Shown: in pieces, positions 1 through 64,000 of the stretch | Layout of the letters: each line of letters begins with the position of its first letter | How positions within the stretch are numbered: position 1 is the stretch's first letter | Position numbers and translations under genes: made by a program | From: Patescibacteria group bacterium | GTDB lineage: Bacteria > Patescibacteriota > Patescibacteriia > UBA9934 | Direction: 5' to 3' | Assembly (NCBI GenBank): GCA_041666205.1 | Contig: JBAYHI010000001.1 | Coordinates: 26,894-90,893, forward strand | Length of the DNA stretch: 64,000 bases | Notes under the pieces: model-generated | Databases searched by the model: none | What the model was told of the DNA's origin: nothing | What the model saw: only the letters and a program-made list of their open reading frames with translations

Positions 1-46
1 ACTATTCGGACTCTGTATGGGACCCTATATTTTAGCATAAATTAGC

Positions 47-79
47 CCTTTTGTCAACCTTTGCGCATTGACAAAAAGG
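47..79. repeat. Hairpin/palindrome ccttttgtcaa-N10-ttgacaaaaagg upstream of the GC-rich ORF
   Basis: 11-bp near-perfect inverted repeat seen directly in sequence. It could be a terminator of an upstream gene outside the window or an operator. Confidence 0.5.
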
Positions 80-186
80 CCAATTTCTGCTAAATTTCCG
101 TGTTCTGCCGAGCTCTCAAAAAGGCAGAAGTTCTTTAAAAATCGTCCAATTGCGAATAACTCTCAAGTTCCAAGCAGGAGTCTCAG

Positions 187-2085
187 ATGAACGCAATTTT
201 CTCCGCTGACTTCATCAAGAATATCGCTGACCTCGGAAAGCAGGCGAAGGGCGCTCAGGGAAAGGCCTTGGACCCCATCACAGCCTCTCTCAAGAAGGCC
301 CTGGGCCACTGGGTCGAGGACTACGTCGAGGGCATGGACCTGAAGAAGTCGTTCGACTTCGTCGGCGCGTTGATGGGAATCGTCGGGCTCCATGACCTCC
401 TCATGAAGCATCTCCCGCCCAGCGTATTGGTGCTGGTGGGTGGCTTCCTGGCGGAGATCGCCAAGACCACGATCGCGGCAAGAAACCCGATTTTCGGCCA
501 CGCCCTCGGACTCTTCCTCGACCACTCCTCAGTGGGACTCGAGGAATACTTCCAGAGGAAGAAGGCCGAAGGCAAGGACCCGGATCCGAATGAGACTCAT
601 TCCATCCTCATGGGATCGGTCGAGAAGTTCAAGATCCTCTTCACGAGCCCAAGCGGTCCGCCCCGCGATCCGCCGAGCAAGTTCCTCGAGACTCTCTCCC
701 ACCGCGAGCTCACTTTGCTCGCCGCGCTCATCAAGGCCGTCCGGGCCGAGATGATCGGCGACCCCGTCGTGGTCAAACCCGACGACGAGGATGAGGATGA
801 CGAGGAGTCCTCAGTCTTGAGCCGAGCCTGGGGCAGACTCAAGACGAACGTGCTGTGGCTCCTCTGGATCGACGAAGACGTCGACGAAGACGAGCCCGAA
901 GCAACGCTCGCCGGGAACGCCTTCCGGATCGAGGAAGCCATCAGGCACCTCATCCGTGAGGACCCCAGAACCCTCAAGCACCTGCTCAAGGCGCTTGTGA
1001 AGGACGGCGTCACGCCCGAAATGGTTGCAGAGAACCCCGCCAAGCACGGCGAGGTGTTCTACAATCTGGTGGCAACGCTCCACAACCCCGGACCCTTGTC
1101 CTGGGGTGGCGACATCGCCGACGCCCTGAACATCAAGCGCGCGACCCTCGAGTGGCTCGACAGGCGAGTCATTTTCTACGCCACGGTCGTGATCGTGGCC
1201 CTGGCGTTCGTGATCGCCGGATCGACCTTCCTGGTCTCCGGCACGCTCGGACTGCTCGGCGCCTTCGCCTGGCTCTTCGGACTCGTTGTGGGGATGTTCT
1301 TCGCTCCCGAGTCCGCGCTGGCAGGAGTGCCCATTATGATCGGCCTCGGGCTGATCTATGTGGCGCGTCTCCTGTTCCCGGCCCCCAGCCATCTCTCCCG
1401 AGGAGCCGCAAATCTTGTCGGGGGAACGAAGGTGGGTCAAAACTCGCCCATCGAAGAGGGTGCTGCACGGATCAAGAACGTCCTGCGCATCCTAGGAATC
1501 GGGTCCGGCGAACAAATCGTGCGCACACTGCTTGCGCTCGATGACTCCCACGACATCAGAAACACCGGATGGTGGCACCACGTGGCAGTCGCGGTATCGA
1601 TCGTCACGGCAGGTCTCACTGCCATCGTCCTGGGAATCTTCCTCGTCATGGGCGAGTGGAGACTTCTCCTCGACTACGATGCGGGCCTGCAACAGTACAC
1701 GCCACACTTCTACCGGGCGGCGTGGCTGTTCCTTACGAGGACTGCCTGCTTCGTGATCTGCTTCGCAGCGATCGGGAACGACATCGTATCTCGCACGAGC
1801 TGGCGGTTCACGTTCACGCAGTCGACAGCACGCACTGCCCTGGCCATCAAGTTGGTCGTCGCAGCCGCGGTCTTCGCTGCAGCCCTCTTCGTCTGCGGCG
1901 GTGGCATCGGCCTCGCGGGCGTTGGCTTGCACGTGGCCTACGGTGCAGCTCGCACTGAGGCCACGCAGGTCTACCACGACTTCCAGGGCAAGTCGTCTGC
2001 GCATCCCGAGGATGACGCACACAACAGCCCCTACGACGGCTGCACGGAATTCCCGTGCAAGCCCGAAAACAAAGGACTGAGGTAG
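187..2085 (+). CDS. Hypothetical multi-pass membrane protein with acidic D/E-rich stretches; conspicuously GC-rich with G/C at third codon positions
   Basis: 632-aa uninterrupted ORF with AGGAG 7 nt upstream of the ATG. Several hydrophobic helices sit in the C-terminal half. No recognisable family motif. The GC shift starts at the ATG and ends at the terminator. Confidence 0.6.
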   Translation: MNAIFSADFIKNIADLGKQAKGAQGKALDPITASLKKALGHWVEDYVEGMDLKKSFDFVGALMGIVGLHDLLMKHLPPSVLVLVGGFLAEIAKTTIAARNPIFGHALGLFLDHSSVGLEEYFQRKKAEGKDPDPNETHSILMGSVEKFKILFTSPSGPPRDPPSKFLETLSHRELTLLAALIKAVRAEMIGDPVVVKPDDEDEDDEESSVLSRAWGRLKTNVLWLLWIDEDVDEDEPEATLAGNAFRIEEAIRHLIREDPRTLKHLLKALVKDGVTPEMVAENPAKHGEVFYNLVATLHNPGPLSWGGDIADALNIKRATLEWLDRRVIFYATVVIVALAFVIAGSTFLVSGTLGLLGAFAWLFGLVVGMFFAPESALAGVPIMIGLGLIYVARLLFPAPSHLSRGAANLVGGTKVGQNSPIEEGAARIKNVLRILGIGSGEQIVRTLLALDDSHDIRNTGWWHHVAVAVSIVTAGLTAIVLGIFLVMGEWRLLLDYDAGLQQYTPHFYRAAWLFLTRTACFVICFAAIGNDIVSRTSWRFTFTQSTARTALAIKLVVAAAVFAAALFVCGGGIGLAGVGLHVAYGAARTEATQVYHDFQGKSSAHPEDDAHNSPYDGCTEFPCKPENKGLR

Positions 2086-2109
2086 CGCCTCAGCCCTTCT
2101 GACCCCCAC

Positions 2110-2150
2110 GTCGCTCCGCTGGAGCTTCGCTGGGGGTCTTGTCTTTTATA
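2110..2150 (+). terminator. Intrinsic terminator after the 187-2085 ORF
   Basis: gaccccca...tgggggtc 8-bp stem with a nested gctcc-gct-ggagc hairpin, followed by ttgtctttt. Confidence 0.55.
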
Positions 2151-2154
2151 ACGA

Positions 2155-3216
2155 TTATTTCCCCATCTGCTCCTTGAAATACTTCACAAATGGAATTTCT
2201 TTTGGATTTACTTCATTGAGCATTGCCAAATAGTAGGCCACAAAACTCCCAAACTGCATCACCTCGCCACATTCCTCAAGCTTTGACCCGCCACCAACCT
2301 CGTATTCAATCACTTCCGCTCCTTGCTTTTCAAAAACCGTGGCTGTGACGTCGTAGCGCTTAATGATTCGTGGATGATAAAGGGGTGATTTGAGCATGAG
2401 CACAGTCCATTTTGCAAATTCCCCATCTGGATTTGCAAGTCCTTCCATCAAATGGTGGTTAAGTTCAGGAATTTCCGCGCTAAAGGCAATCTGCTTGGAT
2501 GATTCATTGATTTGATTTGCCATCAAATGCGCGCTCCCGGCCAAATGCTCTGACGAAACAATTAAAATATTGCGGTCTTTGAGTTCGGTTGCAGTGATCT
2601 TTGCTGGATTTTTTTCAGATTTGATCTCCAATCTGCACCCTTCTACCACATCGCTCATGGCTTGGGTCATATATTTCACTTCCGAAGTCGCGATTTTGAG
2701 TAGCCCGGCGCGTTCCAAGATGCCCAAAATTCCAACCATGGAAAATCCCACACCCAAGCGTGGTTCTTTTGCCAAATCCCCTGGCTTGAACGCGTAAAAT
2801 GGAATATGTTCGCGCTTTGCAAAATTGAGGAGCGCGCCACCTGTGGCAATCACAATCATTTTTGCGCGATGTCGGCGTGCTTCTTTTGCCGCAGCAATCA
2901 CCTCTTCGGTACTTCCTGAAAAACTCGAAAGAATCACAAGGGTGCGAGAGTTAACCGATCCTGGAACATCGTATCCGCGCACCAATTCAAATGGCACGCG
3001 AAGTTTCGAGAAAAACACGGATTGCACAATTTCCGGACCAAGTGCCGATCCGCCCATTCCAACAACCACAATGCGATCGCAATTGCGATAATTCGATGGA
3101 ATCACGAGCTCTCGCGTTTCGTCCCAAGCGATTTTTGCCTGCTCTGGCAGATGTTCAATGCCATAGCTGATTTCCTCCTTATCAAACGTTGCGTAGGTTT
3201 TTTGACTGTCCAACAT
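2155..3216 (-). CDS. pgi: Bifunctional phosphoglucose/phosphomannose isomerase (SIS domain)
   Basis: 353 aa with SIS-domain sugar-isomerase motifs (VVVGMGGSALGP, SFSGSTEE). Length and layout match the archaeal-type PGI/PMI family. Confidence 0.75.
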   Translation of the reverse strand: MLDSQKTYATFDKEEISYGIEHLPEQAKIAWDETRELVIPSNYRNCDRIVVVGMGGSALGPEIVQSVFFSKLRVPFELVRGYDVPGSVNSRTLVILSSFSGSTEEVIAAAKEARRHRAKMIVIATGGALLNFAKREHIPFYAFKPGDLAKEPRLGVGFSMVGILGILERAGLLKIATSEVKYMTQAMSDVVEGCRLEIKSEKNPAKITATELKDRNILIVSSEHLAGSAHLMANQINESSKQIAFSAEIPELNHHLMEGLANPDGEFAKWTVLMLKSPLYHPRIIKRYDVTATVFEKQGAEVIEYEVGGGSKLEECGEVMQFGSFVAYYLAMLNEVNPKEIPFVKYFKEQMGK

Positions 3217-3217
3217 A

Positions 3218-4384
3218 TTAGAGGATGCTAGTTTTATTTTTGATCATGTCTGTAAGCTCCTGACGGCGCGAAATATCTCCCACAAGTGCTGCGCCAACCA
3301 AAATTCCGTTTCGCAAGAATAATTCTTCTGCTTTTTCGTTTTCCAATACGGTTTGACGCACTTCCGTAGCGTGTTCGCGCGATGTATCGCCAATAAAAAC
3401 AACCGAAAGCCCTGCGAGCCATGCTGAATAGGAGGTCACAAGCTCAAAGGCAACGCGATTCCCCATCATATTCTGCGCCACAACGCGCCCCTGCATAATG
3501 GCATTCATCCAATTTGCCGAAACGCGGCGGCGTCCGACTGACAAATCCATAAATTCTGCCACATCACCTGCGACAAAAATGTCTTGCTGATTGGTCTCAA
3601 GATATTCATTTGCCAAAATCCCTGCCCCGCATTCAATTCCAGCAGATTTGAATAATTCTAAATCCGGATGCAATCCAATCCCCACGCCCAAAATAGTTGC
3701 GGGGATTTCTTTTCCTTCGATTTTTAAGCCTTCCAGATGCATGTCGCCCGTGAGCTCCGGAATCTCTTTGGACTCAATAATCTTCATCCCTTGCGATTCA
3801 ATATGCGTTCGAAGGATCGCTTGCGACTCAGGCGACAAACTCTTTGACCAAAATCCGCCACGCAGGAGCACTGTTGTGTCAAACCCAAAATGACGAAAAA
3901 TATTTATGAGCTCCATGGCAATAAAACTCCCACCCATCACCGCAACCGTGTTTTTGCCTGTTGCTTTTGCTTCCGCAATCAATTCCTTCAAATGATCCGT
4001 GTCGCCAAGTGTGCGTAAATATGCCACGCCCTTTTTGTCGTCTCCGAGCAAATTCACGTCAAGTCCGGTTGTTATCAGTAACTTATCAAACGGAATCTCG
4101 CGACCTTCACTTGTTTCAACAAATTTATTGATCGCGTCTATTTTTATTGCCTCAACGCCCGAAAACCATTCAATATGATGTTTTGCGTACCATTCTGGTT
4201 TCTTGAGAAAAAGTTTCTCGCGATTAATTTCGCTAGTTGCATACTTTGGCAGCAATACCTTGCTATAAAGTGGTTCGTCTTCACGCTCAATAATCGAAAT
4301 GGAGGCTTCTGCATCTAATTTGCGTAGCTCTTCAGCCGCTGTAACGCCGGCAATTCCACCGCCAATAATTACAAACGCTGTCAT
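3218..4384 (-). CDS. FAD-dependent pyridine nucleotide-disulfide oxidoreductase (ferredoxin/rubredoxin reductase-like)
   Basis: Rossmann motif VIIGGGIAG at the N-terminus and a second dinucleotide fold (VAVMGGSFIAME). The start is placed at MTAFVIIGGG because the longer ORF would overlap the ferredoxin gene. Confidence 0.8.
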   Translation of the reverse strand: MTAFVIIGGGIAGVTAAEELRKLDAEASISIIEREDEPLYSKVLLPKYATSEINREKLFLKKPEWYAKHHIEWFSGVEAIKIDAINKFVETSEGREIPFDKLLITTGLDVNLLGDDKKGVAYLRTLGDTDHLKELIAEAKATGKNTVAVMGGSFIAMELINIFRHFGFDTTVLLRGGFWSKSLSPESQAILRTHIESQGMKIIESKEIPELTGDMHLEGLKIEGKEIPATILGVGIGLHPDLELFKSAGIECGAGILANEYLETNQQDIFVAGDVAEFMDLSVGRRRVSANWMNAIMQGRVVAQNMMGNRVAFELVTSYSAWLAGLSVVFIGDTSREHATEVRQTVLENEKAEELFLRNGILVGAALVGDISRRQELTDMIKNKTSIL

Positions 4385-4385
4385 A

Positions 4386-4649
4386 TTAAACTTCTGGAAA
4401 AAGTTGCGCACCTGATTCATCAAAAATCGCAATTGCCAAGGTTGGGCAAGATTGCGCTGCCAAGATGATTGTATTTTTCTCGTCTTCGGTCACTTCAAGC
4501 GTGCGCTCATACGTTGGCGTCTCAGCTTTACCGTGGTCGAGGACTTCGGCCTTATTCTCGTCGTTTAGGTGGAATGTTTCGTCGGCAACGGCTACGCAAC
4601 TTGCGGCGCCGATGCAAAGGTCTGGGTCGACTTTGATGGTGATTTTCAT
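4386..4649 (-). CDS. fdx: 4Fe-4S single-cluster ferredoxin
   Basis: 87 aa with the CIGAASCVAVA...C-P cysteine pattern. It is immediately upstream of, and co-oriented with, the reductase. Confidence 0.8.
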   Translation of the reverse strand: MKITIKVDPDLCIGAASCVAVADETFHLNDENKAEVLDHGKAETPTYERTLEVTEDEKNTIILAAQSCPTLAIAIFDESGAQLFPEV

Positions 4650-4661
4650 AATGCACTCATT

Positions 4662-5342
4662 CTAGCCAAAGTACTTCTCATTGTAAAACCGAATGAGCGA
4701 CTCGACTTCGGCAACAATTGAAGGATTTGAGCCCGTCACCTTGGTGCGAGCCTGCACTGAGGCAAAATCCTTACACCCGGCAATCACTGCTTCTTCGATA
4801 TCGCGGTCGGTTACGCGGGCTCCAGCGTCCACAATGCGCGACGCTTCTGGTATCACTTTTTCTATTTGATTGGTGGAGCGGTAATAATCGTTAATGGCGT
4901 CGCGCAGGGCTTTGTCGCATAGGACCGAGCAATGGAATTTGCGCGCCGGCAGTCCACCGAGTCGCTCCATGACGAGCTCCGGGCGAAGCGCTCGCGCTTC
5001 TTCTGGGGTCATGCCTTCTCCTTCAGTCACCATCACAGACGCCATGGAGGTGGCGGCAATGGCTGATCCGCACCCAAATGTGCGCCACGCGCACTTTTTG
5101 ATGCGATTCGTTTTTTCGTCGACAAAGAGCCACATGCGCATTTCGTCGCCACATGCGGGACTGCCGGCGCGCCCCTTGGCATTAAATTCCCCTGGCACAG
5201 GATCGCGATTCAAGAAATTTCGTGGATTAAAAAAATGATCTTTCACGGTTTCACTGTAAAACCACGAGGTTTTGCCGTCAAAACTCTTTACATCCCCGCC
5301 TTCCCCCACGATTTTTTCTGCTTCGTGTGGAATTTTATTCAT
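4662..5342 (-). CDS. nifU: NifU-like Fe-S scaffold (IscU-type N-domain plus BFD-like 2Fe-2S domain)
   Basis: Conserved Cys ligand motif SPACGDEMRMW and HC in the IscU domain; C-terminal BFD-like segment. Confidence 0.85.
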   Translation of the reverse strand: MNKIPHEAEKIVGEGGDVKSFDGKTSWFYSETVKDHFFNPRNFLNRDPVPGEFNAKGRAGSPACGDEMRMWLFVDEKTNRIKKCAWRTFGCGSAIAATSMASVMVTEGEGMTPEEARALRPELVMERLGGLPARKFHCSVLCDKALRDAINDYYRSTNQIEKVIPEASRIVDAGARVTDRDIEEAVIAGCKDFASVQARTKVTGSNPSIVAEVESLIRFYNEKYFG

Positions 5343-6537
5343 AAAACGTCTCTGTTCCAGATTTTGGACTCATGCCGCGAAGTTTTTCTACAACGCCAGG
5401 CAAAACCTCCAAGACGTATGCGATCTCTTCTTTCGATGTCTCTCGACCCAACGTGAATCGCAAACTACTATGCGCAACCTCAGCTGGAACTCCGAGCGCC
5501 ATAATCACGTGACTTGGATCAAGCGAAGCGCTCGTACAGGCCGATCCAGTTGAAGCAAAAACGCCTTGCGCATCCAAATAGAGGAGTAGTGCTTCGCCCT
5601 CAACGTCCATGAAGGAAAAACTAGCGTTATTTGGCAATCGCTCAGTTGCGTGGCCATTCAAACGAACGTGAGGTACGGCGCTACGAATGCCGGCAATCAA
5701 TTCGTCGCGGAGTTTTATGGTCTTTTCCGTATATTCAGCCTGTTGCGCTACTGCAATCTCCAGAGCCTTTGCAAATCCAATGATTGCTGGCACATTTTCT
5801 GTTCCAGGTCGACGTCGCGCTTCTTGATCGCCCCCAAACATGAGTGGCTCGAGTTTAATTCCGCGACGCATGTACAGCATTCCAACACCTTTTGGCCCAT
5901 AAATCTTCCCGCCATTGAGGGTCATCATGTCCACGTTGATTTTTTGAACATTAATTTCTTCCGAACCGACTGCCTGGCAGGCATCGGTGTGAAAAATTGG
6001 AAAAAGGGATTTACGTGCTTCGCGATGCTTGCGAATGACAGATCCAATCTTTTGAATCGGATTTAGGGTGCCGATTTCATTGTTTCCGTAGATGAGTGAC
6101 ACAAGAATGGTGTCGTCGCGAAGTGCGCTTTGAAGTTTCTCAACGGAAATTTGTCCCGATTCATCCGTTTCGAGTACCGTCACATCAAATCCTTCCTTTT
6201 TGAGTTGAAGTGCCGGCTCAAGTACGGCCTTATGCTCGACTGAACTGACAATGATGTGCTTGCCGTGCTCTGCATTCTTGCGAGCAAATCCCAAAATCGC
6301 CAAATTATCGGCCTCGGTTCCACCTGACGTAAAAATAATCTCGTCGGGTCGTGCGCCCAAGAGCGTGGCAATACCGCCCCGAGCTTTATCGAGCGCGTCT
6401 TTCACCTGTTTTCCTGGCATGTGAAAACTCGAAGGATTTTGAAATTGATTACAAAAATACGGCGCCATCGCAGATTGCACATCCAAGTCTATTGGAGTGG
6501 CGGCCGCATAATCCAAATAAACGTTTTCTTTTGCCAT
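5335..6537 (-). CDS. nifS: Cysteine desulfurase (NifS/IscS family, PLP-dependent)
   Basis: Class-V aminotransferase motifs (FTSGGTEADN, HKIYGPKG, SGSACTS). Start chosen at MAKENVYLDYAAATP. Confidence 0.9.
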   Translation of the reverse strand: MAKENVYLDYAAATPIDLDVQSAMAPYFCNQFQNPSSFHMPGKQVKDALDKARGGIATLLGARPDEIIFTSGGTEADNLAILGFARKNAEHGKHIIVSSVEHKAVLEPALQLKKEGFDVTVLETDESGQISVEKLQSALRDDTILVSLIYGNNEIGTLNPIQKIGSVIRKHREARKSLFPIFHTDACQAVGSEEINVQKINVDMMTLNGGKIYGPKGVGMLYMRRGIKLEPLMFGGDQEARRRPGTENVPAIIGFAKALEIAVAQQAEYTEKTIKLRDELIAGIRSAVPHVRLNGHATERLPNNASFSFMDVEGEALLLYLDAQGVFASTGSACTSASLDPSHVIMALGVPAEVAHSSLRFTLGRETSKEEIAYVLEVLPGVVEKLRGMSPKSGTETFYE

Positions 6538-6582
6538 AGGTTTGGCAAGCTTAGCCAAAAAAACGTGTTTCGTCAATGGAGA

Positions 6583-7572
6583 CTATTCTTCCTTGCAAGA
6601 TCCAAACGTAAGGGCAAATAACGACAAATCTTTTGATTTTGTGCGAATTTTGAGCGTCCCTTTGTGATACGTGTCCGACGAAACCAATTTATAAAGGCGG
6701 TGATCTGCCACATGCACAATGGCGCGATCCCCCACAAACTCTACATCTGCGCCCGCCATATCGCTTGGAAGCGGCATTCCATCGAACTCAATCTCAACTT
6801 CCGCGGACTTGCCAGCTCCCATCACAATATTTACGGAAAGTGCCGAATATTTGATTGCGATATATTCGGTTGGGCTTGGTAATTCCTTGATATGAGAAAT
6901 GGATTCCCCGTTTACCTGCCAATGCCCATGCAGATATAAAAGATCGTCTTCGTGTACGCCTGTATCGGTAAATGCATGCTCAGTATTTGGAACCAGATTC
7001 ATGCCATTGCCATATCGGCCTCGCAAATATCCCAAATACGTCTCAGGCGTAGTGCGGTAGCAAATTCCCCCGCCAACCAGCGGATCAGGTGCAATCGCTG
7101 GTAAATCCATGGCACCAGTTTCGGCAAGCGCATGCTGAATTGCACTTTCAGTTTTCGCATACCCATGTTCGCCAATGTGATCGTAAACAATAAAGCCGTG
7201 GCGATCAATCACAAATGAGCGTGGCCACCAGCGATTGGCGTATAAATTCCAAATCTTATATTCCGAATCGAGCACAACCGCATAGGTAATGCCCATTTGC
7301 TCGATTGCCTTGCGCACGCGCGCCGATTCTTTTTCAAATGCAAATTCAGGCGAGTGGACACCAATGATGACAAGTCCCTTCTCTTTATATTTTTCCTGCC
7401 ACTCCTTCACATGCGCAATCGCGTGATGACAATTGAGGCATGAGTATGTCCAAAAATCAATCAAAACAACCTTCCCTGCCAATTCTTTCAGTGTTAATGG
7501 CGGAGAATTTACCCACTCCAGTTCTTTTGGAAACTCTGTGGCACGTACTTTTGCAATGCGATGCAAAATCAT
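6583..7572 (-). CDS. Thioredoxin-fold (redoxin/TlpA-like) protein with a C-terminal extension
   Basis: The thioredoxin-like region carries a FWTYSCLNCHH redox motif and an HSPEF segment. The start is uncertain; MILHRIAK is preferred over the upstream Met. Confidence 0.7.
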   Translation of the reverse strand: MILHRIAKVRATEFPKELEWVNSPPLTLKELAGKVVLIDFWTYSCLNCHHAIAHVKEWQEKYKEKGLVIIGVHSPEFAFEKESARVRKAIEQMGITYAVVLDSEYKIWNLYANRWWPRSFVIDRHGFIVYDHIGEHGYAKTESAIQHALAETGAMDLPAIAPDPLVGGGICYRTTPETYLGYLRGRYGNGMNLVPNTEHAFTDTGVHEDDLLYLHGHWQVNGESISHIKELPSPTEYIAIKYSALSVNIVMGAGKSAEVEIEFDGMPLPSDMAGADVEFVGDRAIVHVADHRLYKLVSSDTYHKGTLKIRTKSKDLSLFALTFGSCKEE

Positions 7573-7637
7573 AAGAACAACGACATTACAACTCAGTATA
7601 TACTCTCCCCCTTGCGCGTGCAAAAATATCTCGTTCT

Positions 7638-8084
7638 TTGCTACAATGGAGGCATATGCAACTCAGCGATCATTTTCTGCCATATTTAAATCCAACGCTT
7701 CTTATTGTGACAAACAATGAGTCTGCAAAGATTTTCAAAGCGCAAAATCACGAAATCGATGAAATCGAATTGCTCGTGGTTGGAAAACGAGAAGTCGAGG
7801 GTCGAGGATCGGGTACGCCAAACGATGGACCACCCGATTATGATGAATTAAAACATCAACAACGCTTAGAGCTCTATAAAACGCTCAGCGACTATTTACT
7901 TCAATACACGCAAAAAAATCCCGAGACTGAACTCATTTTATGCGCACCCGAAGCAAATAAGGGGGAATTGCAAGACGCAATGCATCGAGATGTGCAGAAA
8001 AAAATCGTGTCCCTGGTGCCAAAAAATCTTGCCTCGCTTCCAACCGATCAAATTATCCGAATATTACAAGAACACCGCACCTAG
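7638..8084 (+). CDS. Host-attachment-protein (Hap)/baeRF-like family protein
   Basis: A 140-150 aa protein. The layout TLLIVTNNESAKIF ... LILCAPEANKGELQDAMHRDVQKKIVSLVPKNL matches the PF10116-type pattern WxLVADGxRARIF ... LVLVAPPRTLGELRKxL..V..KIVGEI.KDLT. Start may be the downstream Met at 7656. Confidence 0.6.
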   Translation: MLQWRHMQLSDHFLPYLNPTLLIVTNNESAKIFKAQNHEIDEIELLVVGKREVEGRGSGTPNDGPPDYDELKHQQRLELYKTLSDYLLQYTQKNPETELILCAPEANKGELQDAMHRDVQKKIVSLVPKNLASLPTDQIIRILQEHRT

Positions 8085-8128
8085 AGCTTGCGAATGTGGC
8101 ATTTTTCTGTTAGCATATGGCCACTTGG

Positions 8129-8204
8129 GGCCACGTGGCGAAGTGGTTAACGCGGCGGTCTGCAAAACCGCTATTCGCCGGTCCAACTCCGGCCGTGGCC
8201 TCCA
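8129..8204 (+). tRNA. tRNA-Cys (GCA)
   Basis: Cloverleaf read by hand: acceptor ggccacg/cgtggcc, anticodon loop ctGCAaa, T arm gccgg/ccggc, discriminator U plus CCA. Confidence 0.85.
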
Positions 8205-8216
8205 AAGACAATATAA

Positions 8217-8250
8217 AAACCCGCGATTTGAGTCGCGAGTTTTTTCTTTT
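8217..8250. terminator. Intrinsic terminator, probably bidirectional
   Basis: cccgcgatttgagtcgcgag followed by ttttttc; it lies between the tRNA and the convergent lipoprotein gene. Confidence 0.6.
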
Positions 8251-8252
8251 TC

Positions 8253-8822
8253 TTATTGTTTTGTCTCGTTCTGAAACTCTGTAACGAGTTTTGCGCTCGT
8301 AAGAACTGTTTCCGCAGATTCAATCGACTGACCATTCTGTTCTAGAGTGAATTTGAATTTTTCACCATCTTGTTCAAAATAATACGCATATTGTGCCGAT
8401 CCCTCAAGCGTGCAGGTTTCTGTTCCAGCGCAAAGGTCAAGCTTTTTGAATCCATTTCCCATATCGGTTGCCTCTGACGGAATTATACTGTGTGAATCAA
8501 GGTGAAAAACACGAATACGCGTATAGTTCTCGCTCACAAATTGATCTGCCGTGAGTCCTTGCGACAAATCTGGAGTCTGCCCAGCGGAAAGAACGAGCTT
8601 ATCCGTGCTTTGAATCATGATGTCGGAAAGCGTGGAATCAAGGTCGCGATTGAGTTTTGATGTTGGATCATTGGCCGTGTAATCGCGTGTCATCACCCAT
8701 CCTTCTGGTAGGGAAAAAGAAAGCCACCAATCCCCCTCAACCCCTCCAAGAAGCGTCTTGCCTCCGAAACATCCTGCACCAACAAGCAAAATCGAACCAA
8801 GTGCCAATAAAAGCTTTTTCAT
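8253..8822 (-). CDS. Hypothetical lipoprotein
   Basis: Start chosen at MKKLLLALGSILLVGAGC (signal peptide plus lipobox). No other family motif recognised. Confidence 0.65.
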   Translation of the reverse strand: MKKLLLALGSILLVGAGCFGGKTLLGGVEGDWWLSFSLPEGWVMTRDYTANDPTSKLNRDLDSTLSDIMIQSTDKLVLSAGQTPDLSQGLTADQFVSENYTRIRVFHLDSHSIIPSEATDMGNGFKKLDLCAGTETCTLEGSAQYAYYFEQDGEKFKFTLEQNGQSIESAETVLTSAKLVTEFQNETKQ

Positions 8823-8889
8823 ATGCGAATAGTTATGAACGAACTTTAGCATAGCAAAAAACGGCGTCAATGCCGTTTTTTACTTTTGT

Positions 8890-9429
8890 TTAAGATGAGT
8901 AGATCCCGACCGTTTTCTTTCGGATGCCCCATTGTTTGGCAGAGGCAATATCTTGCCCCATATACCAGTCAACGCGGTGGGTGTAGCGAGCGTTCATTCG
9001 ATCACGTACCACACATACGCCAAGGCCTTCAACATGAAGTTTTGTGCCAAGCGGGACGAAGTTTGCAGCACAGGTATTGCTTCCTGCTTCAAGAAACGCA
9101 CAAATGTTTGTGCCTTGGGCACCAATACAAGGTGTTGAGTCGGTTTGCGCTGGCACCGAGTTATACGCACTCACTGTTACGACAATCGAATTTGTGGCGG
9201 CTCGGTCTGCAGCCACAGGTAGTGTGCCAAAGGGCTCATACTCATTGAGCATTTCGCGCGTTTTTACAGCGAGTTCTGCTCGAGAAATCGTGAGCGTTGT
9301 GCCTTGAGCATCGCTCAAGGACGGGTTCACAAGAGATCCAACCAAAATAACAAAGAGGCTCGCTCCCGCTGGAAAACGTGCAAACGCGCGACTCGCGATC
9401 CCCTCCAAGTTTTGGATGAATTTCTTCAT
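8890..9429 (-). CDS. 3D-domain (RlpA/MltA-like double-psi beta-barrel) cell-wall protein
   Basis: Signal peptide plus a C-terminal 3D-domain signature (VAA..VPLGTKLHVEGLG...VRDRMNARYT..VDWYM). Start at MKKFIQNLEG. Confidence 0.7.
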   Translation of the reverse strand: MKKFIQNLEGIASRAFARFPAGASLFVILVGSLVNPSLSDAQGTTLTISRAELAVKTREMLNEYEPFGTLPVAADRAATNSIVVTVSAYNSVPAQTDSTPCIGAQGTNICAFLEAGSNTCAANFVPLGTKLHVEGLGVCVVRDRMNARYTHRVDWYMGQDIASAKQWGIRKKTVGIYSS

Positions 9430-9585
9430 AGTTTTCAATAAAAAAGCCTCCGGCACAAATCCGAAGGATGGAAGAATGGTATCAGATTAAAGACCCTGAG
9501 TCAATAGAAAAAGGCGAATTTTGGCCAAGATACGGGCTTTTTCCTAGAAAAAAAATCACGAATTTGATATGATGAACGCACATTT

Positions 9586-12474
9586 ATGAACCACTTTTTT
9601 AAGTCCCGGCATAGCTGGGCAACCGAGCATGTTCGCTCGAGCGGATCATTTTTAAAGCGACTTTTCGGCTTTTTTGCCAGAAATAAGAAAGCGCGCCGCA
9701 CATTTATCAAAAACATCCTGCTTGCGGGCATTGCCTGCTGTCTTTTTGGGGCAATTTTCTTCCTTGGGATGTTTGCGTGGCTCTCGCGCGATTTACCCGA
9801 TCCAAATTCGCTCACATTGCGCGATATCGCTCAATCCACAAAAATTTACGATCGTACAGGCGAACACCTGCTATACGAAATTTCTGGAGATGAAAAACGA
9901 ACACTTGTTCAAATCAATGACATCCCTTCTTATGTCGTGCAGGCAACCATCACGGCCGAGGATCGTAAATTTTACGAACACGGAGGCATTGATTTCAAAG
10001 GAATGGCGCGTGCCATGCTTCGCAATATCATCAATTTCGACTTGACCGGGCAAAGTGGATCAACAATCACCCAACAGCTCGTCAAAAATGCGATTCTCAC
10101 CGGGGAAAAAAGTTATATTCGCAAAATCAAAGAGGTTGTGCTCGCAATCGCGCTTGAACGTCGTTATACAAAAGACGAAATCATGCAGCTCTACTTAAAC
10201 GAAATCCCGTACGGCTCCATGAACTATGGAATTGAATCCGCTGCACAGGCCTATTTTGGTAAACACATAAGTGACGTCACTTTGGCCGAAGCCGCAACAC
10301 TTGCTTCGCTCCCAAATCGTCCAAGCGTCTTACTCAACAATCCCGATACTCTTCTTAGCCGTCGTAATTGGATCTTGGACGGGATGTTTGAACTTGGCTA
10401 TATTACCCAAGAAGAACTTGATGCCGCGCTTGCCGAAGATACACCGGTTCGCGTGAATATTTCCAATATGGTTGCCCCGCACTTTGTATTGTGGGTCAAA
10501 GAGCAACTCGTGGAAAAATTCGGCGAAGTTGAGGTTGAGCAGGGTGGTCTTAGGGTCATCACAACGCTCGATTATGACAAGCAAATCGCTGCGGAAAAAG
10601 CGGTAAAAGACAATGTTGACGCGCGCGGATCTTCCTATAATTTCAATAATGCCGGGCTTGTAGCCATTGATCCAAATACCGGTGAAATTCTTGCCATGGT
10701 TGGATCGGTTGATTATTTCAACGACGAGATTCAGGGCCAAGTGAACGTTACCATGCGTCCATTGCAGCCAGGATCGAGTTTCAAACCGATCGTGTACGCC
10801 GCTGCCTTTGAAAAGGGCTATACCCCAAATACGATTCTTTGGGACGTAGATACACAATTCCCAACCTCCACGGGCATGTACCACCCGCAGAACTACAGTG
10901 CCAATGAAAACGGAGCGGTTACAGTGCGAAAAGCGCTCCAGGGTTCGCTCAATATTCCTGCCGTAAAAATGCTCTACTTGGTGGGCGTGCAAAACGCGCT
11001 CGACTTTGCAGAACGCTTGGGCTATTCCACATTTGGTGATCGCTCGAACTTTGGTCTTGCAATCGTCTTGGGTGGTGCAGAAGTGTTGCTCACAGATCAC
11101 GTGAACGCGTTTGCCACATTTGCCAATGGCGGAACCCTGCATGAGGAAGTATCGATTCTTAACGTTCAAGATAGCGATGAAAATGTTTTATACGAAAACA
11201 AACTTGAAGATCCAGGAAAACAAGTACTCGAAGCCAATATCGCCAATATGGTCTCAAACGTCCTCTCCGATAATGAGGCGCGTACCTATATTTTCGGCGC
11301 AAATAACTACTTGACGCTCGGTAGTCGCCCAGCCGCTGCAAAAACCGGCACCACCAACGATTATAAAGACGCTTGGACTGTTGGGTATACGCCGTCTCTT
11401 GCCGCTGGAGTCTGGGTTGGAAATACCAATGGCACTGCAATGAAACGTGGAGCCGATGGCTCGGTCGTTGCTGCGCCAATTTGGAATCAATTCATGCGTG
11501 AGGCGCTTGCAGGGACTGCGGTGGAATATTTCCCAAGTCCATCGATCCCAATAACCGGAAAAGCCATTCTTGACGGACAAATGCCAAGCACAACCGTTGT
11601 AATTGACACCGCGTCTGGCAAGCTCGCAACTGAAGCAACGCCTGATCGATTCAAAAAAACCGTGATGTGTGGCGAATACCACGATACGCTCTACTATGTG
11701 AGCCGCGGAAATCCGCTTGGTCCGGTGCCTACAAATCCGGAAAACGACCAATATTTCGATGAATGGGAATCGGCTGTGCAAGCATACTTGGTTCGCCACA
11801 ATGCAAACTTAAAGCCTGGCGAAGTTGCCATGGAAACGTGTGATGTGCCAACCGAATACGATGATGTGCATGTGCCAGCCAATGAGCCATCCATCAATAT
11901 CAAAAATCCCGACGACGGCGACAGTGTGGGTCGTACATTTACCATTCAAATCAATGCATCAGCTCCTCGCGGAGTGTCGCGAATTGAATATTTGGTCGAC
12001 GATCAATATGTGAAGACGTCGGAAGGCAGCTCTGGCACAACACTCACGCTTCCAACCTGGGTTGGAACTGGAAGCCACACCCTTTCAGCCGTTGCCTACG
12101 ACGATATTGATAATTCCAAGAAGGATTCCATTAATATTAACGTCACCGAGACCGGAGTCGGATCGCTTTTTTCCATTAGCAACCCATTCCAAGGCCAAAC
12201 CATAGAAAAAACGCAACCAAGTTACTTGGTTGTTGTAGAGGGCCCAACACTTGGGAGTTTCTCTGATCTGTATTTAGTCCTTACAAATGCAGTCACGGGT
12301 CAAACGTTTAATCTACTCGCAGATGACGAACCTGAAAACCTCAATACAGTCGAGTGGATGCTCCCAGAGGCGGGATCATACATTTTAACCGCCCGCGCAA
12401 CGCAGAGTGGCATCACAGTCGATTCAGAGCCCATCAGAGTTCTCGTCACCGACCCCGCAACACCAGCACTTTAA
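9586..12474 (+). CDS. mrcA: Class A penicillin-binding protein (PBP1A: GT51 transglycosylase plus transpeptidase) with C-terminal Ig-like extension
   Basis: N-terminal TM, GT51 motifs (EDRKFYEHGGID, GGSTITQQL, RKIKE) and transpeptidase motifs (SSFKP, SLN, KTGTT). Confidence 0.9.
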   Translation: MNHFFKSRHSWATEHVRSSGSFLKRLFGFFARNKKARRTFIKNILLAGIACCLFGAIFFLGMFAWLSRDLPDPNSLTLRDIAQSTKIYDRTGEHLLYEISGDEKRTLVQINDIPSYVVQATITAEDRKFYEHGGIDFKGMARAMLRNIINFDLTGQSGSTITQQLVKNAILTGEKSYIRKIKEVVLAIALERRYTKDEIMQLYLNEIPYGSMNYGIESAAQAYFGKHISDVTLAEAATLASLPNRPSVLLNNPDTLLSRRNWILDGMFELGYITQEELDAALAEDTPVRVNISNMVAPHFVLWVKEQLVEKFGEVEVEQGGLRVITTLDYDKQIAAEKAVKDNVDARGSSYNFNNAGLVAIDPNTGEILAMVGSVDYFNDEIQGQVNVTMRPLQPGSSFKPIVYAAAFEKGYTPNTILWDVDTQFPTSTGMYHPQNYSANENGAVTVRKALQGSLNIPAVKMLYLVGVQNALDFAERLGYSTFGDRSNFGLAIVLGGAEVLLTDHVNAFATFANGGTLHEEVSILNVQDSDENVLYENKLEDPGKQVLEANIANMVSNVLSDNEARTYIFGANNYLTLGSRPAAAKTGTTNDYKDAWTVGYTPSLAAGVWVGNTNGTAMKRGADGSVVAAPIWNQFMREALAGTAVEYFPSPSIPITGKAILDGQMPSTTVVIDTASGKLATEATPDRFKKTVMCGEYHDTLYYVSRGNPLGPVPTNPENDQYFDEWESAVQAYLVRHNANLKPGEVAMETCDVPTEYDDVHVPANEPSINIKNPDDGDSVGRTFTIQINASAPRGVSRIEYLVDDQYVKTSEGSSGTTLTLPTWVGTGSHTLSAVAYDDIDNSKKDSININVTETGVGSLFSISNPFQGQTIEKTQPSYLVVVEGPTLGSFSDLYLVLTNAVTGQTFNLLADDEPENLNTVEWMLPEAGSYILTARATQSGITVDSEPIRVLVTDPATPAL

Positions 12475-12478
12475 TCGC

Positions 12479-12512
12479 AAATAAAAAGAGCACCGAAATT
12501 CGGAGCTCTTTT
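12479..12512. terminator. Bidirectional intrinsic terminator
   Basis: aaaaagagcaccgaaattcggagctcttttt: a palindrome flanked by an A-run and a T-run between convergent genes. Confidence 0.65.
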
Positions 12513-12522
12513 TGATTTTGTG

Positions 12523-12828
12523 TTAGAAAAAGATGATGCCGATCATCGCACTCACCACGTTCATGACAACGGCGGCGCCGATTGCCTTTGCGCGACTCTG
12601 CGTGAAGAGCGTCGCAAATATGATTGCTTCTACAAACGTCACACACACTTCCACGAGGAGAAGCGACGCTCCATTCATGGCAAAATACCAGGCAATTGGA
12701 TGCGTCACCATGTTCACGCAAACGATTGCAAGTGCAAAGAGTTGCCAAGGGCTTTTGCGCAAAAACGCAAAGGCAATCGGCGCCTCAACCGCGATGGTGA
12801 GCGCAAGAAAAACTATTTCTTCTTCCAT
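12523..12828 (-). CDS. Small 3-TM membrane protein, hypothetical
   Basis: Cleanly hydrophobic 101-aa ORF co-oriented with the upstream secreted protein. The two overlapping plus-strand ORFs look spurious. Confidence 0.5.
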   Translation of the reverse strand: MEEEIVFLALTIAVEAPIAFAFLRKSPWQLFALAIVCVNMVTHPIAWYFAMNGASLLLVEVCVTFVEAIIFATLFTQSRAKAIGAAVVMNVVSAMIGIIFF

Positions 12829-13466
12829 GTTTTTTTACTCATCTTAACTGCATAGAAGACTCCCCCAACTCCCGCAAGGACCGCCATAATTGCGATAACC
12901 GTCGCAATAAGTGGAAGTGGGTTACCATGCTCTTCTGCAACGGTGGATGTTGCTTTTGCAGTTGTTGGAAGAATGGTTTCGGTCGTGCCGTCTTGATTTG
13001 TGATTTCTGTGCGAACCAAGTGTGCTTTTACCGCGGTATCCGTAACGCTGTCGATGTGAATAATTTTTGTCTGAGAGGCCGTCGGGTTTGTATCCGCGAC
13101 ATACTCGGCAAGAGAAACGTCCAAATCTGATTTAATAAACAGGCTCGCATTCACTGAACTCTGAGCCCAATCACCATATTGCTCCTGATCTGGATTATAT
13201 TGTACTGAATGCCAATCGACAATTTTTATTGCAAGGAGGGCTCCATCATAAAGACCCTGACAATATTTGGATTCACTTAATGTATCCGAACTCAAAAAAC
13301 CTCCGTGGCCTATTCCAGTGGCCACAAAATTATAATTTTGAAAGTCAGCTAGGTTATCTATCTGCAAACAGGAATCTACCGAGTGCGAATTATCCGGAAG
13401 CACATCCGCCGTGGCAACCGTAGGCAAAAACCCAATTAGAAGAAGCGCTGGCAATAGATATTTCAT
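12813..13466 (-). CDS. Secreted, C-terminally membrane-anchored hypothetical protein
   Basis: N-terminal signal peptide (MKYLLPALLLIGFLPTVATA) and a C-terminal TM helix followed by KKTWKKK. Confidence 0.6.
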   Translation of the reverse strand: MKYLLPALLLIGFLPTVATADVLPDNSHSVDSCLQIDNLADFQNYNFVATGIGHGGFLSSDTLSESKYCQGLYDGALLAIKIVDWHSVQYNPDQEQYGDWAQSSVNASLFIKSDLDVSLAEYVADTNPTASQTKIIHIDSVTDTAVKAHLVRTEITNQDGTTETILPTTAKATSTVAEEHGNPLPLIATVIAIMAVLAGVGGVFYAVKMSKKTWKKK

Positions 13467-13573
13467 ATCAAAATAATTTTATAGCGCAATCATACATCAC
13501 CCTCCATCAAAAATAAACGTACGGAACGAAAATCTTTGTTCCGTACGTGATCTTCTTGCGCGCCCAATGAATT

Positions 13574-14698
13574 CTATTGCCGAATTGGCATGATGATGTA
13601 CTGGAATTCCTCGTTTGGCATTTCTTTTGGAATGAGGACGCACGGATTTGTTCCGTCAATCATCTTGAACGTCACCTGATCACTCGAAATTGCGCCAAGC
13701 CCATCGAGTAAATATCGATAATTCAAGACAACACGATTTTCCGAGCCTTGAATGGCAGCTTTGAGCACGACGGTATTTTCTCCGCGTGTTTTGTCAGAGG
13801 CCGATATCTCAATTTGCTGATTATCGGCGTCGAGCCCGAGCGTGACGTCAAATAGTCCGGTCTTTGAGAACAAACTCACAGTCTTTACGGCCTGCACAAA
13901 CTCCGTGCGATCAAACAACACTTCGGTTTTTACTTGCTTTGGAATGATTTGCTTATAATCCGGATACGATCCTTCAATGACACGTGACGTGAGTTCTACC
14001 GAACCATACTGGAATACGATTTGATTGTCGGAAAGTCGGATCTCAACCGCACTTGGTGCCTCAACATCGTCTTTGAAGACGCTTAGCACACGACTAAGCT
14101 CTGCAAGCGTGCGTTGTGGGACAATCACGCGGCTCGAGGAGGATACTGCAGTCTTCAGAATGACTTCTGAAAGGCGATAGCTATCCGTGGCAGCGAGCGT
14201 CAAAAGTCCTGCTTCGTCAAAATTGAGTAAAATTCCCGAAAGTTCTGGTCGACTCTCGTTTGTTGCTGCTGCAAACAAAACTTGTGAAAGCGCCAACTGA
14301 AGATTTGCAACACCAATCGAATACGTTGTTCCCCCGCTCACCGGTGGAATGAGAGGAAACTCGGTTGCTGGAATGCCGTGAATCTTTGTTTTTGCATTCC
14401 CACATCCCACAAAGATGGCATTATCGAGCAAATCAATGTCCACTCGCTCGTTTGGGAGTAAATTTACGTAGTCAAAAAACAGCTTTGCTGGAACCGTATA
14501 TTCACCTCCTTGATCAACCTTCCCTCGAATTGCGCATGTGAGTGCAATTTCTAGGTTTGTTGAAATAAGCTTAACCCCTCCTGCGTCTGCTCGTACCAGT
14601 ACATTATTGAGAATGGGAAGATTTACATTCTTGGTTCCAACTCTACTTGTAATGGAAAGTCCTTGATGTAAATTTTCTCGTGTGCAAGAGAATTTCAC
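13574..14698 (-). CDS. dnaN: DNA polymerase III beta sliding clamp
   Basis: 374 aa with clear beta-clamp organisation, immediately downstream of dnaA. Confidence 0.9.
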   Translation of the reverse strand: MKFSCTRENLHQGLSITSRVGTKNVNLPILNNVLVRADAGGVKLISTNLEIALTCAIRGKVDQGGEYTVPAKLFFDYVNLLPNERVDIDLLDNAIFVGCGNAKTKIHGIPATEFPLIPPVSGGTTYSIGVANLQLALSQVLFAAATNESRPELSGILLNFDEAGLLTLAATDSYRLSEVILKTAVSSSSRVIVPQRTLAELSRVLSVFKDDVEAPSAVEIRLSDNQIVFQYGSVELTSRVIEGSYPDYKQIIPKQVKTEVLFDRTEFVQAVKTVSLFSKTGLFDVTLGLDADNQQIEISASDKTRGENTVVLKAAIQGSENRVVLNYRYLLDGLGAISSDQVTFKMIDGTNPCVLIPKEMPNEEFQYIIMPIRQ

Positions 14699-14957
14699 AG
14701 AAGAAGAAAATTAATTATATAGTTATAACAGTAATAGTAATAAGGGGTGTGGACAGAGGGGATAAGCCGATCGAGTGAATATTCATATGGCGATTTCGCG
14801 ACGCCTCTTGTGTGCTACTCATGTGAATACATGTGCTGCAGCTGTGTGGATATTTGGAGCTCACAGACGGCATTTGTTTAGTCACTGCTACATTGCAGAC
14901 TTATCCGCCGACTTGTCCCCCAAAAAACAGGGGCTTATTCACAACATGTACACTTTT
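14699..14957. other. Candidate oriC (dnaA-dnaN intergenic) with an AT-rich DNA-unwinding-element stretch at 14708-14745 and degenerate DnaA boxes
   Basis: AT-run aattaattatatagttataacagtaatagtaataa. Near-boxes tgtggacag at 14751 and tgtggatat at 14847. The position between dnaA and dnaN is typical of bacterial origins. Confidence 0.5.
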
Positions 14958-16373
14958 TTAGCCTGAGTAGAGCTTTTGCTTGATGAGATCAAGGTCGCGT
15001 TTGAGCTGCTCGTCGTCTTTTACGAGATTTAAAATCTTTGAATACGCGTGCATTGCCGTGGTGTGATCGCGTCCGCCAAGTTCAGAGCCAATGGTTGGGT
15101 AAGAACTCTTCATCTCTTCACGCAATAAGAACATGATGATCTGGCGCGGGAATGCAAGACGCTTTTCACGGCTTTTTCCAAGCACATCGTCCACCGCAAT
15201 ATCGAAATACTCCGATACAGTTTGGATAATTTGTTTTGGAGAAATGGTTTTTCGAATGGAGTTGAGTTCAAAGCTCGCAATAAGTGGTTTTACGGATTCA
15301 AGCGTTGGCTCCATGTTTTTAAACTGATGGTAGGCAACGATTTTATTAAGAGCACCCTCGAGTTCGCGCACATTTGAGGAAATATTGCTCGCAACAAAGT
15401 GCAAAATCTCGCGCGGAAGATCAATTGCGCGTTTTTGACACTTGATTTGTAAAATCGCAACGCGCGTTTCAAGGTCAGGAGCCCCAATATCCACGAGCAT
15501 GCCCCACTCAAGACGCGAAAGAAGGCGTTTTTCGAGTGCAGCAATGGCTTTTGGTGGGCGATCGGACGAAATAACAATCTGCTTGTTTTCTTGATGGAGC
15601 GAATTGAATGTGTGGAAAAACTCCTCCTGTGTTCCTTCTTTCCCGGTGATGAATTGAATATCATCGATAAGCAAAAGATCCACATTGCGATATTGATCCT
15701 TGAATTCTTTGCCTTTTCCACTACGAATCGCGTGGATAAAATCGTTTGTGAAGCGTTCGCAAGTGACGTAAAGGATGCGCGCATTTGGATTTCGTTCAAG
15801 CATCGCGTTTCCAACCGCGTGTAAAAGGTGTGTTTTCCCAAGTCCTACGCCTCCATACACGAAAAGCGGGTTATAAGTGCCACCGGGTTGCGCAGAAACC
15901 GCTTGAGCCGCGGCATGGGCAAGTTCATTGTGTTTTCCAACAACAAACGTGCCAAACGTATATGCTGGATTGATTATAATTGTGCCGTGCGATGGGCTTG
16001 GTTCAGAGAAAGATGGAGTAAATCCGAAATCTTCGCTTGATTCTTCCGGAGCACATTGCGCTGGAACGCCTGGTTGTTGGAAAATAATCGCTTGCGGTTC
16101 ATTGGCATGCGTTTCCACGCGATAAATGAGTTGTTTGATGTTTTGCTCCGTGATTCCTTGAATGCAATCCAAGATGTCACGGTGATATTTTTTTTCAAGC
16201 CATGCTTTTGTGAACGTATTGGGGACGCCTATGACAATGTGGCCATCCGCATAATCAGCAATAAACGTATTGCGAAACCACGTGGTAAAGTGGGCTTTGC
16301 TGAGTTTCAGCTCTAACTGTCCGAGTGCGGACTGCCACAGTTCATGGGTATTCATAGGAGGGTATGCGGGCAT
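14958..16373 (-). CDS. dnaA: Chromosomal replication initiator DnaA
   Basis: AAA+ Walker A (GGVGLGKTHL), Walker B (LLIDDIQF) and a C-terminal DnaA-box-binding domain. Alternative start at 16355. Confidence 0.95.
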   Translation of the reverse strand: MPAYPPMNTHELWQSALGQLELKLSKAHFTTWFRNTFIADYADGHIVIGVPNTFTKAWLEKKYHRDILDCIQGITEQNIKQLIYRVETHANEPQAIIFQQPGVPAQCAPEESSEDFGFTPSFSEPSPSHGTIIINPAYTFGTFVVGKHNELAHAAAQAVSAQPGGTYNPLFVYGGVGLGKTHLLHAVGNAMLERNPNARILYVTCERFTNDFIHAIRSGKGKEFKDQYRNVDLLLIDDIQFITGKEGTQEEFFHTFNSLHQENKQIVISSDRPPKAIAALEKRLLSRLEWGMLVDIGAPDLETRVAILQIKCQKRAIDLPREILHFVASNISSNVRELEGALNKIVAYHQFKNMEPTLESVKPLIASFELNSIRKTISPKQIIQTVSEYFDIAVDDVLGKSREKRLAFPRQIIMFLLREEMKSSYPTIGSELGGRDHTTAMHAYSKILNLVKDDEQLKRDLDLIKQKLYSG

Positions 16374-16397
16374 GGGTTTAATCGACGCGAGTCATTG

Positions 16398-16490
16398 TAT
16401 CCTACCTATCCACAGGTCTCAAGCAGTGAAAAAGTGGGATTTCTGTGCGTGAACTGTGGATAACCCTATGTGAATGTGGATAGCACCCCT
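16398..16490. promoter_or_regulatory. Cluster of consensus-like DnaA boxes upstream of dnaA
   Basis: tatccacag at 16407-16415, tgtggataac at 16456-16465 and tgtggatag at 16476-16484 match TTATCCACA or its reverse complement. Confidence 0.6.
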
Positions 16491-16552
16491 ATTGTTTGAC
16501 AAAACGCAATGCGCATGGTATTTTTCACGCACTTATTTGTTAGCAAGGCCGT

Positions 16553-16705
16553 ATGCCAAGACGAACGTATCAGCCAAAGAAGCGTCAGCGAGCAAAAGTC
16601 AGTGGCTTTCGAGCGCGCATGTCCACAAAGGACGGCCGAAATGTCTTGAAACGCCGACGCGCAAAAGGACGCAAGCGATTAACCGTAAAAGCACGTCCAC
16701 GATAA
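16553..16705 (+). CDS. rpmH: 50S ribosomal protein L34
   Basis: Translation [50 protein letters not shown] fits L34. It is absent from the ORF track because it is shorter than 60 aa. Confidence 0.9.
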
Positions 16706-16707
16706 AA

Positions 16708-16729
16708 GAAGGGCCTCCCCTTCTTTTTT
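16708..16729 (+). terminator. Intrinsic terminator after rpmH
   Basis: gaaggg-cctc-cccttc followed by tttttt. Confidence 0.7.
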
Positions 16730-16736
16730 GTTCCTG

Positions 16737-16764
16737 CCGTCATCCTGAGCGTCAGCGAAGGATC
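16737..16764. repeat. REP-like repeat unit ccgtcatcctgagcgNNagcgaaggatc (family R, copy 1)
   Basis: The same 28-mer with 2 mismatches recurs at 58460-58487, where an inverted partner follows. Confidence 0.6.
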
Positions 16765-16863
16765 TCATGTAAAATTCTTGTAGATTGCTTCGTCCAGCTA
16801 AGCTGGACTTCGTCGGATTATTATCCTCCTCGCAATGACACAATTAAGGTAAGATAAGCATAT

Positions 16864-17214
16864 ATGCTTTCTAAAGAACATCGACTCCAAAAACGAACCG
16901 ATATTCAAAAGGTGTTAAAGGGCAAAAGTGTCTTTGACCCGATTTGTGGCGTGAAACTTTCCAAAAATGGTCTTCCTGATTCTCGTTTTGCAATCGTTGC
17001 GGGCCTCAAAGTGCATAAAAGCGCGGTAAAGCGCAATACCGTGCGCCGTCAATACAGTGAAATCATTCGCCTCAATCTTCAGTCCATCGAGCCAGGGTAT
17101 GATTTTGTGCTCCTGATTTCAAAGGCCTCACTTGATGTGCCGTACGCAGAAAAAGAAGCACAACTCATTGATGTGCTGAAAAAAGCCAAGGTATGGACTG
17201 GAAAGAGCGCGTAA
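16864..17214 (+). CDS. rnpA: RNase P protein component
   Basis: 116 aa basic protein in the conserved rpmH-rnpA-yidD arrangement. Confidence 0.85.
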   Translation: MLSKEHRLQKRTDIQKVLKGKSVFDPICGVKLSKNGLPDSRFAIVAGLKVHKSAVKRNTVRRQYSEIIRLNLQSIEPGYDFVLLISKASLDVPYAEKEAQLIDVLKKAKVWTGKSA

Positions 17215-17456
17215 AATGGATTATCCGTCACGTTGCCACTGCGCCGATTGTTTTGTATCAATACACGCTTTCGCCCGATCATGGACCACTCAAGGTTTAC
17301 CATCCGTACGGATATTGCCGGTTTTACCCGAGTTGCTCGGAGTATTGCCGGCAAGCGATTGTGAAAAAAGGCGTTGTCCGGGGGGTGGCACTTGGGTTGT
17401 GGCGTGTGCTTCGTTGTCACCCATGGTCCAAAGGCGGGGTGGACGCGGTTCGTTAG
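17193..17456 (+). CDS. yidD: Membrane protein insertion efficiency factor YidD
   Basis: YidD signature (YQ..LSP......CR..PSCSEY...A) and an overlap with the rnpA stop. Confidence 0.85.
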   Translation: MDWKERVKWIIRHVATAPIVLYQYTLSPDHGPLKVYHPYGYCRFYPSCSEYCRQAIVKKGVVRGVALGLWRVLRCHPWSKGGVDAVR

Positions 17457-17692
17457 CGCAACACGGTCAAATCAGGAATCTCAATGAGTTTGGTACGCGA
17501 ATGCGCGCCTTTTTTGATGGAAATGAGCGTCTTGGCAATGTGGAATCGTTTTGAAAGAAGCTCGATAACTGCGATATTGGCCTTATTTTCGATTGGCGCA
17601 GCACGAAGACTCACGTTTAAGATATTTGGTTCTTGAAACGACGTGATTTCGTCTTTCTTAGCGTTGAGATGAATGCGGGCTTCGATGATCAT
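17453..17692 (-). CDS. DUF167/YggU-like small protein
   Basis: 79 aa; the pattern V.AAP..GKAN.A.I.LL.K.F is typical of UPF0235 proteins. Confidence 0.6.
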   Translation of the reverse strand: MIIEARIHLNAKKDEITSFQEPNILNVSLRAAPIENKANIAVIELLSKRFHIAKTLISIKKGAHSRTKLIEIPDLTVLR

Positions 17693-17720
17693 AGAAAAAA
17701 GGCCCCGTTTGGGGCGCTTT

Positions 17721-19004
17721 TTATTTTACCATTTTTGATTTGAGGAGCTCGATTGTTTTTCGATTTACATGTTGAGCTCGCACATATTCGCGGTAATCTG
17801 GCCCGTAAATGCGTTTTTTGATTTCTTCGTCGTCGTATTGCTCGGCGATTTTATCAAGTTCTGGATCAAGTTCAGCGTCTGTCACTTCAATCTTCTCCTT
17901 TTTGGAGATTTCTTTGAGAACGAGTCCTACTTGAACGCGTCGAAGCGCGGCTTTTGCAAAATCGAGTTTCAAGTCGGCCGGTGTTTTATTGATGGATTTG
18001 AGGTAGGAATCGATTTCGAGCCCGCGATCTTTGAGTGAATGTTCAAGTTCGTGCGTCATTTTGTCGATTTCTTGATTGATCAAGAGATCCGGAATTGCCT
18101 CGAACTTGGATTTTTCTGCAAGAAGATCTAAAACCTCGCGATCCTGGCGCAAGCGTTCTTCTTCTTCATTTTCGGCCTGCATATTCTCGGAAAGCTTTTC
18201 TTCAAGCTTTGCAAGACTCTCAAGACCGACTTTCTTGGCAAATTCTTCATCGATCGTTGGGGTGTCGAGTCCGTAGATTTCATTTACAACCACGGTGAAG
18301 TCAATATTTTGACCTGCCAGATGCTTTTGGTAGTGATCTTTTGGAAACGGAAGCGTGAATGTGCGCTCTTCGCCTTCTTTTGCGCCAAGGATTTTCTCAA
18401 CAATGCCGTCGATGTAGTGAGGTTCTGCTGTATAAATGCCGTGATTGCGACCTTCCCCACCTTCGAGTACAACACCCTCTTTTTTCATGGTGAGATTCAC
18501 AACCGCTTTATCGCCCTTCACAAGAACTTCACCTGCAACTTTACGGGTTTCCTTGGTTTGCATGGTTGCAAGCTCTTTTTTGGCAGATTCAATGGTTTCT
18601 TTGCTTGGTTTTGTGTCTTTCTTTTCAACAGAAAGCTTTTCGTAATCAGCAAGTTCCAAAACCTTTGGGAAGAGCGCGACTTCGGCCGTGATGACCATAT
18701 CGTTGCCTGGGGCCATTTTGACTGCGTTAAAATATGGCTGACCAACGGTTTCAAGGTCTTCTTTGAGCATGGCGTCCACAAATGCAGCGCGAATGAGCTC
18801 TTCGGCAGCAGCTTCGAGGAGTTTCATTTCCCCAACGCGCTGTTTTACAACTTCATAGCTTGCTTTTCCCGGTCGAAATCCAGGAATCGAGCTTTCTTCG
18901 CTCATATGTTCAGAAGCGTGTTGCATTCCAGCTTCAACGGTTTCGGCAGGAATCGTGAGCGTAAACGTGGCTTTATTGTCTTTGATTTCTAATGTGTATG
19001 GCAT
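17721..19004 (-). CDS. tig: Trigger factor
   Basis: 427 aa with a ribosome-binding N-domain (GFRPGKAS motif), a PPIase-like middle domain and a C-terminal domain. Confidence 0.9.
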   Translation of the reverse strand: MPYTLEIKDNKATFTLTIPAETVEAGMQHASEHMSEESSIPGFRPGKASYEVVKQRVGEMKLLEAAAEELIRAAFVDAMLKEDLETVGQPYFNAVKMAPGNDMVITAEVALFPKVLELADYEKLSVEKKDTKPSKETIESAKKELATMQTKETRKVAGEVLVKGDKAVVNLTMKKEGVVLEGGEGRNHGIYTAEPHYIDGIVEKILGAKEGEERTFTLPFPKDHYQKHLAGQNIDFTVVVNEIYGLDTPTIDEEFAKKVGLESLAKLEEKLSENMQAENEEEERLRQDREVLDLLAEKSKFEAIPDLLINQEIDKMTHELEHSLKDRGLEIDSYLKSINKTPADLKLDFAKAALRRVQVGLVLKEISKKEKIEVTDAELDPELDKIAEQYDDEEIKKRIYGPDYREYVRAQHVNRKTIELLKSKMVK

Positions 19005-19044
19005 AGATTTGTTGCAAGTCTAGGCGAAAATACGAGCCCTGTCA

Positions 19045-19546
19045 ATGATTTATCGTCTAAATGCGCAAACGCCGGCCCAGAGTTGGGTCGGCGCGGAGGA
19101 GGAACAGAAGAGACTAGATGGTCAGCTGCCTGGATGCGGAAGCACTGGTGCAGACTTCATCCTTGCAAACCGCCACGATGTACACGAAGTCCTTGCTAAA
19201 GGTTTCTCCCGCGAACACCCTGTGGGTTTCTGTCGATGCCGATTCTCCCGGAACCGACACTCGCTCGTGCACCGGATGCCCTTTCATCTTGTTCACGAGA
19301 GCTCGAGCCAGATCCTCCGCCATCTTTTTGGTCTCATCGCGTTCGCGCGTGAGCGCGTCGATCCTCCGGCGCAACCACCACACCACGAAGATGCTGAGGG
19401 CGACGTAGAAGAGGGAGAAGATGAGGGAAAGGGTTTGCATGGCAAAATCCTCCAAGCATGCAGGTTTGTCCTGCGGTGAGACGTGCGTCGACGAATCGAC
19501 GGTCATAGAGATGACGAAAAAAGATACCAAGAAAACACCGCCACGT
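19045..19546 (-). other. Unit 1 of a GC-rich tandem cassette: promoter (TTGACG-17-TATCTT at 19521-19549), structured 5' UTR, small-TM-protein CDS, terminator hairpin
   Basis: The unit is repeated at 19547-20060. The non-coding flanks are nearly identical while the coding DNA has diverged. Confidence 0.7.
19114..19440 (-). CDS. Small N-terminal single-TM protein (108 aa), cassette paralog 1
   Basis: GGAGG sits 7 nt upstream of the ATG at 19440. An N-terminal hydrophobic helix is followed by a charged helix (RRRIDALTRERDETKKMAEDLARALVNK) and a Cys/His-containing tail. The ORF-track start at 19530 lies upstream of the RBS and is less likely. Confidence 0.6.
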   Translation of the reverse strand: MQTLSLIFSLFYVALSIFVVWWLRRRIDALTRERDETKKMAEDLARALVNKMKGHPVHERVSVPGESASTETHRVFAGETFSKDFVYIVAVCKDEVCTSASASRQLTI

Positions 19547-20060
19547 CAACGTTTCATTCATCTAAATGCGCAAACGCCGGCCCAGCGAGATGGGCCGGCG
19601 CGGAGAGTGATGAGGAGTGCCTAGTTGGCCGGTCCCAAGAATTTTGCCTTGGTGCAATGACCGTCTGAGTCGTGGGCTTCGGCCACGATGTCAAGGTAAC
19701 CACCTTCATGCATCACATCACGTCCAGCGGGGTGGATAGTGAAGCGATCTTCCCCATCAATGCGTCTGGGTTGAGCACCGCAGACATCTATTCCGTTGAT
19801 CTGGTTGATGAGCGCCTGGGCCAAGACGTCAATAATCTGGTTGGCGAACTTGAGCTCGTCTTCGACCTGCTCCACCCTTTTACTGAAGGAGTAGATGATG
19901 ATGAGGCAGAGGATGCCGATGACAAGGGCGAATCCGGCGAGAAGGGTGTTCATGGTAAGTCCTCCAATGCAGTGTGGGCGTCGATGATTCGACGGTCATT
20001 GAGATGACGAAAAAAGATACCAAGAAATCATTGCCGCGTCAATCGCGCAATCAAAAAACC
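19547..20060 (-). other. Unit 2 of the GC-rich tandem cassette (promoter TTGACG-17-TATCTT at 20014-20042)
   Basis: Same architecture as unit 1. A ccggccca...tgggccgg terminator hairpin sits at about 19575-19605. Confidence 0.7.
19621..19953 (-). CDS. Small N-terminal single-TM protein (110 aa), cassette paralog 2
   Basis: GGAGGA upstream of the ATG at 19953. An N-terminal TM helix precedes LAQALINQINGI, which aligns with LARALVNKMKG of paralog 1. Identity to paralog 1 is only about 25-30% by eye. Confidence 0.6.
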   Translation of the reverse strand: MNTLLAGFALVIGILCLIIIYSFSKRVEQVEDELKFANQIIDVLAQALINQINGIDVCGAQPRRIDGEDRFTIHPAGRDVMHEGGYLDIVAEAHDSDGHCTKAKFLGPAN

Positions 20061-20092
20061 ACCAGCAATGTGCCGGTGGTTTTTATTTCGCG
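20058..20092. terminator. Intrinsic terminator of hppA (bidirectional hairpin)
   Basis: aaaaaaccaccagcaatgtgccggtggttttta. Confidence 0.65.
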
Positions 20093-20093
20093 A

Positions 20094-22094
20094 TTAAAGC
20101 ACTGCAACGATGAGCGGGACGATGATCAAAGCGACGATATTCACGATTTTGATCATTGGGTTAATGGCTGGACCAGCTGTATCTTTGTAAGGATCGCCAA
20201 CGGTGTCGCCTGTTACTGCTGCTTGGTGAGCAGGCGAATGCTTACCACCGTAATTTCCTTTTTCAATGTATTTCTTGGCGTTATCCCATGCTCCACCGCC
20301 TGTGGTCATGGAGATTGCAAGGAAAAGACCGGTAACAATCGTTCCAATCAAGAGTCCACCAAGTGCGGCAGGCCCAAGTAAGAATCCAACGGCAATTGGC
20401 ACAACCACTGGCAAGAGCGCTGGCACAAACATCTCTTGGATTGCGGCTTTTGTCACAATGTCCACTGCTTTGCTGTAGTCTGGCTTTTCTTTTCCTTCCA
20501 TGATGCCTTTGATTTCGCGGAACTGACGTCGAACTTCTTCAACGACTTTTCCAGCTGCTTTGCCAACGGCTTCCATTGCGTATGAGGCAAAAAGGTAAGG
20601 AAGCAGTCCACCAATGAAGAGCCCGGCAATAATGTATGGGTCAGCAAGGTCGAATGCGACTTTTGCTCCGTGAAGCGCAAGTTCTTCGGTATAACTTGCA
20701 AACAAGACTGTAGCGGCGAGCCCAGCGGAGGCAATTGCATATCCTTTTGTGACGGCTTTGGTTGTATTTCCAACTGCGTCGAGTGGATCGGTCACTTCGC
20801 GTACTTCTTTTGAAAGTTCAGCCATTTCTGCAATTCCACCAGCGTTATCGGTAATTGGACCGTATGCGTCGAGCGTCACAATCATGCCTGTGAGCGAGAG
20901 CATTGCCATTACGGCCATTGCTGCGCCATAAATATCGGCAAGCATGTAGGAAGCAATAAGACCAGCAACAATCACAAGGACCGGAAGCACGGTTGCGCGC
21001 ATGGAAAGCGCGAGTCCTGAGATGACGTTTGTGCCATGGCCGGTTTGTGAGGCTTCAGCAACGCGCTGAACTGGCTTGTATTCGGTTGAGGTGTAGTATT
21101 CGGTAATCACAACCATCAGTGCAGTAACGGCAAGCCCAACAATCAAGGACCAGTAAATATTCATAGCGTTTACGCCTGCAATATCTCCCAAAATCCATTG
21201 TGTCATTGGATAAAATGCGATAGCGGAAATCACGCCAGCAACAATGACTCCTTTATAGAGCGCGCGCATAATCGCGCCAGTTTTTCCAACTTTCACAACC
21301 AAGCTTCCAACAATCGAGGCAATAATTCCAACCGCGCCGATTGCAAATGGGAACGTAATAATGGCTTCAATGTTTCCAAAGACCTGCGCACCAATAATCA
21401 TGGAGGCAATCATGGAAACTGCATATGTCTCAAAGAGGTCCGCTGCCATTCCAGCGCAATCCCCTACGTTATCGCCAACGTTGTCGGCAATGACGGCTGG
21501 GTTGCGTGGATCGTCTTCTGGAATTCCTGCTTCTACTTTTCCGACGAGGTCAGCACCAACGTCTGCGGCTTTTGTGAAGATTCCACCGCCGAGTCGTGCA
21601 AATACGGAAATGAGTGATCCTCCAAAACCAAGGCCAACAAGTGCGCCAACGTCTTTTGTGATGAGATAAAAGCCAACCACACCAATGAGCCCAAGCGTCA
21701 CGACGAATAATCCTGTAACGGATCCGCCACGCACGGCCAAATTAAGCGCAGGAGACAATCCTTTTTTGGCAGCTTCGGCTGTGCGCACATTTGCGCGAAC
21801 CGAAATCATCATGCCAATGAATCCGGTAAGCCCTGAGAGGATTGCTCCCACCAGGAACCCACAGGCCATGGTCCAGTTTAGGAAAAAGCCAAGAAGAAGG
21901 AAGATAACAGCGCCAACCATGCCAATGGCACGGTACTGACGCGAGAGGTAGGCGTTTGCTCCTTCTTGAATGGCCAGAGCAATACCTTTCATTTTTCCTT
22001 CCCCAGCGGGCTGGCGAAGAATCCAACGAATTAGAAGACCTGTATAGACAATCGCTGCGGCTGCAACGATGAGTGCAATGATGGAAATACTCAT
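20094..22094 (-). CDS. hppA: Membrane-bound proton-translocating pyrophosphatase (V-type H+-PPase)
   Basis: 666 aa with about 15 TM helices and H+-PPase motifs ([38 protein letters not shown]). Confidence 0.9.
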
Positions 22095-22208
22095 AGGTTG
22101 TTAGAATTTGTGGGTATCATACGGAGGAAGCCTATGATTTGTCAATAAATACGGGCATAGGAGGATCCTCGGAAATTCGGAAAATTTCGTTTAAGAATTT
22201 TGCAAATA

Positions 22209-22245
22209 TTCGCAAAATTTGTGTAAAAGTCCATTGACCTCAGGG
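22209..22245 (+). promoter_or_regulatory. Sigma70-like promoter (TTGACC ... TAGAGT) for the LysM/M23 gene
   Basis: ttgacc-tcaggggtccaaaaatgg-tagagt, read by eye. Confidence 0.4.
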
Positions 22246-22253
22246 GTCCAAAA

Positions 22254-23600
22254 ATGGTAGAGTGCCTCGTACCTATGGCAAATGATTTACGACAGTTTCT
22301 TAATTCATTCCTGCTACGGATCATTCGACTGCTTGTTCGCGTAAAACCAATCGTCCTTTGGACGCTTCGGAAAACTTTTCAGCCGTTCCGATTTCTCGGG
22401 CGGGTCTTTTTGTATCAGATTGTGGTTCCCTGCTATCGCATTGCGTTTTTTATTCGTCGCAATGTCCGACGTGTTGATCGTCCGGCAAAAAATCGCATGA
22501 TGTTTTTTGTCACAAATCGCCAGGCAATTCATGCGGTGCTCGCTTCCCTTGTCATTCTCATGGTTGTGCTAAACGTTACAACAGACTCTGTACGCGCCGA
22601 AACATTCGGGCAAACGAGTCTTTTGTATCAAATTGTAAGCGACGAGGGCACGGAATTAATTGAAGAATACGCAACCGAAGAAGATATCGGTCAGCTTGTG
22701 AATGTGCACTACCAGGATCAGAATGCCCTTTCGGCCTATGCTCGAGGCGTTGATACAACTGGATCTGCTGATTTGAGCGCACTCCTTGTTGGTGGTGGCT
22801 CGCTTGTTTCGGTGCCAATCTCGGAAGCGTCTGATTCTGTAGCGCCTCGCGATAGCGTTGAAACCTATACGGTACAATCGGGCGATACGCTTTCGATTAT
22901 TGCGGAAAAGTTTGGAATCACCTTGAATACACTGCTCTGGGCCAATAGCCTCACGGTTCGTTCTGTGATTCGCCCTGGTTCAACCTTGAAGATATTGCCA
23001 GTGACGGGTGTTTCCCATACGGTAAAAAGTGGCGATACACTTACAAGAATTGCCTCAAAATACAAAGCCGATGCCGCACAAATTCTTGCCTACAATAAAC
23101 TTGCAAGTGCCAATGATCTTACAGTTGGCGAAACACTCATTATTCCTGGTGGAGAAATCATCTACGTTGCTCCAGTTAAAACGACTCCAACCATCAGCCA
23201 AATTATCAGCCCATCCGGATCGTCAAACGCGGTTGCAACCGCTGCTGGCATGATTTGGCCGTCAGATCTTCATATTATTACGCAGTATTACAGCTGGGTT
23301 CACAATGGACTCGATGTTGATTGCGGGTATACAAACCAAAACTATGCGGCTGCCGATGGGATTGTGACAAAATCCGGGTGGTATTCCGGGTATGGATACT
23401 TGGTCGAAATCACGCACGACAATGGAATTGTAACGCGCTACGGGCACCATAAATCGCTTTTTGTGAGCGCTGGGCAATCTATTTCACAGGGCCAGCCTTT
23501 GGGCGTTTGCGGAACAACTGGGCGATCAACCGGTACTCACCTTCACTTCGAGGTTCGCGTAAATGGTGCCACAACAAATCCGCTCAGCTATATTCGCTAA
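22254..23600 (+). CDS. LysM-domain plus M23 family metallopeptidase (peptidoglycan hydrolase)
   Basis: Two LysM repeats (VQSGDTLSIIAEKFGIT; VKSGDTLTRIASKY) and a C-terminal M23 domain (HxxxD ... GTTGRSTGTHLHFEV). The start codon is uncertain; the N-terminus may start nearer the TM segment around 22500. Confidence 0.8.
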   Translation: MVECLVPMANDLRQFLNSFLLRIIRLLVRVKPIVLWTLRKTFQPFRFLGRVFLYQIVVPCYRIAFFIRRNVRRVDRPAKNRMMFFVTNRQAIHAVLASLVILMVVLNVTTDSVRAETFGQTSLLYQIVSDEGTELIEEYATEEDIGQLVNVHYQDQNALSAYARGVDTTGSADLSALLVGGGSLVSVPISEASDSVAPRDSVETYTVQSGDTLSIIAEKFGITLNTLLWANSLTVRSVIRPGSTLKILPVTGVSHTVKSGDTLTRIASKYKADAAQILAYNKLASANDLTVGETLIIPGGEIIYVAPVKTTPTISQIISPSGSSNAVATAAGMIWPSDLHIITQYYSWVHNGLDVDCGYTNQNYAAADGIVTKSGWYSGYGYLVEITHDNGIVTRYGHHKSLFVSAGQSISQGQPLGVCGTTGRSTGTHLHFEVRVNGATTNPLSYIR

Positions 23601-25133
23601 TTAGGACGCGCGGTTCACAATTGGCTTTGGATGATATTGAATTGCCTCACTCAAGTGGGGCAATTCTATTTTTGTGGCATGCGCAAGATCAGCGATTGTT
23701 CGTGCGACTTTGAGGATTCGCACATATGCTCGGCCTGATAGTTGCAGGCGCTCAATTGCGTCGCCAAGGAGTTTTTGCACGTCGGCCTCAAGAGCGCAGA
23801 ATTGTTTGAGATGTTGAGAGCGCAGTTCTGCATTGCTTTGGAGACCAATGGCTGCATAGCGCTCTTGTTGCAGTTTACGCGCTTCCAGAACGCGATTTCG
23901 AATGGATTCTGATGTTTCTCCGCCGTCCGTTGCACTCAATTTATCAAATGTGACGCGTCCCACATGAACCGATAAATCAAATCGATCCAAAATCGGCCCA
24001 GAGATTTTGCGTTCATAACCGCTTAATTGTTTTGGAGAACAGACGCAGGGCCGGATATTGCTTTCCTGTGAAAATCCGCACGGGCACGGATTCATTGCGG
24101 CAATAAGGGTAAACCGCGCTGGGAATTGAATCGTGCCCGATGCGCGCGAGATCGTTACAATGCCATCTTCGAGCGGTTGCCGAAGATTTTCAATGGAAAT
24201 ACGAGGAAATTCCGGGAACTCGTCTAAGAAAAGTACGCCATGGTGCGCGAGAGATGCTTCGCCAGGTCGTGGCCACGTGCCTCCACCAATGAGCGAGACA
24301 GACGATGCGCTATGGTGCGGGCTACGAAACGGACGCTGCGCATTCAAAATGAGCTCGTTTTGGGGAAACCCGCACAGGGAATGAATTTTCATCACATCGA
24401 GCATTTCGTCTTGCGTGAGTGGCGGAAGAATCGATGGGAGCGAACGCGCAAGCATCGTTTTGCCCGATCCAGGAGGCCCAACCATGAGGAGATTATGGCC
24501 GCCCGCTGCCGCGATTTCGAGCGCACGTTTGGTATATTCCTGACCTTTTACCCAACTTAGGTCGTTTTGAATGAGTTCCGGGCCCACAAATTTTTCGCGT
24601 ACGTGAATGGGCATCGCATCCATCCCATTCAGAGCTAAAACGAGTTGACTGAGCGTTTCAATTGGGTGGACCAGAATATTGTCGACAAGCGACGCTTCGT
24701 TTGCATTTGCTGGCGCAAGAATAATCCCCCGAGCCCCGCTTTGTTTTACAAGAAGTGCCCCGAGCAAAGATCCATTAATAGGGCGAAGGGAGCCGTCGAG
24801 CGCTAGTTCTGCGCAGAAGATGTAATTTCTGCAGGCGTCTTCGGAGATTTCACCCGTTTTTGCAAGAATCGCAAGCGCAATGGGCAAATCATAGGCTGGA
24901 CCTTGTTTCTTAATGTCTGCTGGCGCTAAATTCACCGTAATTCTTGTGCGTGGAAAATGAAATCCGCTATTTCGAATGGCAGCGCGTACACGTTCGCGTG
25001 ACTCGGAAACCGCGGTATCGGGAAGCCCTACAATTGAGAAACTCGGGAGCCCTGGTGAAATATCACATTCAACATCGACTGGAATTGCGTCCACGCCAAG
25101 ATGTGTGAATGATCGAATAAAAGAAAATCCCAT
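23601..25133 (-). CDS. comM: Mg-chelatase-like AAA+ protein YifB/ComM
   Basis: Lon-like N-domain, AAA+ Walker A (GPPGSGKTM) and C-terminal Mg-chelatase domain. Start chosen at MGFSFIRS. Confidence 0.85.
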   Translation of the reverse strand: MGFSFIRSFTHLGVDAIPVDVECDISPGLPSFSIVGLPDTAVSESRERVRAAIRNSGFHFPRTRITVNLAPADIKKQGPAYDLPIALAILAKTGEISEDACRNYIFCAELALDGSLRPINGSLLGALLVKQSGARGIILAPANANEASLVDNILVHPIETLSQLVLALNGMDAMPIHVREKFVGPELIQNDLSWVKGQEYTKRALEIAAAGGHNLLMVGPPGSGKTMLARSLPSILPPLTQDEMLDVMKIHSLCGFPQNELILNAQRPFRSPHHSASSVSLIGGGTWPRPGEASLAHHGVLFLDEFPEFPRISIENLRQPLEDGIVTISRASGTIQFPARFTLIAAMNPCPCGFSQESNIRPCVCSPKQLSGYERKISGPILDRFDLSVHVGRVTFDKLSATDGGETSESIRNRVLEARKLQQERYAAIGLQSNAELRSQHLKQFCALEADVQKLLGDAIERLQLSGRAYVRILKVARTIADLAHATKIELPHLSEAIQYHPKPIVNRAS

Positions 25134-25163
25134 AGCAAAAATGCTTGGGGAGGTTTTCAAAAA

Positions 25164-25601
25164 TTAATTTTTCTGTCCGTTTTTTCTAGCGTACCACAGG
25201 AAGCAAAAAATTCCAGTAACAATGAGGATATCTGAAAGATTGATGGCAGATCGATGGAAAAACACGAGGTAATCTGTAACGTAGCCATTAAGAATTCGAT
25301 CAACAAGATTCCCAATTGCGCCGAGTTCAATACAAATAATGGCATTTGTGATCTCGTGCGCAGGTTTTTTGATTGTAAGATAGACAATGAGTCCCACGAT
25401 GATTACGAAACTCATGAGAATGCTCACGGTTGACGCGATAGGCAGACTAAAAATAATGCCGAAATTTTTATAAAGTGAGATCTCAAACAGCGAAAAATGA
25501 CTTCCAGAAATTTCTGGAAGCCATTGATTTGCTAGGTATTTTGCAGCTCCGTCAATAAGAGCAAGTGCAGCTGCGATATAAACTGGAGCGAATCGGCGCA
25601 T
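25164..25601 (-). CDS. lspA: Lipoprotein signal peptidase II
   Basis: 4-TM protein with conserved GNLVDR and DYL motifs. The longer ORF-track extension overlaps the upstream gene and is rejected. Confidence 0.8.
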   Translation of the reverse strand: MRRFAPVYIAAALALIDGAAKYLANQWLPEISGSHFSLFEISLYKNFGIIFSLPIASTVSILMSFVIIVGLIVYLTIKKPAHEITNAIICIELGAIGNLVDRILNGYVTDYLVFFHRSAINLSDILIVTGIFCFLWYARKNGQKN

Positions 25602-25602
25602 G

Positions 25603-25974
25603 TTACATTTCCTGAGTGAGCGTTTTCTTGCAAGCAACGCACGAGGTAGATGTTGGACGTGCGCGCAAACGATCTTCCGTGATTTCGGCTTTGCAATATT
25701 TGCACATGCCGTAATGCTTGTCGGAAATGCGCTTAAGGGCTGTTTTAACATCGCGGAGTTCGCGTTCAAGTGCGTGCTCGAGTGACAAATTGTCGGTGTA
25801 GGTCGCAACTTCCGAGGCATTTTCATCGTCGCTATCGCCATAATCTGGAAAATCAGACGAATAGTCACCCGGCATATTTGGCGTGCGATGCGTAAAAGCG
25901 CCAAGTTCGCGTTCAAGTTTTTCTTGTTCCGCAATCAATACGCCTTTCATTTCTTCAATAAATTGTTCATTCAT
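25603..25974 (-). CDS. DksA/TraR-family C4 zinc-finger protein
   Basis: Coiled-coil N-terminus with a CxxC-N17-CxxC zinc finger (CKYCKAEI...CVACKK). Start at MNEQFIEEMKG. Confidence 0.7.
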   Translation of the reverse strand: MNEQFIEEMKGVLIAEQEKLERELGAFTHRTPNMPGDYSSDFPDYGDSDDENASEVATYTDNLSLEHALERELRDVKTALKRISDKHYGMCKYCKAEITEDRLRARPTSTSCVACKKTLTQEM

Positions 25975-26039
25975 ACAAATATTCAATGCGCATATGATAG
26001 CGGAATTTTCAAATATAAGCAAGTTCTTTCTGGAAAAGA

Positions 26040-26478
26040 AAAGGCCCTACGCTTAAGGCGCAGAGCGAGGTGGACAGGACGGGCGCGCAGGGTGCGCGAG
26101 GATAGAAAGGAAAAAAGGACAGAAAAGGACTGAGGTAATAGAGCACGGCGGCCAAGCTTGATGAATTAATTCATCTTGGCGCGGTGCGCACGGTGGCCCA
26201 GGGAAACCGTCACTGGGCACTGGGTTCTGAAGGCGATTGATCGTCTTTAGAACTCAGTACCCAACAAGGTCTGCAACCCAGAACCTAATAATGACAACCT
26301 TCTCTACCGGATCTTGGCTTTTGCGACGGCAAGCATTTTGTCGCAGTTGCCGGTGTTCTTATTTTATTCCCCTAAGAACAAGATGCAGTATAGAAGTGAG
26401 ATGTACCCCGAAGAGTGGGCTTCGGGGAACTTCCCCCGTGTCTTGTCCGACCGATGGCCGGACGTACGGGTTTTTGAA
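26040..26478 (+). ncRNA. Candidate structured ncRNA ending in an intrinsic terminator; identity unresolved (RNase P RNA is a possibility, since rnpA is present)
   Basis: About 440-nt ORF-poor region with many local stems (ccaagcttgatgaatt/aattcatcttgg; ccccgaag/cttcgggg). It ends with the cccgt...acggg hairpin plus ttttt at 26435-26475. Segments loosely resemble RNase P conserved regions (ggtaatagagcacgg versus GGUAAGAGCGCACC), but the P4 sequences were not found. Strand and ends are tentative. Confidence 0.35.
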
Positions 26479-26597
26479 AGAACGACTTTGTACTTATATT
26501 TTAGTTTGATGAACAACTAATGTCAACAAATGAATTATGGCTTAAGTTGCAAAAAATATCAGGGCTGTGCACAAAAGTTATGTTTTTCTGAAATAAA

Positions 26598-26641
26598 AAC
26601 TGTGGATAACTATGGGATAAGTCATAGTTTATCCACAGGTT
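26598..26641. terminator. Bidirectional terminator hairpin built from an inverted pair of DnaA-box-like sequences
   Basis: aaaaactgtggataactatg-ggataagt-catagtttatccacaggtttt directly after the stop of the 26642-27808 gene. It contains tgtggataa and ttatccaca. Confidence 0.55.
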
Positions 26642-27808
26642 TTACCAGTAGAGCACAATACAATTCTTTTTGATTATGATTTTATTGAATGCATTCCAAA
26701 GCCCGTTTGATGCACGAAGTAATTCAATGCGATCGCCTTTTGCAATGAAAGAATCGACAAATTCCTCGGGCTGGAGGATAAAAGAACGATTGGTTCCAAG
26801 GAGTTTTTCTATGATTTTTTTCTTATATGCTGGCATTTCTGCACTATTTGAGATCGTGACGCCGAGTGCGTCTTCATGAATGATTCCGAGAATATCATTT
26901 GGATTTGTGATTGTCGTATCGTTTGTCTCCGGGTCATTTGTGAATTCAATCGCACCTGAATCGAGTGAAGTTGTAATTGTTTGAATAATAGAACCATCTT
27001 CTAGAGTCAACGCTGTGGTAGACAAAACATTCTTTCCAAAGAACTCCTTTGAAAGCTCAGCTAGCTGTTCTTGAGATAGATCGGTATTGAAAAGAATCGA
27101 CAGGGCTCCAATAGATTGAATAGTCGTCGTCCCGTCTACGCTAAGCACGCTGTTGCTAGATACGGATTCATCAAAAAACGGCAGATAGGCAATTGGTTGT
27201 GTTTCAAAATCCGCTGTAGCCTTTATCCCGGCCCTGATTCCGGTCACCAGAATCTTATTTTGAGTCACTCGAATCATCCCGCGCAATTTTTTATCGCTGT
27301 TGGAGCGCCATATACCTGTATTCCACGGCATTGGAAGAGAAATATGGAGTTTGTCCTTCTGAATTGACGCAGAGTTCTTTGTTAGAACGGATTTTTGATT
27401 TATGACAACGCAGGTGTAGCCATGGAGCGTTGATTCTTGAAAATGCGAACAGACATCACGATCAATTATGAGCGAGGTCGCGTTATTCGTGGCAAAATTG
27501 ACGCTGATTTCATCTTTTGCGAGTTGCAATGTTTCACTCCATGTCCATGGAGCATCCTGAAATACGGGCTGATTGCCTCCTTCCGCGAGGAGCACCCTTT
27601 GCAATCTAGGGGTTTTAAAGATCCGAATTGAATAGTCGCTCGAAGTATCAGAGATTCGCGCAGTGCTGCCAGCTAGTGTGTAGCCCCAAAAGGCGATGAA
27701 TGCGGAGAAAAGCGCAATCGAAATCAAAGGCAATATCCAAACAACCCGCCAAGATGATCGGCGGGTTGATGGAGATGTATTAATTGGAATATTTAGCTGA
27801 CCGTCCAT
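26642..27808 (-). CDS. Hypothetical N-terminally membrane-anchored extracytoplasmic protein
   Basis: 388 aa with a single N-terminal TM helix and no recognised domain. It is co-oriented with pnp. Confidence 0.6.
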   Translation of the reverse strand: MDGQLNIPINTSPSTRRSSWRVVWILPLISIALFSAFIAFWGYTLAGSTARISDTSSDYSIRIFKTPRLQRVLLAEGGNQPVFQDAPWTWSETLQLAKDEISVNFATNNATSLIIDRDVCSHFQESTLHGYTCVVINQKSVLTKNSASIQKDKLHISLPMPWNTGIWRSNSDKKLRGMIRVTQNKILVTGIRAGIKATADFETQPIAYLPFFDESVSSNSVLSVDGTTTIQSIGALSILFNTDLSQEQLAELSKEFFGKNVLSTTALTLEDGSIIQTITTSLDSGAIEFTNDPETNDTTITNPNDILGIIHEDALGVTISNSAEMPAYKKKIIEKLLGTNRSFILQPEEFVDSFIAKGDRIELLRASNGLWNAFNKIIIKKNCIVLYW

Positions 27809-27809
27809 G

Positions 27810-30026
27810 TTACTCTTTTTTATGGGCAGGGCGACGCATTGGTGGGCGACCTGTTGGGGCGCCGGTTTGCGCTTTTGCTTTCATTTCCTCGGTATAGGTA
27901 TTTCCCGTTGCCTGTTTCATCGAGAGGTTTACACGACCCATGCTGTCGATTTCAATGACCTTTACGTGAACCTTGTCGCCAAGCTTCACGATATCACCAA
28001 CTTTTTCAACGCGCCATGGAGCAAGTTCTGAAACGTGCACGAGGCCATCTTTGCCTGGAAGAATCGTTACGAATGCGCCAAAATCCATGATTCGGGCAAC
28101 TTCACCTTCAAATTCTTCTCCAGCTTCCACCTCACGAGTGAGGTTGTGTACCCAATTATACGCCTCTTCTCCAGATTTTTGATCCTTGGCTGTGATCATC
28201 ACGAGGCCTGTTTGTTCAATGTCGATTGCCTGTACACCAGTTTTGGCAATAATCTCGTTAATCATCTTGCCTCCTGGGCCGATGACTTCGCGAATCTTTT
28301 CAGGATTGATATTCAAAGTGAAAATGCGTGGAGCAAAAGGCGAAAGCTCTGCGCGAGGTGCTGCAATGATGTCTTGCATCACTTTGAGGATTTGCAAACG
28401 AGCCTCTTTTCCTTTTTGAAGTGCCTCCACGATGATGTCGTGGGTGATTCCAGCAGTCTTTGTGTCCATTTGAATTGCAGTGATTCCGTCGCGGCTTCCT
28501 GTAATCTTGAAATCCATGCCTCCTGGACCGTCTTCAAGGTCTTGGAGGTCGGTGATTACTTGTGAGCGAGTTGCGTCCGATGCAAGTCCGATTGCAATAC
28601 CAGCAACGGGCTTTTCAAGAGGAACACCGGCGTCCATTAGCGCGAGTGTTGAGGCACATGTGGAGGCCATTGAGCTTGAACCATTTGAATTGAGGACTTC
28701 AGATACAACACGGATGGCGTATGGGAAGTCTTCTTTCTTTGGAAGCATGCATTCAACGGCTTTTTCAGCCAAGGCACCGTGTCCAACCTCGCGACGTCCT
28801 GTTCCGCGGAGGGGTTTTGCCTCGCCAACGGAAAATGGAGGGAAATTGTAGTGATGCATGTATTGCTTTTCGCCAACGGTTTCCATGCCATCGAGCGTTT
28901 GCTTGTCGCCAGGCGCGCCAAGGGTGCAGACGGAAAGCACTTGCGTTTCCCCGCGCATGAAGTGGCCTGAACCGTGTACGCGAGGCAAAACCCCCACTTC
29001 ACTGAATAGTGGTCGTACTTCATCGATCTTGCGACCGTCCACGCGCTGTCCTTTGTCCAAAATGCGTTTTGAGACTTCGCGTTGTACGCCTTCGTAAATG
29101 AGGCCTGAAGCGTAGGCAATTTCATCTTTTGTGCATTCTTTGGCTACAAGCATGTCAGCAAGGCGGTGCTTGAGTTCGATTTTTGCAAGGTTTCGTTCTG
29201 CTTTCGAAGCTTTTGGTGACGCGAAGAACAGTTCATCCATTTGTTCCGAGATGAATTGCTCGGTTATGGCTTTTACTTCGGCTTTGCGTGCAAAAAGCTT
29301 TTCTTCATCGGCATTTTTTGGAGCAAGTACGTCGAGTTTTTCTTTTCCAACGGCTGCGCGTACTTCTTCGATGAGTTTCAAGACTGGTTTCATTTCTTTG
29401 CGACCGAGCTCGAATGCTGCAAGGATTTCTTCCTCTTTTGCATCTTTTCCTCGAGCTTCAATCATTACGACTTTTTCATCAGTTCCAGAAATGTCCAAAT
29501 CAAATTCTGTGGTCAGACGCTGATCGTAGCTAGGATTTAAGATATATTCCCCGTTCAAGCGTGCAACGCGAATCGCTCCGATTGGTCCGTTCCATGGAAT
29601 ATTGCTCATGTGGAGCGCACACGACGCTCCGATAAGCCCCAAGATATCTGGATCGTTTTCTCCGTCAAAGGAAAGCGCTGAGACGATGATTTGCACTTCG
29701 TTTGTAATACGTTCATCAAAGAGTGGACGGATTGCGCGGTCAACGAATCGGCCAACAAGCACTGCTTCGTCGGTTGGTCGGCCTTCACGCTTAATGAAGC
29801 GGGAGCCTTTAATACGTCCTGCTGCGTAGAGTTTTTCCTCGAAATCAACCATGAGTGGGAAATATCCCAAGTTCTGGGCTTTCTCCGCTGACATGACTGC
29901 GGTTACGAGCACGACGGTGTCGCCCATCTGCACAGTTACGGCAGCATTTGCGGCTTGCGCAAAGCGACCGGTTTCAATGGTGAGCGTTTTTCCACAAAAT
30001 TCTGTGGAGAATGTTTTTTTATCCAT
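27810..30026 (-). CDS. pnp: Polynucleotide phosphorylase
   Basis: 738 aa with two RNase PH domains, KH and S1 domains, and conserved motifs throughout. Confidence 0.95.
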   Translation of the reverse strand: MDKKTFSTEFCGKTLTIETGRFAQAANAAVTVQMGDTVVLVTAVMSAEKAQNLGYFPLMVDFEEKLYAAGRIKGSRFIKREGRPTDEAVLVGRFVDRAIRPLFDERITNEVQIIVSALSFDGENDPDILGLIGASCALHMSNIPWNGPIGAIRVARLNGEYILNPSYDQRLTTEFDLDISGTDEKVVMIEARGKDAKEEEILAAFELGRKEMKPVLKLIEEVRAAVGKEKLDVLAPKNADEEKLFARKAEVKAITEQFISEQMDELFFASPKASKAERNLAKIELKHRLADMLVAKECTKDEIAYASGLIYEGVQREVSKRILDKGQRVDGRKIDEVRPLFSEVGVLPRVHGSGHFMRGETQVLSVCTLGAPGDKQTLDGMETVGEKQYMHHYNFPPFSVGEAKPLRGTGRREVGHGALAEKAVECMLPKKEDFPYAIRVVSEVLNSNGSSSMASTCASTLALMDAGVPLEKPVAGIAIGLASDATRSQVITDLQDLEDGPGGMDFKITGSRDGITAIQMDTKTAGITHDIIVEALQKGKEARLQILKVMQDIIAAPRAELSPFAPRIFTLNINPEKIREVIGPGGKMINEIIAKTGVQAIDIEQTGLVMITAKDQKSGEEAYNWVHNLTREVEAGEEFEGEVARIMDFGAFVTILPGKDGLVHVSELAPWRVEKVGDIVKLGDKVHVKVIEIDSMGRVNLSMKQATGNTYTEEMKAKAQTGAPTGRPPMRRPAHKKE

Positions 30027-30041
30027 AAGATAGATAGCATT

Positions 30042-30098
30042 CCGTTCAGCGCGGAAGACTTTAAGGGTTCGCCTTAAAAATCTCTGCGTGCTGAACAG
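30042..30098 (-). promoter_or_regulatory. Extended hairpin in the pnp leader (possible autoregulatory/RNase III-type processing stem)
   Basis: ccgttcagcgcgg...ctgcgtgctgaacag outer stem with an inner ttaagg-gttcg-ccttaa hairpin, located between the NYN-domain gene and pnp. Confidence 0.45.
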
Positions 30099-30117
30099 AA
30101 CGATTAATTAGTAAGAA

Positions 30118-30729
30118 TTAAAAGGTCAATCGGCGGGTGCGAGATTCATCTACTTCCTCTGGATTTGTGTGAGCCACAGGAGCTGGAGCAGATTTTTTTT
30201 GAATTGGCGCCTTATCCTCGTGCTGATCACGTCCCATAATCAGGAATTTGCGCTTATTTTCAGAGAGGTTCATGTATTCATCGCACAAACTCACAAGGTT
30301 CGATGATGTGGTTTCGCGGAATGACGCAACGCGCGCAATGCGACCACGGCTTTGAATGAATTGAACGAGCGGCATATAGTCGCCGTCGCCTGAAACAATC
30401 ACCACAACGTCGAGCATATCAAGCATACGAATAATGTCGACTGTGATTCCCACATCCCAATCCCCTTTTTTGACGCCCGAAGTAAATTCTTGAAGTTCTT
30501 TTGACTTCACTTCAATGCCGTTTTTGCGGAGTGCCTCAAAAAAAGGTTCTTCGTCGCCTCCTTTTGTGGAAATGGTGTAGGCAATGGCTCGAATGAGCTG
30601 AGCATCGCCTGCGGACTCTCGAACAATGTTTGCAAAATTGACTTTGCGATTGAAAAGATTGCGAGCACTATAGTACATGTTTTGGACATCAATGAAAACG
30701 CCAACGCGGCGGGTAGTAGTAGACAACAT
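30118..30729 (-). CDS. NYN-domain (LabA-like, DUF88) predicted RNase
   Basis: Motifs VFIDVQNMYY and IVSGDGDY are characteristic of NYN/LabA nucleases. Confidence 0.7.
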   Translation of the reverse strand: MLSTTTRRVGVFIDVQNMYYSARNLFNRKVNFANIVRESAGDAQLIRAIAYTISTKGGDEEPFFEALRKNGIEVKSKELQEFTSGVKKGDWDVGITVDIIRMLDMLDVVVIVSGDGDYMPLVQFIQSRGRIARVASFRETTSSNLVSLCDEYMNLSENKRKFLIMGRDQHEDKAPIQKKSAPAPVAHTNPEEVDESRTRRLTF

Positions 30730-30773
30730 ATTTTTAAAAAACAATGGAAACCCGTATAAAACGGGTTTCCTTT

Positions 30774-31046
30774 TTAATTTGAGACTCGGAGTTCAAGGGC
30801 TTCGACCAATGCGTCGTGGCCTTTTTTATCTTCACGTTCAAGATACTTGAGAAGGCGACGTCGTTCCACAACTTTCTTTACAAGACCTCGGCGTGAGCTG
30901 AAATCTTTTTTATGCATGCGCAAGTGCTTGGTCAAATCTTTGACTTCTGCAGTAAGAATTGCGATCTGCACTTGAGGAGAGCCCGTATCGGTTGCGTGGA
31001 CTTTGAACTTATCGATGATGTTTTGCTTTTGCTGTTTGCTGAGCAT
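30774..31046 (-). CDS. rpsO: 30S ribosomal protein S15
   Basis: 90 aa with a typical S15 sequence (GSPEVQIA.LT..I..L..H...HKKD..SRRGL). Confidence 0.9.
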   Translation of the reverse strand: MLSKQQKQNIIDKFKVHATDTGSPQVQIAILTAEVKDLTKHLRMHKKDFSSRRGLVKKVVERRRLLKYLEREDKKGHDALVEALELRVSN

Positions 31047-31204
31047 AGAAAAATCTTATTTCATCTCTGGGATCTTAGATTTACGCCGCTCAAGCGAAAA
31101 TCCATGGTCTCGAGCTTTATTAATAGGCAAACTATATAGAAAATCGGCTAATCTGTCAAGAAAATCGTTTGAGAGTCTGGCATTGTGTCGTATAATATAG
31201 AGGT

Positions 31205-32128
31205 ATGGCAAAAACACTCGATAGTTACATCAAAAACTTCCTAGAATATTTGGAAATTGAGCGTGGGCGATCGCCAAAGACAATACGAAATTATGCGTTT
31301 TACTTGAATCGGTTTGCGGAATGGGCAAAAAATCCAGTTCCCTCAAAGATTACGGCCGACATGATTCACGATTATCGCCTCTATCTTAATCGATCAATTG
31401 ATGGGCGAGATGGACAGAATTTGAAGAAAAGCACCCAAAATTATCATTTGATTGCCCTGCGAGCGTTCCTTAAGTATTTAGCAAAAGAAGACGTACGCGT
31501 CATTTCCGCAAATAAGATCGAACTTGCAAAGCAAGGAACGCGCACCGTGGCGTTTTTGGAGCCAGAGGAGCTAGAGCGTCTCCGAGTTGCGCCAAAAGAA
31601 ACAGGAGGAATCATTGGACTCCGCGACCAAGCAATCATTGAAACGTTGTTTTCGGCTGGACTTCGCGTATCAGAACTCGCAAACCTTCGAATTGACGGAA
31701 TCAACTTGAATCGCGACGAGTTTACGATTAAAGGAAAGGGCAGCAAACACCGCGTGGTTTTTCTCTCGCCCGAGGCACGCGCAACCATTCGTGCGTATAC
31801 AAATGCGCGAAAAGACACTTCTCCGCATCTTTTTGTGAGCCATGACCCGGCAAAACGAAAGCGCGGGATTGTGGATCCGCTCACGCCACGCTCAATTCAG
31901 CGCACAATTGATCGCTATGCGCGTCAAGCTGGAATTACCAAGCGAATTACCCCTCACGTGCTTCGTCATACATTCGCAACCGATTTGCTCCGCAACGGAG
32001 CTGACTTGCGTTCCGTGCAGGCGCTTCTTGGCCATGAGTCCATTTCAACCACCCAGATTTACACGCATATTACCGATAAAGAACTCCGAAGAGTCCACAA
32101 AACGTTCCACGATAAGAAGCAGGCTTGA
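31205..32128 (+). CDS. xerC: Tyrosine recombinase XerC/XerD family
   Basis: N-terminal SAM-like domain and a C-terminal catalytic domain with R..HxxR...Y (HVLRHTFATDLL, LGHESISTTQIYTH). Confidence 0.85.
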   Translation: MAKTLDSYIKNFLEYLEIERGRSPKTIRNYAFYLNRFAEWAKNPVPSKITADMIHDYRLYLNRSIDGRDGQNLKKSTQNYHLIALRAFLKYLAKEDVRVISANKIELAKQGTRTVAFLEPEELERLRVAPKETGGIIGLRDQAIIETLFSAGLRVSELANLRIDGINLNRDEFTIKGKGSKHRVVFLSPEARATIRAYTNARKDTSPHLFVSHDPAKRKRGIVDPLTPRSIQRTIDRYARQAGITKRITPHVLRHTFATDLLRNGADLRSVQALLGHESISTTQIYTHITDKELRRVHKTFHDKKQA

Positions 32129-32176
32129 TTTATTTCATTTTTTGTGGCATTATCCCTGTCGCAAACGGTTTGACGA

Positions 32177-32253
32177 GCACCCATAGCTCAACTGGATAGA
32201 GCAGGAGGGTTCTAACCTCAAGGTTGTAGGTTCAAGTCCTACTGGGTGCACCA
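32177..32253 (+). tRNA. tRNA-Arg (TCT)
   Basis: Hand-folded: acceptor gcaccca/tgggtgc, anticodon loop gtTCTaa, T arm gtagg-ttcaagt-cctac, plus CCA. Confidence 0.75.
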
Positions 32254-32263
32254 CGGAAATTAT

Positions 32264-32339
32264 GGCGGCTATAGCACAATGGTTAGTGCACTGGGTTGTG
32301 GTCCCAGCTATAAGGGTTCGATTCCCTTTAGTCGCCCCA
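32264..32339 (+). tRNA. tRNA-His (GTG) with extra 5' G(-1)
   Basis: G-1 plus acceptor gcggcta/tagtcgc, anticodon loop ttGTGgt, T arm aaggg-ttcgatt-ccctt, discriminator C then CCA. Confidence 0.8.
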
Positions 32340-32375
32340 TTAAAAAATCTCTGCAAACGCAGAGGTTTTTTAATA
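32340..32375 (+). terminator. Intrinsic terminator after tRNA-His
   Basis: tctctgcaaacgcagagg followed by tttttt. Confidence 0.7.
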
Positions 32376-32494
32376 GTCGTTTAGGAATTGAACCCTTATA
32401 GCTGGTTGAATTCGGGTTCGATGACCAAACGAGCGAGGAAAACAGAATCCTTTTCTGATTTCCGAGCGAGAGCAGAACATCTGGCAAAGCCAGA

Positions 32495-32547
32495 TTCCCT
32501 TTAGTCGCCCCATTGAAAAATCTCTGCAAACGCAGAGGTTTTTTAAT
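32495..32547 (+). repeat. Direct repeat of the tRNA-His 3' end plus terminator (copy of 32322-32374, 1 mismatch); att-like scar
   Basis: 53 of 53 nt match except 1 mismatch. The intervening 120 bp contains an inverted degenerate tRNA-His fragment (32384-32405). Confidence 0.7.
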
Positions 32548-32552
32548 TGTGT

Positions 32553-32587
32553 CGTCGTAGGGACGTTGCCTGCAACGTCCGTGAATC
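32553..32587. repeat. Palindromic intergenic repeat family P, copy 1 (tcgtcgtagggacgttgcctgcaacgtccgtgaat)
   Basis: Core inverted repeat ggacgttgc/gcaacgtcc. Two more copies lie at 58369-58403 and 59711-59742. A perfect 8-bp palindrome gggtggcc/ggccaccc follows at 32593-32614. Confidence 0.7.
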
Positions 32588-32636
32588 TGTTGGGGTGGCC
32601 CAATGTGGCCACCCATTGCTGTTGTTTTATGTTAAT

Positions 32637-33428
32637 ATGTCCTATATGCCATCAAAATCTTCCCTTCTCATCTCCTGGAACGTAAACGGCGTTCGGGCTG
32701 TGCTCAAAAAAGGATTTTTGGCGTGGATGAAGGAAGTTTCGCCTGATGTTTTGTGCATTCAAGAAACAAAAGCTCAAATTCCCCAAATTCCAGAAGACGC
32801 AGTACATCCAGAAGGCTATATTGGCGTTTGGAGTTTTCCAGAGCGCAAAGGTTATAGTGGAGTTGCGACATTCATAAAAGACGAACCAAAAGCAATTATT
32901 TCAACGTTTGGCGAACCTTTGCTTGATGAAGAAGGTCGAATTATTCTTACCGAACATGAAGATTTCTACTTGTTCAACGTTTATTTCCCAAATGGTGGGC
33001 GCGACGACGATCGATTGAAATACAAAATGAAGTTTTACGATCGATTTTTGGATCTGATCGAAGAGTATCGCAAAAAGAAACCGGTAATCTTTTGTGGCGA
33101 TGTAAATACGGCGCATCACGAAATCGACATTGCGCGACCAAAAGAAAATGAGAAAAACTCCGGTTTCATGCCAATAGAGCGCAAATGGCTCGATAAATTG
33201 GAAGAACACGGATTTGTCGACGCGTTCCGTCATTTCCATCCTGACGCAAAAGACGAATATTCCTGGTGGGACGTAAAATCCGGTGCGAGACTTCGCAATG
33301 TGGGCTGGCGAATTGATTATTTCTGGGTCGACAAGGCAATTTTGCCAAAAGTAAAAGAAGCATTTATTTGGCAGAATGTGCGCGGGTCAGATCATTGCCC
33401 GGTTGAAATCCGTATCGAAGCCAAGTAG
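32637..33428 (+). CDS. xth: Exodeoxyribonuclease III (AP endonuclease, EEP family)
   Basis: Motifs SWNVNG, QETK, DVNTAHHEID, SDHCP. Start chosen at MSYMPSK; the longer track ORF runs through the palindromic repeats. Confidence 0.85.
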   Translation: MSYMPSKSSLLISWNVNGVRAVLKKGFLAWMKEVSPDVLCIQETKAQIPQIPEDAVHPEGYIGVWSFPERKGYSGVATFIKDEPKAIISTFGEPLLDEEGRIILTEHEDFYLFNVYFPNGGRDDDRLKYKMKFYDRFLDLIEEYRKKKPVIFCGDVNTAHHEIDIARPKENEKNSGFMPIERKWLDKLEEHGFVDAFRHFHPDAKDEYSWWDVKSGARLRNVGWRIDYFWVDKAILPKVKEAFIWQNVRGSDHCPVEIRIEAK

Positions 33429-33488
33429 TTTTTCCTTTACAATTGGCAATTTTCGAGGTAAAAAGAGTACGCGTTACTCTTTTTATTT

Positions 33489-33926
33489 ATGACAGAAGAA
33501 ATCAAAAAACTTTATCGTTCAAAGAAAGATCGTATTCTTTTTGGCGTTTGTGGTGGGCTTGCCGAGTTTTTCGGCATCGACGCCACGCTTGTACGCGTTA
33601 TTTTCATTATCCTGGCGCTCGTTCACGGAATCGGCATCTTGGTTTATCTCGCGCTTTGGCTTCTTGTGCCAGAAAAACACGAGGTCGGTCAGCCAGCCGC
33701 GGAAATTGTTACCCCACAGGAGATTACAACACCTCAACTTGAGGAGCGAAAAGTCGAGGCCATGTCGTGGTTTGAGAAAAACCGAACCACGCTCGGCGCA
33801 GGGATTATTGCCATTGGTTTTTTCATTCTATTTGGCAATTGGTTCTCTTGGCACTTCCTTGAGGTCTTGTTTTGGCCATCAATTATCATTCTTGGCGGTC
33901 TATTCCTAATTTTTAGAAAAAAATAA
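33489..33926 (+). CDS. PspC-domain membrane protein
   Basis: N-terminal PspC motif (L.RS..DR...GVCGGLAE.FG.D..LVR..F) followed by TM helices. Confidence 0.8.
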   Translation: MTEEIKKLYRSKKDRILFGVCGGLAEFFGIDATLVRVIFIILALVHGIGILVYLALWLLVPEKHEVGQPAAEIVTPQEITTPQLEERKVEAMSWFEKNRTTLGAGIIAIGFFILFGNWFSWHFLEVLFWPSIIILGGLFLIFRKK

Positions 33927-33927
33927 T

Positions 33928-34935
33928 ATGGAAACTCCAGAACAAAATTTGCATCCAGATTATTCAACCGAGAGTCATCGTGTTAGCGAAACGCCGGTTG
34001 CACCAGCCCCTGAAAAGAAAATTGAAGTTATTGCGCCAAAGAAACGTCACGTTAATTTGGGCGGGATTTTCCTCGGAATCATCATTTTATTCATTGGATT
34101 TGGACTTTTGGGCAAGAACCTCGGGATCATTCCAGATTTTTCCGTAAATATTTTCGAACTCTGGCCAATCCTCATTATCGTTGCTGGTCTTTCCCTGCTC
34201 TCTGGCAAAGGTCGCTTGTGGATTTTGTTTGGAACGCTTGTGATGATTGTTTGCCTTTGCATTGTGGCAGTATTTGGATTCTTTGCGTCAAATGAAAATG
34301 ATGTCGTTCTGACGTCTCCATTTTCGATTGAACGAGGAACATCGGTTCAAAACGGCCAGCTCACGGTGCATCACGGGATGGGCAATTTGAATTTGATTGG
34401 CGATCCATTTGCCTTTATCGATGGTGAACTGCGTTCAAGCATGTCTCGCATCACTTCTGATTCACGCATTGGCGCCAATGGCACGCAATACGTTGAGGTT
34501 GGAATGGACGGTGAAAATGGTTTTGTATGGGGCAATATGCAAAACGACATGGATTTGCGTGTTTCCGATACGTTGCCAATGGATTTGGTGATTGAAAGCG
34601 GAGCATCAAACATGAATTTGGATTTCCGCACCATGCTCATTCGTAGTTTGGATTTGAAAACCGGCGCATCAGGAGTGAATTTACAATTCGGGAATTTTGT
34701 AGATGGCGCGCAACTCGGCGTTGAAGCGGGCGCCAGTTCCGTCGAAATCTATTTCCCGACGGATGTTGGTGTGGAAATGCGCCTGGATGCTGGCCTTACG
34801 AGCAAAAATTTACACAATTTCCATGAAGTATCAGATGGCGTGTACCAGTCAGACAATTACGACCGTGTAAATACACACGTCACACTCGATTTAACACTCG
34901 GTGCTGCGGATCTCACAATCGATTGGTTGGAATAA
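33928..34935 (+). CDS. LiaF/DUF4097-like membrane protein with beta-helical putative-adhesin C-domain
   Basis: N-terminal TM helices and a repetitive Gly/Asn/Asp-rich C-terminal beta-solenoid. It is adjacent and co-oriented with the PspC-domain gene, a commonly observed pairing. Confidence 0.6.
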   Translation: METPEQNLHPDYSTESHRVSETPVAPAPEKKIEVIAPKKRHVNLGGIFLGIIILFIGFGLLGKNLGIIPDFSVNIFELWPILIIVAGLSLLSGKGRLWILFGTLVMIVCLCIVAVFGFFASNENDVVLTSPFSIERGTSVQNGQLTVHHGMGNLNLIGDPFAFIDGELRSSMSRITSDSRIGANGTQYVEVGMDGENGFVWGNMQNDMDLRVSDTLPMDLVIESGASNMNLDFRTMLIRSLDLKTGASGVNLQFGNFVDGAQLGVEAGASSVEIYFPTDVGVEMRLDAGLTSKNLHNFHEVSDGVYQSDNYDRVNTHVTLDLTLGAADLTIDWLE

Positions 34936-34943
34936 CGGAATAA

Positions 34944-34984
34944 TCCTCCGAAGCCCCGCCTTGCGGGGCGAAGGAGGATTCTTG
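34944..34984 (+). terminator. Long hairpin terminator
   Basis: aatcctccgaagccccgccttgcggggcgaaggaggatt: a 13-bp outer stem with an inner ccccgc/gcgggg stem. Confidence 0.6.
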
Positions 34985-35027
34985 CCAAAATTTGCCGTAC
35001 TGCTACCCTACTTGGTAGGAGTACCGT

Positions 35028-35804
35028 ATGAAAAAAACAATCTCATCAATTATTGCTCTAGCCTTGTGCATTGGCGTTGTTGTTTTCTTGTGGTCTTTGC
35101 AAGAACGTCATAAGAATGAGCCATCTTACAACATTGAAAAGACAATTTCAGAGATCGTGCTTGCGTCAAACGTGCGCGCGACGCCTCGCAATCAAGAATT
35201 TTTGTGGCATGTTGGGCGCGAGATGGAATATATGATCGAAGGTCTTGGGGTTGAGGCCCCAAATGTGGGAATCGAACAGCGACGCGCAGCAGAGGCCTAT
35301 TTGGCAAGTCACGGTTTCCAGGAGGATTTGTTTAATGCGTTCATTACAGACTCGGCCTCTGTGATGGGATACCGGCACGATGGAGAGGTCTGCATATTGG
35401 CATTTATTCCAACGCGCGACGAGGAAGGCGAGAATGAATCAAATTCAACAACGCTTGGAGTTCAGTGCGGAGCAACCAACGACCCTCTGGAACCAAAAGG
35501 CACCTATGATTCTTCCCTTCTGTCGGCACTCGCTCTTTCTATTGGGTTTGATGCGATGAAAGGATCAACGGAAATCCTTTATCAAGATGAAACGCATATT
35601 CGAGGGACAGTCTCCTATGAGGGCGCAGATGATGGAAAAGAGTATTCGAGCGCATTTCTTGCACATTACAATGGGGTAGCGTGGACGGTGTTTTGGAATG
35701 GGACGGGCGCGTATGCGTGCCAGCAGGCACGAGATTTGGAGTTCTTACGTGAGATGATTACGGATTGCACGGAAGAAATCGTTGACGAAGCAGTGAAATC
35801 GTGA
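35028..35804 (+). CDS. Hypothetical membrane-anchored protein
   Basis: N-terminal signal/TM (MKKTISSIIALALCIGVVVFLW); no recognised domain. Confidence 0.55.
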   Translation: MKKTISSIIALALCIGVVVFLWSLQERHKNEPSYNIEKTISEIVLASNVRATPRNQEFLWHVGREMEYMIEGLGVEAPNVGIEQRRAAEAYLASHGFQEDLFNAFITDSASVMGYRHDGEVCILAFIPTRDEEGENESNSTTLGVQCGATNDPLEPKGTYDSSLLSALALSIGFDAMKGSTEILYQDETHIRGTVSYEGADDGKEYSSAFLAHYNGVAWTVFWNGTGAYACQQARDLEFLREMITDCTEEIVDEAVKS

Positions 35805-35831
35805 TATTTTGGCTAAAAATCAATAAAAAAT

Positions 35832-36614
35832 ATGAATAAATTTTTATTTGCCTTGCTAGGTATCGCTCTTCTTGGCGCAGGATGCTTTGCGGCGACCACG
35901 GAACCAACAGAAGAGGCAGAAGATGACGCCAACGTTGTCCTCACAAGCCCAGCAGAAGGCGCAATCGTAACGTCGCCAATGACAATCACAGGGCGCGGTC
36001 GTGTATTTGAGAGTACAGTCGCTTGGCGCATTTTGGATAGCGCCGGAGAAGTAGCACTTGAAGGAAATACGATGACTGATGCACCTGATGCGGGCGAATT
36101 TGGAGATTTTGAAGAAAAGATCTTCCTTCCAGCGCTTACAAATGAATCTTTCACCCTTGAAGTGTTTACCTATTCCCCACGCGATGGCGCACAAATGGAC
36201 CTGGTAACGCGCAACTTGAAGCTCGATTCAACGGAAAAATCATCGGTTGAGGTTTACTTTGTCGATCAAGCAGCCGCAGAATACGGAGATTGCTCTGCTG
36301 TTGACTTTGAGAAACGCACCATGGCCTATACAGCCAATGTTGCAGAACTTGCACTTACCGAACTTCTTAAGGGGCCAACTGCAGAATGGGCCACAACGCT
36401 GATTCCAAATTTCACCACAATCAAATCTGTTTCAGTGAAGAACGGCGTTGCAACAGTCGAATTTGAGAGTCCAGACACGAATGAGTGGAGTGGTGGATCA
36501 TGTCGAGTTACAGCAATGCATGCTCAACTTGAGAAAACGCTTACGCAATTTAGCACGGTTCAGTCAGTTGAGATCTCCGTAAATGGTGAAACCGAATCCA
36601 TCTTCCAGCCATAA
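35832..36614 (+). CDS. Lipoprotein with Ig-like (Gmad2-type) and GerMN-type domains
   Basis: Lipobox LLGAGC. The C-terminal half has the GerMN-like pattern (VEVYFVD ... CSAV ... ELLKGPT). Domain naming is from memory. Confidence 0.55.
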   Translation: MNKFLFALLGIALLGAGCFAATTEPTEEAEDDANVVLTSPAEGAIVTSPMTITGRGRVFESTVAWRILDSAGEVALEGNTMTDAPDAGEFGDFEEKIFLPALTNESFTLEVFTYSPRDGAQMDLVTRNLKLDSTEKSSVEVYFVDQAAAEYGDCSAVDFEKRTMAYTANVAELALTELLKGPTAEWATTLIPNFTTIKSVSVKNGVATVEFESPDTNEWSGGSCRVTAMHAQLEKTLTQFSTVQSVEISVNGETESIFQP

Positions 36615-36616
36615 TT

Positions 36617-36657
36617 TGAAACAAAAAGACGCCTTTGCGGGCGTCTTTTTTATTTCT
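36617..36657 (+). terminator. Intrinsic terminator
   Basis: aaagacgcctttgcgggcgtcttttttatttc. Confidence 0.7.
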
Positions 36658-36681
36658 CCCGAACTGATACACTGGTGTCGT

Positions 36682-39240
36682 ATGAAAAAAGACGAATCAT
36701 TCATTATTTTTGACGGAAATGCACTTTTACATCGTGCATGGCACGCCATCCCTCCACTCACATCACCAAACGGTGTTGTGGTAAACGCAGTTTATGGCTT
36801 CATGAACATTGTTGAAAAAGTCATCGACACCCATCACCCACAATATATTGCTGTTGCATGGGATTTGCCTGGAAAAACATTCCGCCACGAGCAATTTGTG
36901 CCCTACAAGGCGCAGCGCGAGAAAAAAGAGCAAGCACTCTACGATCAAATTCCCATGATTCAGAAAATCCTTGGAGCTTACGGAATCCCCTGCTTATCGG
37001 CTGAGGGATTTGAAGCTGACGACGTGATTGCAACACTGGCAACCAAATATTCCAAAGAGGTGCCGGTCACGATTTTAACTGGTGATGCGGATACGCTTCA
37101 ACTTGTGTCGGATGATATTGAGGTTTTATCGTTCATCAAAGGGATTTCAGAAACAAAAACGTTCGATGCTGCTGCAGTAAAAGAGAAATTTGGCGTCACG
37201 CCAGCGCAAATGGTTGATTATAAGACGCTCATGGGTGATCCGTCAGATAATTTGCCAGGCGTAAAAGGAATTGGGAAAAAGACCGCGGTTATTATGCTCC
37301 AAACATATGGCACGGTCGATGGGATTTTTAAGGCGCTCAAGAATAATGAGCTGTCGGGTCGTGCTGCAACAAATCTCCATGGACAAGAGGCGGTCGCAGA
37401 GGAAATGAAGGGCCTTGTGACGCTTGTAAAAGACGTACCAATGACGTTTAAATTGTCTGATGCGAAGTTCGATCATCAAAATAAGGAAGAGATTCGACGC
37501 GAATTTGCAGATTTGGGTTTCAGAAAGCTGTTTGCGAAGTATTCTGACGAACCGCAAGAGTTCAAGAGTGCAAAATCAACGAGCGCAAAAGCCATGAACC
37601 TCTCGGAATTTACAAATAACGAGGTTTTTTTGGCTGTGCGAGGCAGTGGCAATACGCTCTTTGGAGAAAATTTGGAATCAATCGCGGTCTATGACGGAAA
37701 AAAGGTTTTTTCTATCTCGAATCCAAAAGAAAAAGAGATCGCGAGCATTCTTTCTTTCCTCAATAGCGCAACACTTGTTGTTGGACATGATTTGAAGACA
37801 GCAATGCATTTTATTGGGAAAATTGAGGCGCCACTGTTCGATACAATGGTCGCCGCTTATCTTTTGTCACCTGGCACACGTGTATTTGATCTGGAAACCG
37901 TACTTCGAGAGCAGATGAAATCTGAAAAGTCTGTTGAATCTGCTGAAGCAGAGGTTGCTATCCTTTTAGAACTTTCGGAAATTCTTAAGAAGAACCTTAA
38001 GAAAGAAGAAATGTGGAAATTGTCAGAAGAAATCGAAATGCCCCTTATTGCAATCCTTTTTGAGATGGAACAAAACGGCATTCAGGTTGATGAATATCGT
38101 CTCGCAGATCTTTCAAAGGAGTTCGAAACAGAGCTCGCGAGTCTTACGAAAGAGATTTTCAAACTCGCTGGCGAGGAATTCAATATCAATTCCCCATCAC
38201 AAATGGCACATATCTTGTTTAACGTCATGAAATTGCCAACCAAGGGCCTTAAAAAGACTAAGAGCGGATATTCAACGGCTGCGCCAGAACTTGAGAAGCT
38301 CTGGGACGAGAATCCAATTGTTGAAAAGATTTCGCAGTTCCGTGAATTTTCGAAACTCAAATCTACGTACGTTGATGCGTTGCCACTTCTTCTGAAATCC
38401 GACGGTCGCATCCACACAACCTATAATCAAACCGTTGCGGCAACCGGGCGATTATCATCTTCAGACCCGAATTTGCAAAATATCCCAACGCGCACGGAGC
38501 TTGGCCAAGAAATTCGCAAAGCATTTGTGGCTCCACGCGGATCTGTGCTGCTTTCCATGGATTATTCGCAGTTCGAGCTTCGTTTAGTTGCAGTGATGGC
38601 GCATGACAAGGCGTTTATTGAAGCGTTCCAAAAGGGCGCTGATATTCATCGTGTGGTTGCTGCACAAATCCTTGGGAAAAAAGATGAAGATGTTACAAAA
38701 GCCGAGCGTCAGGCTGCAAAGGCGATTAATTTCGGAATCCTCTACGGCATGGGCCCTCGCCATTTGGCACGAAGCACGGGATTTGAAATGGATGTTGCCA
38801 AGAAATTCATCGACAAATACTTCGAACTTCATCCAGGAATCCAAAAATATATCGATTCCATGAAGGAAAAAGCAAAGAAAGATGGATATGTTGAAACGCT
38901 ATTTGGGCGCAAGCGATATTTGCCCGATATTGATTCAGGAATTCAAATGCTCGTTTCTGGCGCAGAACGTATGGCTGTAAATATGCCAGTGCAAGGTACC
39001 CAAGCAGATCTCGTCAAAATGGCCATGATCGAGGTTCACAAATGGATGCAAAAACAAGATATCCCGCTCAAATTACTCCTGCAGGTGCACGACGAACTCG
39101 TTTTCGAGCTTGCAGAGAAGGATTTGAAAAAGGTCATGGAGCCAATTCGGGAGATTATGCAGGGAATTTGGAAGTCCGAGGTTCCACTCATTGTGGATTG
39201 CGAAGCAGGTCATAGCTGGGGAACGCTCGAGGCGGTGTAA
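36682..39240 (+). CDS. polA: DNA polymerase I (5'-3' exonuclease plus polymerase; 3'-5' exo region present)
   Basis: Start at MKKDESFIIFDGNALLHRAWHA (5' nuclease). Pol motifs A, B and C present (DYSQFELR, RQAAKAINFGILYG, QVHDELVFE). Confidence 0.95.
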   Translation: MKKDESFIIFDGNALLHRAWHAIPPLTSPNGVVVNAVYGFMNIVEKVIDTHHPQYIAVAWDLPGKTFRHEQFVPYKAQREKKEQALYDQIPMIQKILGAYGIPCLSAEGFEADDVIATLATKYSKEVPVTILTGDADTLQLVSDDIEVLSFIKGISETKTFDAAAVKEKFGVTPAQMVDYKTLMGDPSDNLPGVKGIGKKTAVIMLQTYGTVDGIFKALKNNELSGRAATNLHGQEAVAEEMKGLVTLVKDVPMTFKLSDAKFDHQNKEEIRREFADLGFRKLFAKYSDEPQEFKSAKSTSAKAMNLSEFTNNEVFLAVRGSGNTLFGENLESIAVYDGKKVFSISNPKEKEIASILSFLNSATLVVGHDLKTAMHFIGKIEAPLFDTMVAAYLLSPGTRVFDLETVLREQMKSEKSVESAEAEVAILLELSEILKKNLKKEEMWKLSEEIEMPLIAILFEMEQNGIQVDEYRLADLSKEFETELASLTKEIFKLAGEEFNINSPSQMAHILFNVMKLPTKGLKKTKSGYSTAAPELEKLWDENPIVEKISQFREFSKLKSTYVDALPLLLKSDGRIHTTYNQTVAATGRLSSSDPNLQNIPTRTELGQEIRKAFVAPRGSVLLSMDYSQFELRLVAVMAHDKAFIEAFQKGADIHRVVAAQILGKKDEDVTKAERQAAKAINFGILYGMGPRHLARSTGFEMDVAKKFIDKYFELHPGIQKYIDSMKEKAKKDGYVETLFGRKRYLPDIDSGIQMLVSGAERMAVNMPVQGTQADLVKMAMIEVHKWMQKQDIPLKLLLQVHDELVFELAEKDLKKVMEPIREIMQGIWKSEVPLIVDCEAGHSWGTLEAV

Positions 39241-39299
39241 AAACAGTGAATAAAAGAGGCGCACATGGCGCCCCTTTTTTATGATAAGATATTCCAGCT

Positions 39300-40271
39300 G
39301 TGATGTTATTTGTTTTTGGCTCCAATTCCCTACTTGCTTCGCAGAAGCTTCAAGAAATCAAGAAGCATTTTTTTGATCGATTCGATCAAAGCCACCTGAA
39401 TTTTGATGAAATCGAATTCGAGAAAAATCTCGAGGCATCGTCACTCGCCTCAAAAATCAATAATCCCCCATTCCTTTCAGAAAAGCGTCTTATTGTGCTT
39501 CGAAACGTTCTATCGGGTTTGACGAAAAAGGATGCCAAACCGTGGCTCAAGATTCTTGAAAACGTGCCGGACTACACGATTTTGGTTTTTATCGATGACG
39601 CGTCCGACGATGATTTTAAGAAAACGGAAATCGGCAAGACGTTTGTGGGCCAAAAAGACGTTTATCTTTACCCGTTCAACGACTTAACGCTTCATGAGTT
39701 ATTCGCGCTCGGAAAGAAAATTGCAAAGGAGAGCAATTTTGCGATCTCGGATGATTTATTGAAGATGCTTTTGGAAAAGACCGGTAATGACCCCTGGATG
39801 GTTCAAAACGAAATTGCCAAGCTTTCCGCATATTGCACGTCGCGAGCGTGCCAGAAGTCTGACCTTGAATTCGTGGGGCGTCATGAGTTCCACGACAGCA
39901 TGTTTGCGTTTTTAGATGCACTATCGAGCAAAAACAAGCAAAAAACATTCGTGCTTCTTGAGGAGCAACGCCGTCACGACCCGGATGATTTTTTCCTTTG
40001 GGTCATGCTAATGCGCCAGGTTAAGCTTCTTTTGGGCATTTCGGAATATCTCTCTAATCATCCTGGAGCCGGAAAAGAAGAAATCGCTGGTGCCTTGGGT
40101 CAACCACCATTTGTGGTGCAAAAGACGCTGCCATTTGTGAAAAAATTCCAAACGAATAAGCTTTTCTCCTTATATGCTTCCATGCTTGGAGCAGATAAGG
40201 CCCTAAAACATAGCCAGATTGCTCCTCATATCCTGGTGGAGAAATTAGTCTTTGGACTCCTAAACGCTTGA
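39300..40271 (+). CDS. holA: DNA polymerase III delta subunit
   Basis: 323 aa with typical delta-subunit N-terminal layout (FGSN.LLA...L.EIKK.F). Confidence 0.75.
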   Translation: MMLFVFGSNSLLASQKLQEIKKHFFDRFDQSHLNFDEIEFEKNLEASSLASKINNPPFLSEKRLIVLRNVLSGLTKKDAKPWLKILENVPDYTILVFIDDASDDDFKKTEIGKTFVGQKDVYLYPFNDLTLHELFALGKKIAKESNFAISDDLLKMLLEKTGNDPWMVQNEIAKLSAYCTSRACQKSDLEFVGRHEFHDSMFAFLDALSSKNKQKTFVLLEEQRRHDPDDFFLWVMLMRQVKLLLGISEYLSNHPGAGKEEIAGALGQPPFVVQKTLPFVKKFQTNKLFSLYASMLGADKALKHSQIAPHILVEKLVFGLLNA

Positions 40272-40323
40272 CGAATTATCGTTTTTCACATAGACTTCAT
40301 GCAGTTCGACCCAATTTAACTCT

Positions 40324-40587
40324 ATGCCAAATTTAGATAACGCCAAAAAAGCCCTCCGACAAAGCATTAAAAACGCGCAGCGAAACGCGGTTGTTATGGA
40401 AGAACTCCATTCGCTTCGACGCCAATATCGACTTCTCGTTAGCGGCAAAAAATTGCAAGAAGCTGAAAAACTTCTTTCAACCATCTACAAGAAAGCCGAT
40501 AAGGCAGTTTCCAAAGGCGTCATTAAGAAAAACGCCGCAGCTCGTATCAAATCGCGAATCACGGTTGCACTCAAAAAAGCAAAATAA
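40324..40587 (+). CDS. rpsT: 30S ribosomal protein S20
   Basis: 87 aa basic helical protein starting MPNLDNAKKALRQSIKN, typical of S20. Confidence 0.9.
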   Translation: MPNLDNAKKALRQSIKNAQRNAVVMEELHSLRRQYRLLVSGKKLQEAEKLLSTIYKKADKAVSKGVIKKNAAARIKSRITVALKKAK

Positions 40588-40613
40588 AAATCAGGCCCTC
40601 GGGCCTGATTTTT
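40588..40613. terminator. Bidirectional terminator
   Basis: aaaatcaggccctcgggcctgattttttt between convergent rpsT and rmuC. Confidence 0.7.
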
Positions 40614-41711
40614 TTATTCAATCATGGTTTTTGAAACATCATCGACTTCGATGATTTGATCAAGGGAGCCATTCGTAATTTTTATCACATCCTTGCTCAA
40701 TTTTCCTAGTTCTTTATTTGAGGAATTGTATTGATTTACAACTGTATCGAGATTTTTACCCAATCGATTGTGGTAGTCGGCAAATGCCATCATGTGTTTT
40801 TGGAACTCCCCTACTCTTTTGAGAATTTCTTGCGTTGATTGTTCGAGTTGTAATTCACGCAGGCCCAGTAATACCGTTTGCAAATAGGCATAAAATGACG
40901 TTGGTGAGACGATCATGACATGCTGTTGGAATGCGTATTCGACGAGGCTGCGGCTGTTAACGCCCGATCCAACTTCCGCGTTCATGAGATTGTAATAGAC
41001 GCCTTCAGCCGGGATGAACATGAAGGCAAAATTCATTGTATTTTGATGTATTTGGATATATTTTGCCGTTTCGTCAATGCGATTTTTCACATCAGCTTTG
41101 AACGCGCGCTCAGCAAGCGTCCGTTTCTCTACATCATTCTCCCCCATCATTCGATTGTAATTTTCTAGGGAGAATTTTGAATCAATAGGAATAATTAGCC
41201 CGCGAACAAAGATTACTGCGTCTGCAATAAGCTTTTGATTTGTTTTTTCATCGGTCCCCATTGCATATTGCATTTGATAGCTATCTTTTGGCAATACATT
41301 TGAGAGGAGGGACTCAAGAAAGTATTCCCCTACAACTCCGCGTTGCTTTGGGCTCTTAAAAATTTCTTGCAAATTTTGTAATTGATCCGAAAAATTCAGC
41401 ACTTGTTTATTGGTGTCATGCAATTCTGTCATTTTCTGCGTGACTTCTTGAATGATTTTTGCCGTATCTGAAAATTGTTTTTGCATTGCATCGTTTGAAG
41501 ACGTCAGCCCGCGATTGACAGTGTCGTTCACGCGATCAAGGCGTGTTTGCATCTCTTGGCGTTGCTCAAACGTAAGTCGATTCATGTCTTCGCGGATTTG
41601 TTTGATTTCCGTGGCAACGGTTTGGTCGACTGGAGAGGATTTTTTCAAAAAAATCCCGGCTAGAACCACGCTAATGAGAATAATAAGGAGAATGACGATA
41701 AAATAATCCAT
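40614..41711 (-). CDS. rmuC: DNA recombination protein RmuC
   Basis: N-terminal TM, long coiled-coil, C-terminal RmuC nuclease-like domain (GEYFLE ... FMFIPAEGVY). Confidence 0.8.
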   Translation of the reverse strand: MDYFIVILLIILISVVLAGIFLKKSSPVDQTVATEIKQIREDMNRLTFEQRQEMQTRLDRVNDTVNRGLTSSNDAMQKQFSDTAKIIQEVTQKMTELHDTNKQVLNFSDQLQNLQEIFKSPKQRGVVGEYFLESLLSNVLPKDSYQMQYAMGTDEKTNQKLIADAVIFVRGLIIPIDSKFSLENYNRMMGENDVEKRTLAERAFKADVKNRIDETAKYIQIHQNTMNFAFMFIPAEGVYYNLMNAEVGSGVNSRSLVEYAFQQHVMIVSPTSFYAYLQTVLLGLRELQLEQSTQEILKRVGEFQKHMMAFADYHNRLGKNLDTVVNQYNSSNKELGKLSKDVIKITNGSLDQIIEVDDVSKTMIE

Positions 41712-41845
41712 AGATGTAGTGGCATTATAGACTCTTCGCTCATTCCTGCCTAGACAAAAATGAAAAAATGTCGTATGATTTTTCTGTTCAAAAGATATCG
41801 CTTAGATATTTTACGACACTCAGTTCCATGTGAACCTCGCAATTT

Positions 41846-41922
41846 GATCCTGTAGCTCAACTGGATAGAGCAGGTCCGTCCTAAGGACAAGGTTACAGGT
41901 TCAAATCCTGTCAGGATCACCA
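41846..41922 (+). tRNA. tRNA-Arg (CCT)
   Basis: Acceptor gatcctg/caggatc, anticodon loop gtCCTaa, T arm acagg-ttcaaat-cctgt, plus CCA. Confidence 0.75.
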
Positions 41923-41960
41923 GCCTTCGCTCCTTCGGAGCTACGGCTGGCGGGCCAGCC
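41920..41960 (+). repeat. Conserved about 40-nt hairpin trailer following the tRNA (copy 1)
   Basis: caccagccttcgctccttcggagctacggctggcgggcca is nearly identical to 42187-42227 after tRNA-Ala. Nested stems ccagcc/ggctgg and ctcc-ttcg-gag. Confidence 0.6.
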
Positions 41961-42113
41961 ATGGTTCGGTGAATAGCAAATGGTGAGCGTCATGGATTTT
42001 GATGGATGGCTAGGAGAAAATCGAGCAACTAGGAAGCGTACCTATATGGTACGATGACGAAGTGCGGAGGTTTTCGACAGCGCCAGACGCAAAATCCATA
42101 GCGAACAGAATAC

Positions 42114-42189
42114 GGGCCTATAGCTCAGTTGGTAGAGCGCTGCATTCGCATTGCAGAGGTCGGCGGTTCGAATCCGCCTAGGTCCACCA
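42114..42189 (+). tRNA. tRNA-Ala (CGC) with G3:U70
   Basis: Acceptor gggccta/taggtcc has the G3:U70 alanine identity pair. Anticodon loop ttCGCat, T arm ggcgg-ttcgaat-ccgcc, plus CCA. Confidence 0.85.
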
Positions 42190-42227
42190 GCCTTCACTCC
42201 TTCGGAGTTTCGGCTGGCAGGCCATCC
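42187..42227 (+). repeat. Conserved hairpin trailer after tRNA-Ala (copy 2)
   Basis: caccagccttcactccttcggagtttcggctggcaggcca. Confidence 0.6.
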
Positions 42228-42327
42228 TGTCAGACGATCTCGGGATTAGTGAAGGCTGTCCTCCGAAGCTCTGTCCTACAGAGCGTAGGAAGACGCGAAC
42301 ATAATTGATGAACAAAAGAAAGTATTT

Positions 42328-42750
42328 ATGCCAAGTGAATATCCAAAATTCCCTGTCGGCGTGAATGCTTTTGTTGTTAGAGACGGAAAATTGCTCTTAG
42401 GTAAGAGAAAAAATGTGTATGGCGCCGGTACTTGGGCATTACCTGGCGGGCATCTTGAGAGTGGGGAATCGATGATTTTTGCAGTTGGTAGAGAGCTTCG
42501 AGAAGAAACAGGGCTAATTGCCAATGAATTCACGTTTGTTAGCCTTGTAAATGATCATCGAGACGGTGAATTGCAGTATATGCAGGTAGGATTTTTCGTA
42601 AAGGATGCCATGGGAGACCCAAAAGTATGCGAGCCGGATCGTTGTGATGGTTGGCAATGGTTTTCGATCGATGACCTCCCAAACGATTTGTTCGTGGCTC
42701 ACAAAAAACTTATTCAGAATTTTTTCGACGGAAGACATTTTGATGAGTAG
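42328..42750 (+). CDS. NUDIX hydrolase
   Basis: NUDIX box GGHLESGESMIFAVGRELREETGL. Confidence 0.85.
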   Translation: MPSEYPKFPVGVNAFVVRDGKLLLGKRKNVYGAGTWALPGGHLESGESMIFAVGRELREETGLIANEFTFVSLVNDHRDGELQYMQVGFFVKDAMGDPKVCEPDRCDGWQWFSIDDLPNDLFVAHKKLIQNFFDGRHFDE

Positions 42751-42955
42751 TACGACGGAAAAACGATGGCCATCCGAGCCATTTTTTGTTTATTGCAGTT
42801 CAGCGATTTGTCAAGTCTAAAGTAGACAAAATTGAAGCGTTACAGTGAGTACTTATCCACAAGAACGGGCTGAAATAACAGGTTACGCATAGTTTATCCA
42901 CAGGTGTTTAGAAAAAAATATTAGTTTTTTGGCTTTGTTTAGCAAAATTATTCTT

Positions 42956-42984
42956 TGACGATTTCATGTGTTCAATATAGAATG
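42956..42984 (+). promoter_or_regulatory. Sigma70-like promoter TTGACG-17-TAGAAT for the surface-protein cluster, with two DnaA-box-like ttatccaca motifs upstream (42853-42861, 42894-42902)
   Basis: Read by eye. The 18-mer catagtttatccacaggt is identical to the one at 26623-26640. Confidence 0.45.
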
Positions 42985-42991
42985 ACTGTGT

Positions 42992-43915
42992 ATGAAAAAG
43001 CTGTTCTTCATTTTGGCTTCTTTCGCGTTTTGCGGAAGTTTGTGTTCAATTTCTTTTGCGTTTGCCGAGATGTCGTCCACGAACTACATTATTAAGTTCG
43101 ACGACATCAGCGTTGGCGGTGGCGATACGGGTACCTCGGCTTCTTATCGATTGCGCGATACCGTTGGAGGATCGGCAATTTCACAATCAACATCAACCTC
43201 GTACGAAATGAACCCGGCCTATCGCGAGGGAATTTACGATCGTGTTGCGGCGTTTGAGGTATTCATTCAAGATAAAAGCTCGCAAGTTGCGGCAACTTCC
43301 CTCAGTGGAAAGACGCTCGTCGTTACAAATGCATCAGGATTTGCTACGGGCGATATGATAGCTGTTGTGCAAAATGAGGGTAGCTCACAGGTTTCAGCAA
43401 TCGGGAAGATCATAACGATTATTGGCACAACAATTACGCTCGACGGCATTGCAGACAATGGCACAACGCCAACCATTGATGGTGTGACCGATTATGCTTA
43501 TGTAATGGATGCGACATCACTGAGTTTGGGGGCGCTTTCAAATCGAATAGTGACAACTGGTCTTATTGGGTGGCAGGTGTCTGCCGATGTAGACGGCGGT
43601 TATGATATTTACATTGCCGAAGATGGGCTACTTCGCGATTCCGTATCGGGGTATACGATCCCGGCAGTTGCAGATGGCGCTGTTTCGGAAGGAAACTCAG
43701 AGTATGGTGCAATATCGTCGGATTTGAGCCTTGGCGCTTCAACATTTGATACGCAAGACACAGCGTTTTCAACATCGTTACAACAAATCGCAAGTCGCGA
43801 TGACGCAACGCTAAATTCTCGAGATTTTCTAACCCTCAAGGCCACTTCATCTTCAACGCAGGCGATCGCTTCGTACTCGCATGCACTGTCACTTTTGTAT
43901 GTGGGGGATTACTAA
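42992..43915 (+). CDS. Secreted hypothetical protein (signal peptide; Thr/Ser/Gly-rich)
   Basis: Signal peptide MKKLFFILASFAFCGSLCSISFAFA; no recognised domain. First gene of a co-oriented surface cluster. Confidence 0.6.
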   Translation: MKKLFFILASFAFCGSLCSISFAFAEMSSTNYIIKFDDISVGGGDTGTSASYRLRDTVGGSAISQSTSTSYEMNPAYREGIYDRVAAFEVFIQDKSSQVAATSLSGKTLVVTNASGFATGDMIAVVQNEGSSQVSAIGKIITIIGTTITLDGIADNGTTPTIDGVTDYAYVMDATSLSLGALSNRIVTTGLIGWQVSADVDGGYDIYIAEDGLLRDSVSGYTIPAVADGAVSEGNSEYGAISSDLSLGASTFDTQDTAFSTSLQQIASRDDATLNSRDFLTLKATSSSTQAIASYSHALSLLYVGDY

Positions 43916-44810
43916 AATTTTATCCGTTACATTTTTTTCTGTTCTGGTTCCTTTTTCGTTTGTGCGGGCGGTCACGTTGTTTCCGGAAAATGCGAATGTC
44001 TCCGTGAATCCGGGCGAGACGCAAACAATACAACTCATTGTTGCAAATGATGGGTTTGCTGAGAAAACCTACATTATTACAATCGTTCAAGGGGCGCTTG
44101 ATCCTGTTTCGGGCGATATCATGTTTACGGAAGATGAGTCTCTGCGTGATTGGATTGCGTCCGATATTGATTCAGCCACGATCGCGCCAATGAATCAGGT
44201 AACGCTCGAGATCTCCATACGTCCAAACGCAACAGTAGTACCGGGAAATTACATCGCGGGGGTGCAAGTACAAGAACGTGTTCCAGCCGATGGAACCGTT
44301 GCGGTTTCCTCGGGATTTATCAGCCTGCTGTTTCTTACTGTAGGGGATTCGTTAACGCAAAACGTCGAGCTTCTTGATTTTTCATCGTCAATACATTTTT
44401 TTGCACACCTCCCGGTGCAATTTTTTGCTACAATGAAGAATAGCGGGGAAGCAATGAGTCAACCTGGCGGGGCAGTTACAATCCGAGATCTGTTTGGAAA
44501 TATTGTGACGGCAGTGCCATTTAATTCCGGGGCCAATCGTCTTCTTCCGGGCCAGACACGTACGCTGGTGTCGCAATGGGGAAGTGACGCAGATGTAAAA
44601 GGATTTTTTGCACACGTTGTGCAAGAATATAAAGGTCTTTGCATCGGCATTTTCAAAGCGGAAGCTGTGATTGTGCCGTTTGAGAACGTTGCAATTACGC
44701 CAGATGCGATTTGGATCATCGTATTCCCGTGGCACCTTGTTCTTTGTATGAGTTCGGTTCTTATTGCGGTCTTGTTCCTAGCCTTTGTGTTCCAAAGAAA
44801 GCGATTATGA
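43899..44810 (+). CDS. Secreted protein with C-terminal TM anchor
   Basis: N-terminal signal, C-terminal hydrophobic anchor plus QRKRL. Start is uncertain (43881 or 43899) and the gene overlaps the previous stop. Confidence 0.55.
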   Translation: MWGITKILSVTFFSVLVPFSFVRAVTLFPENANVSVNPGETQTIQLIVANDGFAEKTYIITIVQGALDPVSGDIMFTEDESLRDWIASDIDSATIAPMNQVTLEISIRPNATVVPGNYIAGVQVQERVPADGTVAVSSGFISLLFLTVGDSLTQNVELLDFSSSIHFFAHLPVQFFATMKNSGEAMSQPGGAVTIRDLFGNIVTAVPFNSGANRLLPGQTRTLVSQWGSDADVKGFFAHVVQEYKGLCIGIFKAEAVIVPFENVAITPDAIWIIVFPWHLVLCMSSVLIAVLFLAFVFQRKRL

Positions 44811-47800
44811 TGAATTTGGTGAATCGATGTTTTTTTGGGGCAGTCGTTGTAACGATTGCCTTTTTTGCGTGTGGAAATTCTGTTGTATCTGCTGCATCAA
44901 TTACTAACGTATATGATCAACCTTCGACACTCCTCATTTCAACTGCATCAAACCACAATTTTACGATCGTCCCCACAAGTAATATCGACGAGGGCGATAC
45001 GCTTACACTCACATTTCCTTCCGGATTCACAACTGCGTCGATTACCGAGGACGACGTTGACATTGCAGATGATTCGGTAGATCTCACGACCGCAAGCGAT
45101 AGTTGTGCTGGCGCGGAACAAGCGAGTGTTGTGATGGCTTCAAATATTTTAACGATAACAGTTTGTGCCGGTGATGGTGGAACAATTGCCGCCGGGAGTA
45201 CAGTAGCGATTGAAATTGGACTCAATGCATCTGCAAGTGGAACGGGCGCAAATCAAATCACAAATCCATCGGCTGTAGCAACATATTTTATAGCGCTAGC
45301 TGGCACGTTTGGAGATTTTGGCTCGATTCCAATCCCAATTCTCAGTCGTGTGGGTGGCACGGCATCTGCAACCGTTCCATCATTTGCAGCGGGAGGGTCG
45401 GGTGAAGAACCGTCGCCGTCGTACATGATTACACTCGATGCACCAAACGGAGGTGAATCACTCGATTACGGCGACGCACAAAATATTACTTGGTCGAATG
45501 GAGCTGCAATTCCACTCATCGACATTTATTATTCAACTGATTCCGGAGCATCCTATGCGCTTATTGCTGCCGGCCAGACAAATGACGGCTTGTATTCCTG
45601 GACTGTGCCTGACGTGACGACCACTCGCGCGCGTGTGCGTGTGGATGGAATGGACGGATCAGCAACACTGGCAACCGACGCGTCAGACGCAGATTTTACG
45701 ATCATCGGGTCATCCATTGGCGCGGATTATCTTGTGACGGTCACAAGCCCAAATGGGGGAGAGAGTTATGAGCAAGGCGTTTCGCGCACAATCACGTGGA
45801 CCAGTGGCTCACTCATTTCTACGGTCAACATTTTGTATTCGACAAATGGGGGCAGTAGCTATACAAGCATTGCGTCAGGCGAATCCAACGATGGCGCATA
45901 TACGTGGACTGTGCCGGTCGTTGTTACCGCAGATGCAAAAATTAAAATCGAAGGGATCGTGGGAGCACTTCAAATATCGTCCGATGAATCAGATGGCGCG
46001 TTTAGCATCACAGCACCAGTCGTAATTGAGGAACCTGAGCCGGAGATTCCGCCCGTGGAGCCACCTGTTGAACCGCCCGTGGAACCCCCGACAGAACCAC
46101 CCACGACTCCTCCGACTGAATCGCCAACGACTCCACCCGTGACTCCACCGGGAGGCGCTGAACCCGGCACGGAAACGCCAGCCACACCTTCGCCAACAAC
46201 TACCGAGATAGAAGGTGTGGAACACGAGGTGAACGTTACGGTCACGACTGAAGACGGGTCTATTGCGCTTGGTGGCGACGAAGGCGCTTATGTTTTGCCG
46301 GGAATGCCGGTTCTTGTGCGTGTTATTGCTGAAGACACTGAGAAAATTGAAGACGTTTCAGTGACGATTGGTAACCGAACGTATATGCCGTCAGAAGTCT
46401 CTGACGGGGTTTATGTTGTGTCAGCTCCAATTGCCGGGGGTGTAACAAATGTCACGGTTATCACGACCTATACCGACGGAGAGACCACATCTACGGTGGG
46501 GTTGGCACAAATGGGATACGGTATCGTGTATGAAATCGTGGATGACGCATGGGTTCCCGTGTCTGGCGCATTGGTAACTGTGCAAGATTGGAGTGGGGTG
46601 AATAACCCAGCGATCACGGGTTCCGATGGTGCGGTTGGATGGTATGCGCCAAACGGTTCTTATACGGTGCGCGTTGAAAAAGAGGGCTACGAGACGAAAG
46701 AAGTGGGGCTTTCGGTTTCAAATAATGTATTGGCGCCAAACGTTGAGCTCACAAAAACCGCTGAAGAAATCATCGAAGAGGTAATTCCTGGCGAAACAAT
46801 TGTGCCGGTTGTTGTGTCAGAAACCGTTCAAGTGATCTCCCAAAGCGTGACACAAGTTGCGACCGCGGTTTCGGACGCGGTTATTGCGGTTCGAGAAAAT
46901 CAGGCGGTGCAAGATGTTGCAACCGTTGCGACGCCGGTTATGGTTGTCTCTGCTGTATCGAGCGCGGCGGTTCTCTCAACATCGTTCAATTTGTGGCCGA
47001 TTTTGCAATATCTCTTCACGGCACCGATTCTTTTCTTTGCGCGCCGTCGCCGACAGAATTTCGGCATCGTTTACAACTCAATCACCAAAGTGCCAATCGA
47101 TTTGGCTGTTGTACGACTTTACGACGCACAAGCCAAACTTGTACGCACCATGGTAACGGATTCAGACGGTCGCTATTTCTTCAATGTTGACGCTGGTAAA
47201 TACTTTATTCGTGTTACAAAACCCGGATTTACATTCCCAAGCGCGTATTTATCGGGCGTGAAAGCAGACGGGAATTTCGTGGATATTTATACGCAGGGCT
47301 ATTTGGAAGTAACCGAACAATCCGTCATTATTGCGGCCAATATCCCACTTGATCCGGTGAGCGAAGAGGGCGCAAAAGCCACAAAACGGATTCGGAAGGA
47401 CAAAATTTTACGTGTTTTTCAAAATTCCGTGGCCCTCGCTGGCATTATTTTGGCGATCTACATCGTCGTGATTCAACCGTCCGCGTTTTCATGGTTGATG
47501 CTTGGTGTGCAGGTTCTGTTATATGTTGGCACTAAGCTTCTCATTCGACCTCGCAAAAAGAAAGGGTGGGGAATTGTATATGGTGCAGAAGATCGTTCGC
47601 CAATTGCAAATGCAATCGTTCGTCTTTTTGAGCCGAAGTACCATAAATTGCTTGAAACTGCGATCACGGATCGCAAAGGACGCTATGCGTTTATGGTGGG
47701 ACCAAACGAATATTATGCCTCGTTTGAGAAGCCCGGGTACGAGACGCGCGAGGTGCGACCAATTGACTATCGAAACAAGAAAGAACTTACCCCCATCTCG

Positions 47801-47830
47801 GTTGATGTCCCGCTTCGCCGTCAGGTATAA
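44807..47830 (+). CDS. Large surface protein: signal peptide, two ITW-type repeats, Pro/Thr/Glu-rich linker, three carboxypeptidase-regulatory-like domains, TM segments
   Basis: Start at MMNL, overlapping the previous stop. Repeats LDAPNGGESLDYGDAQNITWS and VTSPNGGESYEQGVSRTITWTS. Linker EPPVEPPVEPPTEPPTTPP. CarboxypepD_reg-like patterns (SDGRYFFNVDAGKYFIRVTKPGF; DRKGRYAFMVGPNEYYASFEKPGYE). Confidence 0.7.
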   Translation: MMNLVNRCFFGAVVVTIAFFACGNSVVSAASITNVYDQPSTLLISTASNHNFTIVPTSNIDEGDTLTLTFPSGFTTASITEDDVDIADDSVDLTTASDSCAGAEQASVVMASNILTITVCAGDGGTIAAGSTVAIEIGLNASASGTGANQITNPSAVATYFIALAGTFGDFGSIPIPILSRVGGTASATVPSFAAGGSGEEPSPSYMITLDAPNGGESLDYGDAQNITWSNGAAIPLIDIYYSTDSGASYALIAAGQTNDGLYSWTVPDVTTTRARVRVDGMDGSATLATDASDADFTIIGSSIGADYLVTVTSPNGGESYEQGVSRTITWTSGSLISTVNILYSTNGGSSYTSIASGESNDGAYTWTVPVVVTADAKIKIEGIVGALQISSDESDGAFSITAPVVIEEPEPEIPPVEPPVEPPVEPPTEPPTTPPTESPTTPPVTPPGGAEPGTETPATPSPTTTEIEGVEHEVNVTVTTEDGSIALGGDEGAYVLPGMPVLVRVIAEDTEKIEDVSVTIGNRTYMPSEVSDGVYVVSAPIAGGVTNVTVITTYTDGETTSTVGLAQMGYGIVYEIVDDAWVPVSGALVTVQDWSGVNNPAITGSDGAVGWYAPNGSYTVRVEKEGYETKEVGLSVSNNVLAPNVELTKTAEEIIEEVIPGETIVPVVVSETVQVISQSVTQVATAVSDAVIAVRENQAVQDVATVATPVMVVSAVSSAAVLSTSFNLWPILQYLFTAPILFFARRRRQNFGIVYNSITKVPIDLAVVRLYDAQAKLVRTMVTDSDGRYFFNVDAGKYFIRVTKPGFTFPSAYLSGVKADGNFVDIYTQGYLEVTEQSVIIAANIPLDPVSEEGAKATKRIRKDKILRVFQNSVALAGIILAIYIVVIQPSAFSWLMLGVQVLLYVGTKLLIRPRKKKGWGIVYGAEDRSPIANAIVRLFEPKYHKLLETAITDRKGRYAFMVGPNEYYASFEKPGYETREVRPIDYRNKKELTPISVDVPLRRQV

Positions 47831-47916
47831 TGAGGAAAGATTTCGTATTGCGGGAGGTGGATTTTTACGAATGCACCTCTTGCTGTATGAAGCATGAGGA
47901 TTCCTTCTTGAACCGG

Positions 47917-50900
47917 ATGAAAAAAATCGCACGTTTGTTCGTGATCGTGTTTGTTTTTGCGTTTGCATTTGGTGTTACGGCTCCTAAACTTCTCAATGCA
48001 AATGCTGCCGCATCACCAAGCAATATTATTGGCTACCAAGGTCGACTTTTAAATGCAAACGGCGTTCCCCTTACCGACGCGACGGTTGATGTGATCTTTC
48101 GACTTTATACGGCGTCTTCCGGTGGTTCGTGTTTGTGGTCAAACTCTTCGGCTACATGTGCATCAGCCACCGCGCGAAGCGTAACGCTTACAGATGGGCT
48201 TTTTTCTGAAAATCTTGGTGACACGGGAAGTTCTTACGCGGCGATTGCAAGCACGGTATTTGGAGATAATGCAGCGGTCTACTTGGATGTAAATGTGGAG
48301 GGCGAGAGCCTATCGCCTCGTCGTCTTTTGGTTGCGGCGCCATATGCCTTGAATGCACAAACGCTCGATGGAATTGATTCTACGGCATTTGCGCTTCTTA
48401 CAAGTACCGATTTGGATGACGCATATAATAATTTCACTACGAATGCGGCTGTCATCAATATCGACGACAATAACAACGATACGAATGCAGGCCTCACATT
48501 TCTTTCTGCAAACGATACGATCGTTGGGGGCACCATGCTCCAAATTACCAACAACGACACGACCAATAATCCAACAACACTTGCAATCACCAATACCAGC
48601 ACGGGTAGTGGCTTGGCAGTGACGCAGTCCGGGGCAGGGGTTGGGGTTGCAATTACCCAAAACGGTGCTTCAACCGGGCTTACCCTTTCACAAACAACAG
48701 ATTCAATCGCTTTTGGGCTCACTTCCAGTTCAACAACAGCGAATGTTTTTGATATTTCTTCCGGGACGACTTCAGGAAAGATTTTTGATATAACAACGTC
48801 CGCGCTGACGACTGGGAAAATATTTGATCTCACAACGTCCGCGCTGACCACGGGAACGATTTTGGATATTGGAATCACTTCGGAAAATGTGAGTACGGCC
48901 GATATTATTCGCGCATCACATACAAAAATCATCGACACAACCCAGGCGATTTCTGGCAACATGATTGATTTCGAGCGTGTCTTGATGTCAGATACGGGTG
49001 GGGATGTTACCATTTCGGGCGACATGGTAAGTCTCGTAAGCGCAGGTTCAGCGTCTGGCGGTACGCTTACGGATTCGTCAAATGTTCTTTTTGCAAAACA
49101 AGATTATGCCTCCGCAACCGGTGCTGTCATTAATATCGATAACGACGGTGTCGGAGAAGGAATCTGGATTGAACAAGATGGCGATGGTCGCGGAATGTTT
49201 ATTAACCAAGATGGCGCTGGAATTGGTTTGGAAATTGATGCAGAAGCCACGGCATATTCGGGACTTTATGTGAATAGCGCGGCCACTGGCGCCAATGCGA
49301 TTGATTTTATTGGGAGTACGAATACTGGCAAGTTATTAAATCTCACCGCAAACTCCCTCACAACTGGTGTAGGGATTGATTTAGCAACGACGTCTACCTT
49401 GCTTACAAGCGGGGACCTCATTCAAGCGGATCATAGCGCAACGTATACGACCACGAAGACGCTTGACGGGAACTTATTGGATTTAAGTCGTAATCTTACA
49501 ACAAACGGGGCAGGGGCTCTCACATTGAGTGGTGCGCTTGCAACGCTTTCAAATACAGGAACGCAAACCGCAGGGACGCTCACGGATTCATCAAATATTC
49601 TTTTCCTCGATCAGAATTACGCAGCCTCAACCGGGGCGGCACTTCTCATTGATTCCGAATCACTAACAGGTCCATCGATTCAGGTGGATAGCGTTGCCAC
49701 AACTGGGAGCACGGTGGTTGTGAATGCGCCAAGCACAACCACGGGTACGATTTTGAGCATCACCGGCGGTAACTTTACTGACGATTCTGGGTTAGCACTT
49801 GCCATTGACGTGACGGAATCCACTGAGACGGCAAATATTTTGAATATTCAAACAGATTACAGCTCTGGTAATAATAACGTGTTCCGAATTGAAGCCGACG
49901 GCGAAGCATTTAGCGATATTGGGTTCACAGCTGGAGCATTTTCAACAAATTATTACGATGGATCCATTACCTCAACTGGCGCGTTCACCTACGAAGCGGC
50001 AACGAGTTTTACCTGGCAAGACGACGCGGTTGGCCCAAATACACTCATGACGCTCACAGATCTTGGAACGAACGCAACCCTGAGTGTCACAGGGGACTTG
50101 TTTATCGACAAAAATGACAATGATGTCGCTCTAGAAATCGACAGCGAATCCACAACAACCAATGTTTTTGCGCTCAATGCTGATCCAAATCTTTCAGGGA
50201 ATGTTCTTGACATGAGCGCCGATGGATTAACATCCGGAAATGGTTTGGATATTCAAAGTACGTCAACGGCGCTTACAAGCGGAGATCTCATCCAAGCCGA
50301 CCACACGGCAACGTATGGATCTGGCACAGTCAGTGGAAACCTACTTGATCTAACGCGAGCAATCGCAGGTACAGCAACGGTAAACGGATCACTTGCAACA
50401 CTCGCAAGTACAAATAGTGGGAGTGTAACGGATAGCGCAAATATTTTGTTCCTCGATCAGAATTACGCAGCCTCAACCGGGGCGGCACTTCTCATTGATT
50501 CCGAATCACTGACAGGTCCATCGATTCAAGTGGATAGCGTTGCGACAACCGAAAATACGGTGGTTGTGAACGCACCAAGCACAACAACCGGAACAATTTT
50601 GAGCATCACTGGTGGGAACTTTACCGACGATTCCGGATTGGCGCTTGCCATTGACGTTGGGGAATCAACCGAAACAGCAAATATTTTGAATATTCAAACA
50701 GATTACAGTTCTGGCAATAATAACGTGTTCCGAATTGAAGCCGACGGCGAAGCATTCAGCGACATTGGATTTACTGCTGGCTCGTTCTCGACAAATTATT
50801 ACGATGGATCCATTACTTCGACCGGAGCGTTTACATATGAGTCTGCTACGAGTTTTACTTGGCAAGACGACGCGGTTGTCCCGAATACACTCATGACCCT

Positions 50901-53900
50901 CACAGATCTTGGAGCAAATGCAACCTTGAATGTTACAGGCGACCTATTCATTGATAAGAACGATAATGATGTAGCACTCGAAATTGATAGTGAATCTACA
51001 ACGACGAACGTTTTTGTCCTAAATGCGGATCCGAACCTTTCAGGGAACGTCTTTGACATGAGTGCCGATGGATTGACCTCTGGGAATGGCTTAGATATTC
51101 AAAGTACGTCAACGGCGCTTACAAGTGCAGATCTTATCCAAGCTGACCACACGGCAACGTATGGATCGGGAACAGTCAGTGGAAACCTACTTGATCTAAC
51201 GCGAGCAATCGCAGGTACAGCGACGGTCAATGGAGCGCTTGCGACGCTTTGGAGCAAAAATACGGGGAGCGTCACTGATTCCGCAAATATTTTGTTCTTG
51301 GACCAAGATTTCGCGACGTCCACAGGTTCTGCACTCAAAATTGATACGACAACAAGTGCCGGAAAAGCCATTGAGGTTCTTGCTGACAATTTCGGCGGCA
51401 GCGGGAGTGCTATTTCTGTATCACTTGATAATTTGAATGACGGGACAGGGTTTTTACTTGATTCAACATCTGCAAATATTTCCTCTGGTAAGCTCGCAAA
51501 CTTGAGCCATGCCGGAACCTATACGACCGGCGGACCAGTTTCTGGCAATATCCTTGCTGTTTCACGTGCTGTGCAAGTAGATAATGGCCCGTATATTACG
51601 GACGTCACAGGTTCGGTATTTGCGCTATCAAGCAATAATGGAACACTTGGCGGAACCATGAACGACAGTGCGCAAGTGCTTTCAATTTCGCAGTTATATA
51701 CTGGCGCAACGGGTGATGTTTTGAATATCAATAATGACTCAACCGCTTCAACCTCAATCGGCATTCTTGCCGACAGTACGACGGGCACGGTTTTTTCCGC
51801 AACCGCAAATGCGCTCACAACCGGAAATGGTATTGATTTGACAACTGCCTCCACCGTGCTTACGAGTTCGGATCTTATTCAAGTCGATCACACCGCAACA
51901 TATGGGTCTGGCACGATTTCGGGAAATATTCTTGATTTAAGTCGCGCAATTGCAGGCACAGCAACGGTCAATGGAGCGCTTGCCACGCTTGCGAGTACAA
52001 ATAGCGGAAGCGTGACAGATGGAGCAAATATTCTATTCCTCGATCAAAATTACACGGCGTCAACCGGAGCGGCACTGCTTATTGATTCAGAATCGACTGC
52101 TGGTTCCTCGATTGCTATTTTAAGTTCTGCCACCACCGGGGACACGCTTGAAGTGAACGCCTCTGCGACAACAAGCGGGAATATTTTGGATATTGGTGCA
52201 AACGCTGTTGCAAACGGGAAGGTAATCGATATTGATAATAGCGCGCTTACCACAGGATCCATCATTGATATCATCACGGATTCCGGCGCGATCTCTTCTG
52301 GAGATCTTATTCAAATGAATCACAATGGCAGTTATTCCACCAATGTCGGGTTAAGTGGCAGTTTTATGGATTTTACTCGTGACCTTACGAGCACGGCCAA
52401 TACGCTCACCGTTACCGGGCCGATGGTTGAATTCCACAGCGATGGCACGGTTTCGGGAGGGGCGGTGACGGATTCATCAAATATTTTATTCCTGAACCAG
52501 GACTACGAGGCATCAACTGGCGCATCACTTGCGATCGATTCAGAATCACTCACGGGCCCGTCCATTCAAATTGATAGTGCAACGACGACGGGAAATACAC
52601 TTGTTTTCAATGGGGATTATGTAACAACGGGCGCGGTGGAAGTACTAAGTGCAGACCGGTTGACTTCCGGGAATATTCTCGACCTTTCAAGTACTTCCAC
52701 GGTATTGGAGGGGAGCGACTTCATTCAAGGTGATCACACCGCAACATACGTTACAAGCAAAACAATCACCGGCAACCTGCTTGATTTGAGCCGAAACCTT
52801 ACGCTCAACGATGCAGGAAGCGGATATACGCTAGGGATCACCGGAGCACTCGCAACTCTTGCCAATACGGGGACTCAAACATCCGGTACACTCTCGGATT
52901 CCTCAAATATTTTGTTCCTCGATCAAAACTACGCCGCGTCAACTGGCGCGGTGCTCGCAATTGATTCTGAGGCAACATCGAGCAATGCACTTTTGATTGA
53001 TGCTGCAAACACCGATACCGCAGTTATTGCAGCCAATGGCGATAGTTTGACGACTGGAAATCTTCAAACCATGAGCGCTGATGCTCTTACAACTGGCAAT
53101 GGGATCGACATTTCAACAACATCTACGGCGCTCACAAGTTCTGACTTATTCCAGGCCGACCATACAGCAACCTATACAACCACAACGAACGTTACGGGAA
53201 ATCTTTTAGACTTACGTCGTATTCTAACAATCAACGATGGTGGGTCTGACGATCAAACGCTCACATCAAGTGGTGCACTTGCCTATATTCAAAGCGCCAC
53301 AACCGATACATCGGGAGCACTTGCAATTACGGCGCCGCTTCTTTGGCTCGATGAAGACTCTACTGCTTCCACGAATACGATTTTAAAAATTGATTCCGCT
53401 TCCACATCAACAACCGCCATTGGAATCACCGCGGATGCGCAAACAACAGGAAACGGTATTCTTATGAGCGTTGATGGGATGACAACCGGATCTGCTCTAT
53501 ACATTGAGCGTGGGGACGGGGCAACACAATTCTCTGATACTACGGAGGGATTGGCCTATATCGCTCAATTGGACGATAACTCCAATGGTCATATTTTGCA
53601 GGTGAAGAGCAATGGGAGCGGTGGGATATTGGGATATTATAATCACACAGGTCTCAATTCAACGGATCCTGTTTTGAAGGTAATCTCAAATAGCGTAGCA
53701 GATTCGGCAAATGAAGGAATCAATGGATTTGTTGCGGAGTTTATCAATAATAGTGCGGATACAGGTTTAGATAACCGCATGGGGATCATGATCCAGGCCT
53801 GTAAAGACGATGGTGCAACAACAGCATGTAATTTTCTTGAATTCCGCGATGGTGATGGAACGGCAATGGGGGCTGTTGAAGCAAATGGAGCCGGTGGTGT

Positions 53901-55917
53901 TACTTTGCGTAGCGGAAGCGCGGACTATGCCGAATATTTTAATGGCAATCCAGCACTTTTCCCAGAAGGAGTTATTGCCGGCATTCAATCCGATGGTTCC
54001 GTAGCGCCAGCAATCACGGATGAATCTGTAATTGGTGTCCGTTCAATCTCGCCGATTGTATTAGGAGGCGTAAGCGAGGGTGAGTCTATTGCCAATAAAG
54101 TAACGGTTGGTTTGTTTGGCCAGATTCGCGTGAATGTTAATAATGAAGGTGGTGCAATTACAGCAGGCGACTACATTACGGTTTCGTCAGTCCCCGGCGT
54201 TGGGAAGAAGGCAACGGAATCGGGAAAAGTCGTGGGTCAAGCGCTTGAATCCATTGATGGATCGGGCCTCATCAAAGTTTACGTTGCCCCACATTGGCAG
54301 GGAATTAATTTCCTCGCCTCCGACGGAAGTGCAACAACGGTTGCAACCGATTTCATTGTCGACGCTGTCGGCCCGGCCACAGAAAGCTCTGCCTCTGCAT
54401 CACGCTCACTCATCCTGCGCGGTTCAGCCTGGGTTGATGGCGCTTCTGCCTCAACCGATATGGTCATTTTGAACGACGTAACGGATAGTTCTGACTATGG
54501 ATTGAGCGTTTCAAATAACGATGGATCTGAAGTGGCTAATTTGAGCAATAATGGCGATTTGGCAATTGCGGGGAACCTGTATCCATCAGATCGAGGAGTT
54601 TTGCAAACGGAAAAGTATATTTATTACGATGGCTCAACTGGCGTTGGTGGCGATTTAATGCGCACAAATGCCTCGGGATGGGGAACAGGATCATATGACT
54701 TTGCCGAAATGTTCCCGTCAAGTGATTCACTCGCAGCTGGCGAACTTGTGATTTTTGGAAGCAGCAATGAAAGCGTTGCGCGGTCAAGTGGCGCAACATA
54801 CGATCAAATGATTGCCGGTGTGGTTTCAACAAAACCTGGATTCTTAGCCGGTGAAAACAATCCTGGCGATGTGCCGGTGGCTCTTGCGGGTCGTGTTCCA
54901 ACCTATGTGAGTGGGGAAAACGGTTCCATCGCACCTGGTGATCCACTTACATCTTCTACAAAGCCGGGTTATGCCATGAAGGCTACGACTGCTGGACCAA
55001 TCGTTGGCTACGCCATGGAAGCGTTTGATGGAAATACCGGCGTTGTGATTGCGTTCATTCGCCCTTCCTATTATGACGGCGCAACCGATTTGGCTGATGC
55101 CCCGGCTGCAGACAATTCCGCCTCAGAACTTGAAGGTGTTTCCACGCTCAATTTATCGCAAATGCATGATTTGGCAGGTGGAAAACTTATCAATGTTGGT
55201 AGTCTCTCTGGGTTGGCTGGGGCGTGGACATTATCCGAAAACGGGAACTTTGCAACGAGTGGTGACATCAAACACGTCGTAACTTCTTATCAAAATGAGA
55301 AGATCGATACGTACGCTTCTCTTTCTCGCGAACAAACGATTCAATTATCTGGTACCGTGGACATGCAAAATGGATTTGCTAGCGTCACATTTGAAGATGT
55401 AGACGAAAAATTCAATGATGTGATTTCAAATATTGCCCCGTATCGAGTGCTTATTACACCAGAAGGACTTTCGGGACAGCTCTACGTATCAAATCGTGAC
55501 CAAAATGGATTCACGATTCAAGAAAATGGCGGTTCATCGAATGTGAAAGTTGATTGGCTCGTGATCGCCTACGAAAAAGATAAGGAGCCGGAGCAAGAAT
55601 CGCTCATCCCAGAAGATAATATCCCAGCCGAAGAAACGCCTATCGTTTCGGATCCAGTGAGCAATGACGCTGGGACAACCCCAGGGTTGTCCGTACCTGG
55701 GGAATCGCCGGAGGAAATAATTCCTTCGCAAGATCCCATCGTTGATCCAGACGTAGGGACAACTCTAGAGTTGTCCGTGCCAAATGAACCAACCGAAATC
55801 GTCGAACCGATCATTGAAACGCCAACCGAACCGATCATCGATAATTCGTTGATTAATGACGTAGGGACAACCCCAGGGTTGTCCGTACCGGAAGAATCAA
55901 CGATCATTACGGAATAA
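47917..55917 (+). CDS. Giant (about 2660-aa) Thr/Ser/Gly/Asn-rich repeat surface protein
   Basis: Single uninterrupted ORF. Start chosen at MKKIARLFVIVFVFAFAFG (signal peptide); alternatives are 47830 and 47887. It is built from about 280-aa degenerate repeats, including two near-identical 846-bp tandem copies. The C-terminus has three [ND]D[AV]GTTPGLSVP[GE]ES repeats. Confidence 0.8.
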   Translation: MKKIARLFVIVFVFAFAFGVTAPKLLNANAAASPSNIIGYQGRLLNANGVPLTDATVDVIFRLYTASSGGSCLWSNSSATCASATARSVTLTDGLFSENLGDTGSSYAAIASTVFGDNAAVYLDVNVEGESLSPRRLLVAAPYALNAQTLDGIDSTAFALLTSTDLDDAYNNFTTNAAVINIDDNNNDTNAGLTFLSANDTIVGGTMLQITNNDTTNNPTTLAITNTSTGSGLAVTQSGAGVGVAITQNGASTGLTLSQTTDSIAFGLTSSSTTANVFDISSGTTSGKIFDITTSALTTGKIFDLTTSALTTGTILDIGITSENVSTADIIRASHTKIIDTTQAISGNMIDFERVLMSDTGGDVTISGDMVSLVSAGSASGGTLTDSSNVLFAKQDYASATGAVINIDNDGVGEGIWIEQDGDGRGMFINQDGAGIGLEIDAEATAYSGLYVNSAATGANAIDFIGSTNTGKLLNLTANSLTTGVGIDLATTSTLLTSGDLIQADHSATYTTTKTLDGNLLDLSRNLTTNGAGALTLSGALATLSNTGTQTAGTLTDSSNILFLDQNYAASTGAALLIDSESLTGPSIQVDSVATTGSTVVVNAPSTTTGTILSITGGNFTDDSGLALAIDVTESTETANILNIQTDYSSGNNNVFRIEADGEAFSDIGFTAGAFSTNYYDGSITSTGAFTYEAATSFTWQDDAVGPNTLMTLTDLGTNATLSVTGDLFIDKNDNDVALEIDSESTTTNVFALNADPNLSGNVLDMSADGLTSGNGLDIQSTSTALTSGDLIQADHTATYGSGTVSGNLLDLTRAIAGTATVNGSLATLASTNSGSVTDSANILFLDQNYAASTGAALLIDSESLTGPSIQVDSVATTENTVVVNAPSTTTGTILSITGGNFTDDSGLALAIDVGESTETANILNIQTDYSSGNNNVFRIEADGEAFSDIGFTAGSFSTNYYDGSITSTGAFTYESATSFTWQDDAVVPNTLMTLTDLGANATLNVTGDLFIDKNDNDVALEIDSESTTTNVFVLNADPNLSGNVFDMSADGLTSGNGLDIQSTSTALTSADLIQADHTATYGSGTVSGNLLDLTRAIAGTATVNGALATLWSKNTGSVTDSANILFLDQDFATSTGSALKIDTTTSAGKAIEVLADNFGGSGSAISVSLDNLNDGTGFLLDSTSANISSGKLANLSHAGTYTTGGPVSGNILAVSRAVQVDNGPYITDVTGSVFALSSNNGTLGGTMNDSAQVLSISQLYTGATGDVLNINNDSTASTSIGILADSTTGTVFSATANALTTGNGIDLTTASTVLTSSDLIQVDHTATYGSGTISGNILDLSRAIAGTATVNGALATLASTNSGSVTDGANILFLDQNYTASTGAALLIDSESTAGSSIAILSSATTGDTLEVNASATTSGNILDIGANAVANGKVIDIDNSALTTGSIIDIITDSGAISSGDLIQMNHNGSYSTNVGLSGSFMDFTRDLTSTANTLTVTGPMVEFHSDGTVSGGAVTDSSNILFLNQDYEASTGASLAIDSESLTGPSIQIDSATTTGNTLVFNGDYVTTGAVEVLSADRLTSGNILDLSSTSTVLEGSDFIQGDHTATYVTSKTITGNLLDLSRNLTLNDAGSGYTLGITGALATLANTGTQTSGTLSDSSNILFLDQNYAASTGAVLAIDSEATSSNALLIDAANTDTAVIAANGDSLTTGNLQTMSADALTTGNGIDISTTSTALTSSDLFQADHTATYTTTTNVTGNLLDLRRILTINDGGSDDQTLTSSGALAYIQSATTDTSGALAITAPLLWLDEDSTASTNTILKIDSASTSTTAIGITADAQTTGNGILMSVDGMTTGSALYIERGDGATQFSDTTEGLAYIAQLDDNSNGHILQVKSNGSGGILGYYNHTGLNSTDPVLKVISNSVADSANEGINGFVAEFINNSADTGLDNRMGIMIQACKDDGATTACNFLEFRDGDGTAMGAVEANGAGGVTLRSGSADYAEYFNGNPALFPEGVIAGIQSDGSVAPAITDESVIGVRSISPIVLGGVSEGESIANKVTVGLFGQIRVNVNNEGGAITAGDYITVSSVPGVGKKATESGKVVGQALESIDGSGLIKVYVAPHWQGINFLASDGSATTVATDFIVDAVGPATESSASASRSLILRGSAWVDGASASTDMVILNDVTDSSDYGLSVSNNDGSEVANLSNNGDLAIAGNLYPSDRGVLQTEKYIYYDGSTGVGGDLMRTNASGWGTGSYDFAEMFPSSDSLAAGELVIFGSSNESVARSSGATYDQMIAGVVSTKPGFLAGENNPGDVPVALAGRVPTYVSGENGSIAPGDPLTSSTKPGYAMKATTAGPIVGYAMEAFDGNTGVVIAFIRPSYYDGATDLADAPAADNSASELEGVSTLNLSQMHDLAGGKLINVGSLSGLAGAWTLSENGNFATSGDIKHVVTSYQNEKIDTYASLSREQTIQLSGTVDMQNGFASVTFEDVDEKFNDVISNIAPYRVLITPEGLSGQLYVSNRDQNGFTIQENGGSSNVKVDWLVIAYEKDKEPEQESLIPEDNIPAEETPIVSDPVSNDAGTTPGLSVPGESPEEIIPSQDPIVDPDVGTTLELSVPNEPTEIVEPIIETPTEPIIDNSLINDVGTTPGLSVPEESTIITE
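49590..51281 (+). repeat. Two near-identical in-frame tandem repeats of 846 bp (282 aa) inside the giant ORF
   Basis: The 49606 ctcgatcagaattacgcagcctcaaccggggcggcacttctc string recurs at 50452; period 846 nt. Protein segments TDSSNILFLDQNYAASTGAALLIDSESLTGPSIQVDS ... are near-identical. Confidence 0.85.
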
Positions 55918-55975
55918 GCCCATATTTTCAAGACGCCTTCTGTGATAAAATGGAGGCGTCTTTAAATTTGGATTT

Positions 55976-58363
55976 ATGATGAGCACAAACGGTTCTCGAT
56001 TCACAATTTGGTACGAAAAAATTGCCAAGCTTTTGCTCTATGCAATGGCATTCCTCATCCCTTTGGCCTATTTCCCTTGGACCGTTGATACGCTCGAGGT
56101 CAATAAGCAAACAATTTTGCTCGTTGGTGTTTCGCTTTTAACAATTGCCTGGCTTGGCACCATGGTCGCCCGAAAGCAATTTTTCTGGAAAAATAGCCCG
56201 TTCTTTTTGCTCGCCCTCCTTATATTGGCGGGAGTTGGGGTATCGACAATTTTTTCTATTGCTCCTTATCTTAGTTTGTTTGGAGAAGGGATGCAGGAGT
56301 ATACGAGCCTCTTGAGTACCTTAGGATTTATTTTATTGTTCATCGTTGGCTCGCATTATTTATCCGAAACTCGAGTACAACGTGTGCTTTTTGCTTGTCT
56401 TTTGAGCTCTTCTGCGCTTGTTGGCACCTCGATTCTTTTAGCGCTCATAAAGCTTCCAATCGTGAATACGAATTTTATTGGCACGCCAAACGGCTTGGGA
56501 CTTTTCTTGCTCATCATGTCCATTCTCGGGTTTGGACTTTGGCTTGCAGAAAATCCAATCAAGGAGACGCGTATTTTCTTAGAAGGTTGGAAAGGGTTGC
56601 TCGAAAAAATTGCAATTGGTGTCACAGGATTTTCCGCGCTCATTGTATTGCTCGGGCTTGATTATAATCCATTGTGGCTTCTTTCGATTTTGGGAATTGG
56701 TGCCATGTTTGCATTCGCCTTCGTTCGTGCCGAGGAATTCCCTCATACGTCTCGATTTATTCTGCCAATGATTCTTTTCGTTTTTTCGATTGTGTTTTTG
56801 TTCATTCCAAGCTTCATGGGCAATACGTTCGCGGTGGAGGTTTCTCCGTCTCACGCCGGGAGTATTGAAATCGTAAAAGGTTCACTTGGCGATACGTCGC
56901 TATTGTTTGGATCAGGCTCTGGCACATTTGCCATGGATTACGCTAAGTATCATTCCGCTGAAGTCAACGCAACAAATTTCTGGGATGTGCGATTTGATCG
57001 CGCAGTAGCGCATGTTTACACGATTCTTGCGACTAATGGAGTTGTAACGATGCTACTTTTCCTCATTTTCATCATTAGTTTGTGTCTCGCAGCTCTTTCC
57101 TCTCTCATTAAACAGCGCGTGCACGACGAATGGAAGATGACGTTTGTCGCATTTGCCGGTTGGATTGTGATCGTGGCAGGATTCTTCCTCTACTCGAGTA
57201 ACTTCACCATGCAATTTTTGTTCTGGACACTTTCGGCAATTCTTGTGGCACAACTTGGGCCTGAAGTAAAAGAATGGGCATTCAAAGAATCGCCACGTTA
57301 CGGACTTCTTACGGCATTTTTATTTGTCATCGTGAACGTTGGGCTTTTGACACTGCTTTTCGTGACAGCGTCTCGCTATGCTGCGGAAGTTTCTTATGCG
57401 CATGCGGTCAGCATTGATTCAACCGGGGCAGATGTTGAAGATGTGATTACCGATCTCGATACCGCGGCACGTCTAAACAAATGGAGCGACATCTATTATC
57501 GCAATCTTGGAAATGCGCTTTTGGTAAAAACCGCAAAGGAAATCGCCGCAAACAACCAAGATACAGCAGTTTTGCGTGATTTGGTTGCCGCAAGCATCAA
57601 CTCCGCCAAGCGTGCCACTGAACTTTCACCAAATAATGTTGTCAATTGGCATGTGATGGGGGATATTTATCGCGAAGTCGTGCCACTCGTTGGAAATTCT
57701 GATGTTTATGCGGTAGCTGCATATAAGAAGGCCTCGGAACTCGCTCCAACAAATCCTAAATATCTTGTGGCCCTGGCTCGTGCATATCTTGTCACGGCTG
57801 ATGCGCAGCAAACGCTACTTTCTAGCACCGACGAGGCAACCGCAAGCGATGCACAGCTAAAATGGGACGAAGCCATGAAGCAAGCCGAGGAGTCACTCGA
57901 CAAGGCGCTCATGCTCAAAACTGATTACGCGCTCGCTCAATACTATTTGGCGCTTGTTTACGAACGAAAAGGAAATCTAGCTGACGCAATCAAGGGCATG
58001 GAGTCGGTTCGCACCAGCAGTCCAAACGATGTTGGCGTTTCGTTCCAGTTAGCGCTTCTTTACTTGCGCCAAGGGAAAATGGATGAAGCAAAAACTGAAT
58101 TCGAGCGTGCGATTGGTATTGCGCCAAACTTTAGCAATGCGCTTTGGTACCTTTCAGCCATCTACGATGAGCAGGGCGATACGGCAAAAGCGATTGAAAT
58201 GATCAATAAGGTCAAAGAGTTAAATCCAGATAATGCGCTTGTTGATCAGCGTTTGCAGAGTTTGCAAAGTGGCGGATCGGTTACAACCGAAGAAACCCAG
58301 CCAATTGTCGAGGGTGAAAATCCCGCAACCGAGGTTGTACCAGGCGAAACAACGAATCCGTAG
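55976..58363 (+). CDS. Polytopic membrane protein (about 10-12 TM, O-antigen-ligase/polymerase-like) with C-terminal TPR repeats
   Basis: Multiple TM helices in the N-terminal 450 aa. The C-terminus has TPR-like repeats (LALVYERKGNLADAI ... LALLYLRQGKMDEAKTEFERAIGIAPN ... LSAIYDEQGDTAKAIE). The ligase assignment is tentative. Confidence 0.6.
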   Translation: MMSTNGSRFTIWYEKIAKLLLYAMAFLIPLAYFPWTVDTLEVNKQTILLVGVSLLTIAWLGTMVARKQFFWKNSPFFLLALLILAGVGVSTIFSIAPYLSLFGEGMQEYTSLLSTLGFILLFIVGSHYLSETRVQRVLFACLLSSSALVGTSILLALIKLPIVNTNFIGTPNGLGLFLLIMSILGFGLWLAENPIKETRIFLEGWKGLLEKIAIGVTGFSALIVLLGLDYNPLWLLSILGIGAMFAFAFVRAEEFPHTSRFILPMILFVFSIVFLFIPSFMGNTFAVEVSPSHAGSIEIVKGSLGDTSLLFGSGSGTFAMDYAKYHSAEVNATNFWDVRFDRAVAHVYTILATNGVVTMLLFLIFIISLCLAALSSLIKQRVHDEWKMTFVAFAGWIVIVAGFFLYSSNFTMQFLFWTLSAILVAQLGPEVKEWAFKESPRYGLLTAFLFVIVNVGLLTLLFVTASRYAAEVSYAHAVSIDSTGADVEDVITDLDTAARLNKWSDIYYRNLGNALLVKTAKEIAANNQDTAVLRDLVAASINSAKRATELSPNNVVNWHVMGDIYREVVPLVGNSDVYAVAAYKKASELAPTNPKYLVALARAYLVTADAQQTLLSSTDEATASDAQLKWDEAMKQAEESLDKALMLKTDYALAQYYLALVYERKGNLADAIKGMESVRTSSPNDVGVSFQLALLYLRQGKMDEAKTEFERAIGIAPNFSNALWYLSAIYDEQGDTAKAIEMINKVKELNPDNALVDQRLQSLQSGGSVTTEETQPIVEGENPATEVVPGETTNP

Positions 58364-58368
58364 GGAAA

Positions 58369-58403
58369 TCGTCGTAGGGACATTGCGTGCAACGTCCATG
58401 AAT
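58369..58403. repeat. Palindromic repeat family P, copy 2
   Basis: atcgtcgtagggacattgcgtgcaacgtccatgaat; followed by the perfect 14-bp inverted repeat gtagagacgcgatt/aatcgcgtctctac at 58415-58442. Confidence 0.7.
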
Positions 58404-58459
58404 AATGCATTTTTGTAGAGACGCGATTAATCGCGTCTCTACTTGCATCTGTACATATT

Positions 58460-58533
58460 CCGTCATCCTGAGCGATAGCGAAGGATCTCTCGAAGATTAT
58501 CCTGGGATTCTTCGCTGCGCTCAGAATGACGAA
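58460..58533. repeat. REP/MITE-like inverted pair of family R units (left arm 58460-58487, right arm 58506-58533)
   Basis: ccgtcatcctgagcgatagcgaaggatc ... gattcttcgctgcgctcagaatgacgaaac: the arms are reverse-complementary, with about 23 of 28 positions pairing. Confidence 0.65.
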
Positions 58534-58584
58534 ACAGGGATGTCTCTATTCAAAAATTCAAAATTTCGCTAGACTAGCCTCACT

Positions 58585-59658
58585 ATGCTGAGAGTTGGAA
58601 TTGTTGGCCTCCCAAATGTTGGAAAATCAACGTTTTTCACTGCGCTTACACGCAAGACTGTGGATTGCGCCAATTTTCCGTTTTGCACCATTGAGCCAAA
58701 CGTGGGCGTTGTTGAGGTGCCTGATGCTCGAGTGGATGTACTCACACAGATGTCACACTCAAAGAAGCGCATTCCAACCGCAATTGAATTTTTGGACATT
58801 GCTGGACTCGTTAAAGGCGCGCACAAAGGCGAAGGCTTGGGCAATAAGTTTTTGGCAAATATCCGTGAAACCGATATGATTGCGCACGTTGTTCGTGCAT
58901 TTGAAAACTCCGATATCATCCACGTCGATGGATCGGTGAATGCAATTCGAGATGCTGAAGTCATCGAAACCGAGCTCATGATGGCGGATTTGACAACCGT
59001 CGATAAACGCTACGACGCGATTGAACGTCGCGCGCTTGCAACCAAAGAAACCGCGCTTGTCACGGAAGTTGCTGGCCTCAAGAAATTTAAAGATGCGCTT
59101 GAGAGCGGAAAAATGGCGTCAACGGTGGTTTTGACCGACGATGAATATCTTATTCTCAAGGATTTACAGCTCATGACACAAAAACCCATGCTCTATATTG
59201 TGAATGTATCGGAAGACGAATTCAAAAAAGGGGATTGGAAATCGCCATTTGGACCAGATAAAATTGCAATTCCGATTTCTGTGAAAATTGAAGCAGAACT
59301 CTCCGCTATGCCTCCTGAGGAAGCAAAAGAGATGATGGGTGAGTTTGGAATGAAAGAGTCAGGCCTTGATTCCGTGATCCGAACCGCGTACGGAATGCTC
59401 GATCTCATTACGTATTTCACAACCGGCGAAGATGAAACACGCGCATGGACCATTAAGAAGGGCACAAAAGCGCCACAAGCAGCCGGCGTTATTCACACAG
59501 ACTTTGAAAAAGGATTTATTCGAGCCGAAGTGATTGGCTACGATGATTTCATCGCTTGCGATGGGGAAGTAAAAGCACGCGAAACCGGCAAATTGCGAGT
59601 TGAAGGAAAAGAATACGTCATGAAAGACGGGGATATTTGTCATTTTCGATTTGCGTAG
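58585..59658 (+). CDS. ychF: Ribosome-binding ATPase YchF (Obg-family)
   Basis: G1 motif GIVGLPNVGKST, the YchF-specific NxxD region and a C-terminal TGS domain. Confidence 0.9.
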   Translation: MLRVGIVGLPNVGKSTFFTALTRKTVDCANFPFCTIEPNVGVVEVPDARVDVLTQMSHSKKRIPTAIEFLDIAGLVKGAHKGEGLGNKFLANIRETDMIAHVVRAFENSDIIHVDGSVNAIRDAEVIETELMMADLTTVDKRYDAIERRALATKETALVTEVAGLKKFKDALESGKMASTVVLTDDEYLILKDLQLMTQKPMLYIVNVSEDEFKKGDWKSPFGPDKIAIPISVKIEAELSAMPPEEAKEMMGEFGMKESGLDSVIRTAYGMLDLITYFTTGEDETRAWTIKKGTKAPQAAGVIHTDFEKGFIRAEVIGYDDFIACDGEVKARETGKLRVEGKEYVMKDGDICHFRFA

Positions 59659-59680
59659 GGGTCGGATTTCTCGACCCGCT

Positions 59681-59742
59681 CGGGCGAGGGAACCTCGCCC
59701 GTACGATGATTCGCCGTAGGGACGTTGCGTGCAACGTCCATT
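59681..59742. repeat. Palindrome cgggcgagg-gaac-ctcgcccg followed by repeat family P, copy 3 (59711-59742)
   Basis: tcgccgtagggacgttgcgtgcaacgtccatt. Confidence 0.7.
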
Positions 59743-59799
59743 CTTTAAACGAAAAAGCGGCTCTGCGAGACGATTGCAGATGCCGCTTGGGGGAGAGAG

Positions 59800-60608
59800 T
59801 CACCAGCCTGGAATTTCACCGGCGGTGATTTTTTTGTCCGGCTGGACTTTTTCCCCTCGTAGAACGCGATCGGCCACAACCACAGCGCTCAAGACTTCCG
59901 TGACGTACCTTGTGCCCTGACTCTCATCCTTTCGGATTCGAGCCGGGCCCTTGTTGTACGCCTTGAGCCCAAGCTCACGACTCTGGAAACTCGTTTCGTA
60001 GACTCGAAGGGTTTCGAGTCCGATCACGATGTTTTCCAGATCGCTTGCTGTGGCATCGACCTCATCTTGCCCAAGTTTTCTCGCCGCGACCGCCTTTGCC
60101 TGGTCTGGCGCAAGGCTGATTTGCATGAGGCCTTGGCTTAGTTGCTTACAGCCATGGCTCTCATGTGTGATGATTCCGAGCGCAAATGCGAGTGGGTAGC
60201 CCGAGATTTTCGCAGCCTTTTCAATGACCGCGCGCTTCCTGAGGCACTTCCTCACGGATGCTTCCTCTCCGAGTCGATCCCGATTGTAGATTCGGGTGAC
60301 GCTTGGGAGGATGCTCGTATCGAAGGTTGAAACGCCCCTATGGGGCACAACCTTCTTGGTCGTCGGGTTTTGGGGCTGAGGTTTTTTTGCGCTCTTCGGC
60401 TTCTCGGCCGGCTTCTGCTTCACGACGGAAATCTGTTCCGCCGTAGCGTGTCGCCGGTCGACTCGAACGGTGACGGTTTCCTCTACAGCGGGCGCTGCGA
60501 GGACGATTTCTTCCTCCGCGGGTGCGGAGAAGGCTCCATAGAAGGCGAGGGCTCTGGCCATGAAATAGACCAGGCCGATCATGAGGCAGAAAATGAAGTT
60601 TTTCACTT
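59800..60608 (-). CDS. Secreted lytic transglycosylase (SLT domain), GC-rich
   Basis: SLT family-1 motifs (ITHESHG ... GLMQISL). The proposed start is GTG at about 60608, preceded by GGAGA, giving signal peptide VKNFIFCLMIGLVYFMARALA. The ORF-track ATG at 60693 is an alternative. The GC rise coincides with the ORF. Confidence 0.65.
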
Positions 60609-60679
60609 CAATCTCCGATTTGGGGTAGGATTTTTGAGGGGAAATTTGAAAAGGGCAGGGCAATAAAATATCACAAAAA

Positions 60680-60712
60680 AGCCGTTTTGTCAACGGCTTT
60701 TGTGTAATATTG
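60680..60712. terminator. Intrinsic terminator for the methyltransferase gene
   Basis: aaaaaagccgttttgtcaacggcttttgtg. Confidence 0.6.
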
Positions 60713-60713
60713 G

Positions 60714-62069
60714 CTATTTTTTGATGAATCTCACAATGTGCCGCCCAACGAATTGATCGTCTCGCTGGTACAGGATATTTGCCGGGAAGTCGCCAAGGTC
60801 AAATCCGAGTTCTTGCATGATTTCCAAACCCTTTGTTTCAAATCGTTTCTTTTGAATGCAATGCACAGGGAAAGCCACAACAATCACTCCGCCCGGTTTC
60901 ATTACCTTATAGATAGCCGAAAAACTCTCGCGGTAAATGCTGTTTAAGTCTCGGATTGTTGCTTGAATGGTTTCTTCAACCTCGTAGCCAGTGCGCGGAC
61001 GTCCCAAAAATGGTTCCGTGACCACAATGTCGACGGATTCTTTCTCAATGTGCGCTTCGAGATTTTTTGCAGCGCTGACGAATAGGGAGAACGGCGGTAA
61101 TTCCTGTTGTTCCGAAATCCACGCCAGGTTTTCTTCCGAATCTTTGATTGCCTGCTCGTTAACGTCTGACCCGATCATTTTTTCGCATCCGATGAGTCCG
61201 GCCTCCATTAGCACAGTGCTCGAGCCACAAAATGGATCCAAAATCGTTTTGTCAGTAATGTCGCCGGCTAAATTGAGCATCATGCGTGCCAATTTTGGCG
61301 GAAGCATGCCTTGCTTTGCATTTCGCGCAGGTCGATCGAAGTCGCGATGCGACCAATCTTCAAAATCTTGGATCGTTTCGGTTTTTCCGATGTACACCTT
61401 ATCTTTTGTTGGTAAAATTACGAACTCGCAACCGCGCGCTAGCAAATCATTCTTGGCAATGGCTGCGCTTGAGAGCGTTTTGTCCTTTGAAACAACGAGT
61501 CGCGCGCTGTATCCTTGATCCTTGAGCGCGGTTTTCACGGAAAGTCCTAAAGACTGCGATTTATTTCGCCAATAGTCGGCTGAAGGTTTGTCGCCCATAT
61601 TGTAAACGCTCAAGCCTAGAAGCAATCGGCCTTCTTTTTCTTCGGCAATGAGGCTTTGCGCTAGAAATTCCACGAGTTCTTTTTGATCTTCGCGAATAAA
61701 CGAGCCAATAATGATGCCGATTTTTTGAATGCCAGCCAAACGCTTTTGCAAAACCTCTGGTTTTTCCTCTACATCGTCAAAAATAGCGATTTCCTCGCTC
61801 GAAACTGCCGGATCTGCATTTGTGACAGCTTTCCACTCTAATAAGGAAAGGCGGGGGTGGTTTCCCAATACCGTGAATAATTGCATAGCCTGATGATAGA
61901 GCTTTTGGGGATTCTGGTCAAAGAATGGGCCCGGGTACAGCTGTTTGACTTTCTGCAATTTTTCTGCTAATGTAGCGCGTTCTTTTGAAATAGAAATTTG
62001 AGTTGAAAGTGGCGTTTTGCCCCGATTATTTCGGGTCGAAAAGCCGCTTTCAACATTAGGGCCACTCAT
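60714..62069 (-). CDS. Class I SAM-dependent RNA/DNA methyltransferase (N-terminal domain plus Rossmann MTase; UPF0020/m2G-type motif IV)
   Basis: Motif I ILDPFCGSSTVLMEAGL; motif IV-like VTEPFLGRP (the (D/N/S)PP(Y/F) class). Start probably MSGPNVES at 62069 rather than 62090. Confidence 0.6.
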   Translation of the reverse strand: MSGPNVESGFSTRNNRGKTPLSTQISISKERATLAEKLQKVKQLYPGPFFDQNPQKLYHQAMQLFTVLGNHPRLSLLEWKAVTNADPAVSSEEIAIFDDVEEKPEVLQKRLAGIQKIGIIIGSFIREDQKELVEFLAQSLIAEEKEGRLLLGLSVYNMGDKPSADYWRNKSQSLGLSVKTALKDQGYSARLVVSKDKTLSSAAIAKNDLLARGCEFVILPTKDKVYIGKTETIQDFEDWSHRDFDRPARNAKQGMLPPKLARMMLNLAGDITDKTILDPFCGSSTVLMEAGLIGCEKMIGSDVNEQAIKDSEENLAWISEQQELPPFSLFVSAAKNLEAHIEKESVDIVVTEPFLGRPRTGYEVEETIQATIRDLNSIYRESFSAIYKVMKPGGVIVVAFPVHCIQKKRFETKGLEIMQELGFDLGDFPANILYQRDDQFVGRHIVRFIKK

Positions 62070-62121
62070 GTGTCCGTAGTCTCGGCGCATGAACCCCGGC
62101 GGCTTTTAAACGAGGTGTCCG

Positions 62122-62790
62122 ATGGCATCCATCGCTACCCTGGCCTCCTTCCTCGGCACTATCCAGAAGTTTCTGGGCATTTCGGCAAAGGACGGCCTGC
62201 CCGACGAATTCTACCAGAGGGTGATTGACGACCCTGTATTTCGCGGGCAGTTTGTCGCATGGGCGCAGGTTGAGCTTAACTCTACGGTTATCGCCGAACA
62301 TGACTCAGCACCGGCAGCGCGGAGCCTGCAGTCGATGATCGACCGGATGCGACGGAATCCGGTAGCGGATCCTGAAACCAGGCTAACGATCCCTCAGGTT
62401 GTGTGGGTGCTCGATCGCATCGTCAATGACGTTAAGGACCACGGTGTCCAATCGCTGTCGTTGAAAAGCGAGCATTGGCGGCGCTGGGTGATCAACATGA
62501 TCCCCGAGCTCACCTTTGATCGTGATGTCGAAGACGCCTTGAATGCGTTCGTCCGAGAATTCCACCTGGAGCTCCTTGATAGTCGGCTTATCGGGCAGAA
62601 CTCAAGGGATCTTGCGAACATGGGAGTGATTCAGGTGGAGGTCGTGAACGGAATCACGATGTACAATCCCAACCTTCCGTCTGGCTCCCAGGCAACCGTG
62701 GCGAGCATCCGACGCTGGGGCGTGCGTGGGACTACTCCTGTCCAGGCCGTTTACCGCAGCGCGCTCGTCGAGAGTGGCAATTGGGCGTAA
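62122..62790 (+). CDS. Hypothetical cytoplasmic protein, GC-rich
   Basis: 222-aa ORF with GAGG 7 nt upstream of the ATG; no TM segment or recognised motif. The GC rise begins about 50 nt upstream and persists to about 62900. Confidence 0.55.
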   Translation: MASIATLASFLGTIQKFLGISAKDGLPDEFYQRVIDDPVFRGQFVAWAQVELNSTVIAEHDSAPAARSLQSMIDRMRRNPVADPETRLTIPQVVWVLDRIVNDVKDHGVQSLSLKSEHWRRWVINMIPELTFDRDVEDALNAFVREFHLELLDSRLIGQNSRDLANMGVIQVEVVNGITMYNPNLPSGSQATVASIRRWGVRGTTPVQAVYRSALVESGNWA

Positions 62791-62906
62791 CCCCGTGAAC
62801 ATCTGCCTGCGAAGCAGACCTGCCGCATCTGCGGTGTGATCTCTCCATGTGAGGTCATGCCGGTCTCGGGTGCGGTTCTTTTATTTGGGGAGCTTCGCCT
62901 CTGGGC

Positions 62907-62935
62907 TTGACTGATTCACTAGTTTTCGCTAATAT
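62907..62935 (+). promoter_or_regulatory. Sigma70 promoter TTGACT-17-TAATAT for the rpsF-ssb operon
   Basis: Consensus-like -35 and -10 hexamers with 17-nt spacing about 70 nt upstream of rpsF. Confidence 0.6.
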
Positions 62936-63005
62936 TGCCACACTAATTCATAACATTGTCCAAGGCCCACAAGGCCGCCCCGTCGTACGGGGCCAATGAG
63001 AACCT

Positions 63006-63491
63006 ATGATCTACGAAATCCTCTCCATTATCCCTTCCAATTACTCTGATACAGAGATTGACGGGATTATTGGAAAAATCACGGCTGTTTGCGAAAAGCA
63101 GGGAGCCAAAGTCCAAAAGTCCGAGAATCTTGGGAAAATTCACTTGGCTTACCCAGTGAAAGCCTCGCACCATGGCACCTACGTGCTTCAATACGTTGAT
63201 GCTTCCACGGAAGTCATCGACAAAGTGAACCTCGATATTCGTCTTATGGACGAAGTTGCACGCCACCTCACGGTTGCTTGCGAAAACGGCATGCCAAAAG
63301 GCACATTCAAGATGGTTTCCTACGAAGCACCTCTTACTCCAGAAGGAAAACGAGCTACTTCAAAGACCGCTTCCGAAATGGCAGCGTCTGATGCTGCACC
63401 GGTTGCCGCTCCAATTGAAAAAATTTCCGTTACAGAGCTCGATAAGAAACTCGACGAAATCTTGGAGAGTGATATCGTATCTGATGTCTAA
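63006..63491 (+). CDS. rpsF: 30S ribosomal protein S6
   Basis: MIYEILSIIP...GKIHLAYPVK...GTYVLQYVD fits the S6 pattern (YE.VF...P...LEDWGRR.LAYPI.K...G.YVL). Acidic/Ala-rich tail. Confidence 0.85.
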   Translation: MIYEILSIIPSNYSDTEIDGIIGKITAVCEKQGAKVQKSENLGKIHLAYPVKASHHGTYVLQYVDASTEVIDKVNLDIRLMDEVARHLTVACENGMPKGTFKMVSYEAPLTPEGKRATSKTASEMAASDAAPVAAPIEKISVTELDKKLDEILESDIVSDV

Positions 63492-63502
63492 CCCACATCA
63501 CT

Positions 63503-63946
63503 ATGTCGTCATCTCTCAATAAAGTCATGATCATTGGAAACCTTACCCGCGACCCAGAACTTCGCCAAACCACGAGCGGTCAGCAAGTTTGCACGATTGG
63601 CGTTGCAACTAACCGCACCTGGAACAATGCGCAGGGTGAAAAACAGGATCAGCCTGAATATCACACCATTGTTGCTTGGGGCAAATTGGCTGAAATCTGT
63701 GGGCAGTACCTCAAAAAAGGCAAGAAAGTCTATTTTGACGGCCGACTCCAGACCCGTGATTGGGAAGGGCAGGACGGTGTGAAGCGTTTCCGCACCGAAA
63801 TCGTTGCAGAAAACATGATCATGCTCGATCGACCATCAAGTGGTGGCGGCGATGCATTTTCTCCTCCAGCATCAGAACCAACGTTTGCGAAGAGCGAACC
63901 AGAGGTAAATTCCGAAGAAATTAAACTTGAAGATATTCCATTCTAG
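63503..63946 (+). CDS. ssb: Single-stranded DNA-binding protein
   Basis: OB-fold N-terminus (MIIGNLTRDPELRQTTSG ... VAWGKLAE) and an acidic C-terminal tail ending DIPF. Confidence 0.9.
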   Translation: MSSSLNKVMIIGNLTRDPELRQTTSGQQVCTIGVATNRTWNNAQGEKQDQPEYHTIVAWGKLAEICGQYLKKGKKVYFDGRLQTRDWEGQDGVKRFRTEIVAENMIMLDRPSSGGGDAFSPPASEPTFAKSEPEVNSEEIKLEDIPF

Positions 63947-64000
63947 ACTATGGCAAAAACAAAAACCATTGGAACAAAAGAGCGATATTGCAACTTTTGT

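Follow-up and report, generated by a model that had tools for sequence, protein, structure and literature searches.

We consider it fairly probable that the locus described here, which lies in a 64,000-nt stretch of DNA (the window), is an operon of five genes, passed on vertically in the ultrasmall, symbiotic Candidatus Uhrbacteria, that encodes a minimal Pam-type donor-strand pilus and a giant fibre adhesin, serves host attachment and is probably regulated by DnaA. Pam-like polymerisation and function of the module are what we infer. The preliminary description had proposed that the genes form one operon for the cell surface or an appendage in a symbiont with a reduced genome, and the present data support that proposal. 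The function, which it had left as unknown, can be given more precisely, the candidate parts being a Pam-type pilin, a PapD-like chaperone and a MAT/phage-tail-fibre-like protein. The genes and associated elements are listed in Table 1.

Table 1 Genes and sequence elements of the five-gene module and its borders.
Feature	Position in window	Strand	Description
NUDIX gene	42328-42750		Upstream neighbour of the module (Pfam)
Terminator-like hairpin and T-run	42765..42783	+	Consensus scan; directly past the NUDIX gene
Perfect DnaA box TTATCCACA	42853..42861	+	139 nt upstream of g1 start
Second perfect DnaA box TTATCCACA	42894..42902	+	98 nt upstream of g1 start
Sigma70-like promoter, TTGACG-17-TAGAAT	42955..42983	+	Consensus match only; ends 8 nt before g1 ATG
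g1	42992-43915	+	307 aa; Pam-superfamily pilin-like secreted protein
g2	43899 (or 43881)-44810	+	303/309 aa; membrane-anchored PapD/WxLIP-like two-domain chaperone candidate
g3	44807-47830	+	1007 aa; membrane-anchored stalk protein
Sigma70-like site, TTGATG-18-TATAAT	47802..47831	+	g3/g4 junction; consensus match only
g4	47917-55917	+	2666 aa; giant MAT/phage-tail-fibre-like protein
Hairpin, 8-bp stem, then TTTAAATTT	55931..55961	+	Between g4 and g5; read from sequence
g5	55976-58363	+	795 aa; polytopic membrane protein with TPRs
Hairpin, 12-bp stem, without clear T-run	58415..58442	+	52 nt past g5 stop; read from sequence
ychF	starts 58585		Downstream neighbour of the module (YchF by Pfam)

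The five plus-strand open reading frames were found where the preliminary description had placed them. Reading the junctions from the sequence, g1 and g2 overlap by 17 nt and g2 and g3 by 4 nt (ATGA), while gaps of 86 nt and 58 nt separate g3 from g4 (with the g4 start at 47917) and g4 from g5. Alternative g4 starts at 47830 and 47887 would give proteins of 2695 and 2676 aa. The g1-g5 order is kept in ~80 species-level Uhrbacteria/Patescibacteria genomes, and the related genomes carrying the module belong to Patescibacteria/Candidatus Uhrbacteria. At evaluable loci, order and strand matched for g2 in 71/75, g3 in 68/68, g4 in 65/65 and g5 in 31/31. Every related locus that was long enough showed g1-g2-g3-g4-g5 on a single strand, a result in favour of the grouping proposed earlier. 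Because the genes overlap or abut and their order is conserved, we infer that they are co-transcribed as one operon.

The terminator-like hairpin past the NUDIX gene is the likely 5' boundary of this transcription unit, and the hairpin beyond g5, before ychF, its likely 3' boundary. Inside the unit, the sigma70-like site at the g3/g4 junction is possibly an internal promoter for g4-g5 and the hairpin between g4 and g5 possibly an attenuator; together they could split expression of the module. The promoter motifs once described as DnaA-box-like proved to be two perfect 9-mers, and the feature is conserved: a perfect TTATCCACA stands upstream of g1 in 67 of 79 relatives. Its density is 2.53 per kb upstream of g1 versus 0.018 per kb elsewhere (~140-fold above background), and conservation in the g1 upstream regions is confined to this 9-mer. 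The genome's own dnaA, with a box cluster, lies at 14.8-16.5 kb. DnaA probably regulates the module, judging from box conservation. It would bind the perfect boxes upstream of g1 and control transcription, and such control of the g1 promoter would tie appendage production to the replication or cell-cycle state.

The g1 protein comprises a signal peptide (residues 1-25), an N-terminal extension (27-81; nt 43070-43234), a beta domain (82-171) and a C-terminal Pam_pilin_C-like Ig-type domain (172-307; nt 43505-43912). The NCBIfam Pam models are NF058579 and NF058581. PamT was matched by the window's g1 (E 5.9e-7) and by 50 of the 61 family members (best 2.3e-16), with scores of 29-52 bits, far below the curated cut-off of 240 bits. 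Pam_pilin_C was matched by 26 of the 61 (best 3.5e-9), at 17-33 bits and thus far below the curated cut-off of 55 bits; the alignment spanned model positions 2-148 of 148 and the final ~130 residues of family members, and the window's own g1 gave no direct match to this model. One domain of the g1 structure model is like chaperone-usher pilins. These profile matches place g1 in the Pam pilin superfamily, as a distant member. The mature protein contains no cysteines. Its predicted structure also has a tailspike-N-domain-like fold. The extension at residues 27-81 is strongly conserved and disordered in the monomer model, and is likely the donated element.

The strongest family match of g1 is PamT, which has been modelled as a non-polymerising tip subunit (bioRxiv 10.64898/2026.03.03.709456), and g1 is the sole pilin gene per locus. 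Both points would suit a PamT-like, acceptor-only g1 that forms no homopolymer and, helped by g2, makes a defined, short junction complemented by a donor strand, which joins the membrane-anchored stalk g3 to the fibre g4; the product would be a stalked fibre adhesin, not a pilus. In both g3 and g4, conservation is highest in the N-terminal domain, as expected of docking surfaces, and the binding partner of the MAT N-domain in Bdellovibrio is unknown (PMC10769870). However, g1 has a conserved, disordered N-terminal extension of its own that resembles a donated element, which favours self-polymerisation over the junction role, and no homology was detected between the N-terminal domain of g3 or g4 and g1. 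We therefore regard a junction-forming g1 as unlikely.

Hydropathy showed N-terminal hydrophobic signal-like segments in g1-g4 and confirmed the C-terminal transmembrane (TM) helix reported for g2. The g2 protein has a signal, beta-sandwich domains at residues 25-148 and 156-275, and the TM helix at 278-302, with a predicted two-domain PapD/WxLIP-type fold. By structure prediction and by analogy, it is a candidate PapD-like membrane-anchored chaperone of g1. Its orthologues gave no sequence match to Pam-named models. The best structural match was WxLIP (PDB 9i1y), and 27 of 70 g2 orthologues matched Pfam WxLIP_PGBD (best 2.9e-6), with scores below the gathering score. WxLIPs, which share the layout of signal and C-terminal TM, bind WxL proteins and link surfaces (PMC10599100); they are described as binding partners and not as assembly chaperones. 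A WxL/Csc-like complex, in which a DUF916/DUF3324-type g2 tethers g1 and g4 non-covalently to the envelope without strand exchange, would fit these features. We nevertheless hold it to be quite improbable: g2 fits bona fide pilus chaperones roughly as well as WxLIP, g1 is sequence-related to Pam pilins, g1, g3 and g4 had no WxL-domain family match in Pfam, and no LPXTG protein was found. W-x-L tripeptides were absent from g1 and g3, and g4 has a single, chance-level WTL.

The g3 protein was confirmed at its coordinates; the length of 1008 aa given previously counts the stop codon, and the protein has 1007 aa. Pfam and the conservation map placed, after the signal, a conserved N-domain (residues 28-190), which is among the best-conserved parts of g3, then variable Ig-like repeats and a Pro-rich linker (415-448). 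The repeats formerly noted as ITW-type are two Kre9/KNH-type Ig-like repeats, and the Pro-rich stretch, three CarboxypepD_reg-like stretches and hydrophobic segments were all recovered. Beyond the linker, a conserved beta-sandwich region is followed by hydrophobic segments at ~704-745 and ~875-913, in which TM segments fall at ~727-745 and 875-913 (hydropathy, charge), and the positive-inside rule places two of the CarboxypepD_reg-like domains in the cytoplasm. By analogy, g3 would serve as the structure's base or anchor, a counterpart of PamR without being its homologue.

The Thr/Ser-rich repeat protein g4 (2666 aa against the earlier ~2660) had raised the worry that it is interrupted or reflects collapsed repeats. 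Such collapse is unlikely, because the g4-internal DNA repeats are just 61-92% identical to each other, a near-identical ENA contig matches 20,846 nt of the window, both 846-nt repeats among them, apart from a single mismatch (50552), and g4 orthologues elsewhere are unbroken open reading frames of 984-2049 aa or longer. In the residue numbering of the 47830 open reading frame, a signal peptide precedes a conserved N-domain (~52-200; nt 47983-48429), a shaft (~201-1900; nt 48430-53529) of hypervariable Thr/Ser/Gly/Asn-rich repeats, a conserved C-terminal region (1960-2600; nt 53707-55629) and a Pro/Glu-rich tail. The conservation map thus shows both ends conserved and the shaft hypervariable. 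The protein is 24% Ser+Thr, with ~8 repeat modules of 118-282 aa each, and the conserved C-terminal region holds two D(Y/F)AE(Y/M)F modules (residues 2032 and 2290). It matched NCBIfam Bdello_MAT_N (E 4.4e-6, below the curated cut-off) and Pfam Peptidase_G2 (E 2.5e-4, sub-threshold), and its profile matched the tailspike chaperone domain 28nb (E 0.006) and the phi29 preneck appendage (E 0.036) in the PDB. Each similarity is weak and they converge, so that by sequence g4 resembles MAT and phage-tail-fibre proteins.

Phage-tailspike-like chaperone elements in g4, the tailspike-N-domain-like fold of g1 and an integrase gene 11 kb upstream (31205-32128; Pfam) would also be expected if the fibre and its neighbours were leftovers of a prophage or phage tail. 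This reading is extremely improbable and effectively refuted by synteny: housekeeping genes bound the module on both sides (Pfam), the upstream context PolA, holA, S20 and RmuC recurs among the relatives read, and the gene order is held across species. Moreover, there are no other phage genes within or beside the module, g1 had no tblastn match among 50,697 phage records, and base composition is uniform with the flanks.

The polytopic membrane protein with C-terminal TPRs described before, g5, has ~13 hydrophobic helices (hydropathy) and a TPR array at ~480-765 (TPR families). An external loop (280-343) is conserved and bears GSGxGTF...FWxxRFDR. The membrane domain had no Pfam match and no PDB sequence match, and is, by these searches, outside known families; the g5 family comprises 2174 cluster representatives. 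At 2 of 3 distinct distant loci with g5 relatives of 26-31% identity, the gene immediately upstream is g4-like.

In the pilus and fibre model, the five products, all with N-terminal hydrophobic signal-like or TM segments, would enter the Sec pathway. Anchored in the cytoplasmic membrane by its C-terminal helix, g2 would act as PamC/PamD and Pap/Fim chaperones do and cap the incomplete Ig-like C-terminal domain of g1, and g1 subunits would be joined by donor-strand exchange through the 27-81 extension. As base, g3 would present its conserved external N-domain on a variable Ig/Pro-rich stalk, crossing the membrane with three helices and placing two beta-sandwich domains in the cytoplasm. The g4 protein may trimerise into a fibre like those of MAT proteins and phage tails; its N-domain would dock on a surface element from its own operon, and its shaft and C-terminal module, the latter with intramolecular-chaperone-like (Peptidase_G2-type) elements, would recognise the host surface. 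Given its linkage to g4 genes, g5 may help to export, anchor or glycosylate the fibre, acting on it or together with it.

The closest known system is that of Ca. Mycosynbacter amalyticus, with PamA/PamB pilins, PamC/PamD chaperones, the PamT tip, PamE and the PamR anchor (Troman et al., bioRxiv 10.64898/2026.03.03.709456; preprint), in which a 'tail fibre-like protein' is reported as a central conserved neighbour of pam operons. Both systems are restricted to CPR and have a pilin that is exported by Sec and ends in a Pam_pilin_C-type Ig-like domain (here a distant sequence match), an adjoining PapD-like chaperone with a C-terminal membrane helix, a tail-fibre-like protein nearby, and no usher or other trans-envelope machine. 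In contrast to the four pilin types and two chaperones of Pam, the present locus has one of each; it has the 1007-aa three-TM g3 in place of an RbmA/FnIII-type PamR, and a P-loop motif search found no ATP synthase genes in the window, which also lacks CorB and MFS neighbours. These features set the locus apart from the pam operon as described. Further differences are that g1 scores below curated cut-offs with the tip subunit PamT as best match, that mature g1 is free of cysteines, against 2-3 cysteine pairs in PamA and PamB, that g4 and g5 are fixed in the operon, that the carriers are Uhrbacteria (Parcubacteria group) whereas the preprint highlights Saccharimonadia and Microgenomatia, and that the conserved DnaA box is unmentioned there (bioRxiv 10.64898/2026.03.03.709456).

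Compared with chaperone-usher pili (Pap/Fim; archaic Csu; CFA/I), there is here no outer membrane, no usher and no detectable sequence homology; the chaperone is membrane-tethered, and an additional N-domain and an N-terminal extension of 55 residues distinguish the pilin. The WxL/Csc clusters of Firmicutes (PMC10599100; PDB 9i1y) are likewise clustered with large surface proteins, and their WxLIP (DUF916 + DUF3324), the best structural and weak Pfam match of g2, has the same layout of signal, two beta domains and C-terminal TM; they differ in having WxL-domain and LPXTG proteins, whereas the partner g1 is Pam-pilin-like. As in Bdellovibrio MAT proteins (PMC10769870), a conserved, beta-rich N-domain of ~130-150 aa comes after the signal peptide of g4. 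With MAT fibres and with phage tailspikes or fibres that carry C-terminal intramolecular chaperones (phi29 gp12, Peptidase_G2), g4 shares a long, repetitive, species-variable shaft and, towards its C-terminal end, chaperone-like D(Y/F)AE(Y/M)F modules. However, all g4 scores are below curated cut-offs, the S74 SDxxxK motif is absent, g4 is far longer, and its two G2-like modules are followed by ~300 more conserved residues and the Pro/Glu-rich tail; it is also a constant operon partner of a pilin, a chaperone and a TPR membrane protein. If the pilus and fibre model is true, the locus would represent the CPR-specific Pam kind in a cut-down, divergent form, genetically joined to a fibre adhesin.

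Patescibacteria live attached to host cells, and for most of them it is unknown how the host is recognized and held. The preliminary description had proposed a cell-surface module of unknown function at 42992-58363, and the five consecutive plus-strand ORFs were present there as claimed. Neighboring genes overlap by 17 nt (g1/g2) and 4 nt (g2/g3) or are separated by gaps of 86 nt (g3-g4) and 58 nt (g4-g5), and we infer that g1-g5 are co-transcribed. Housekeeping genes flank the operon, with PolA, holA, S20, RmuC, tRNAs and a NUDIX gene upstream and YchF downstream; a terminator-like hairpin lies 3' of the NUDIX gene, and base composition is even across the operon region. A 288-kb ENA metagenome contig (k141_1431597) was near-identical to the window: over 20,846 nt it differed at a single position, a mismatch at 50552 within the g4 repeat region. 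A second assembly equaled the window over 4 kb without differences.

Coordinates of the operon genes and of dnaA in the window
Feature	Position	Strand	Product	Remarks
g1, pilin-like protein	42992-43915	+	307 aa	
g2, chaperone candidate	43899-44810	+	303 aa	309 aa from 43881
g3, membrane-anchored stalk protein	44807-47830	+	1007 aa	
g4, giant fiber-like protein	47917-55917	+	2666 aa	alternative starts 47830, 47887
g5, polytopic membrane protein	55976-58363	+	795 aa	
dnaA	14958-16373	-		E 8.5e-131 to solved DnaA

At least 148 g1 homologues were found; the named ones all belong to Patescibacteria or Candidatus Uhrbacteria, and none carries a Pfam domain. Scanning GTDB with each species represented by a single genome yielded 80 loci, and the five window proteins were compared with all ORFs of these loci by BLAST. 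Gene order and strand were identical in all scanned loci. The g2 gene was detected in 71 of 75 evaluable loci, the remaining four showing a g2-sized gap, and g3, g4 and g5 were detected in every evaluable locus (68/68, 65/65 and 31/31, respectively). The PolA-holA-S20-RmuC upstream context was found again in those relatives that were read. The five genes are thus co-conserved in order and strand, the point on which the preliminary description had staked its module. A prophage origin of the genes is excluded: the synteny speaks against it, and phage matches are lacking.

Many of the GTDB species-representative records that carry the locus are titled 'uncultured Gammaproteobacteria bacterium', 'Methylococcaceae bacterium' or 'Candidatus Kapaibacterium' (including L009, L010, L013-L016, L020-L023, L027, L035 and L046), one of them being a complete 1.0-Mb chromosome (OZ246408.1); such titles most likely reflect mislabelling or contaminated bins. 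Elsewhere in the window, a 632-aa ORF for a multi-pass membrane protein (187-2085) stands out by 60% G+C against 44-50% in the rest and may be foreign DNA. Two 65-nt direct repeats (19485-19549 and 19978-20042), 89% identical and 493 nt apart, lie in a region of small ORFs. At 11 kb upstream of the module, a tyrosine recombinase (31205-32128; Phage_integrase family, E 5.5e-43) adjoins two tRNA genes (32177-32336); it shows no visible link to the operon and could be XerC/D-like or part of an integrative element.

The single NCBIfam match of the window g1 was to 'CPR-type pilus protein PamT' (E 5.9e-7, residues 9-77). Among 61 members of the g1 family, 50 matched the PamT model (NF058579; best 2.3e-16) and 26 matched Pam_pilin_C, the 'Pam pilus system pilin subunit' (NF058581; best 3.5e-9). 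In individual orthologues the PamT model covers the N-terminal 75-140 residues, and Pam_pilin_C lies end to end (2-148 of 148) on the last ~130. The scores are well under the NCBI curated cut-offs (29-52 bits versus 240 for PamT, 17-33 versus 55 for Pam_pilin_C), so g1 is a distant relative and, by NCBI's rule, no PamT orthologue. Judged from these profile matches, g1 is related, distantly, to the Pam pilus proteins; a direct match to solved Pam structures was not obtained from the PDB copy searched, which holds no such entries.

The predicted fold of g1 resembles that of chaperone-usher pilins and is preceded by an N-terminal extension that is conserved and, in the monomer model, disordered. 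Segment 27-81 holds three S-S-x-Y-x-(I/L)-type motifs, and its mean top-residue frequency (0.65) exceeds that of the two folded domains (0.58 and 0.60), as expected if this segment, like a donated strand, becomes folded only on a partner. The only signs that g1 may form a filament by donor-strand exchange are indirect ones, the extension and the modeled fold. The mature protein contains no cysteines. Profile searches of the window retrieved one g1 and one g2 only, with no extra pilin or chaperone genes, and each related locus likewise carries one of each. The main rival explanation keeps the same parts without a homopolymer: g1, whose window copy matches PamT alone in NCBIfam, would be an adaptor of the PamT kind that connects g3 with g4.

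The window g2 matched Pfam WxLIP_PGBD weakly (E 0.02); among 70 g2 orthologues, 27 matched this family (best 2.9e-6) and 35 matched fn3_5. An AlphaFold2 model built on a 17-sequence alignment of database proteins (pLDDT 78.7) comprises two beta-sandwich domains and a C-terminal helix (278-302). On this model, the gene adjacent to the pilin-like g1 would encode a PapD/FimC-like chaperone with a C-terminal transmembrane helix, as in the Pam system. In the Pam system, PamC and PamD are PapD/FimC-like chaperones that are kept membrane-anchored because CPR cells have neither an outer membrane nor an usher (Troman et al., bioRxiv 10.64898/2026.03.03.709456), and the architecture of g2 is that given for PamC/PamD. 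The WxLIP matches also raise a weaker rival, a WxL-like tethering complex. WxL/Csc clusters carry WxL-domain and LPXTG proteins beside WxLIP, whereas here the WxLIP-like g2 stands alone: g1, g3 and g4 gave no WxL-domain Pfam match, none of the five proteins has an LPXTG motif, and W-x-L is absent from g1 and g3 and occurs in g4 as one chance-level WTL. For want of these partners, membership in the WxL clusters was rejected.

The stalk protein g3 opens, after its signal peptide, with a domain (28-190) of 57% mean column identity and an invariant Cys pair, for which Pfam, NCBIfam and the PDB returned no relatives. Two Kre9/KNH-type Ig-like repeats and a Pro-rich linker follow; this middle section is species-variable and fn3-like in some relatives. 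The C-terminal half is conserved and consists of a PEGA/CarboxypepD_reg-like domain, hydrophobic segments and two further CarboxypepD_reg-like domains, with Arg/Lys clusters (RRRRQ, KRIRKDK and RPRKKK) beside the helices. By the positive-inside rule, g3 is predicted to have three transmembrane helices and to place its last two beta-sandwich domains in the cytoplasm. Such CarboxypepD_reg/transthyretin-like domains (46985-47806, g3 727-1000), conserved in 67-68 relatives, would occupy an unusual site for the fold. We read g3 as the probable membrane base or anchor of the structure, analogous to PamR and unrelated to it. A cryptic pilin in the N-domain of g3 or g4 was rejected: hhalign against g1 gave a probability below 1%, and the profiles found nothing in the PDB.

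From the start at 47917, g4 carries a classical signal peptide (MKKIARLFVIVFVFAFAFGVTAPKLLNANA/AAS). The ~150 residues that follow are highly conserved (60% mean column identity), a domain retained in 64-65 related loci, and they match Bdello_MAT_N (NF053851) at E 4.4e-6 with 26.6 bits, under the cut-off of 60. In the Bdellovibrio MAT family, the signal peptide of every member is directly followed by such a domain, for which no surface partner is known (PMC10769870). Residues ~200-1900 are divided into about eight modules (118-282 aa each) that are recognizable by DSSNILFLDQNYAASTG and DLIQADH; this Thr/Ser/Gly/Asn-rich repeat region is almost unalignable between species, and the whole protein ranges from 984 to >2600 aa. 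The preliminary description had considered that the repeats might be an assembly collapse, which is unlikely, since at the DNA level they are 61-92% identical and they recur in the 288-kb ENA contig. A diversity-generating retroelement acting on g4 was rejected, as no template-like repeat occurs outside g4 within the window.

The C-terminal ~650 residues of g4 are again conserved and include two D(Y/F)AE(Y/M)F modules, which match Pfam Peptidase_G2, an intramolecular-chaperone autoprocessing domain, at E 2.5e-4 (21 bits, under the cut-off of 25). Profile comparison linked these modules to a tailspike chaperone domain (28nb, E 0.006) and the phi29 preneck appendage chaperone (3gqh, E 0.036); a motif search for the S74 SDxxxK motif in g4 was negative. 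The matches are individually marginal and mutually consistent; g4 may trimerise and process itself. The matches also fit the 'tail fibre-like protein' at the center of pam neighborhoods (Troman et al., bioRxiv 10.64898/2026.03.03.709456).

The product of the last gene, g5, combines about 13 hydrophobic helices with a TPR array and has a conserved external loop (GSGxGTF...N.T.FWxxRFDR). Neither Pfam nor the solved structures returned a match to its membrane domain, whether searched by sequence or by profile. The family is large: at E<=1e-3 it counts 2174 cluster representatives, most of them ~780-830 aa long and built alike. Three distinct loci hold relatives only 26-31% identical to g5, and in two of them a g4-like gene lies directly upstream, which ties g5 to the fiber. 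Glycosylation, anchoring and export are candidate activities. The topology, with a large loop after TM9 and a GxGxGxF motif, presumably resembles the O-antigen ligase/GT-C type; as an identification, O-antigen ligase/Wzy_C/GT-C was set aside and kept as a lead only, since g5, 45 full-length relatives and 15 N-terminal domains gave no Pfam match to these families and no PDB match was obtained by sequence or profile.

The DnaA-box-like motifs reported ahead of g1 proved to be two perfect boxes (TTATCCACA), 139 and 98 nt upstream. The whole window holds five perfect boxes, one of which lies in the dnaA upstream region beside one-mismatch boxes. Upstream sequence was sufficient in 79 related loci; 67 of these had one or more perfect boxes within 350 nt upstream of g1, and ten of the other 12 carried a one-mismatch box. 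Perfect boxes occurred at 2.53 per kb upstream of g1 and at 0.018 per kb elsewhere in the loci. Conservation there is limited to the box 9-mer, the flanks not being conserved, and the boxes fall into two position and orientation classes ('+' near -87, '-' near -155). Since the upstream neighbor gene differs among loci, the box belongs to the g1 promoter. On these motif data, the simplest reading is that DnaA controls the operon. Our literature search found no paper that links DnaA boxes with Patescibacteria, and the Pam preprint does not mention them (bioRxiv 10.64898/2026.03.03.709456).

Around dnaA itself, a cluster at 14845-16483 comprises one perfect box (16455) and eight with one mismatch; the gene lies near the cumulative GC-skew minimum (about 12-14 kb), and the window probably contains a replication origin. 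An inverted pair of perfect boxes (26601, minus; 26629, plus) stands beside a GC-rich non-coding stretch of about 440 nt (within 26040-26640) between two minus-strand genes. This stretch folds far better than shuffled sequences (MFE -160.8 kcal/mol, z -5.75), and Rfam and ARAGORN assigned no Rfam family, tRNA or tmRNA to the structured region (26.0-26.5 kb). The box at 26629 has the extended sequence TAGTTTATCCACAGGT in common with the distal g1 box (42894), and the stretch may represent a structured RNA, so far unannotated, that is controlled like the g1 operon. Within the operon, a sigma70-like match (TTGATG-18-TATAAT, 47802-47831) overlaps the g3 stop, and g4 and g5 are separated by an 8-bp-stem hairpin followed by TTTAAATTT (55931-55961); the two features hint at a separate promoter for the fiber genes and at possible attenuation of g5.

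Taken together, the locus most likely represents a minimal, divergent Pam-type system for host-cell attachment, expressed under DnaA control. The pilin g1 would be exported by the Sec pathway, handled by the membrane-tethered PapD-like chaperone g2 and polymerised or joined by donor-strand exchange. This core would be combined with the membrane base g3, the hypervariable MAT/tail-fiber-like adhesin g4 and the fiber-linked membrane factor g5, and the whole assembly would attach to a host cell. We think it unlikely that the unit is, beyond this, a composite host-capture organelle. In that picture a minimal Pam-type donor-strand filament or stalk (g1-g3) would present g4 as a hypervariable MAT-like trimeric fiber, held by its conserved N-domain on the pilin or on the head of g3. 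The g5 protein would represent a novel family, either a membrane enzyme or an assembly factor, that serves the fiber, and switching by DnaA would time the production of the attachment gear to one stage of the replication cycle. If true, the surface partner long sought for MAT-type N-domains would be identified, and the unit would be the first DnaA-controlled adhesion organelle in CPR.

The most likely reading suggests that a stripped-down Pam relative is a fixed, syntenic feature of uncultivated Uhrbacteria. A pilin and chaperone hard-wired to a giant fiber with a species-variable shaft is the pattern expected of a host-specificity determinant, and the gene set offers candidates for the anchor of MAT-like fibers and for the replacement of usher and PamR. 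The perfect DnaA box, being near-universal, suggests that attachment is coupled to replication control in these bacteria, which have very few regulators. The locus thus provides testable leads on host attachment, MAT-type fiber docking and cell-cycle control in an uncultivated CPR lineage.

Chaperone-usher pili need an outer-membrane usher, whereas none of the five proteins matched an usher family and g5 is alpha-helical and polytopic, with no beta-barrel. Knowledge of the Pam pilus comes from one 2026 preprint on a single cultivated saccharibacterium (Troman et al., bioRxiv 10.64898/2026.03.03.709456), and its kind is also represented by NCBIfam models. Pam has several pilin classes (PamA, B, E and T), whereas the Uhrbacteria locus has a single pilin and a single chaperone; in place of the RbmA-like FnIII anchor PamR it has the different and much larger three-TM g3. 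Pam neighborhoods contain a tail-fiber-like protein and ATP synthase genes; the tail-fiber-like g4 is present in 65/65 evaluable loci, and a motif search of the 64-kb window, with Pfam run on part of its ORFs, found no F1 P-loop motifs. The Pam pilus kind is already known, and no new principle is added; the locus differs from it in composition, with g3, g4 and g5 as fixed members, in lineage (Uhrbacteria), in the cysteine-free pilin and in the conserved DnaA box.

Follow-up and report, generated by a model that had tools for sequence, protein, structure and literature searches.

How do genes of foreign composition come to sit, one at a time, among the housekeeping genes of a bacterium? Patescibacteria are ultra-small, mostly uncultured, and thought to live on host cells. 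To our knowledge, little is known about how they renew their host-contacting proteins, and few regulatory RNAs are known in the phylum. The window analyzed here, a 64,000-nucleotide stretch of one Patescibacteria genome, poses the question in compact form: two GC-rich genes flank a methyltransferase gene of ordinary composition. The features concerned, in window coordinates, are as follows.

59653..59745, plus strand: GC-rich hairpin cluster 3' of YchF, containing copy 3 of palindromic repeat P (GC 0.60)
59752..59786, minus strand: putative SLT intrinsic terminator, read by eye (stem GCGGC...GCCGC, inner stem, T-run)
59800..60606, minus strand: SLT gene, 268 aa from GTG 60606 (GC3 0.64; Pfam SLT 32 bits)
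60665..60698, minus strand: SLT promoter from a promoter scan (-35 TTGACA, 17-nt spacer, extended -10 TG-TATTTT)
60714..61886, minus strand: Trm11/UPF0020-like methyltransferase, about 390 aa from M69 (GC3 0.49; Pfam and NCBIfam)
61997..62121, plus strand: conserved structured 5' leader of the 222-aa gene (alignments A4 and A5; covariance model R1)
62122..62790, plus strand: 222-aa gene, with a three-helix N-domain (1-55) and a C-terminal module (~60-222) (GC3 0.69)
62791..62905, plus strand: 3' non-coding flank of the 222-aa gene (GC 0.60), ending where homology with genome L004 restarts
62907..62935, plus strand: rpsF promoter from a promoter scan (TTGACT-17-TAATAT), in a region conserved with L004, where the native backbone restarts

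The original prediction had placed a minus-strand SLT-domain gene with its end at 59800 and a plus-strand 222-aa gene at 62122-62790, both of them GC-rich. Both reading frames were found, and quantitative analysis bears out their unusual composition. GC3 in the 40 other genes of the window is 0.449 ± 0.028 (maximum 0.527), versus 0.639 for the SLT gene (GC 0.561; z = 6.8 against core genes) and 0.691 for the 222-aa gene (GC 0.574; z = 8.6). The methyltransferase gene between them is native, as had been proposed. Islands of the same character lie elsewhere in the window, again as anticipated: at 187-2085 (GC3 0.80) and 19114-19953 (GC3 0.68-0.73). In all, 5-6 of the window's approximately 55 genes are atypical. 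The SLT and 222-aa genes are compositionally foreign, and each is embedded singly in native DNA.

All intergenic DNA was also said to have background composition. This holds for 60607-60713 (GC 0.38), 61887-62029 (0.43), and 62906-63005 (0.49), but GC is high in 59659-59799 (0.60), 62030-62121 (0.565), and 62791-62905 (0.60). At their maximal extent, the GC-rich segments span 59653-60559 and 62059-62875. Around the 222-aa gene, GC-richness thus reaches non-coding DNA, and it stops exactly at 62906, the breakpoint at which blastn homology with a sister Patescibacteria genome (L004) restarts.

Codon choice is distinctive as well. The GC-rich genes are enriched for Arg AGR (24/79, versus 7/224 in core genes; p = 3e-10) and for Leu CTG (31/136 versus 34/712; p = 3e-10), indicating a different codon style and not merely a GC shift. 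Even AGA alone, an AT-rich codon, is enriched (8/79 versus 5/224; p = 0.006), which would not be expected from GC pressure alone. Across about 60 Patescibacteria loci, GC3 is strongly GC-rich in 11% and strongly AT-rich in 19% of orphan ORFs, versus strong deviation in 0-2% of conserved genes. Deviation in both directions is what exchange from varied donors would predict.

Gene order provides the second line of evidence. The window runs from a giant surface protein through a TPR membrane protein, YchF, slot B, the Trm11-like methyltransferase, and slot A to rpsF-ssb-rpsR. The backbone rpsF, slot A, methyltransferase, slot B, YchF is common to relatives, and the slots may be empty or hold native genes or GC-rich orphans. 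Here, slot B contains the SLT gene and slot A the 222-aa gene. Slot A of the sister genome L004 holds Ddl and slot B an SLT gene; L094 has an HD-domain gene in slot A and an empty slot B; L010 has GC-rich orphans in both, that in slot A being PP2C-like; and slot B of L023 is empty. The 222-aa gene is missing from slot A of L004, L094, and L010, and the SLT gene from slot B of L094, L023, and L010. In L011, a GC-rich 382-aa gene lies between YchF and the TPR gene. The ORFs that had been predicted to be embedded one by one thus occupy slots whose contents vary in L004, L094, L010, and L023.

These observations suggest a model, which we hold to be somewhat better than an even bet: both genes are self-contained accessory genes in turnover slots, exchanged with a GC-richer pool circulating among Patescibacteria. 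Slots A and B would be turnover hot spots of a conserved housekeeping backbone, each filled by an accessory gene drawn from, or exchanged with, that pool. Because no donor was found and neither protein has a close relative beyond a few genomes, we infer transfer, with its direction and source, solely from synteny and composition. Homologues were too few for a tree; judged by where the relatives occur, and by the refuting condition set at the outset, both proteins fall within the phylum of the housekeeping genes, so any donor is most likely another Patescibacterium and not an outside high-GC lineage. The search for nearest relatives in high-GC taxa, envisaged at the outset, returned none; those of both proteins all lie in Patescibacteria or Patescibacteria-like contexts. 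Transfers of single genes, for the most part between Patescibacteria, have been documented, with up to 13% of genome length reported as compared with the 5-6 of approximately 55 genes that are atypical here (PMC12455944). The locus probably reflects ordinary gene exchange within Patescibacteria, with some features left unexplained.

The methyltransferase matches PF01170 (56 bits) and, partially, TIGR01177, and it is syntenic in relatives as a conserved backbone gene. Its 458-aa ORF is over-called: the 1376 homologues are about 390 aa long and align to residues 69-458, placing the start at M69 (61886), with a promoter-like site just upstream (61921-61893). Copy 3 of repeat P (59711-59745; core GTAGGGACGTTGCGTGCAACGTCC) had been placed at the upstream side of the SLT gene; it is instead downstream (3') of it, where YchF and the SLT gene converge. 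The repeat has three window copies (32557, 58374, and 59716) versus 0 expected by chance. It is absent from the loci of other genomes, its only further matches, L001 and L093, being copies of the present genome. A terminator-like match at 59720-59739 falls within copy 3, and the hairpin cluster looks like the YchF terminator.

Because the source is a metagenome-assembled genome, the arrangement might be an artefact: a chimeric or contaminated assembly, or, for the 222-aa ORF, a chance frame in GC-rich non-coding DNA. Long chance ORFs do arise in such DNA, and the islands contain several open frames that overlap. Nevertheless, the junctions are identical in two assemblers (L002 covers methyltransferase-222-rpsF with 0 mismatches in 2659 nt; L093 covers YchF-SLT), promoters and terminators bound the islands, and the SLT arrangement is the same in the sister genome. 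The 222-aa frame has GC3 > GC1 > GC2 and a Shine-Dalgarno (SD) sequence, and its N-domain and leader are present in ten of 12 contigs checked. An artefact is hardly credible.

The span first given for the SLT gene, 59800-60608, does not comprise whole codons. The gene is present, and its best start is GTG 60606, with GGAG six nucleotides upstream; database gene calls start it at 60561 or 60582. The encoded protein has an N-terminal membrane helix (AlphaFold2 [AF2], residues 2-26, pLDDT about 90), a linker, a GH23 family-1 lytic transglycosylase domain, and PGW at the C-terminus. Residues 156-259 of the 297-aa ORF match PF01464 (SLT) at 32 bits, above the curated cut-off of 21.3, which upholds the domain assignment. 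The family-1 lytic transglycosylases are defined by the motifs ES, GLMQ, and AYNxG; the corresponding ITHESHGC (with the catalytic Glu in ES), GLMQIS, and AYNKGPA are invariant in both known orthologues. A profile built from these two matches the catalytic domains of Slt70 and goose lysozyme in the PDB (E = 7e-6). Judged by its motifs and profile matches, the protein is a genuine GH23 lytic transglycosylase.

Its sequence is otherwise solitary. A phmmer search of the PDB gave zero matches, and among 5.8 billion proteins the sole match was the protein itself. No relative was found in high-GC taxa; the only one, a positional orthologue, lies in the sister genome (L004 11305-12207; 35% identity; GC3 0.81), behind a homologous promoter. 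The SLT promoter sits inside the methyltransferase terminator hairpin (60680-60698), in the native AT-rich segment, and the homologous region of L004 shows compensatory terminator-stem changes along with a conserved TTGAC...TTTTTTGTGATA. The SLT gene is therefore not a recent insertion. At its other end, 59752..59786 would serve as terminator, although it was missing from the output of a simple terminator scan. In the proposed mechanism, slot B would hold a monocistronic unit with its own promoter and terminator, whose membrane-anchored enzyme is predicted to cut peptidoglycan outside the cell. Its target may be the cell's own wall or that of a host; a part in the host cell wall, raised as speculation at the outset, would agree with published proposals for Patescibacteria (PMC11665869).

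How, then, has the SLT gene remained GC-rich? Between the window and the sister genome, neighboring genes have diverged almost to saturation at fourfold sites (identity 0.30-0.49, against 0.25 by chance), so with a GC3 of 0.81 in the sister copy, one ancient acquisition followed by neutral amelioration is insufficient. Repeated replacement or a GC-favoring force must be added. The ancestor of both genomes would already have carried the gene behind this promoter, the coding part then diverging extremely or being replaced by a distant allele. The case matters for the question of whether a foreign composition is always a sign of recent transfer.

Such persistence invites another explanation, which we consider rather unlikely: the genes are resident, fast-evolving envelope or accessory genes without recent import, their GC-rich third positions actively maintained in place, whether through GC-biased conversion in recombination hot spots or through codon-choice selection (for example, decoding of rare Arg AGR/CGG). 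It accounts for two SLT orthologues that are both GC-rich (0.64 and 0.81) behind homologous promoters, and for the sister genome, where the GC-rich tract coincides with the SLT coding sequence and both flanks are native. Retention of tRNA-Arg(TCT) and tRNA-Arg(CCT) in a genome whose core genes hardly use AGR would fit too, as would the predominance of membrane or secreted proteins among the GC-rich orphans seen; however, other surface proteins of the window (2695 and 795 aa) have native GC3. Enrichment of AT-rich AGA is not predicted by a GC-favoring process, the two orthologues differ in codon style (CGA/AGG-rich versus CGC/CGG-rich), and the 222-aa gene's GC-rich flanks are non-coding. Moreover, gene conversion in bacteria is not known to have been reported with GC3 gains as large as 0.2-0.4.

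SLT enzymes are common in phages and in type IV secretion system (T4SS) loci, and the original prediction had mentioned them as frequent cargo of phage and conjugative elements. On a further reading, the genes would derive from a phage, prophage, or conjugative element, as its cargo or its remnants, with the SLT protein as an endolysin or VirB1-like enzyme. Neither protein has a match in PHROG, in 50,697 phage and 72,556 plasmid records (tblastn), or, by any relative, in IMG/VR, and PADLOC gave no match. The interval from 59.6 to 63.0 kb contains no integrase, tRNA, or flanking direct repeats, a lack of mobility signatures that also counts against the exchange model, and no T4SS gene is nearby; housekeeping genes lie on both sides, the SLT gene being neighbored by YchF and a tRNA-type methyltransferase. 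Its promoter is of chromosomal type and common to the sister genome. One member of the 222-aa family (L098), the only one near such a gene, does lie 610 nt 3' of an IS110-family transposase. On balance this origin is very improbable, and VirB1-like or phage SLT cargo was rejected for want of adjoining T4SS, conjugation, or phage genes and of phage or plasmid relatives.

The 222-aa protein of slot A has zero matches in Pfam, PHROG, NCBIfam, PADLOC, and PDB. Only ten proteins among 1.84 billion representatives match it, all through the N-domain (residues 1-55; conserved MASIATLASxLGxLQKFLGIxxKDGLPDxFYQRVIDDPxFR), and none was found for its C-terminal module. AF2 pLDDT is 76-92 over residues 1-55 and below 50 beyond. 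C-terminal modules of at least four unrelated types follow the N-domain; in its closest relative (P0134), the first 19 residues are identical and the module is unrelated, indicating module swapping. The downstream neighbor is rpsF in the window; elsewhere it is L25, a small ORF, or another gene. The family is rare, had not been described before, and was encountered in Patescibacteria-like contexts only. Its GC3 exceeds that of neighboring genes in all eight contexts with usable neighbors, against host backgrounds of 0.45-0.72, which speaks for maintenance of resident genes and against the exchange model; the excess could be an intrinsic property and not the result of repeated recent import.

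The family also carries its own RNA. A leader of approximately 125 nt precedes ten of 12 family members checked, with the N-domain conserved alongside. It comprises a long hairpin 1, hairpin 2, a conserved ACCCYGGCGGC, and the SD sequence GGAGGUG; the start codon lies within a small hairpin, CGAUGG-nnn-CCAUCG. Covariance model R1 scores 85-127 bits in eight loci and 108 bits in the held-out L099. In the leader alignment, 91.4% of cells are paired, versus 80.2 ± 1.4 in shuffles and 31-48% in slid controls; double-change pairs number 14, versus 5.4 ± 1.5 in shuffles, a count reached by none of 500. The minimum free energy is -63.1 kcal/mol (z = -4.95). Since the SD sequence and start codon are partly base-paired, the leader probably controls translation. 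Homology of the window with one other member (L095/L098) begins about 80 nt 5' of the ATG, at a jump in GC that both contigs show; the portable unit therefore includes the leader. Slot A, in the proposed mechanism, would receive a modular family consisting of structured leader, 55-aa three-helix N-domain, and interchangeable C-terminal module.

A cmscan of 59500-63100 against the 4227 families of Rfam 15 (E <= 1) found no match to the leader. The sole match in that region is a weak Trp-leader at 60672-60753, outside the leader.

A more elaborate proposal, which we regard as distinctly improbable, combines these elements. A distinct class of accessory genes, mostly for envelope or interaction, would be kept, in recurrent slots, in an actively maintained GC-rich codon style (Arg AGR/CGG, Leu CTG), for example by coupling expression to the nearly unused tRNA-Arg(CCU/UCU). 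The N-domain family would stand under a new class of leader RNA that travels with the gene during C-terminal swaps.

Taken as exchange among Patescibacteria, the locus exemplifies accessory genes slotted singly into a conserved core, with the same slots reused across genomes. It offers a fast-diverging membrane-anchored SLT enzyme as a candidate for host-wall attack or own-wall remodeling, and a modular protein family whose conserved structured leader is a testable new regulatory RNA candidate.

The SLT protein shares with Slt70 of Escherichia coli, Slt of Pseudomonas aeruginosa, and goose-type lysozyme the catalytic-domain profile match and the motifs ES, GLMQ, and AYNxG, followed by R/YV. 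Unlike Slt70, it is very divergent, with one N-terminal membrane helix and linker in place of a superhelical domain; its PGW end is common only to the sister-genome orthologue. VirB1, TrsG/CD419, and phage endolysins have the same catalytic fold, but the window has no virB4 or other T4SS gene, and no phage gene adjoins the SLT gene. Patescibacteria do encode VirB1 homologues, and a local opening of peptidoglycan has been proposed for such enzymes (PMC12102498).

The 222-aa family resembles polymorphic toxins and effectors in joining a conserved N-terminal region to varying C-terminal modules (alignment A1; P0134). It differs in having no recognizable toxin domain (Pfam and PADLOC are empty for every member), adjacent immunity gene, signal peptide, or linked secretion system. 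Its leader is like riboswitch-, thermometer-, and attenuator-like cis-regulatory leaders: a covarying multi-hairpin 5' untranslated region before one family, with SD sequence and start codon partly paired. It differs in matching no Rfam family, and in its unusual linkage to a modular family of orphan proteins.

Integron cassettes are likewise single-ORF units with a long imperfect palindrome, here with arms GTTGAAA and TTTCAAC. An attC site is identified by a 3' position, R''(RYYYAAC)...R'(GTTRRRY) order, and an intI-linked array. The palindrome here lies 5' of the ORF within the transcribed leader, and the units are dispersed; with a core order (GTT...AAC) inverse to that of attC (AAC...GTT), no intI, and no array, this identity was rejected.

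The closest parallel is with the islets described in other Patescibacteria: single atypical genes in native DNA, with apparent partners that are themselves Patescibacteria (PMC12455944). In the present case, the slots of one conserved backbone recur in several genomes, and the SLT gene persists as a positional orthologue that is still GC-rich.

The two GC-rich genes lie on either side of a Trm11-like methyltransferase gene, in a backbone that reads rpsF, slot A, methyltransferase, slot B, YchF. Here slot A holds a gene for a 222-aa protein of a rare family, and slot B an SLT gene for a GH23 lytic transglycosylase. These genes, and the other islands (GC-rich, GC3-biased ORFs in DNA of native composition), are:

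187-2085, plus strand: 632-aa orphan ORF with the highest GC3 in the window (0.80) and several predicted membrane helices
19045-20042, minus strand: island with two probable paralogous small membrane protein genes, 19114-19530 and 19621-19953
59800-60606, minus strand: SLT gene
60714-62090, minus strand: 458-aa methyltransferase ORF as called in ENA, 68 codons too long by comparison with homologues
62122-62790, plus strand: 222-aa gene

Window GC is 0.473, and GC3 of 40 ordinary window genes is 0.449 +/- 0.028, with a maximum of 0.527. Against these genes, both the SLT ORF (GC 0.561; GC3 0.639; z = 6.8) and the 222-aa ORF (GC 0.574; GC3 0.691; z = 8.6) stand apart, as the original prediction held; the compositional observation is real and significant. 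The first two codon positions are also raised (GC1 about 0.61-0.62 and GC2 about 0.41-0.43, versus about 0.55 and 0.38), and amino-acid usage in the GC-rich genes is shifted: G, A, R, and P are up; F, Y, M, I, N, and K are down. The 632-aa ORF and the minus-strand genes at 19114-19953 (GC3 0.73 and 0.68) carry a comparable signature. The intervening methyltransferase gene has native GC3 (0.49), again as predicted, but the intergenic DNA is not all of background composition: the non-coding stretches 59659-59799 (0.60), 62030-62121 (0.565), and 62791-62905 (0.60) are GC-rich, and the maximal GC-rich segments are 59653-60559 and 62059-62875.

The two minus-strand membrane proteins are probably the real genes of the 19045-20042 island, its plus-strand ORFs being likely spurious. 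A 65-nt direct repeat (19485-19549 and 19978-20042; 89% identical) covers the start-codon end of each paralogue. The 632-aa ORF has no Pfam, PHROG, or NCBIfam match. Separately, a NifU-like gene (4662-5342, minus strand) has moderately raised GC3 (0.56; z = 3.9) and may be another acquired gene.

The window DNA is part of metagenome contig ENA ERZ27249449 k141_1431597 (288 kb), and both the SLT and the 222-aa protein have NCBI matches labelled "Patescibacteria group bacterium". In an independent Logan assembly of this genome the junctions are identical: contig L002 has 0 mismatches over 2659 nt, and contig L093 spans YchF and SLT. The islands are bounded by functional-looking signals, and the SLT arrangement is repeated in a sister genome. 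This makes a chimeric assembly, or ORFs open by chance, unlikely.

That sister genome, L004 (JGI contig Ga0376277_0006120), is the nearest relative: its methyltransferase is 78% and its housekeeping proteins are 68-90% identical, and it shares the backbone. Slot A of L004 holds Ddl (GC3 0.35) in place of the 222-aa gene, and slot B, in the same position as in the window, an SLT gene (300 aa; GC3 0.81 versus background 0.41). Homology by blastn between the two breaks at 59651/60719 and at 61748/62906. A scan of contigs with the methyltransferase sequence alone gave no matches; an alignment-based rescan gave 80 loci, with a best identity of 47%. Among further relatives, slot A holds an HD-domain gene of native composition in L094 (50% identity), where slot B is empty, and a GC-rich PP2C-like gene in L010 (47%), where slot B holds several small GC-rich orphan genes; slot B is also empty in L023. 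In L011, a secreted GC-rich 382-aa protein has YchF on one side and a TPR gene on the other. Because contents differ in this way among relatives, the SLT and 222-aa genes sit in recurrent variable slots.

Another variable slot is the ftsK-efp interval: L004 carries two divergent GC-rich orphan lipoprotein genes there (4425-5866; GC3 0.63 and 0.70), which are absent from the window genome. L009, L010, L013, and other records bear TPA MAG titles of "uncultured Gammaproteobacteria/Pseudomonadales bacterium" despite clear Patescibacteria gene content and synteny, and are probably mislabelled.

Across about 60 Patescibacteria loci, 11% of orphan ORFs are strongly GC-rich and 19% strongly AT-rich, and compositional outliers make up 0-2% of conserved genes. 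Deviation in both directions rejects a general rule that Patescibacteria orphan genes are GC-rich, and fits exchange from varied donors better than any universal rule.

GTG 60606 is the most likely start of the SLT gene, for a product of 268 aa. The product matches Pfam SLT, and the family-1 motifs ES, GLMQ, and AYNxG are invariant in the window and L004 orthologues. A phmmer search of PDB gave no match; only a two-sequence profile (window plus L004) reached Slt70-type catalytic domains, together with goose lysozyme. Single-sequence structure prediction is unusable overall (pLDDT 42), although its N-terminal helix is confident and indicates a membrane anchor or signal; the ectodomain would comprise about residues 90-268. 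The promoter is sigma-70-like with an extended −10 element and lies inside the methyltransferase terminator; by inspection, the gene has its own terminator at 59752-59786. A word-indexed homologue search returned the query itself only, and with an SLT HMM no additional SLT genes turned up, either in the rest of the window or around the methyltransferase of other relatives. For lytic transglycosylases of Patescibacteria, a part in breaching host envelopes has been put forward (PMC11665869), and this one may plausibly have such a role.

The window and L004 show clear homology across the intergenic region containing the methyltransferase terminator and SLT promoter, with compensatory changes in the terminator stem and conservation of TTGAC...TTTTTTGTGATA. 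The SLT locus was thus inherited from their common ancestor. The two SLT proteins are only 35% identical, and their genes have unlike codon styles, both still GC-rich. In neighbouring genes, identity at 4-fold sites is 0.30-0.49 (chance, 0.25), a divergence of about 1.4 or more substitutions per site. Neutral decay over such a distance is estimated to keep at most about a third of an initial excess, so the GC3 of 0.81 in the L004 gene is no relic of one ancient import. By these comparisons, SLT is an old resident of slot B whose GC-richness a single import does not explain.

Two explanations present themselves for the coding part of SLT: distant alleles drawn from a GC-richer pool may have replaced it, or it may be under a force that favours GC. 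Codon style bears on the choice. GC-rich genes differ from core genes in the kind of codon usage, beyond GC level: AGR accounts for 24/79 Arg codons versus 7/224 in core genes (p = 3e-10), CTG for 31/136 Leu codons versus 34/712 (p = 3e-10), and CGG is likewise enriched. The AT-rich codon AGA alone is raised (8/79 versus 5/224; p = 0.006), which is not expected from pure GC-favouring drift and points to a different genomic origin. On this evidence, replacement by distant alleles is tentatively preferred to a GC-favouring force.

The genome keeps tRNA-Arg(TCT) and tRNA-Arg(CCT), yet AGR makes up only about 3% of core-gene Arg codons. Within 41846-42227, a similar GC-rich hairpin sequence comes after both tRNA-Arg(CCT) and tRNA-Ala(CGC) (41898-41960 and 42165-42227; 81% identical).

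The methyltransferase gene starts at M69 (61886), with a promoter-like site just upstream (61921-61893); its 1376 homologues are about 390 aa. The false 68-codon extension overlaps the leader RNA of the 222-aa gene. Copy 3 of the palindromic repeat family P, originally placed on the upstream side of SLT, in fact lies downstream, between the convergent YchF and SLT genes, and looks terminator-like for YchF. Repeat P occurs three times in the window but not in loci of other genomes. Copy 2 (58374) adjoins no GC-rich ORF, marking the repeat as a native REP-like element that is not island-specific.

Other repeats occur in the window. A second copy of the tRNA-His 3' end, together with 38 nt, lies 173 nt downstream (within 32265-32586: 32320-32377 and 32493-32550; 97% identical), an arrangement resembling the scar of an att site. 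Copy 1 of repeat P directly follows the second duplicate. A gene for a 2695-aa giant protein (47830-55917, plus strand) contains several long internal direct-repeat families (e.g., 49018-53505; periods of about 846, 741, and 426 nt) and, near its 3' end (55658-55898), three copies of a 49-nt palindrome-containing unit, GGGACAACCCCAGGGTTGTCC.

Only 10 proteins of the 222-aa family came out of an exhaustive HMMER search of 1.84 billion representatives, all of them matching through residues 1-60. This N-domain (consensus MASIATLASxLGxLQKFLGIxxKDGLPDxFYQRVIDDPxFR) is followed in the alignment by at least four unrelated types of C-terminal module. By N-domain, P0134 is the closest relative; its first 19 residues are identical, and it carries a different module; searches found no relatives of the window's own module. 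A word-indexed search returned the query plus one partial match. In the AF2 model the N-domain is a three-helix bundle (pLDDT 76-92), the remainder being unreliable, and Foldseek of the model against PDB gave nothing meaningful. No family member matches Pfam, PHROG, NCBIfam, PADLOC, or PDB. A polymorphic toxin is unsupported, as toxin domain and immunity gene are both lacking.

Named hosts of the family are Patescibacteria. GC3 of the member exceeds that of its neighbours in each of the eight contigs where neighbouring genes are usable, and three short contigs without them (L089, L090, and L095) are also GC-rich at the member or its region.

Leader position in each contig carrying a family member, and composition of the member
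Window: leader 61997-62121, plus strand; GC3 0.69 versus neighbours 0.45
L003: leader 80-228; GC3 0.855 versus 0.50-0.54
L005: leader 3731-3855; GC3 0.879 versus 0.63
L006: leader 1270-1420; GC3 0.805 versus 0.69-0.75
L089: leader 1133-1262; region GC 0.60 versus 0.42-0.50
L090: leader 8-136; GC3 0.85
L091: leader 801-928
L092: GC3 0.64 versus about 0.55
L095: leader 691-823; GC jump at leader
L096: GC3 0.74 versus about 0.52
L098: leader 1819-1951; GC3 0.665 versus 0.46
L099: leader 2976-3106; GC3 0.866 versus 0.43-0.60

One member (L098) is downstream of an IS110-family transposase gene (226-1338, about 610 nt upstream); the others are among housekeeping or toxin-antitoxin genes. In L095 (1-700), a near-identical copy of the L098 member is cut short by an in-frame stop that follows codon 81; it is a pseudogene, or the stop is a sequencing error.

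Alignment of the upstream regions of nine members revealed a conserved element of about 125 nt, ending at the start codon, in eight of them (L092 is divergent); of the 12 members checked in all, 10 have it upstream. RNAalifold predicts two hairpins. Paired cells reach 91.4% (shuffles, 80.2 +/- 1.4; slid controls, 31-48%), and 14 pairs show changes on both sides (shuffles, 5.4 +/- 1.5; reached by 0/500). That G-U pairs are frequent on the sense strand speaks for pairing at the RNA level. A covariance model recovers the leader at 85-127 bits, including L099, held out of training, at 108 bits; the divergent L092 scored 13.7 bits and L096 gave no hit. Rfam has no match.

The window leader folds at −63.1 kcal/mol (z = −4.95). 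In this fold the Shine-Dalgarno region is partly paired, and a small hairpin, CGAUGG-nnn-CCAUCG, encloses the start codon; divergent members keep this hairpin with other stem sequences. Presumably, the leader controls translation; a candidate promoter for it lies at 61945-61973. At the DNA level, the window and L095/L098 become homologous about 80 nt upstream of the ATG, at the GC rise in both, so the portable unit takes in part of the leader.

Upstream of the 632-aa ORF lie a long palindrome (34-93) and another hairpin, with weak resemblance to leader hairpin 1. The model match there (30-151; 20 bits) covers hairpin 1 only, and is taken as a similar palindrome rather than a member.

Horizontal transfer, as first proposed, is with amendments broadly the right reading. 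The suggestion that SLT is phage or conjugative cargo fails: none of the searches against phage, plasmid, IMG/VR, PHROG, or PADLOC data returned a hit, SLT relatives were absent from phage, plasmid, and viral collections, and no tRNA, integrase, or T4SS gene was found near SLT. Nor did evidence emerge for a donor outside Patescibacteria. An integron cassette is likewise rejected: the palindrome is on the wrong side; the core order is wrong; and intI is absent. Single-gene accessory islets in Patescibacteria are already documented (PMC12455944), and the present finding is mainly one more such case. New in this case are a modular protein family and, as a candidate, its leader RNA.
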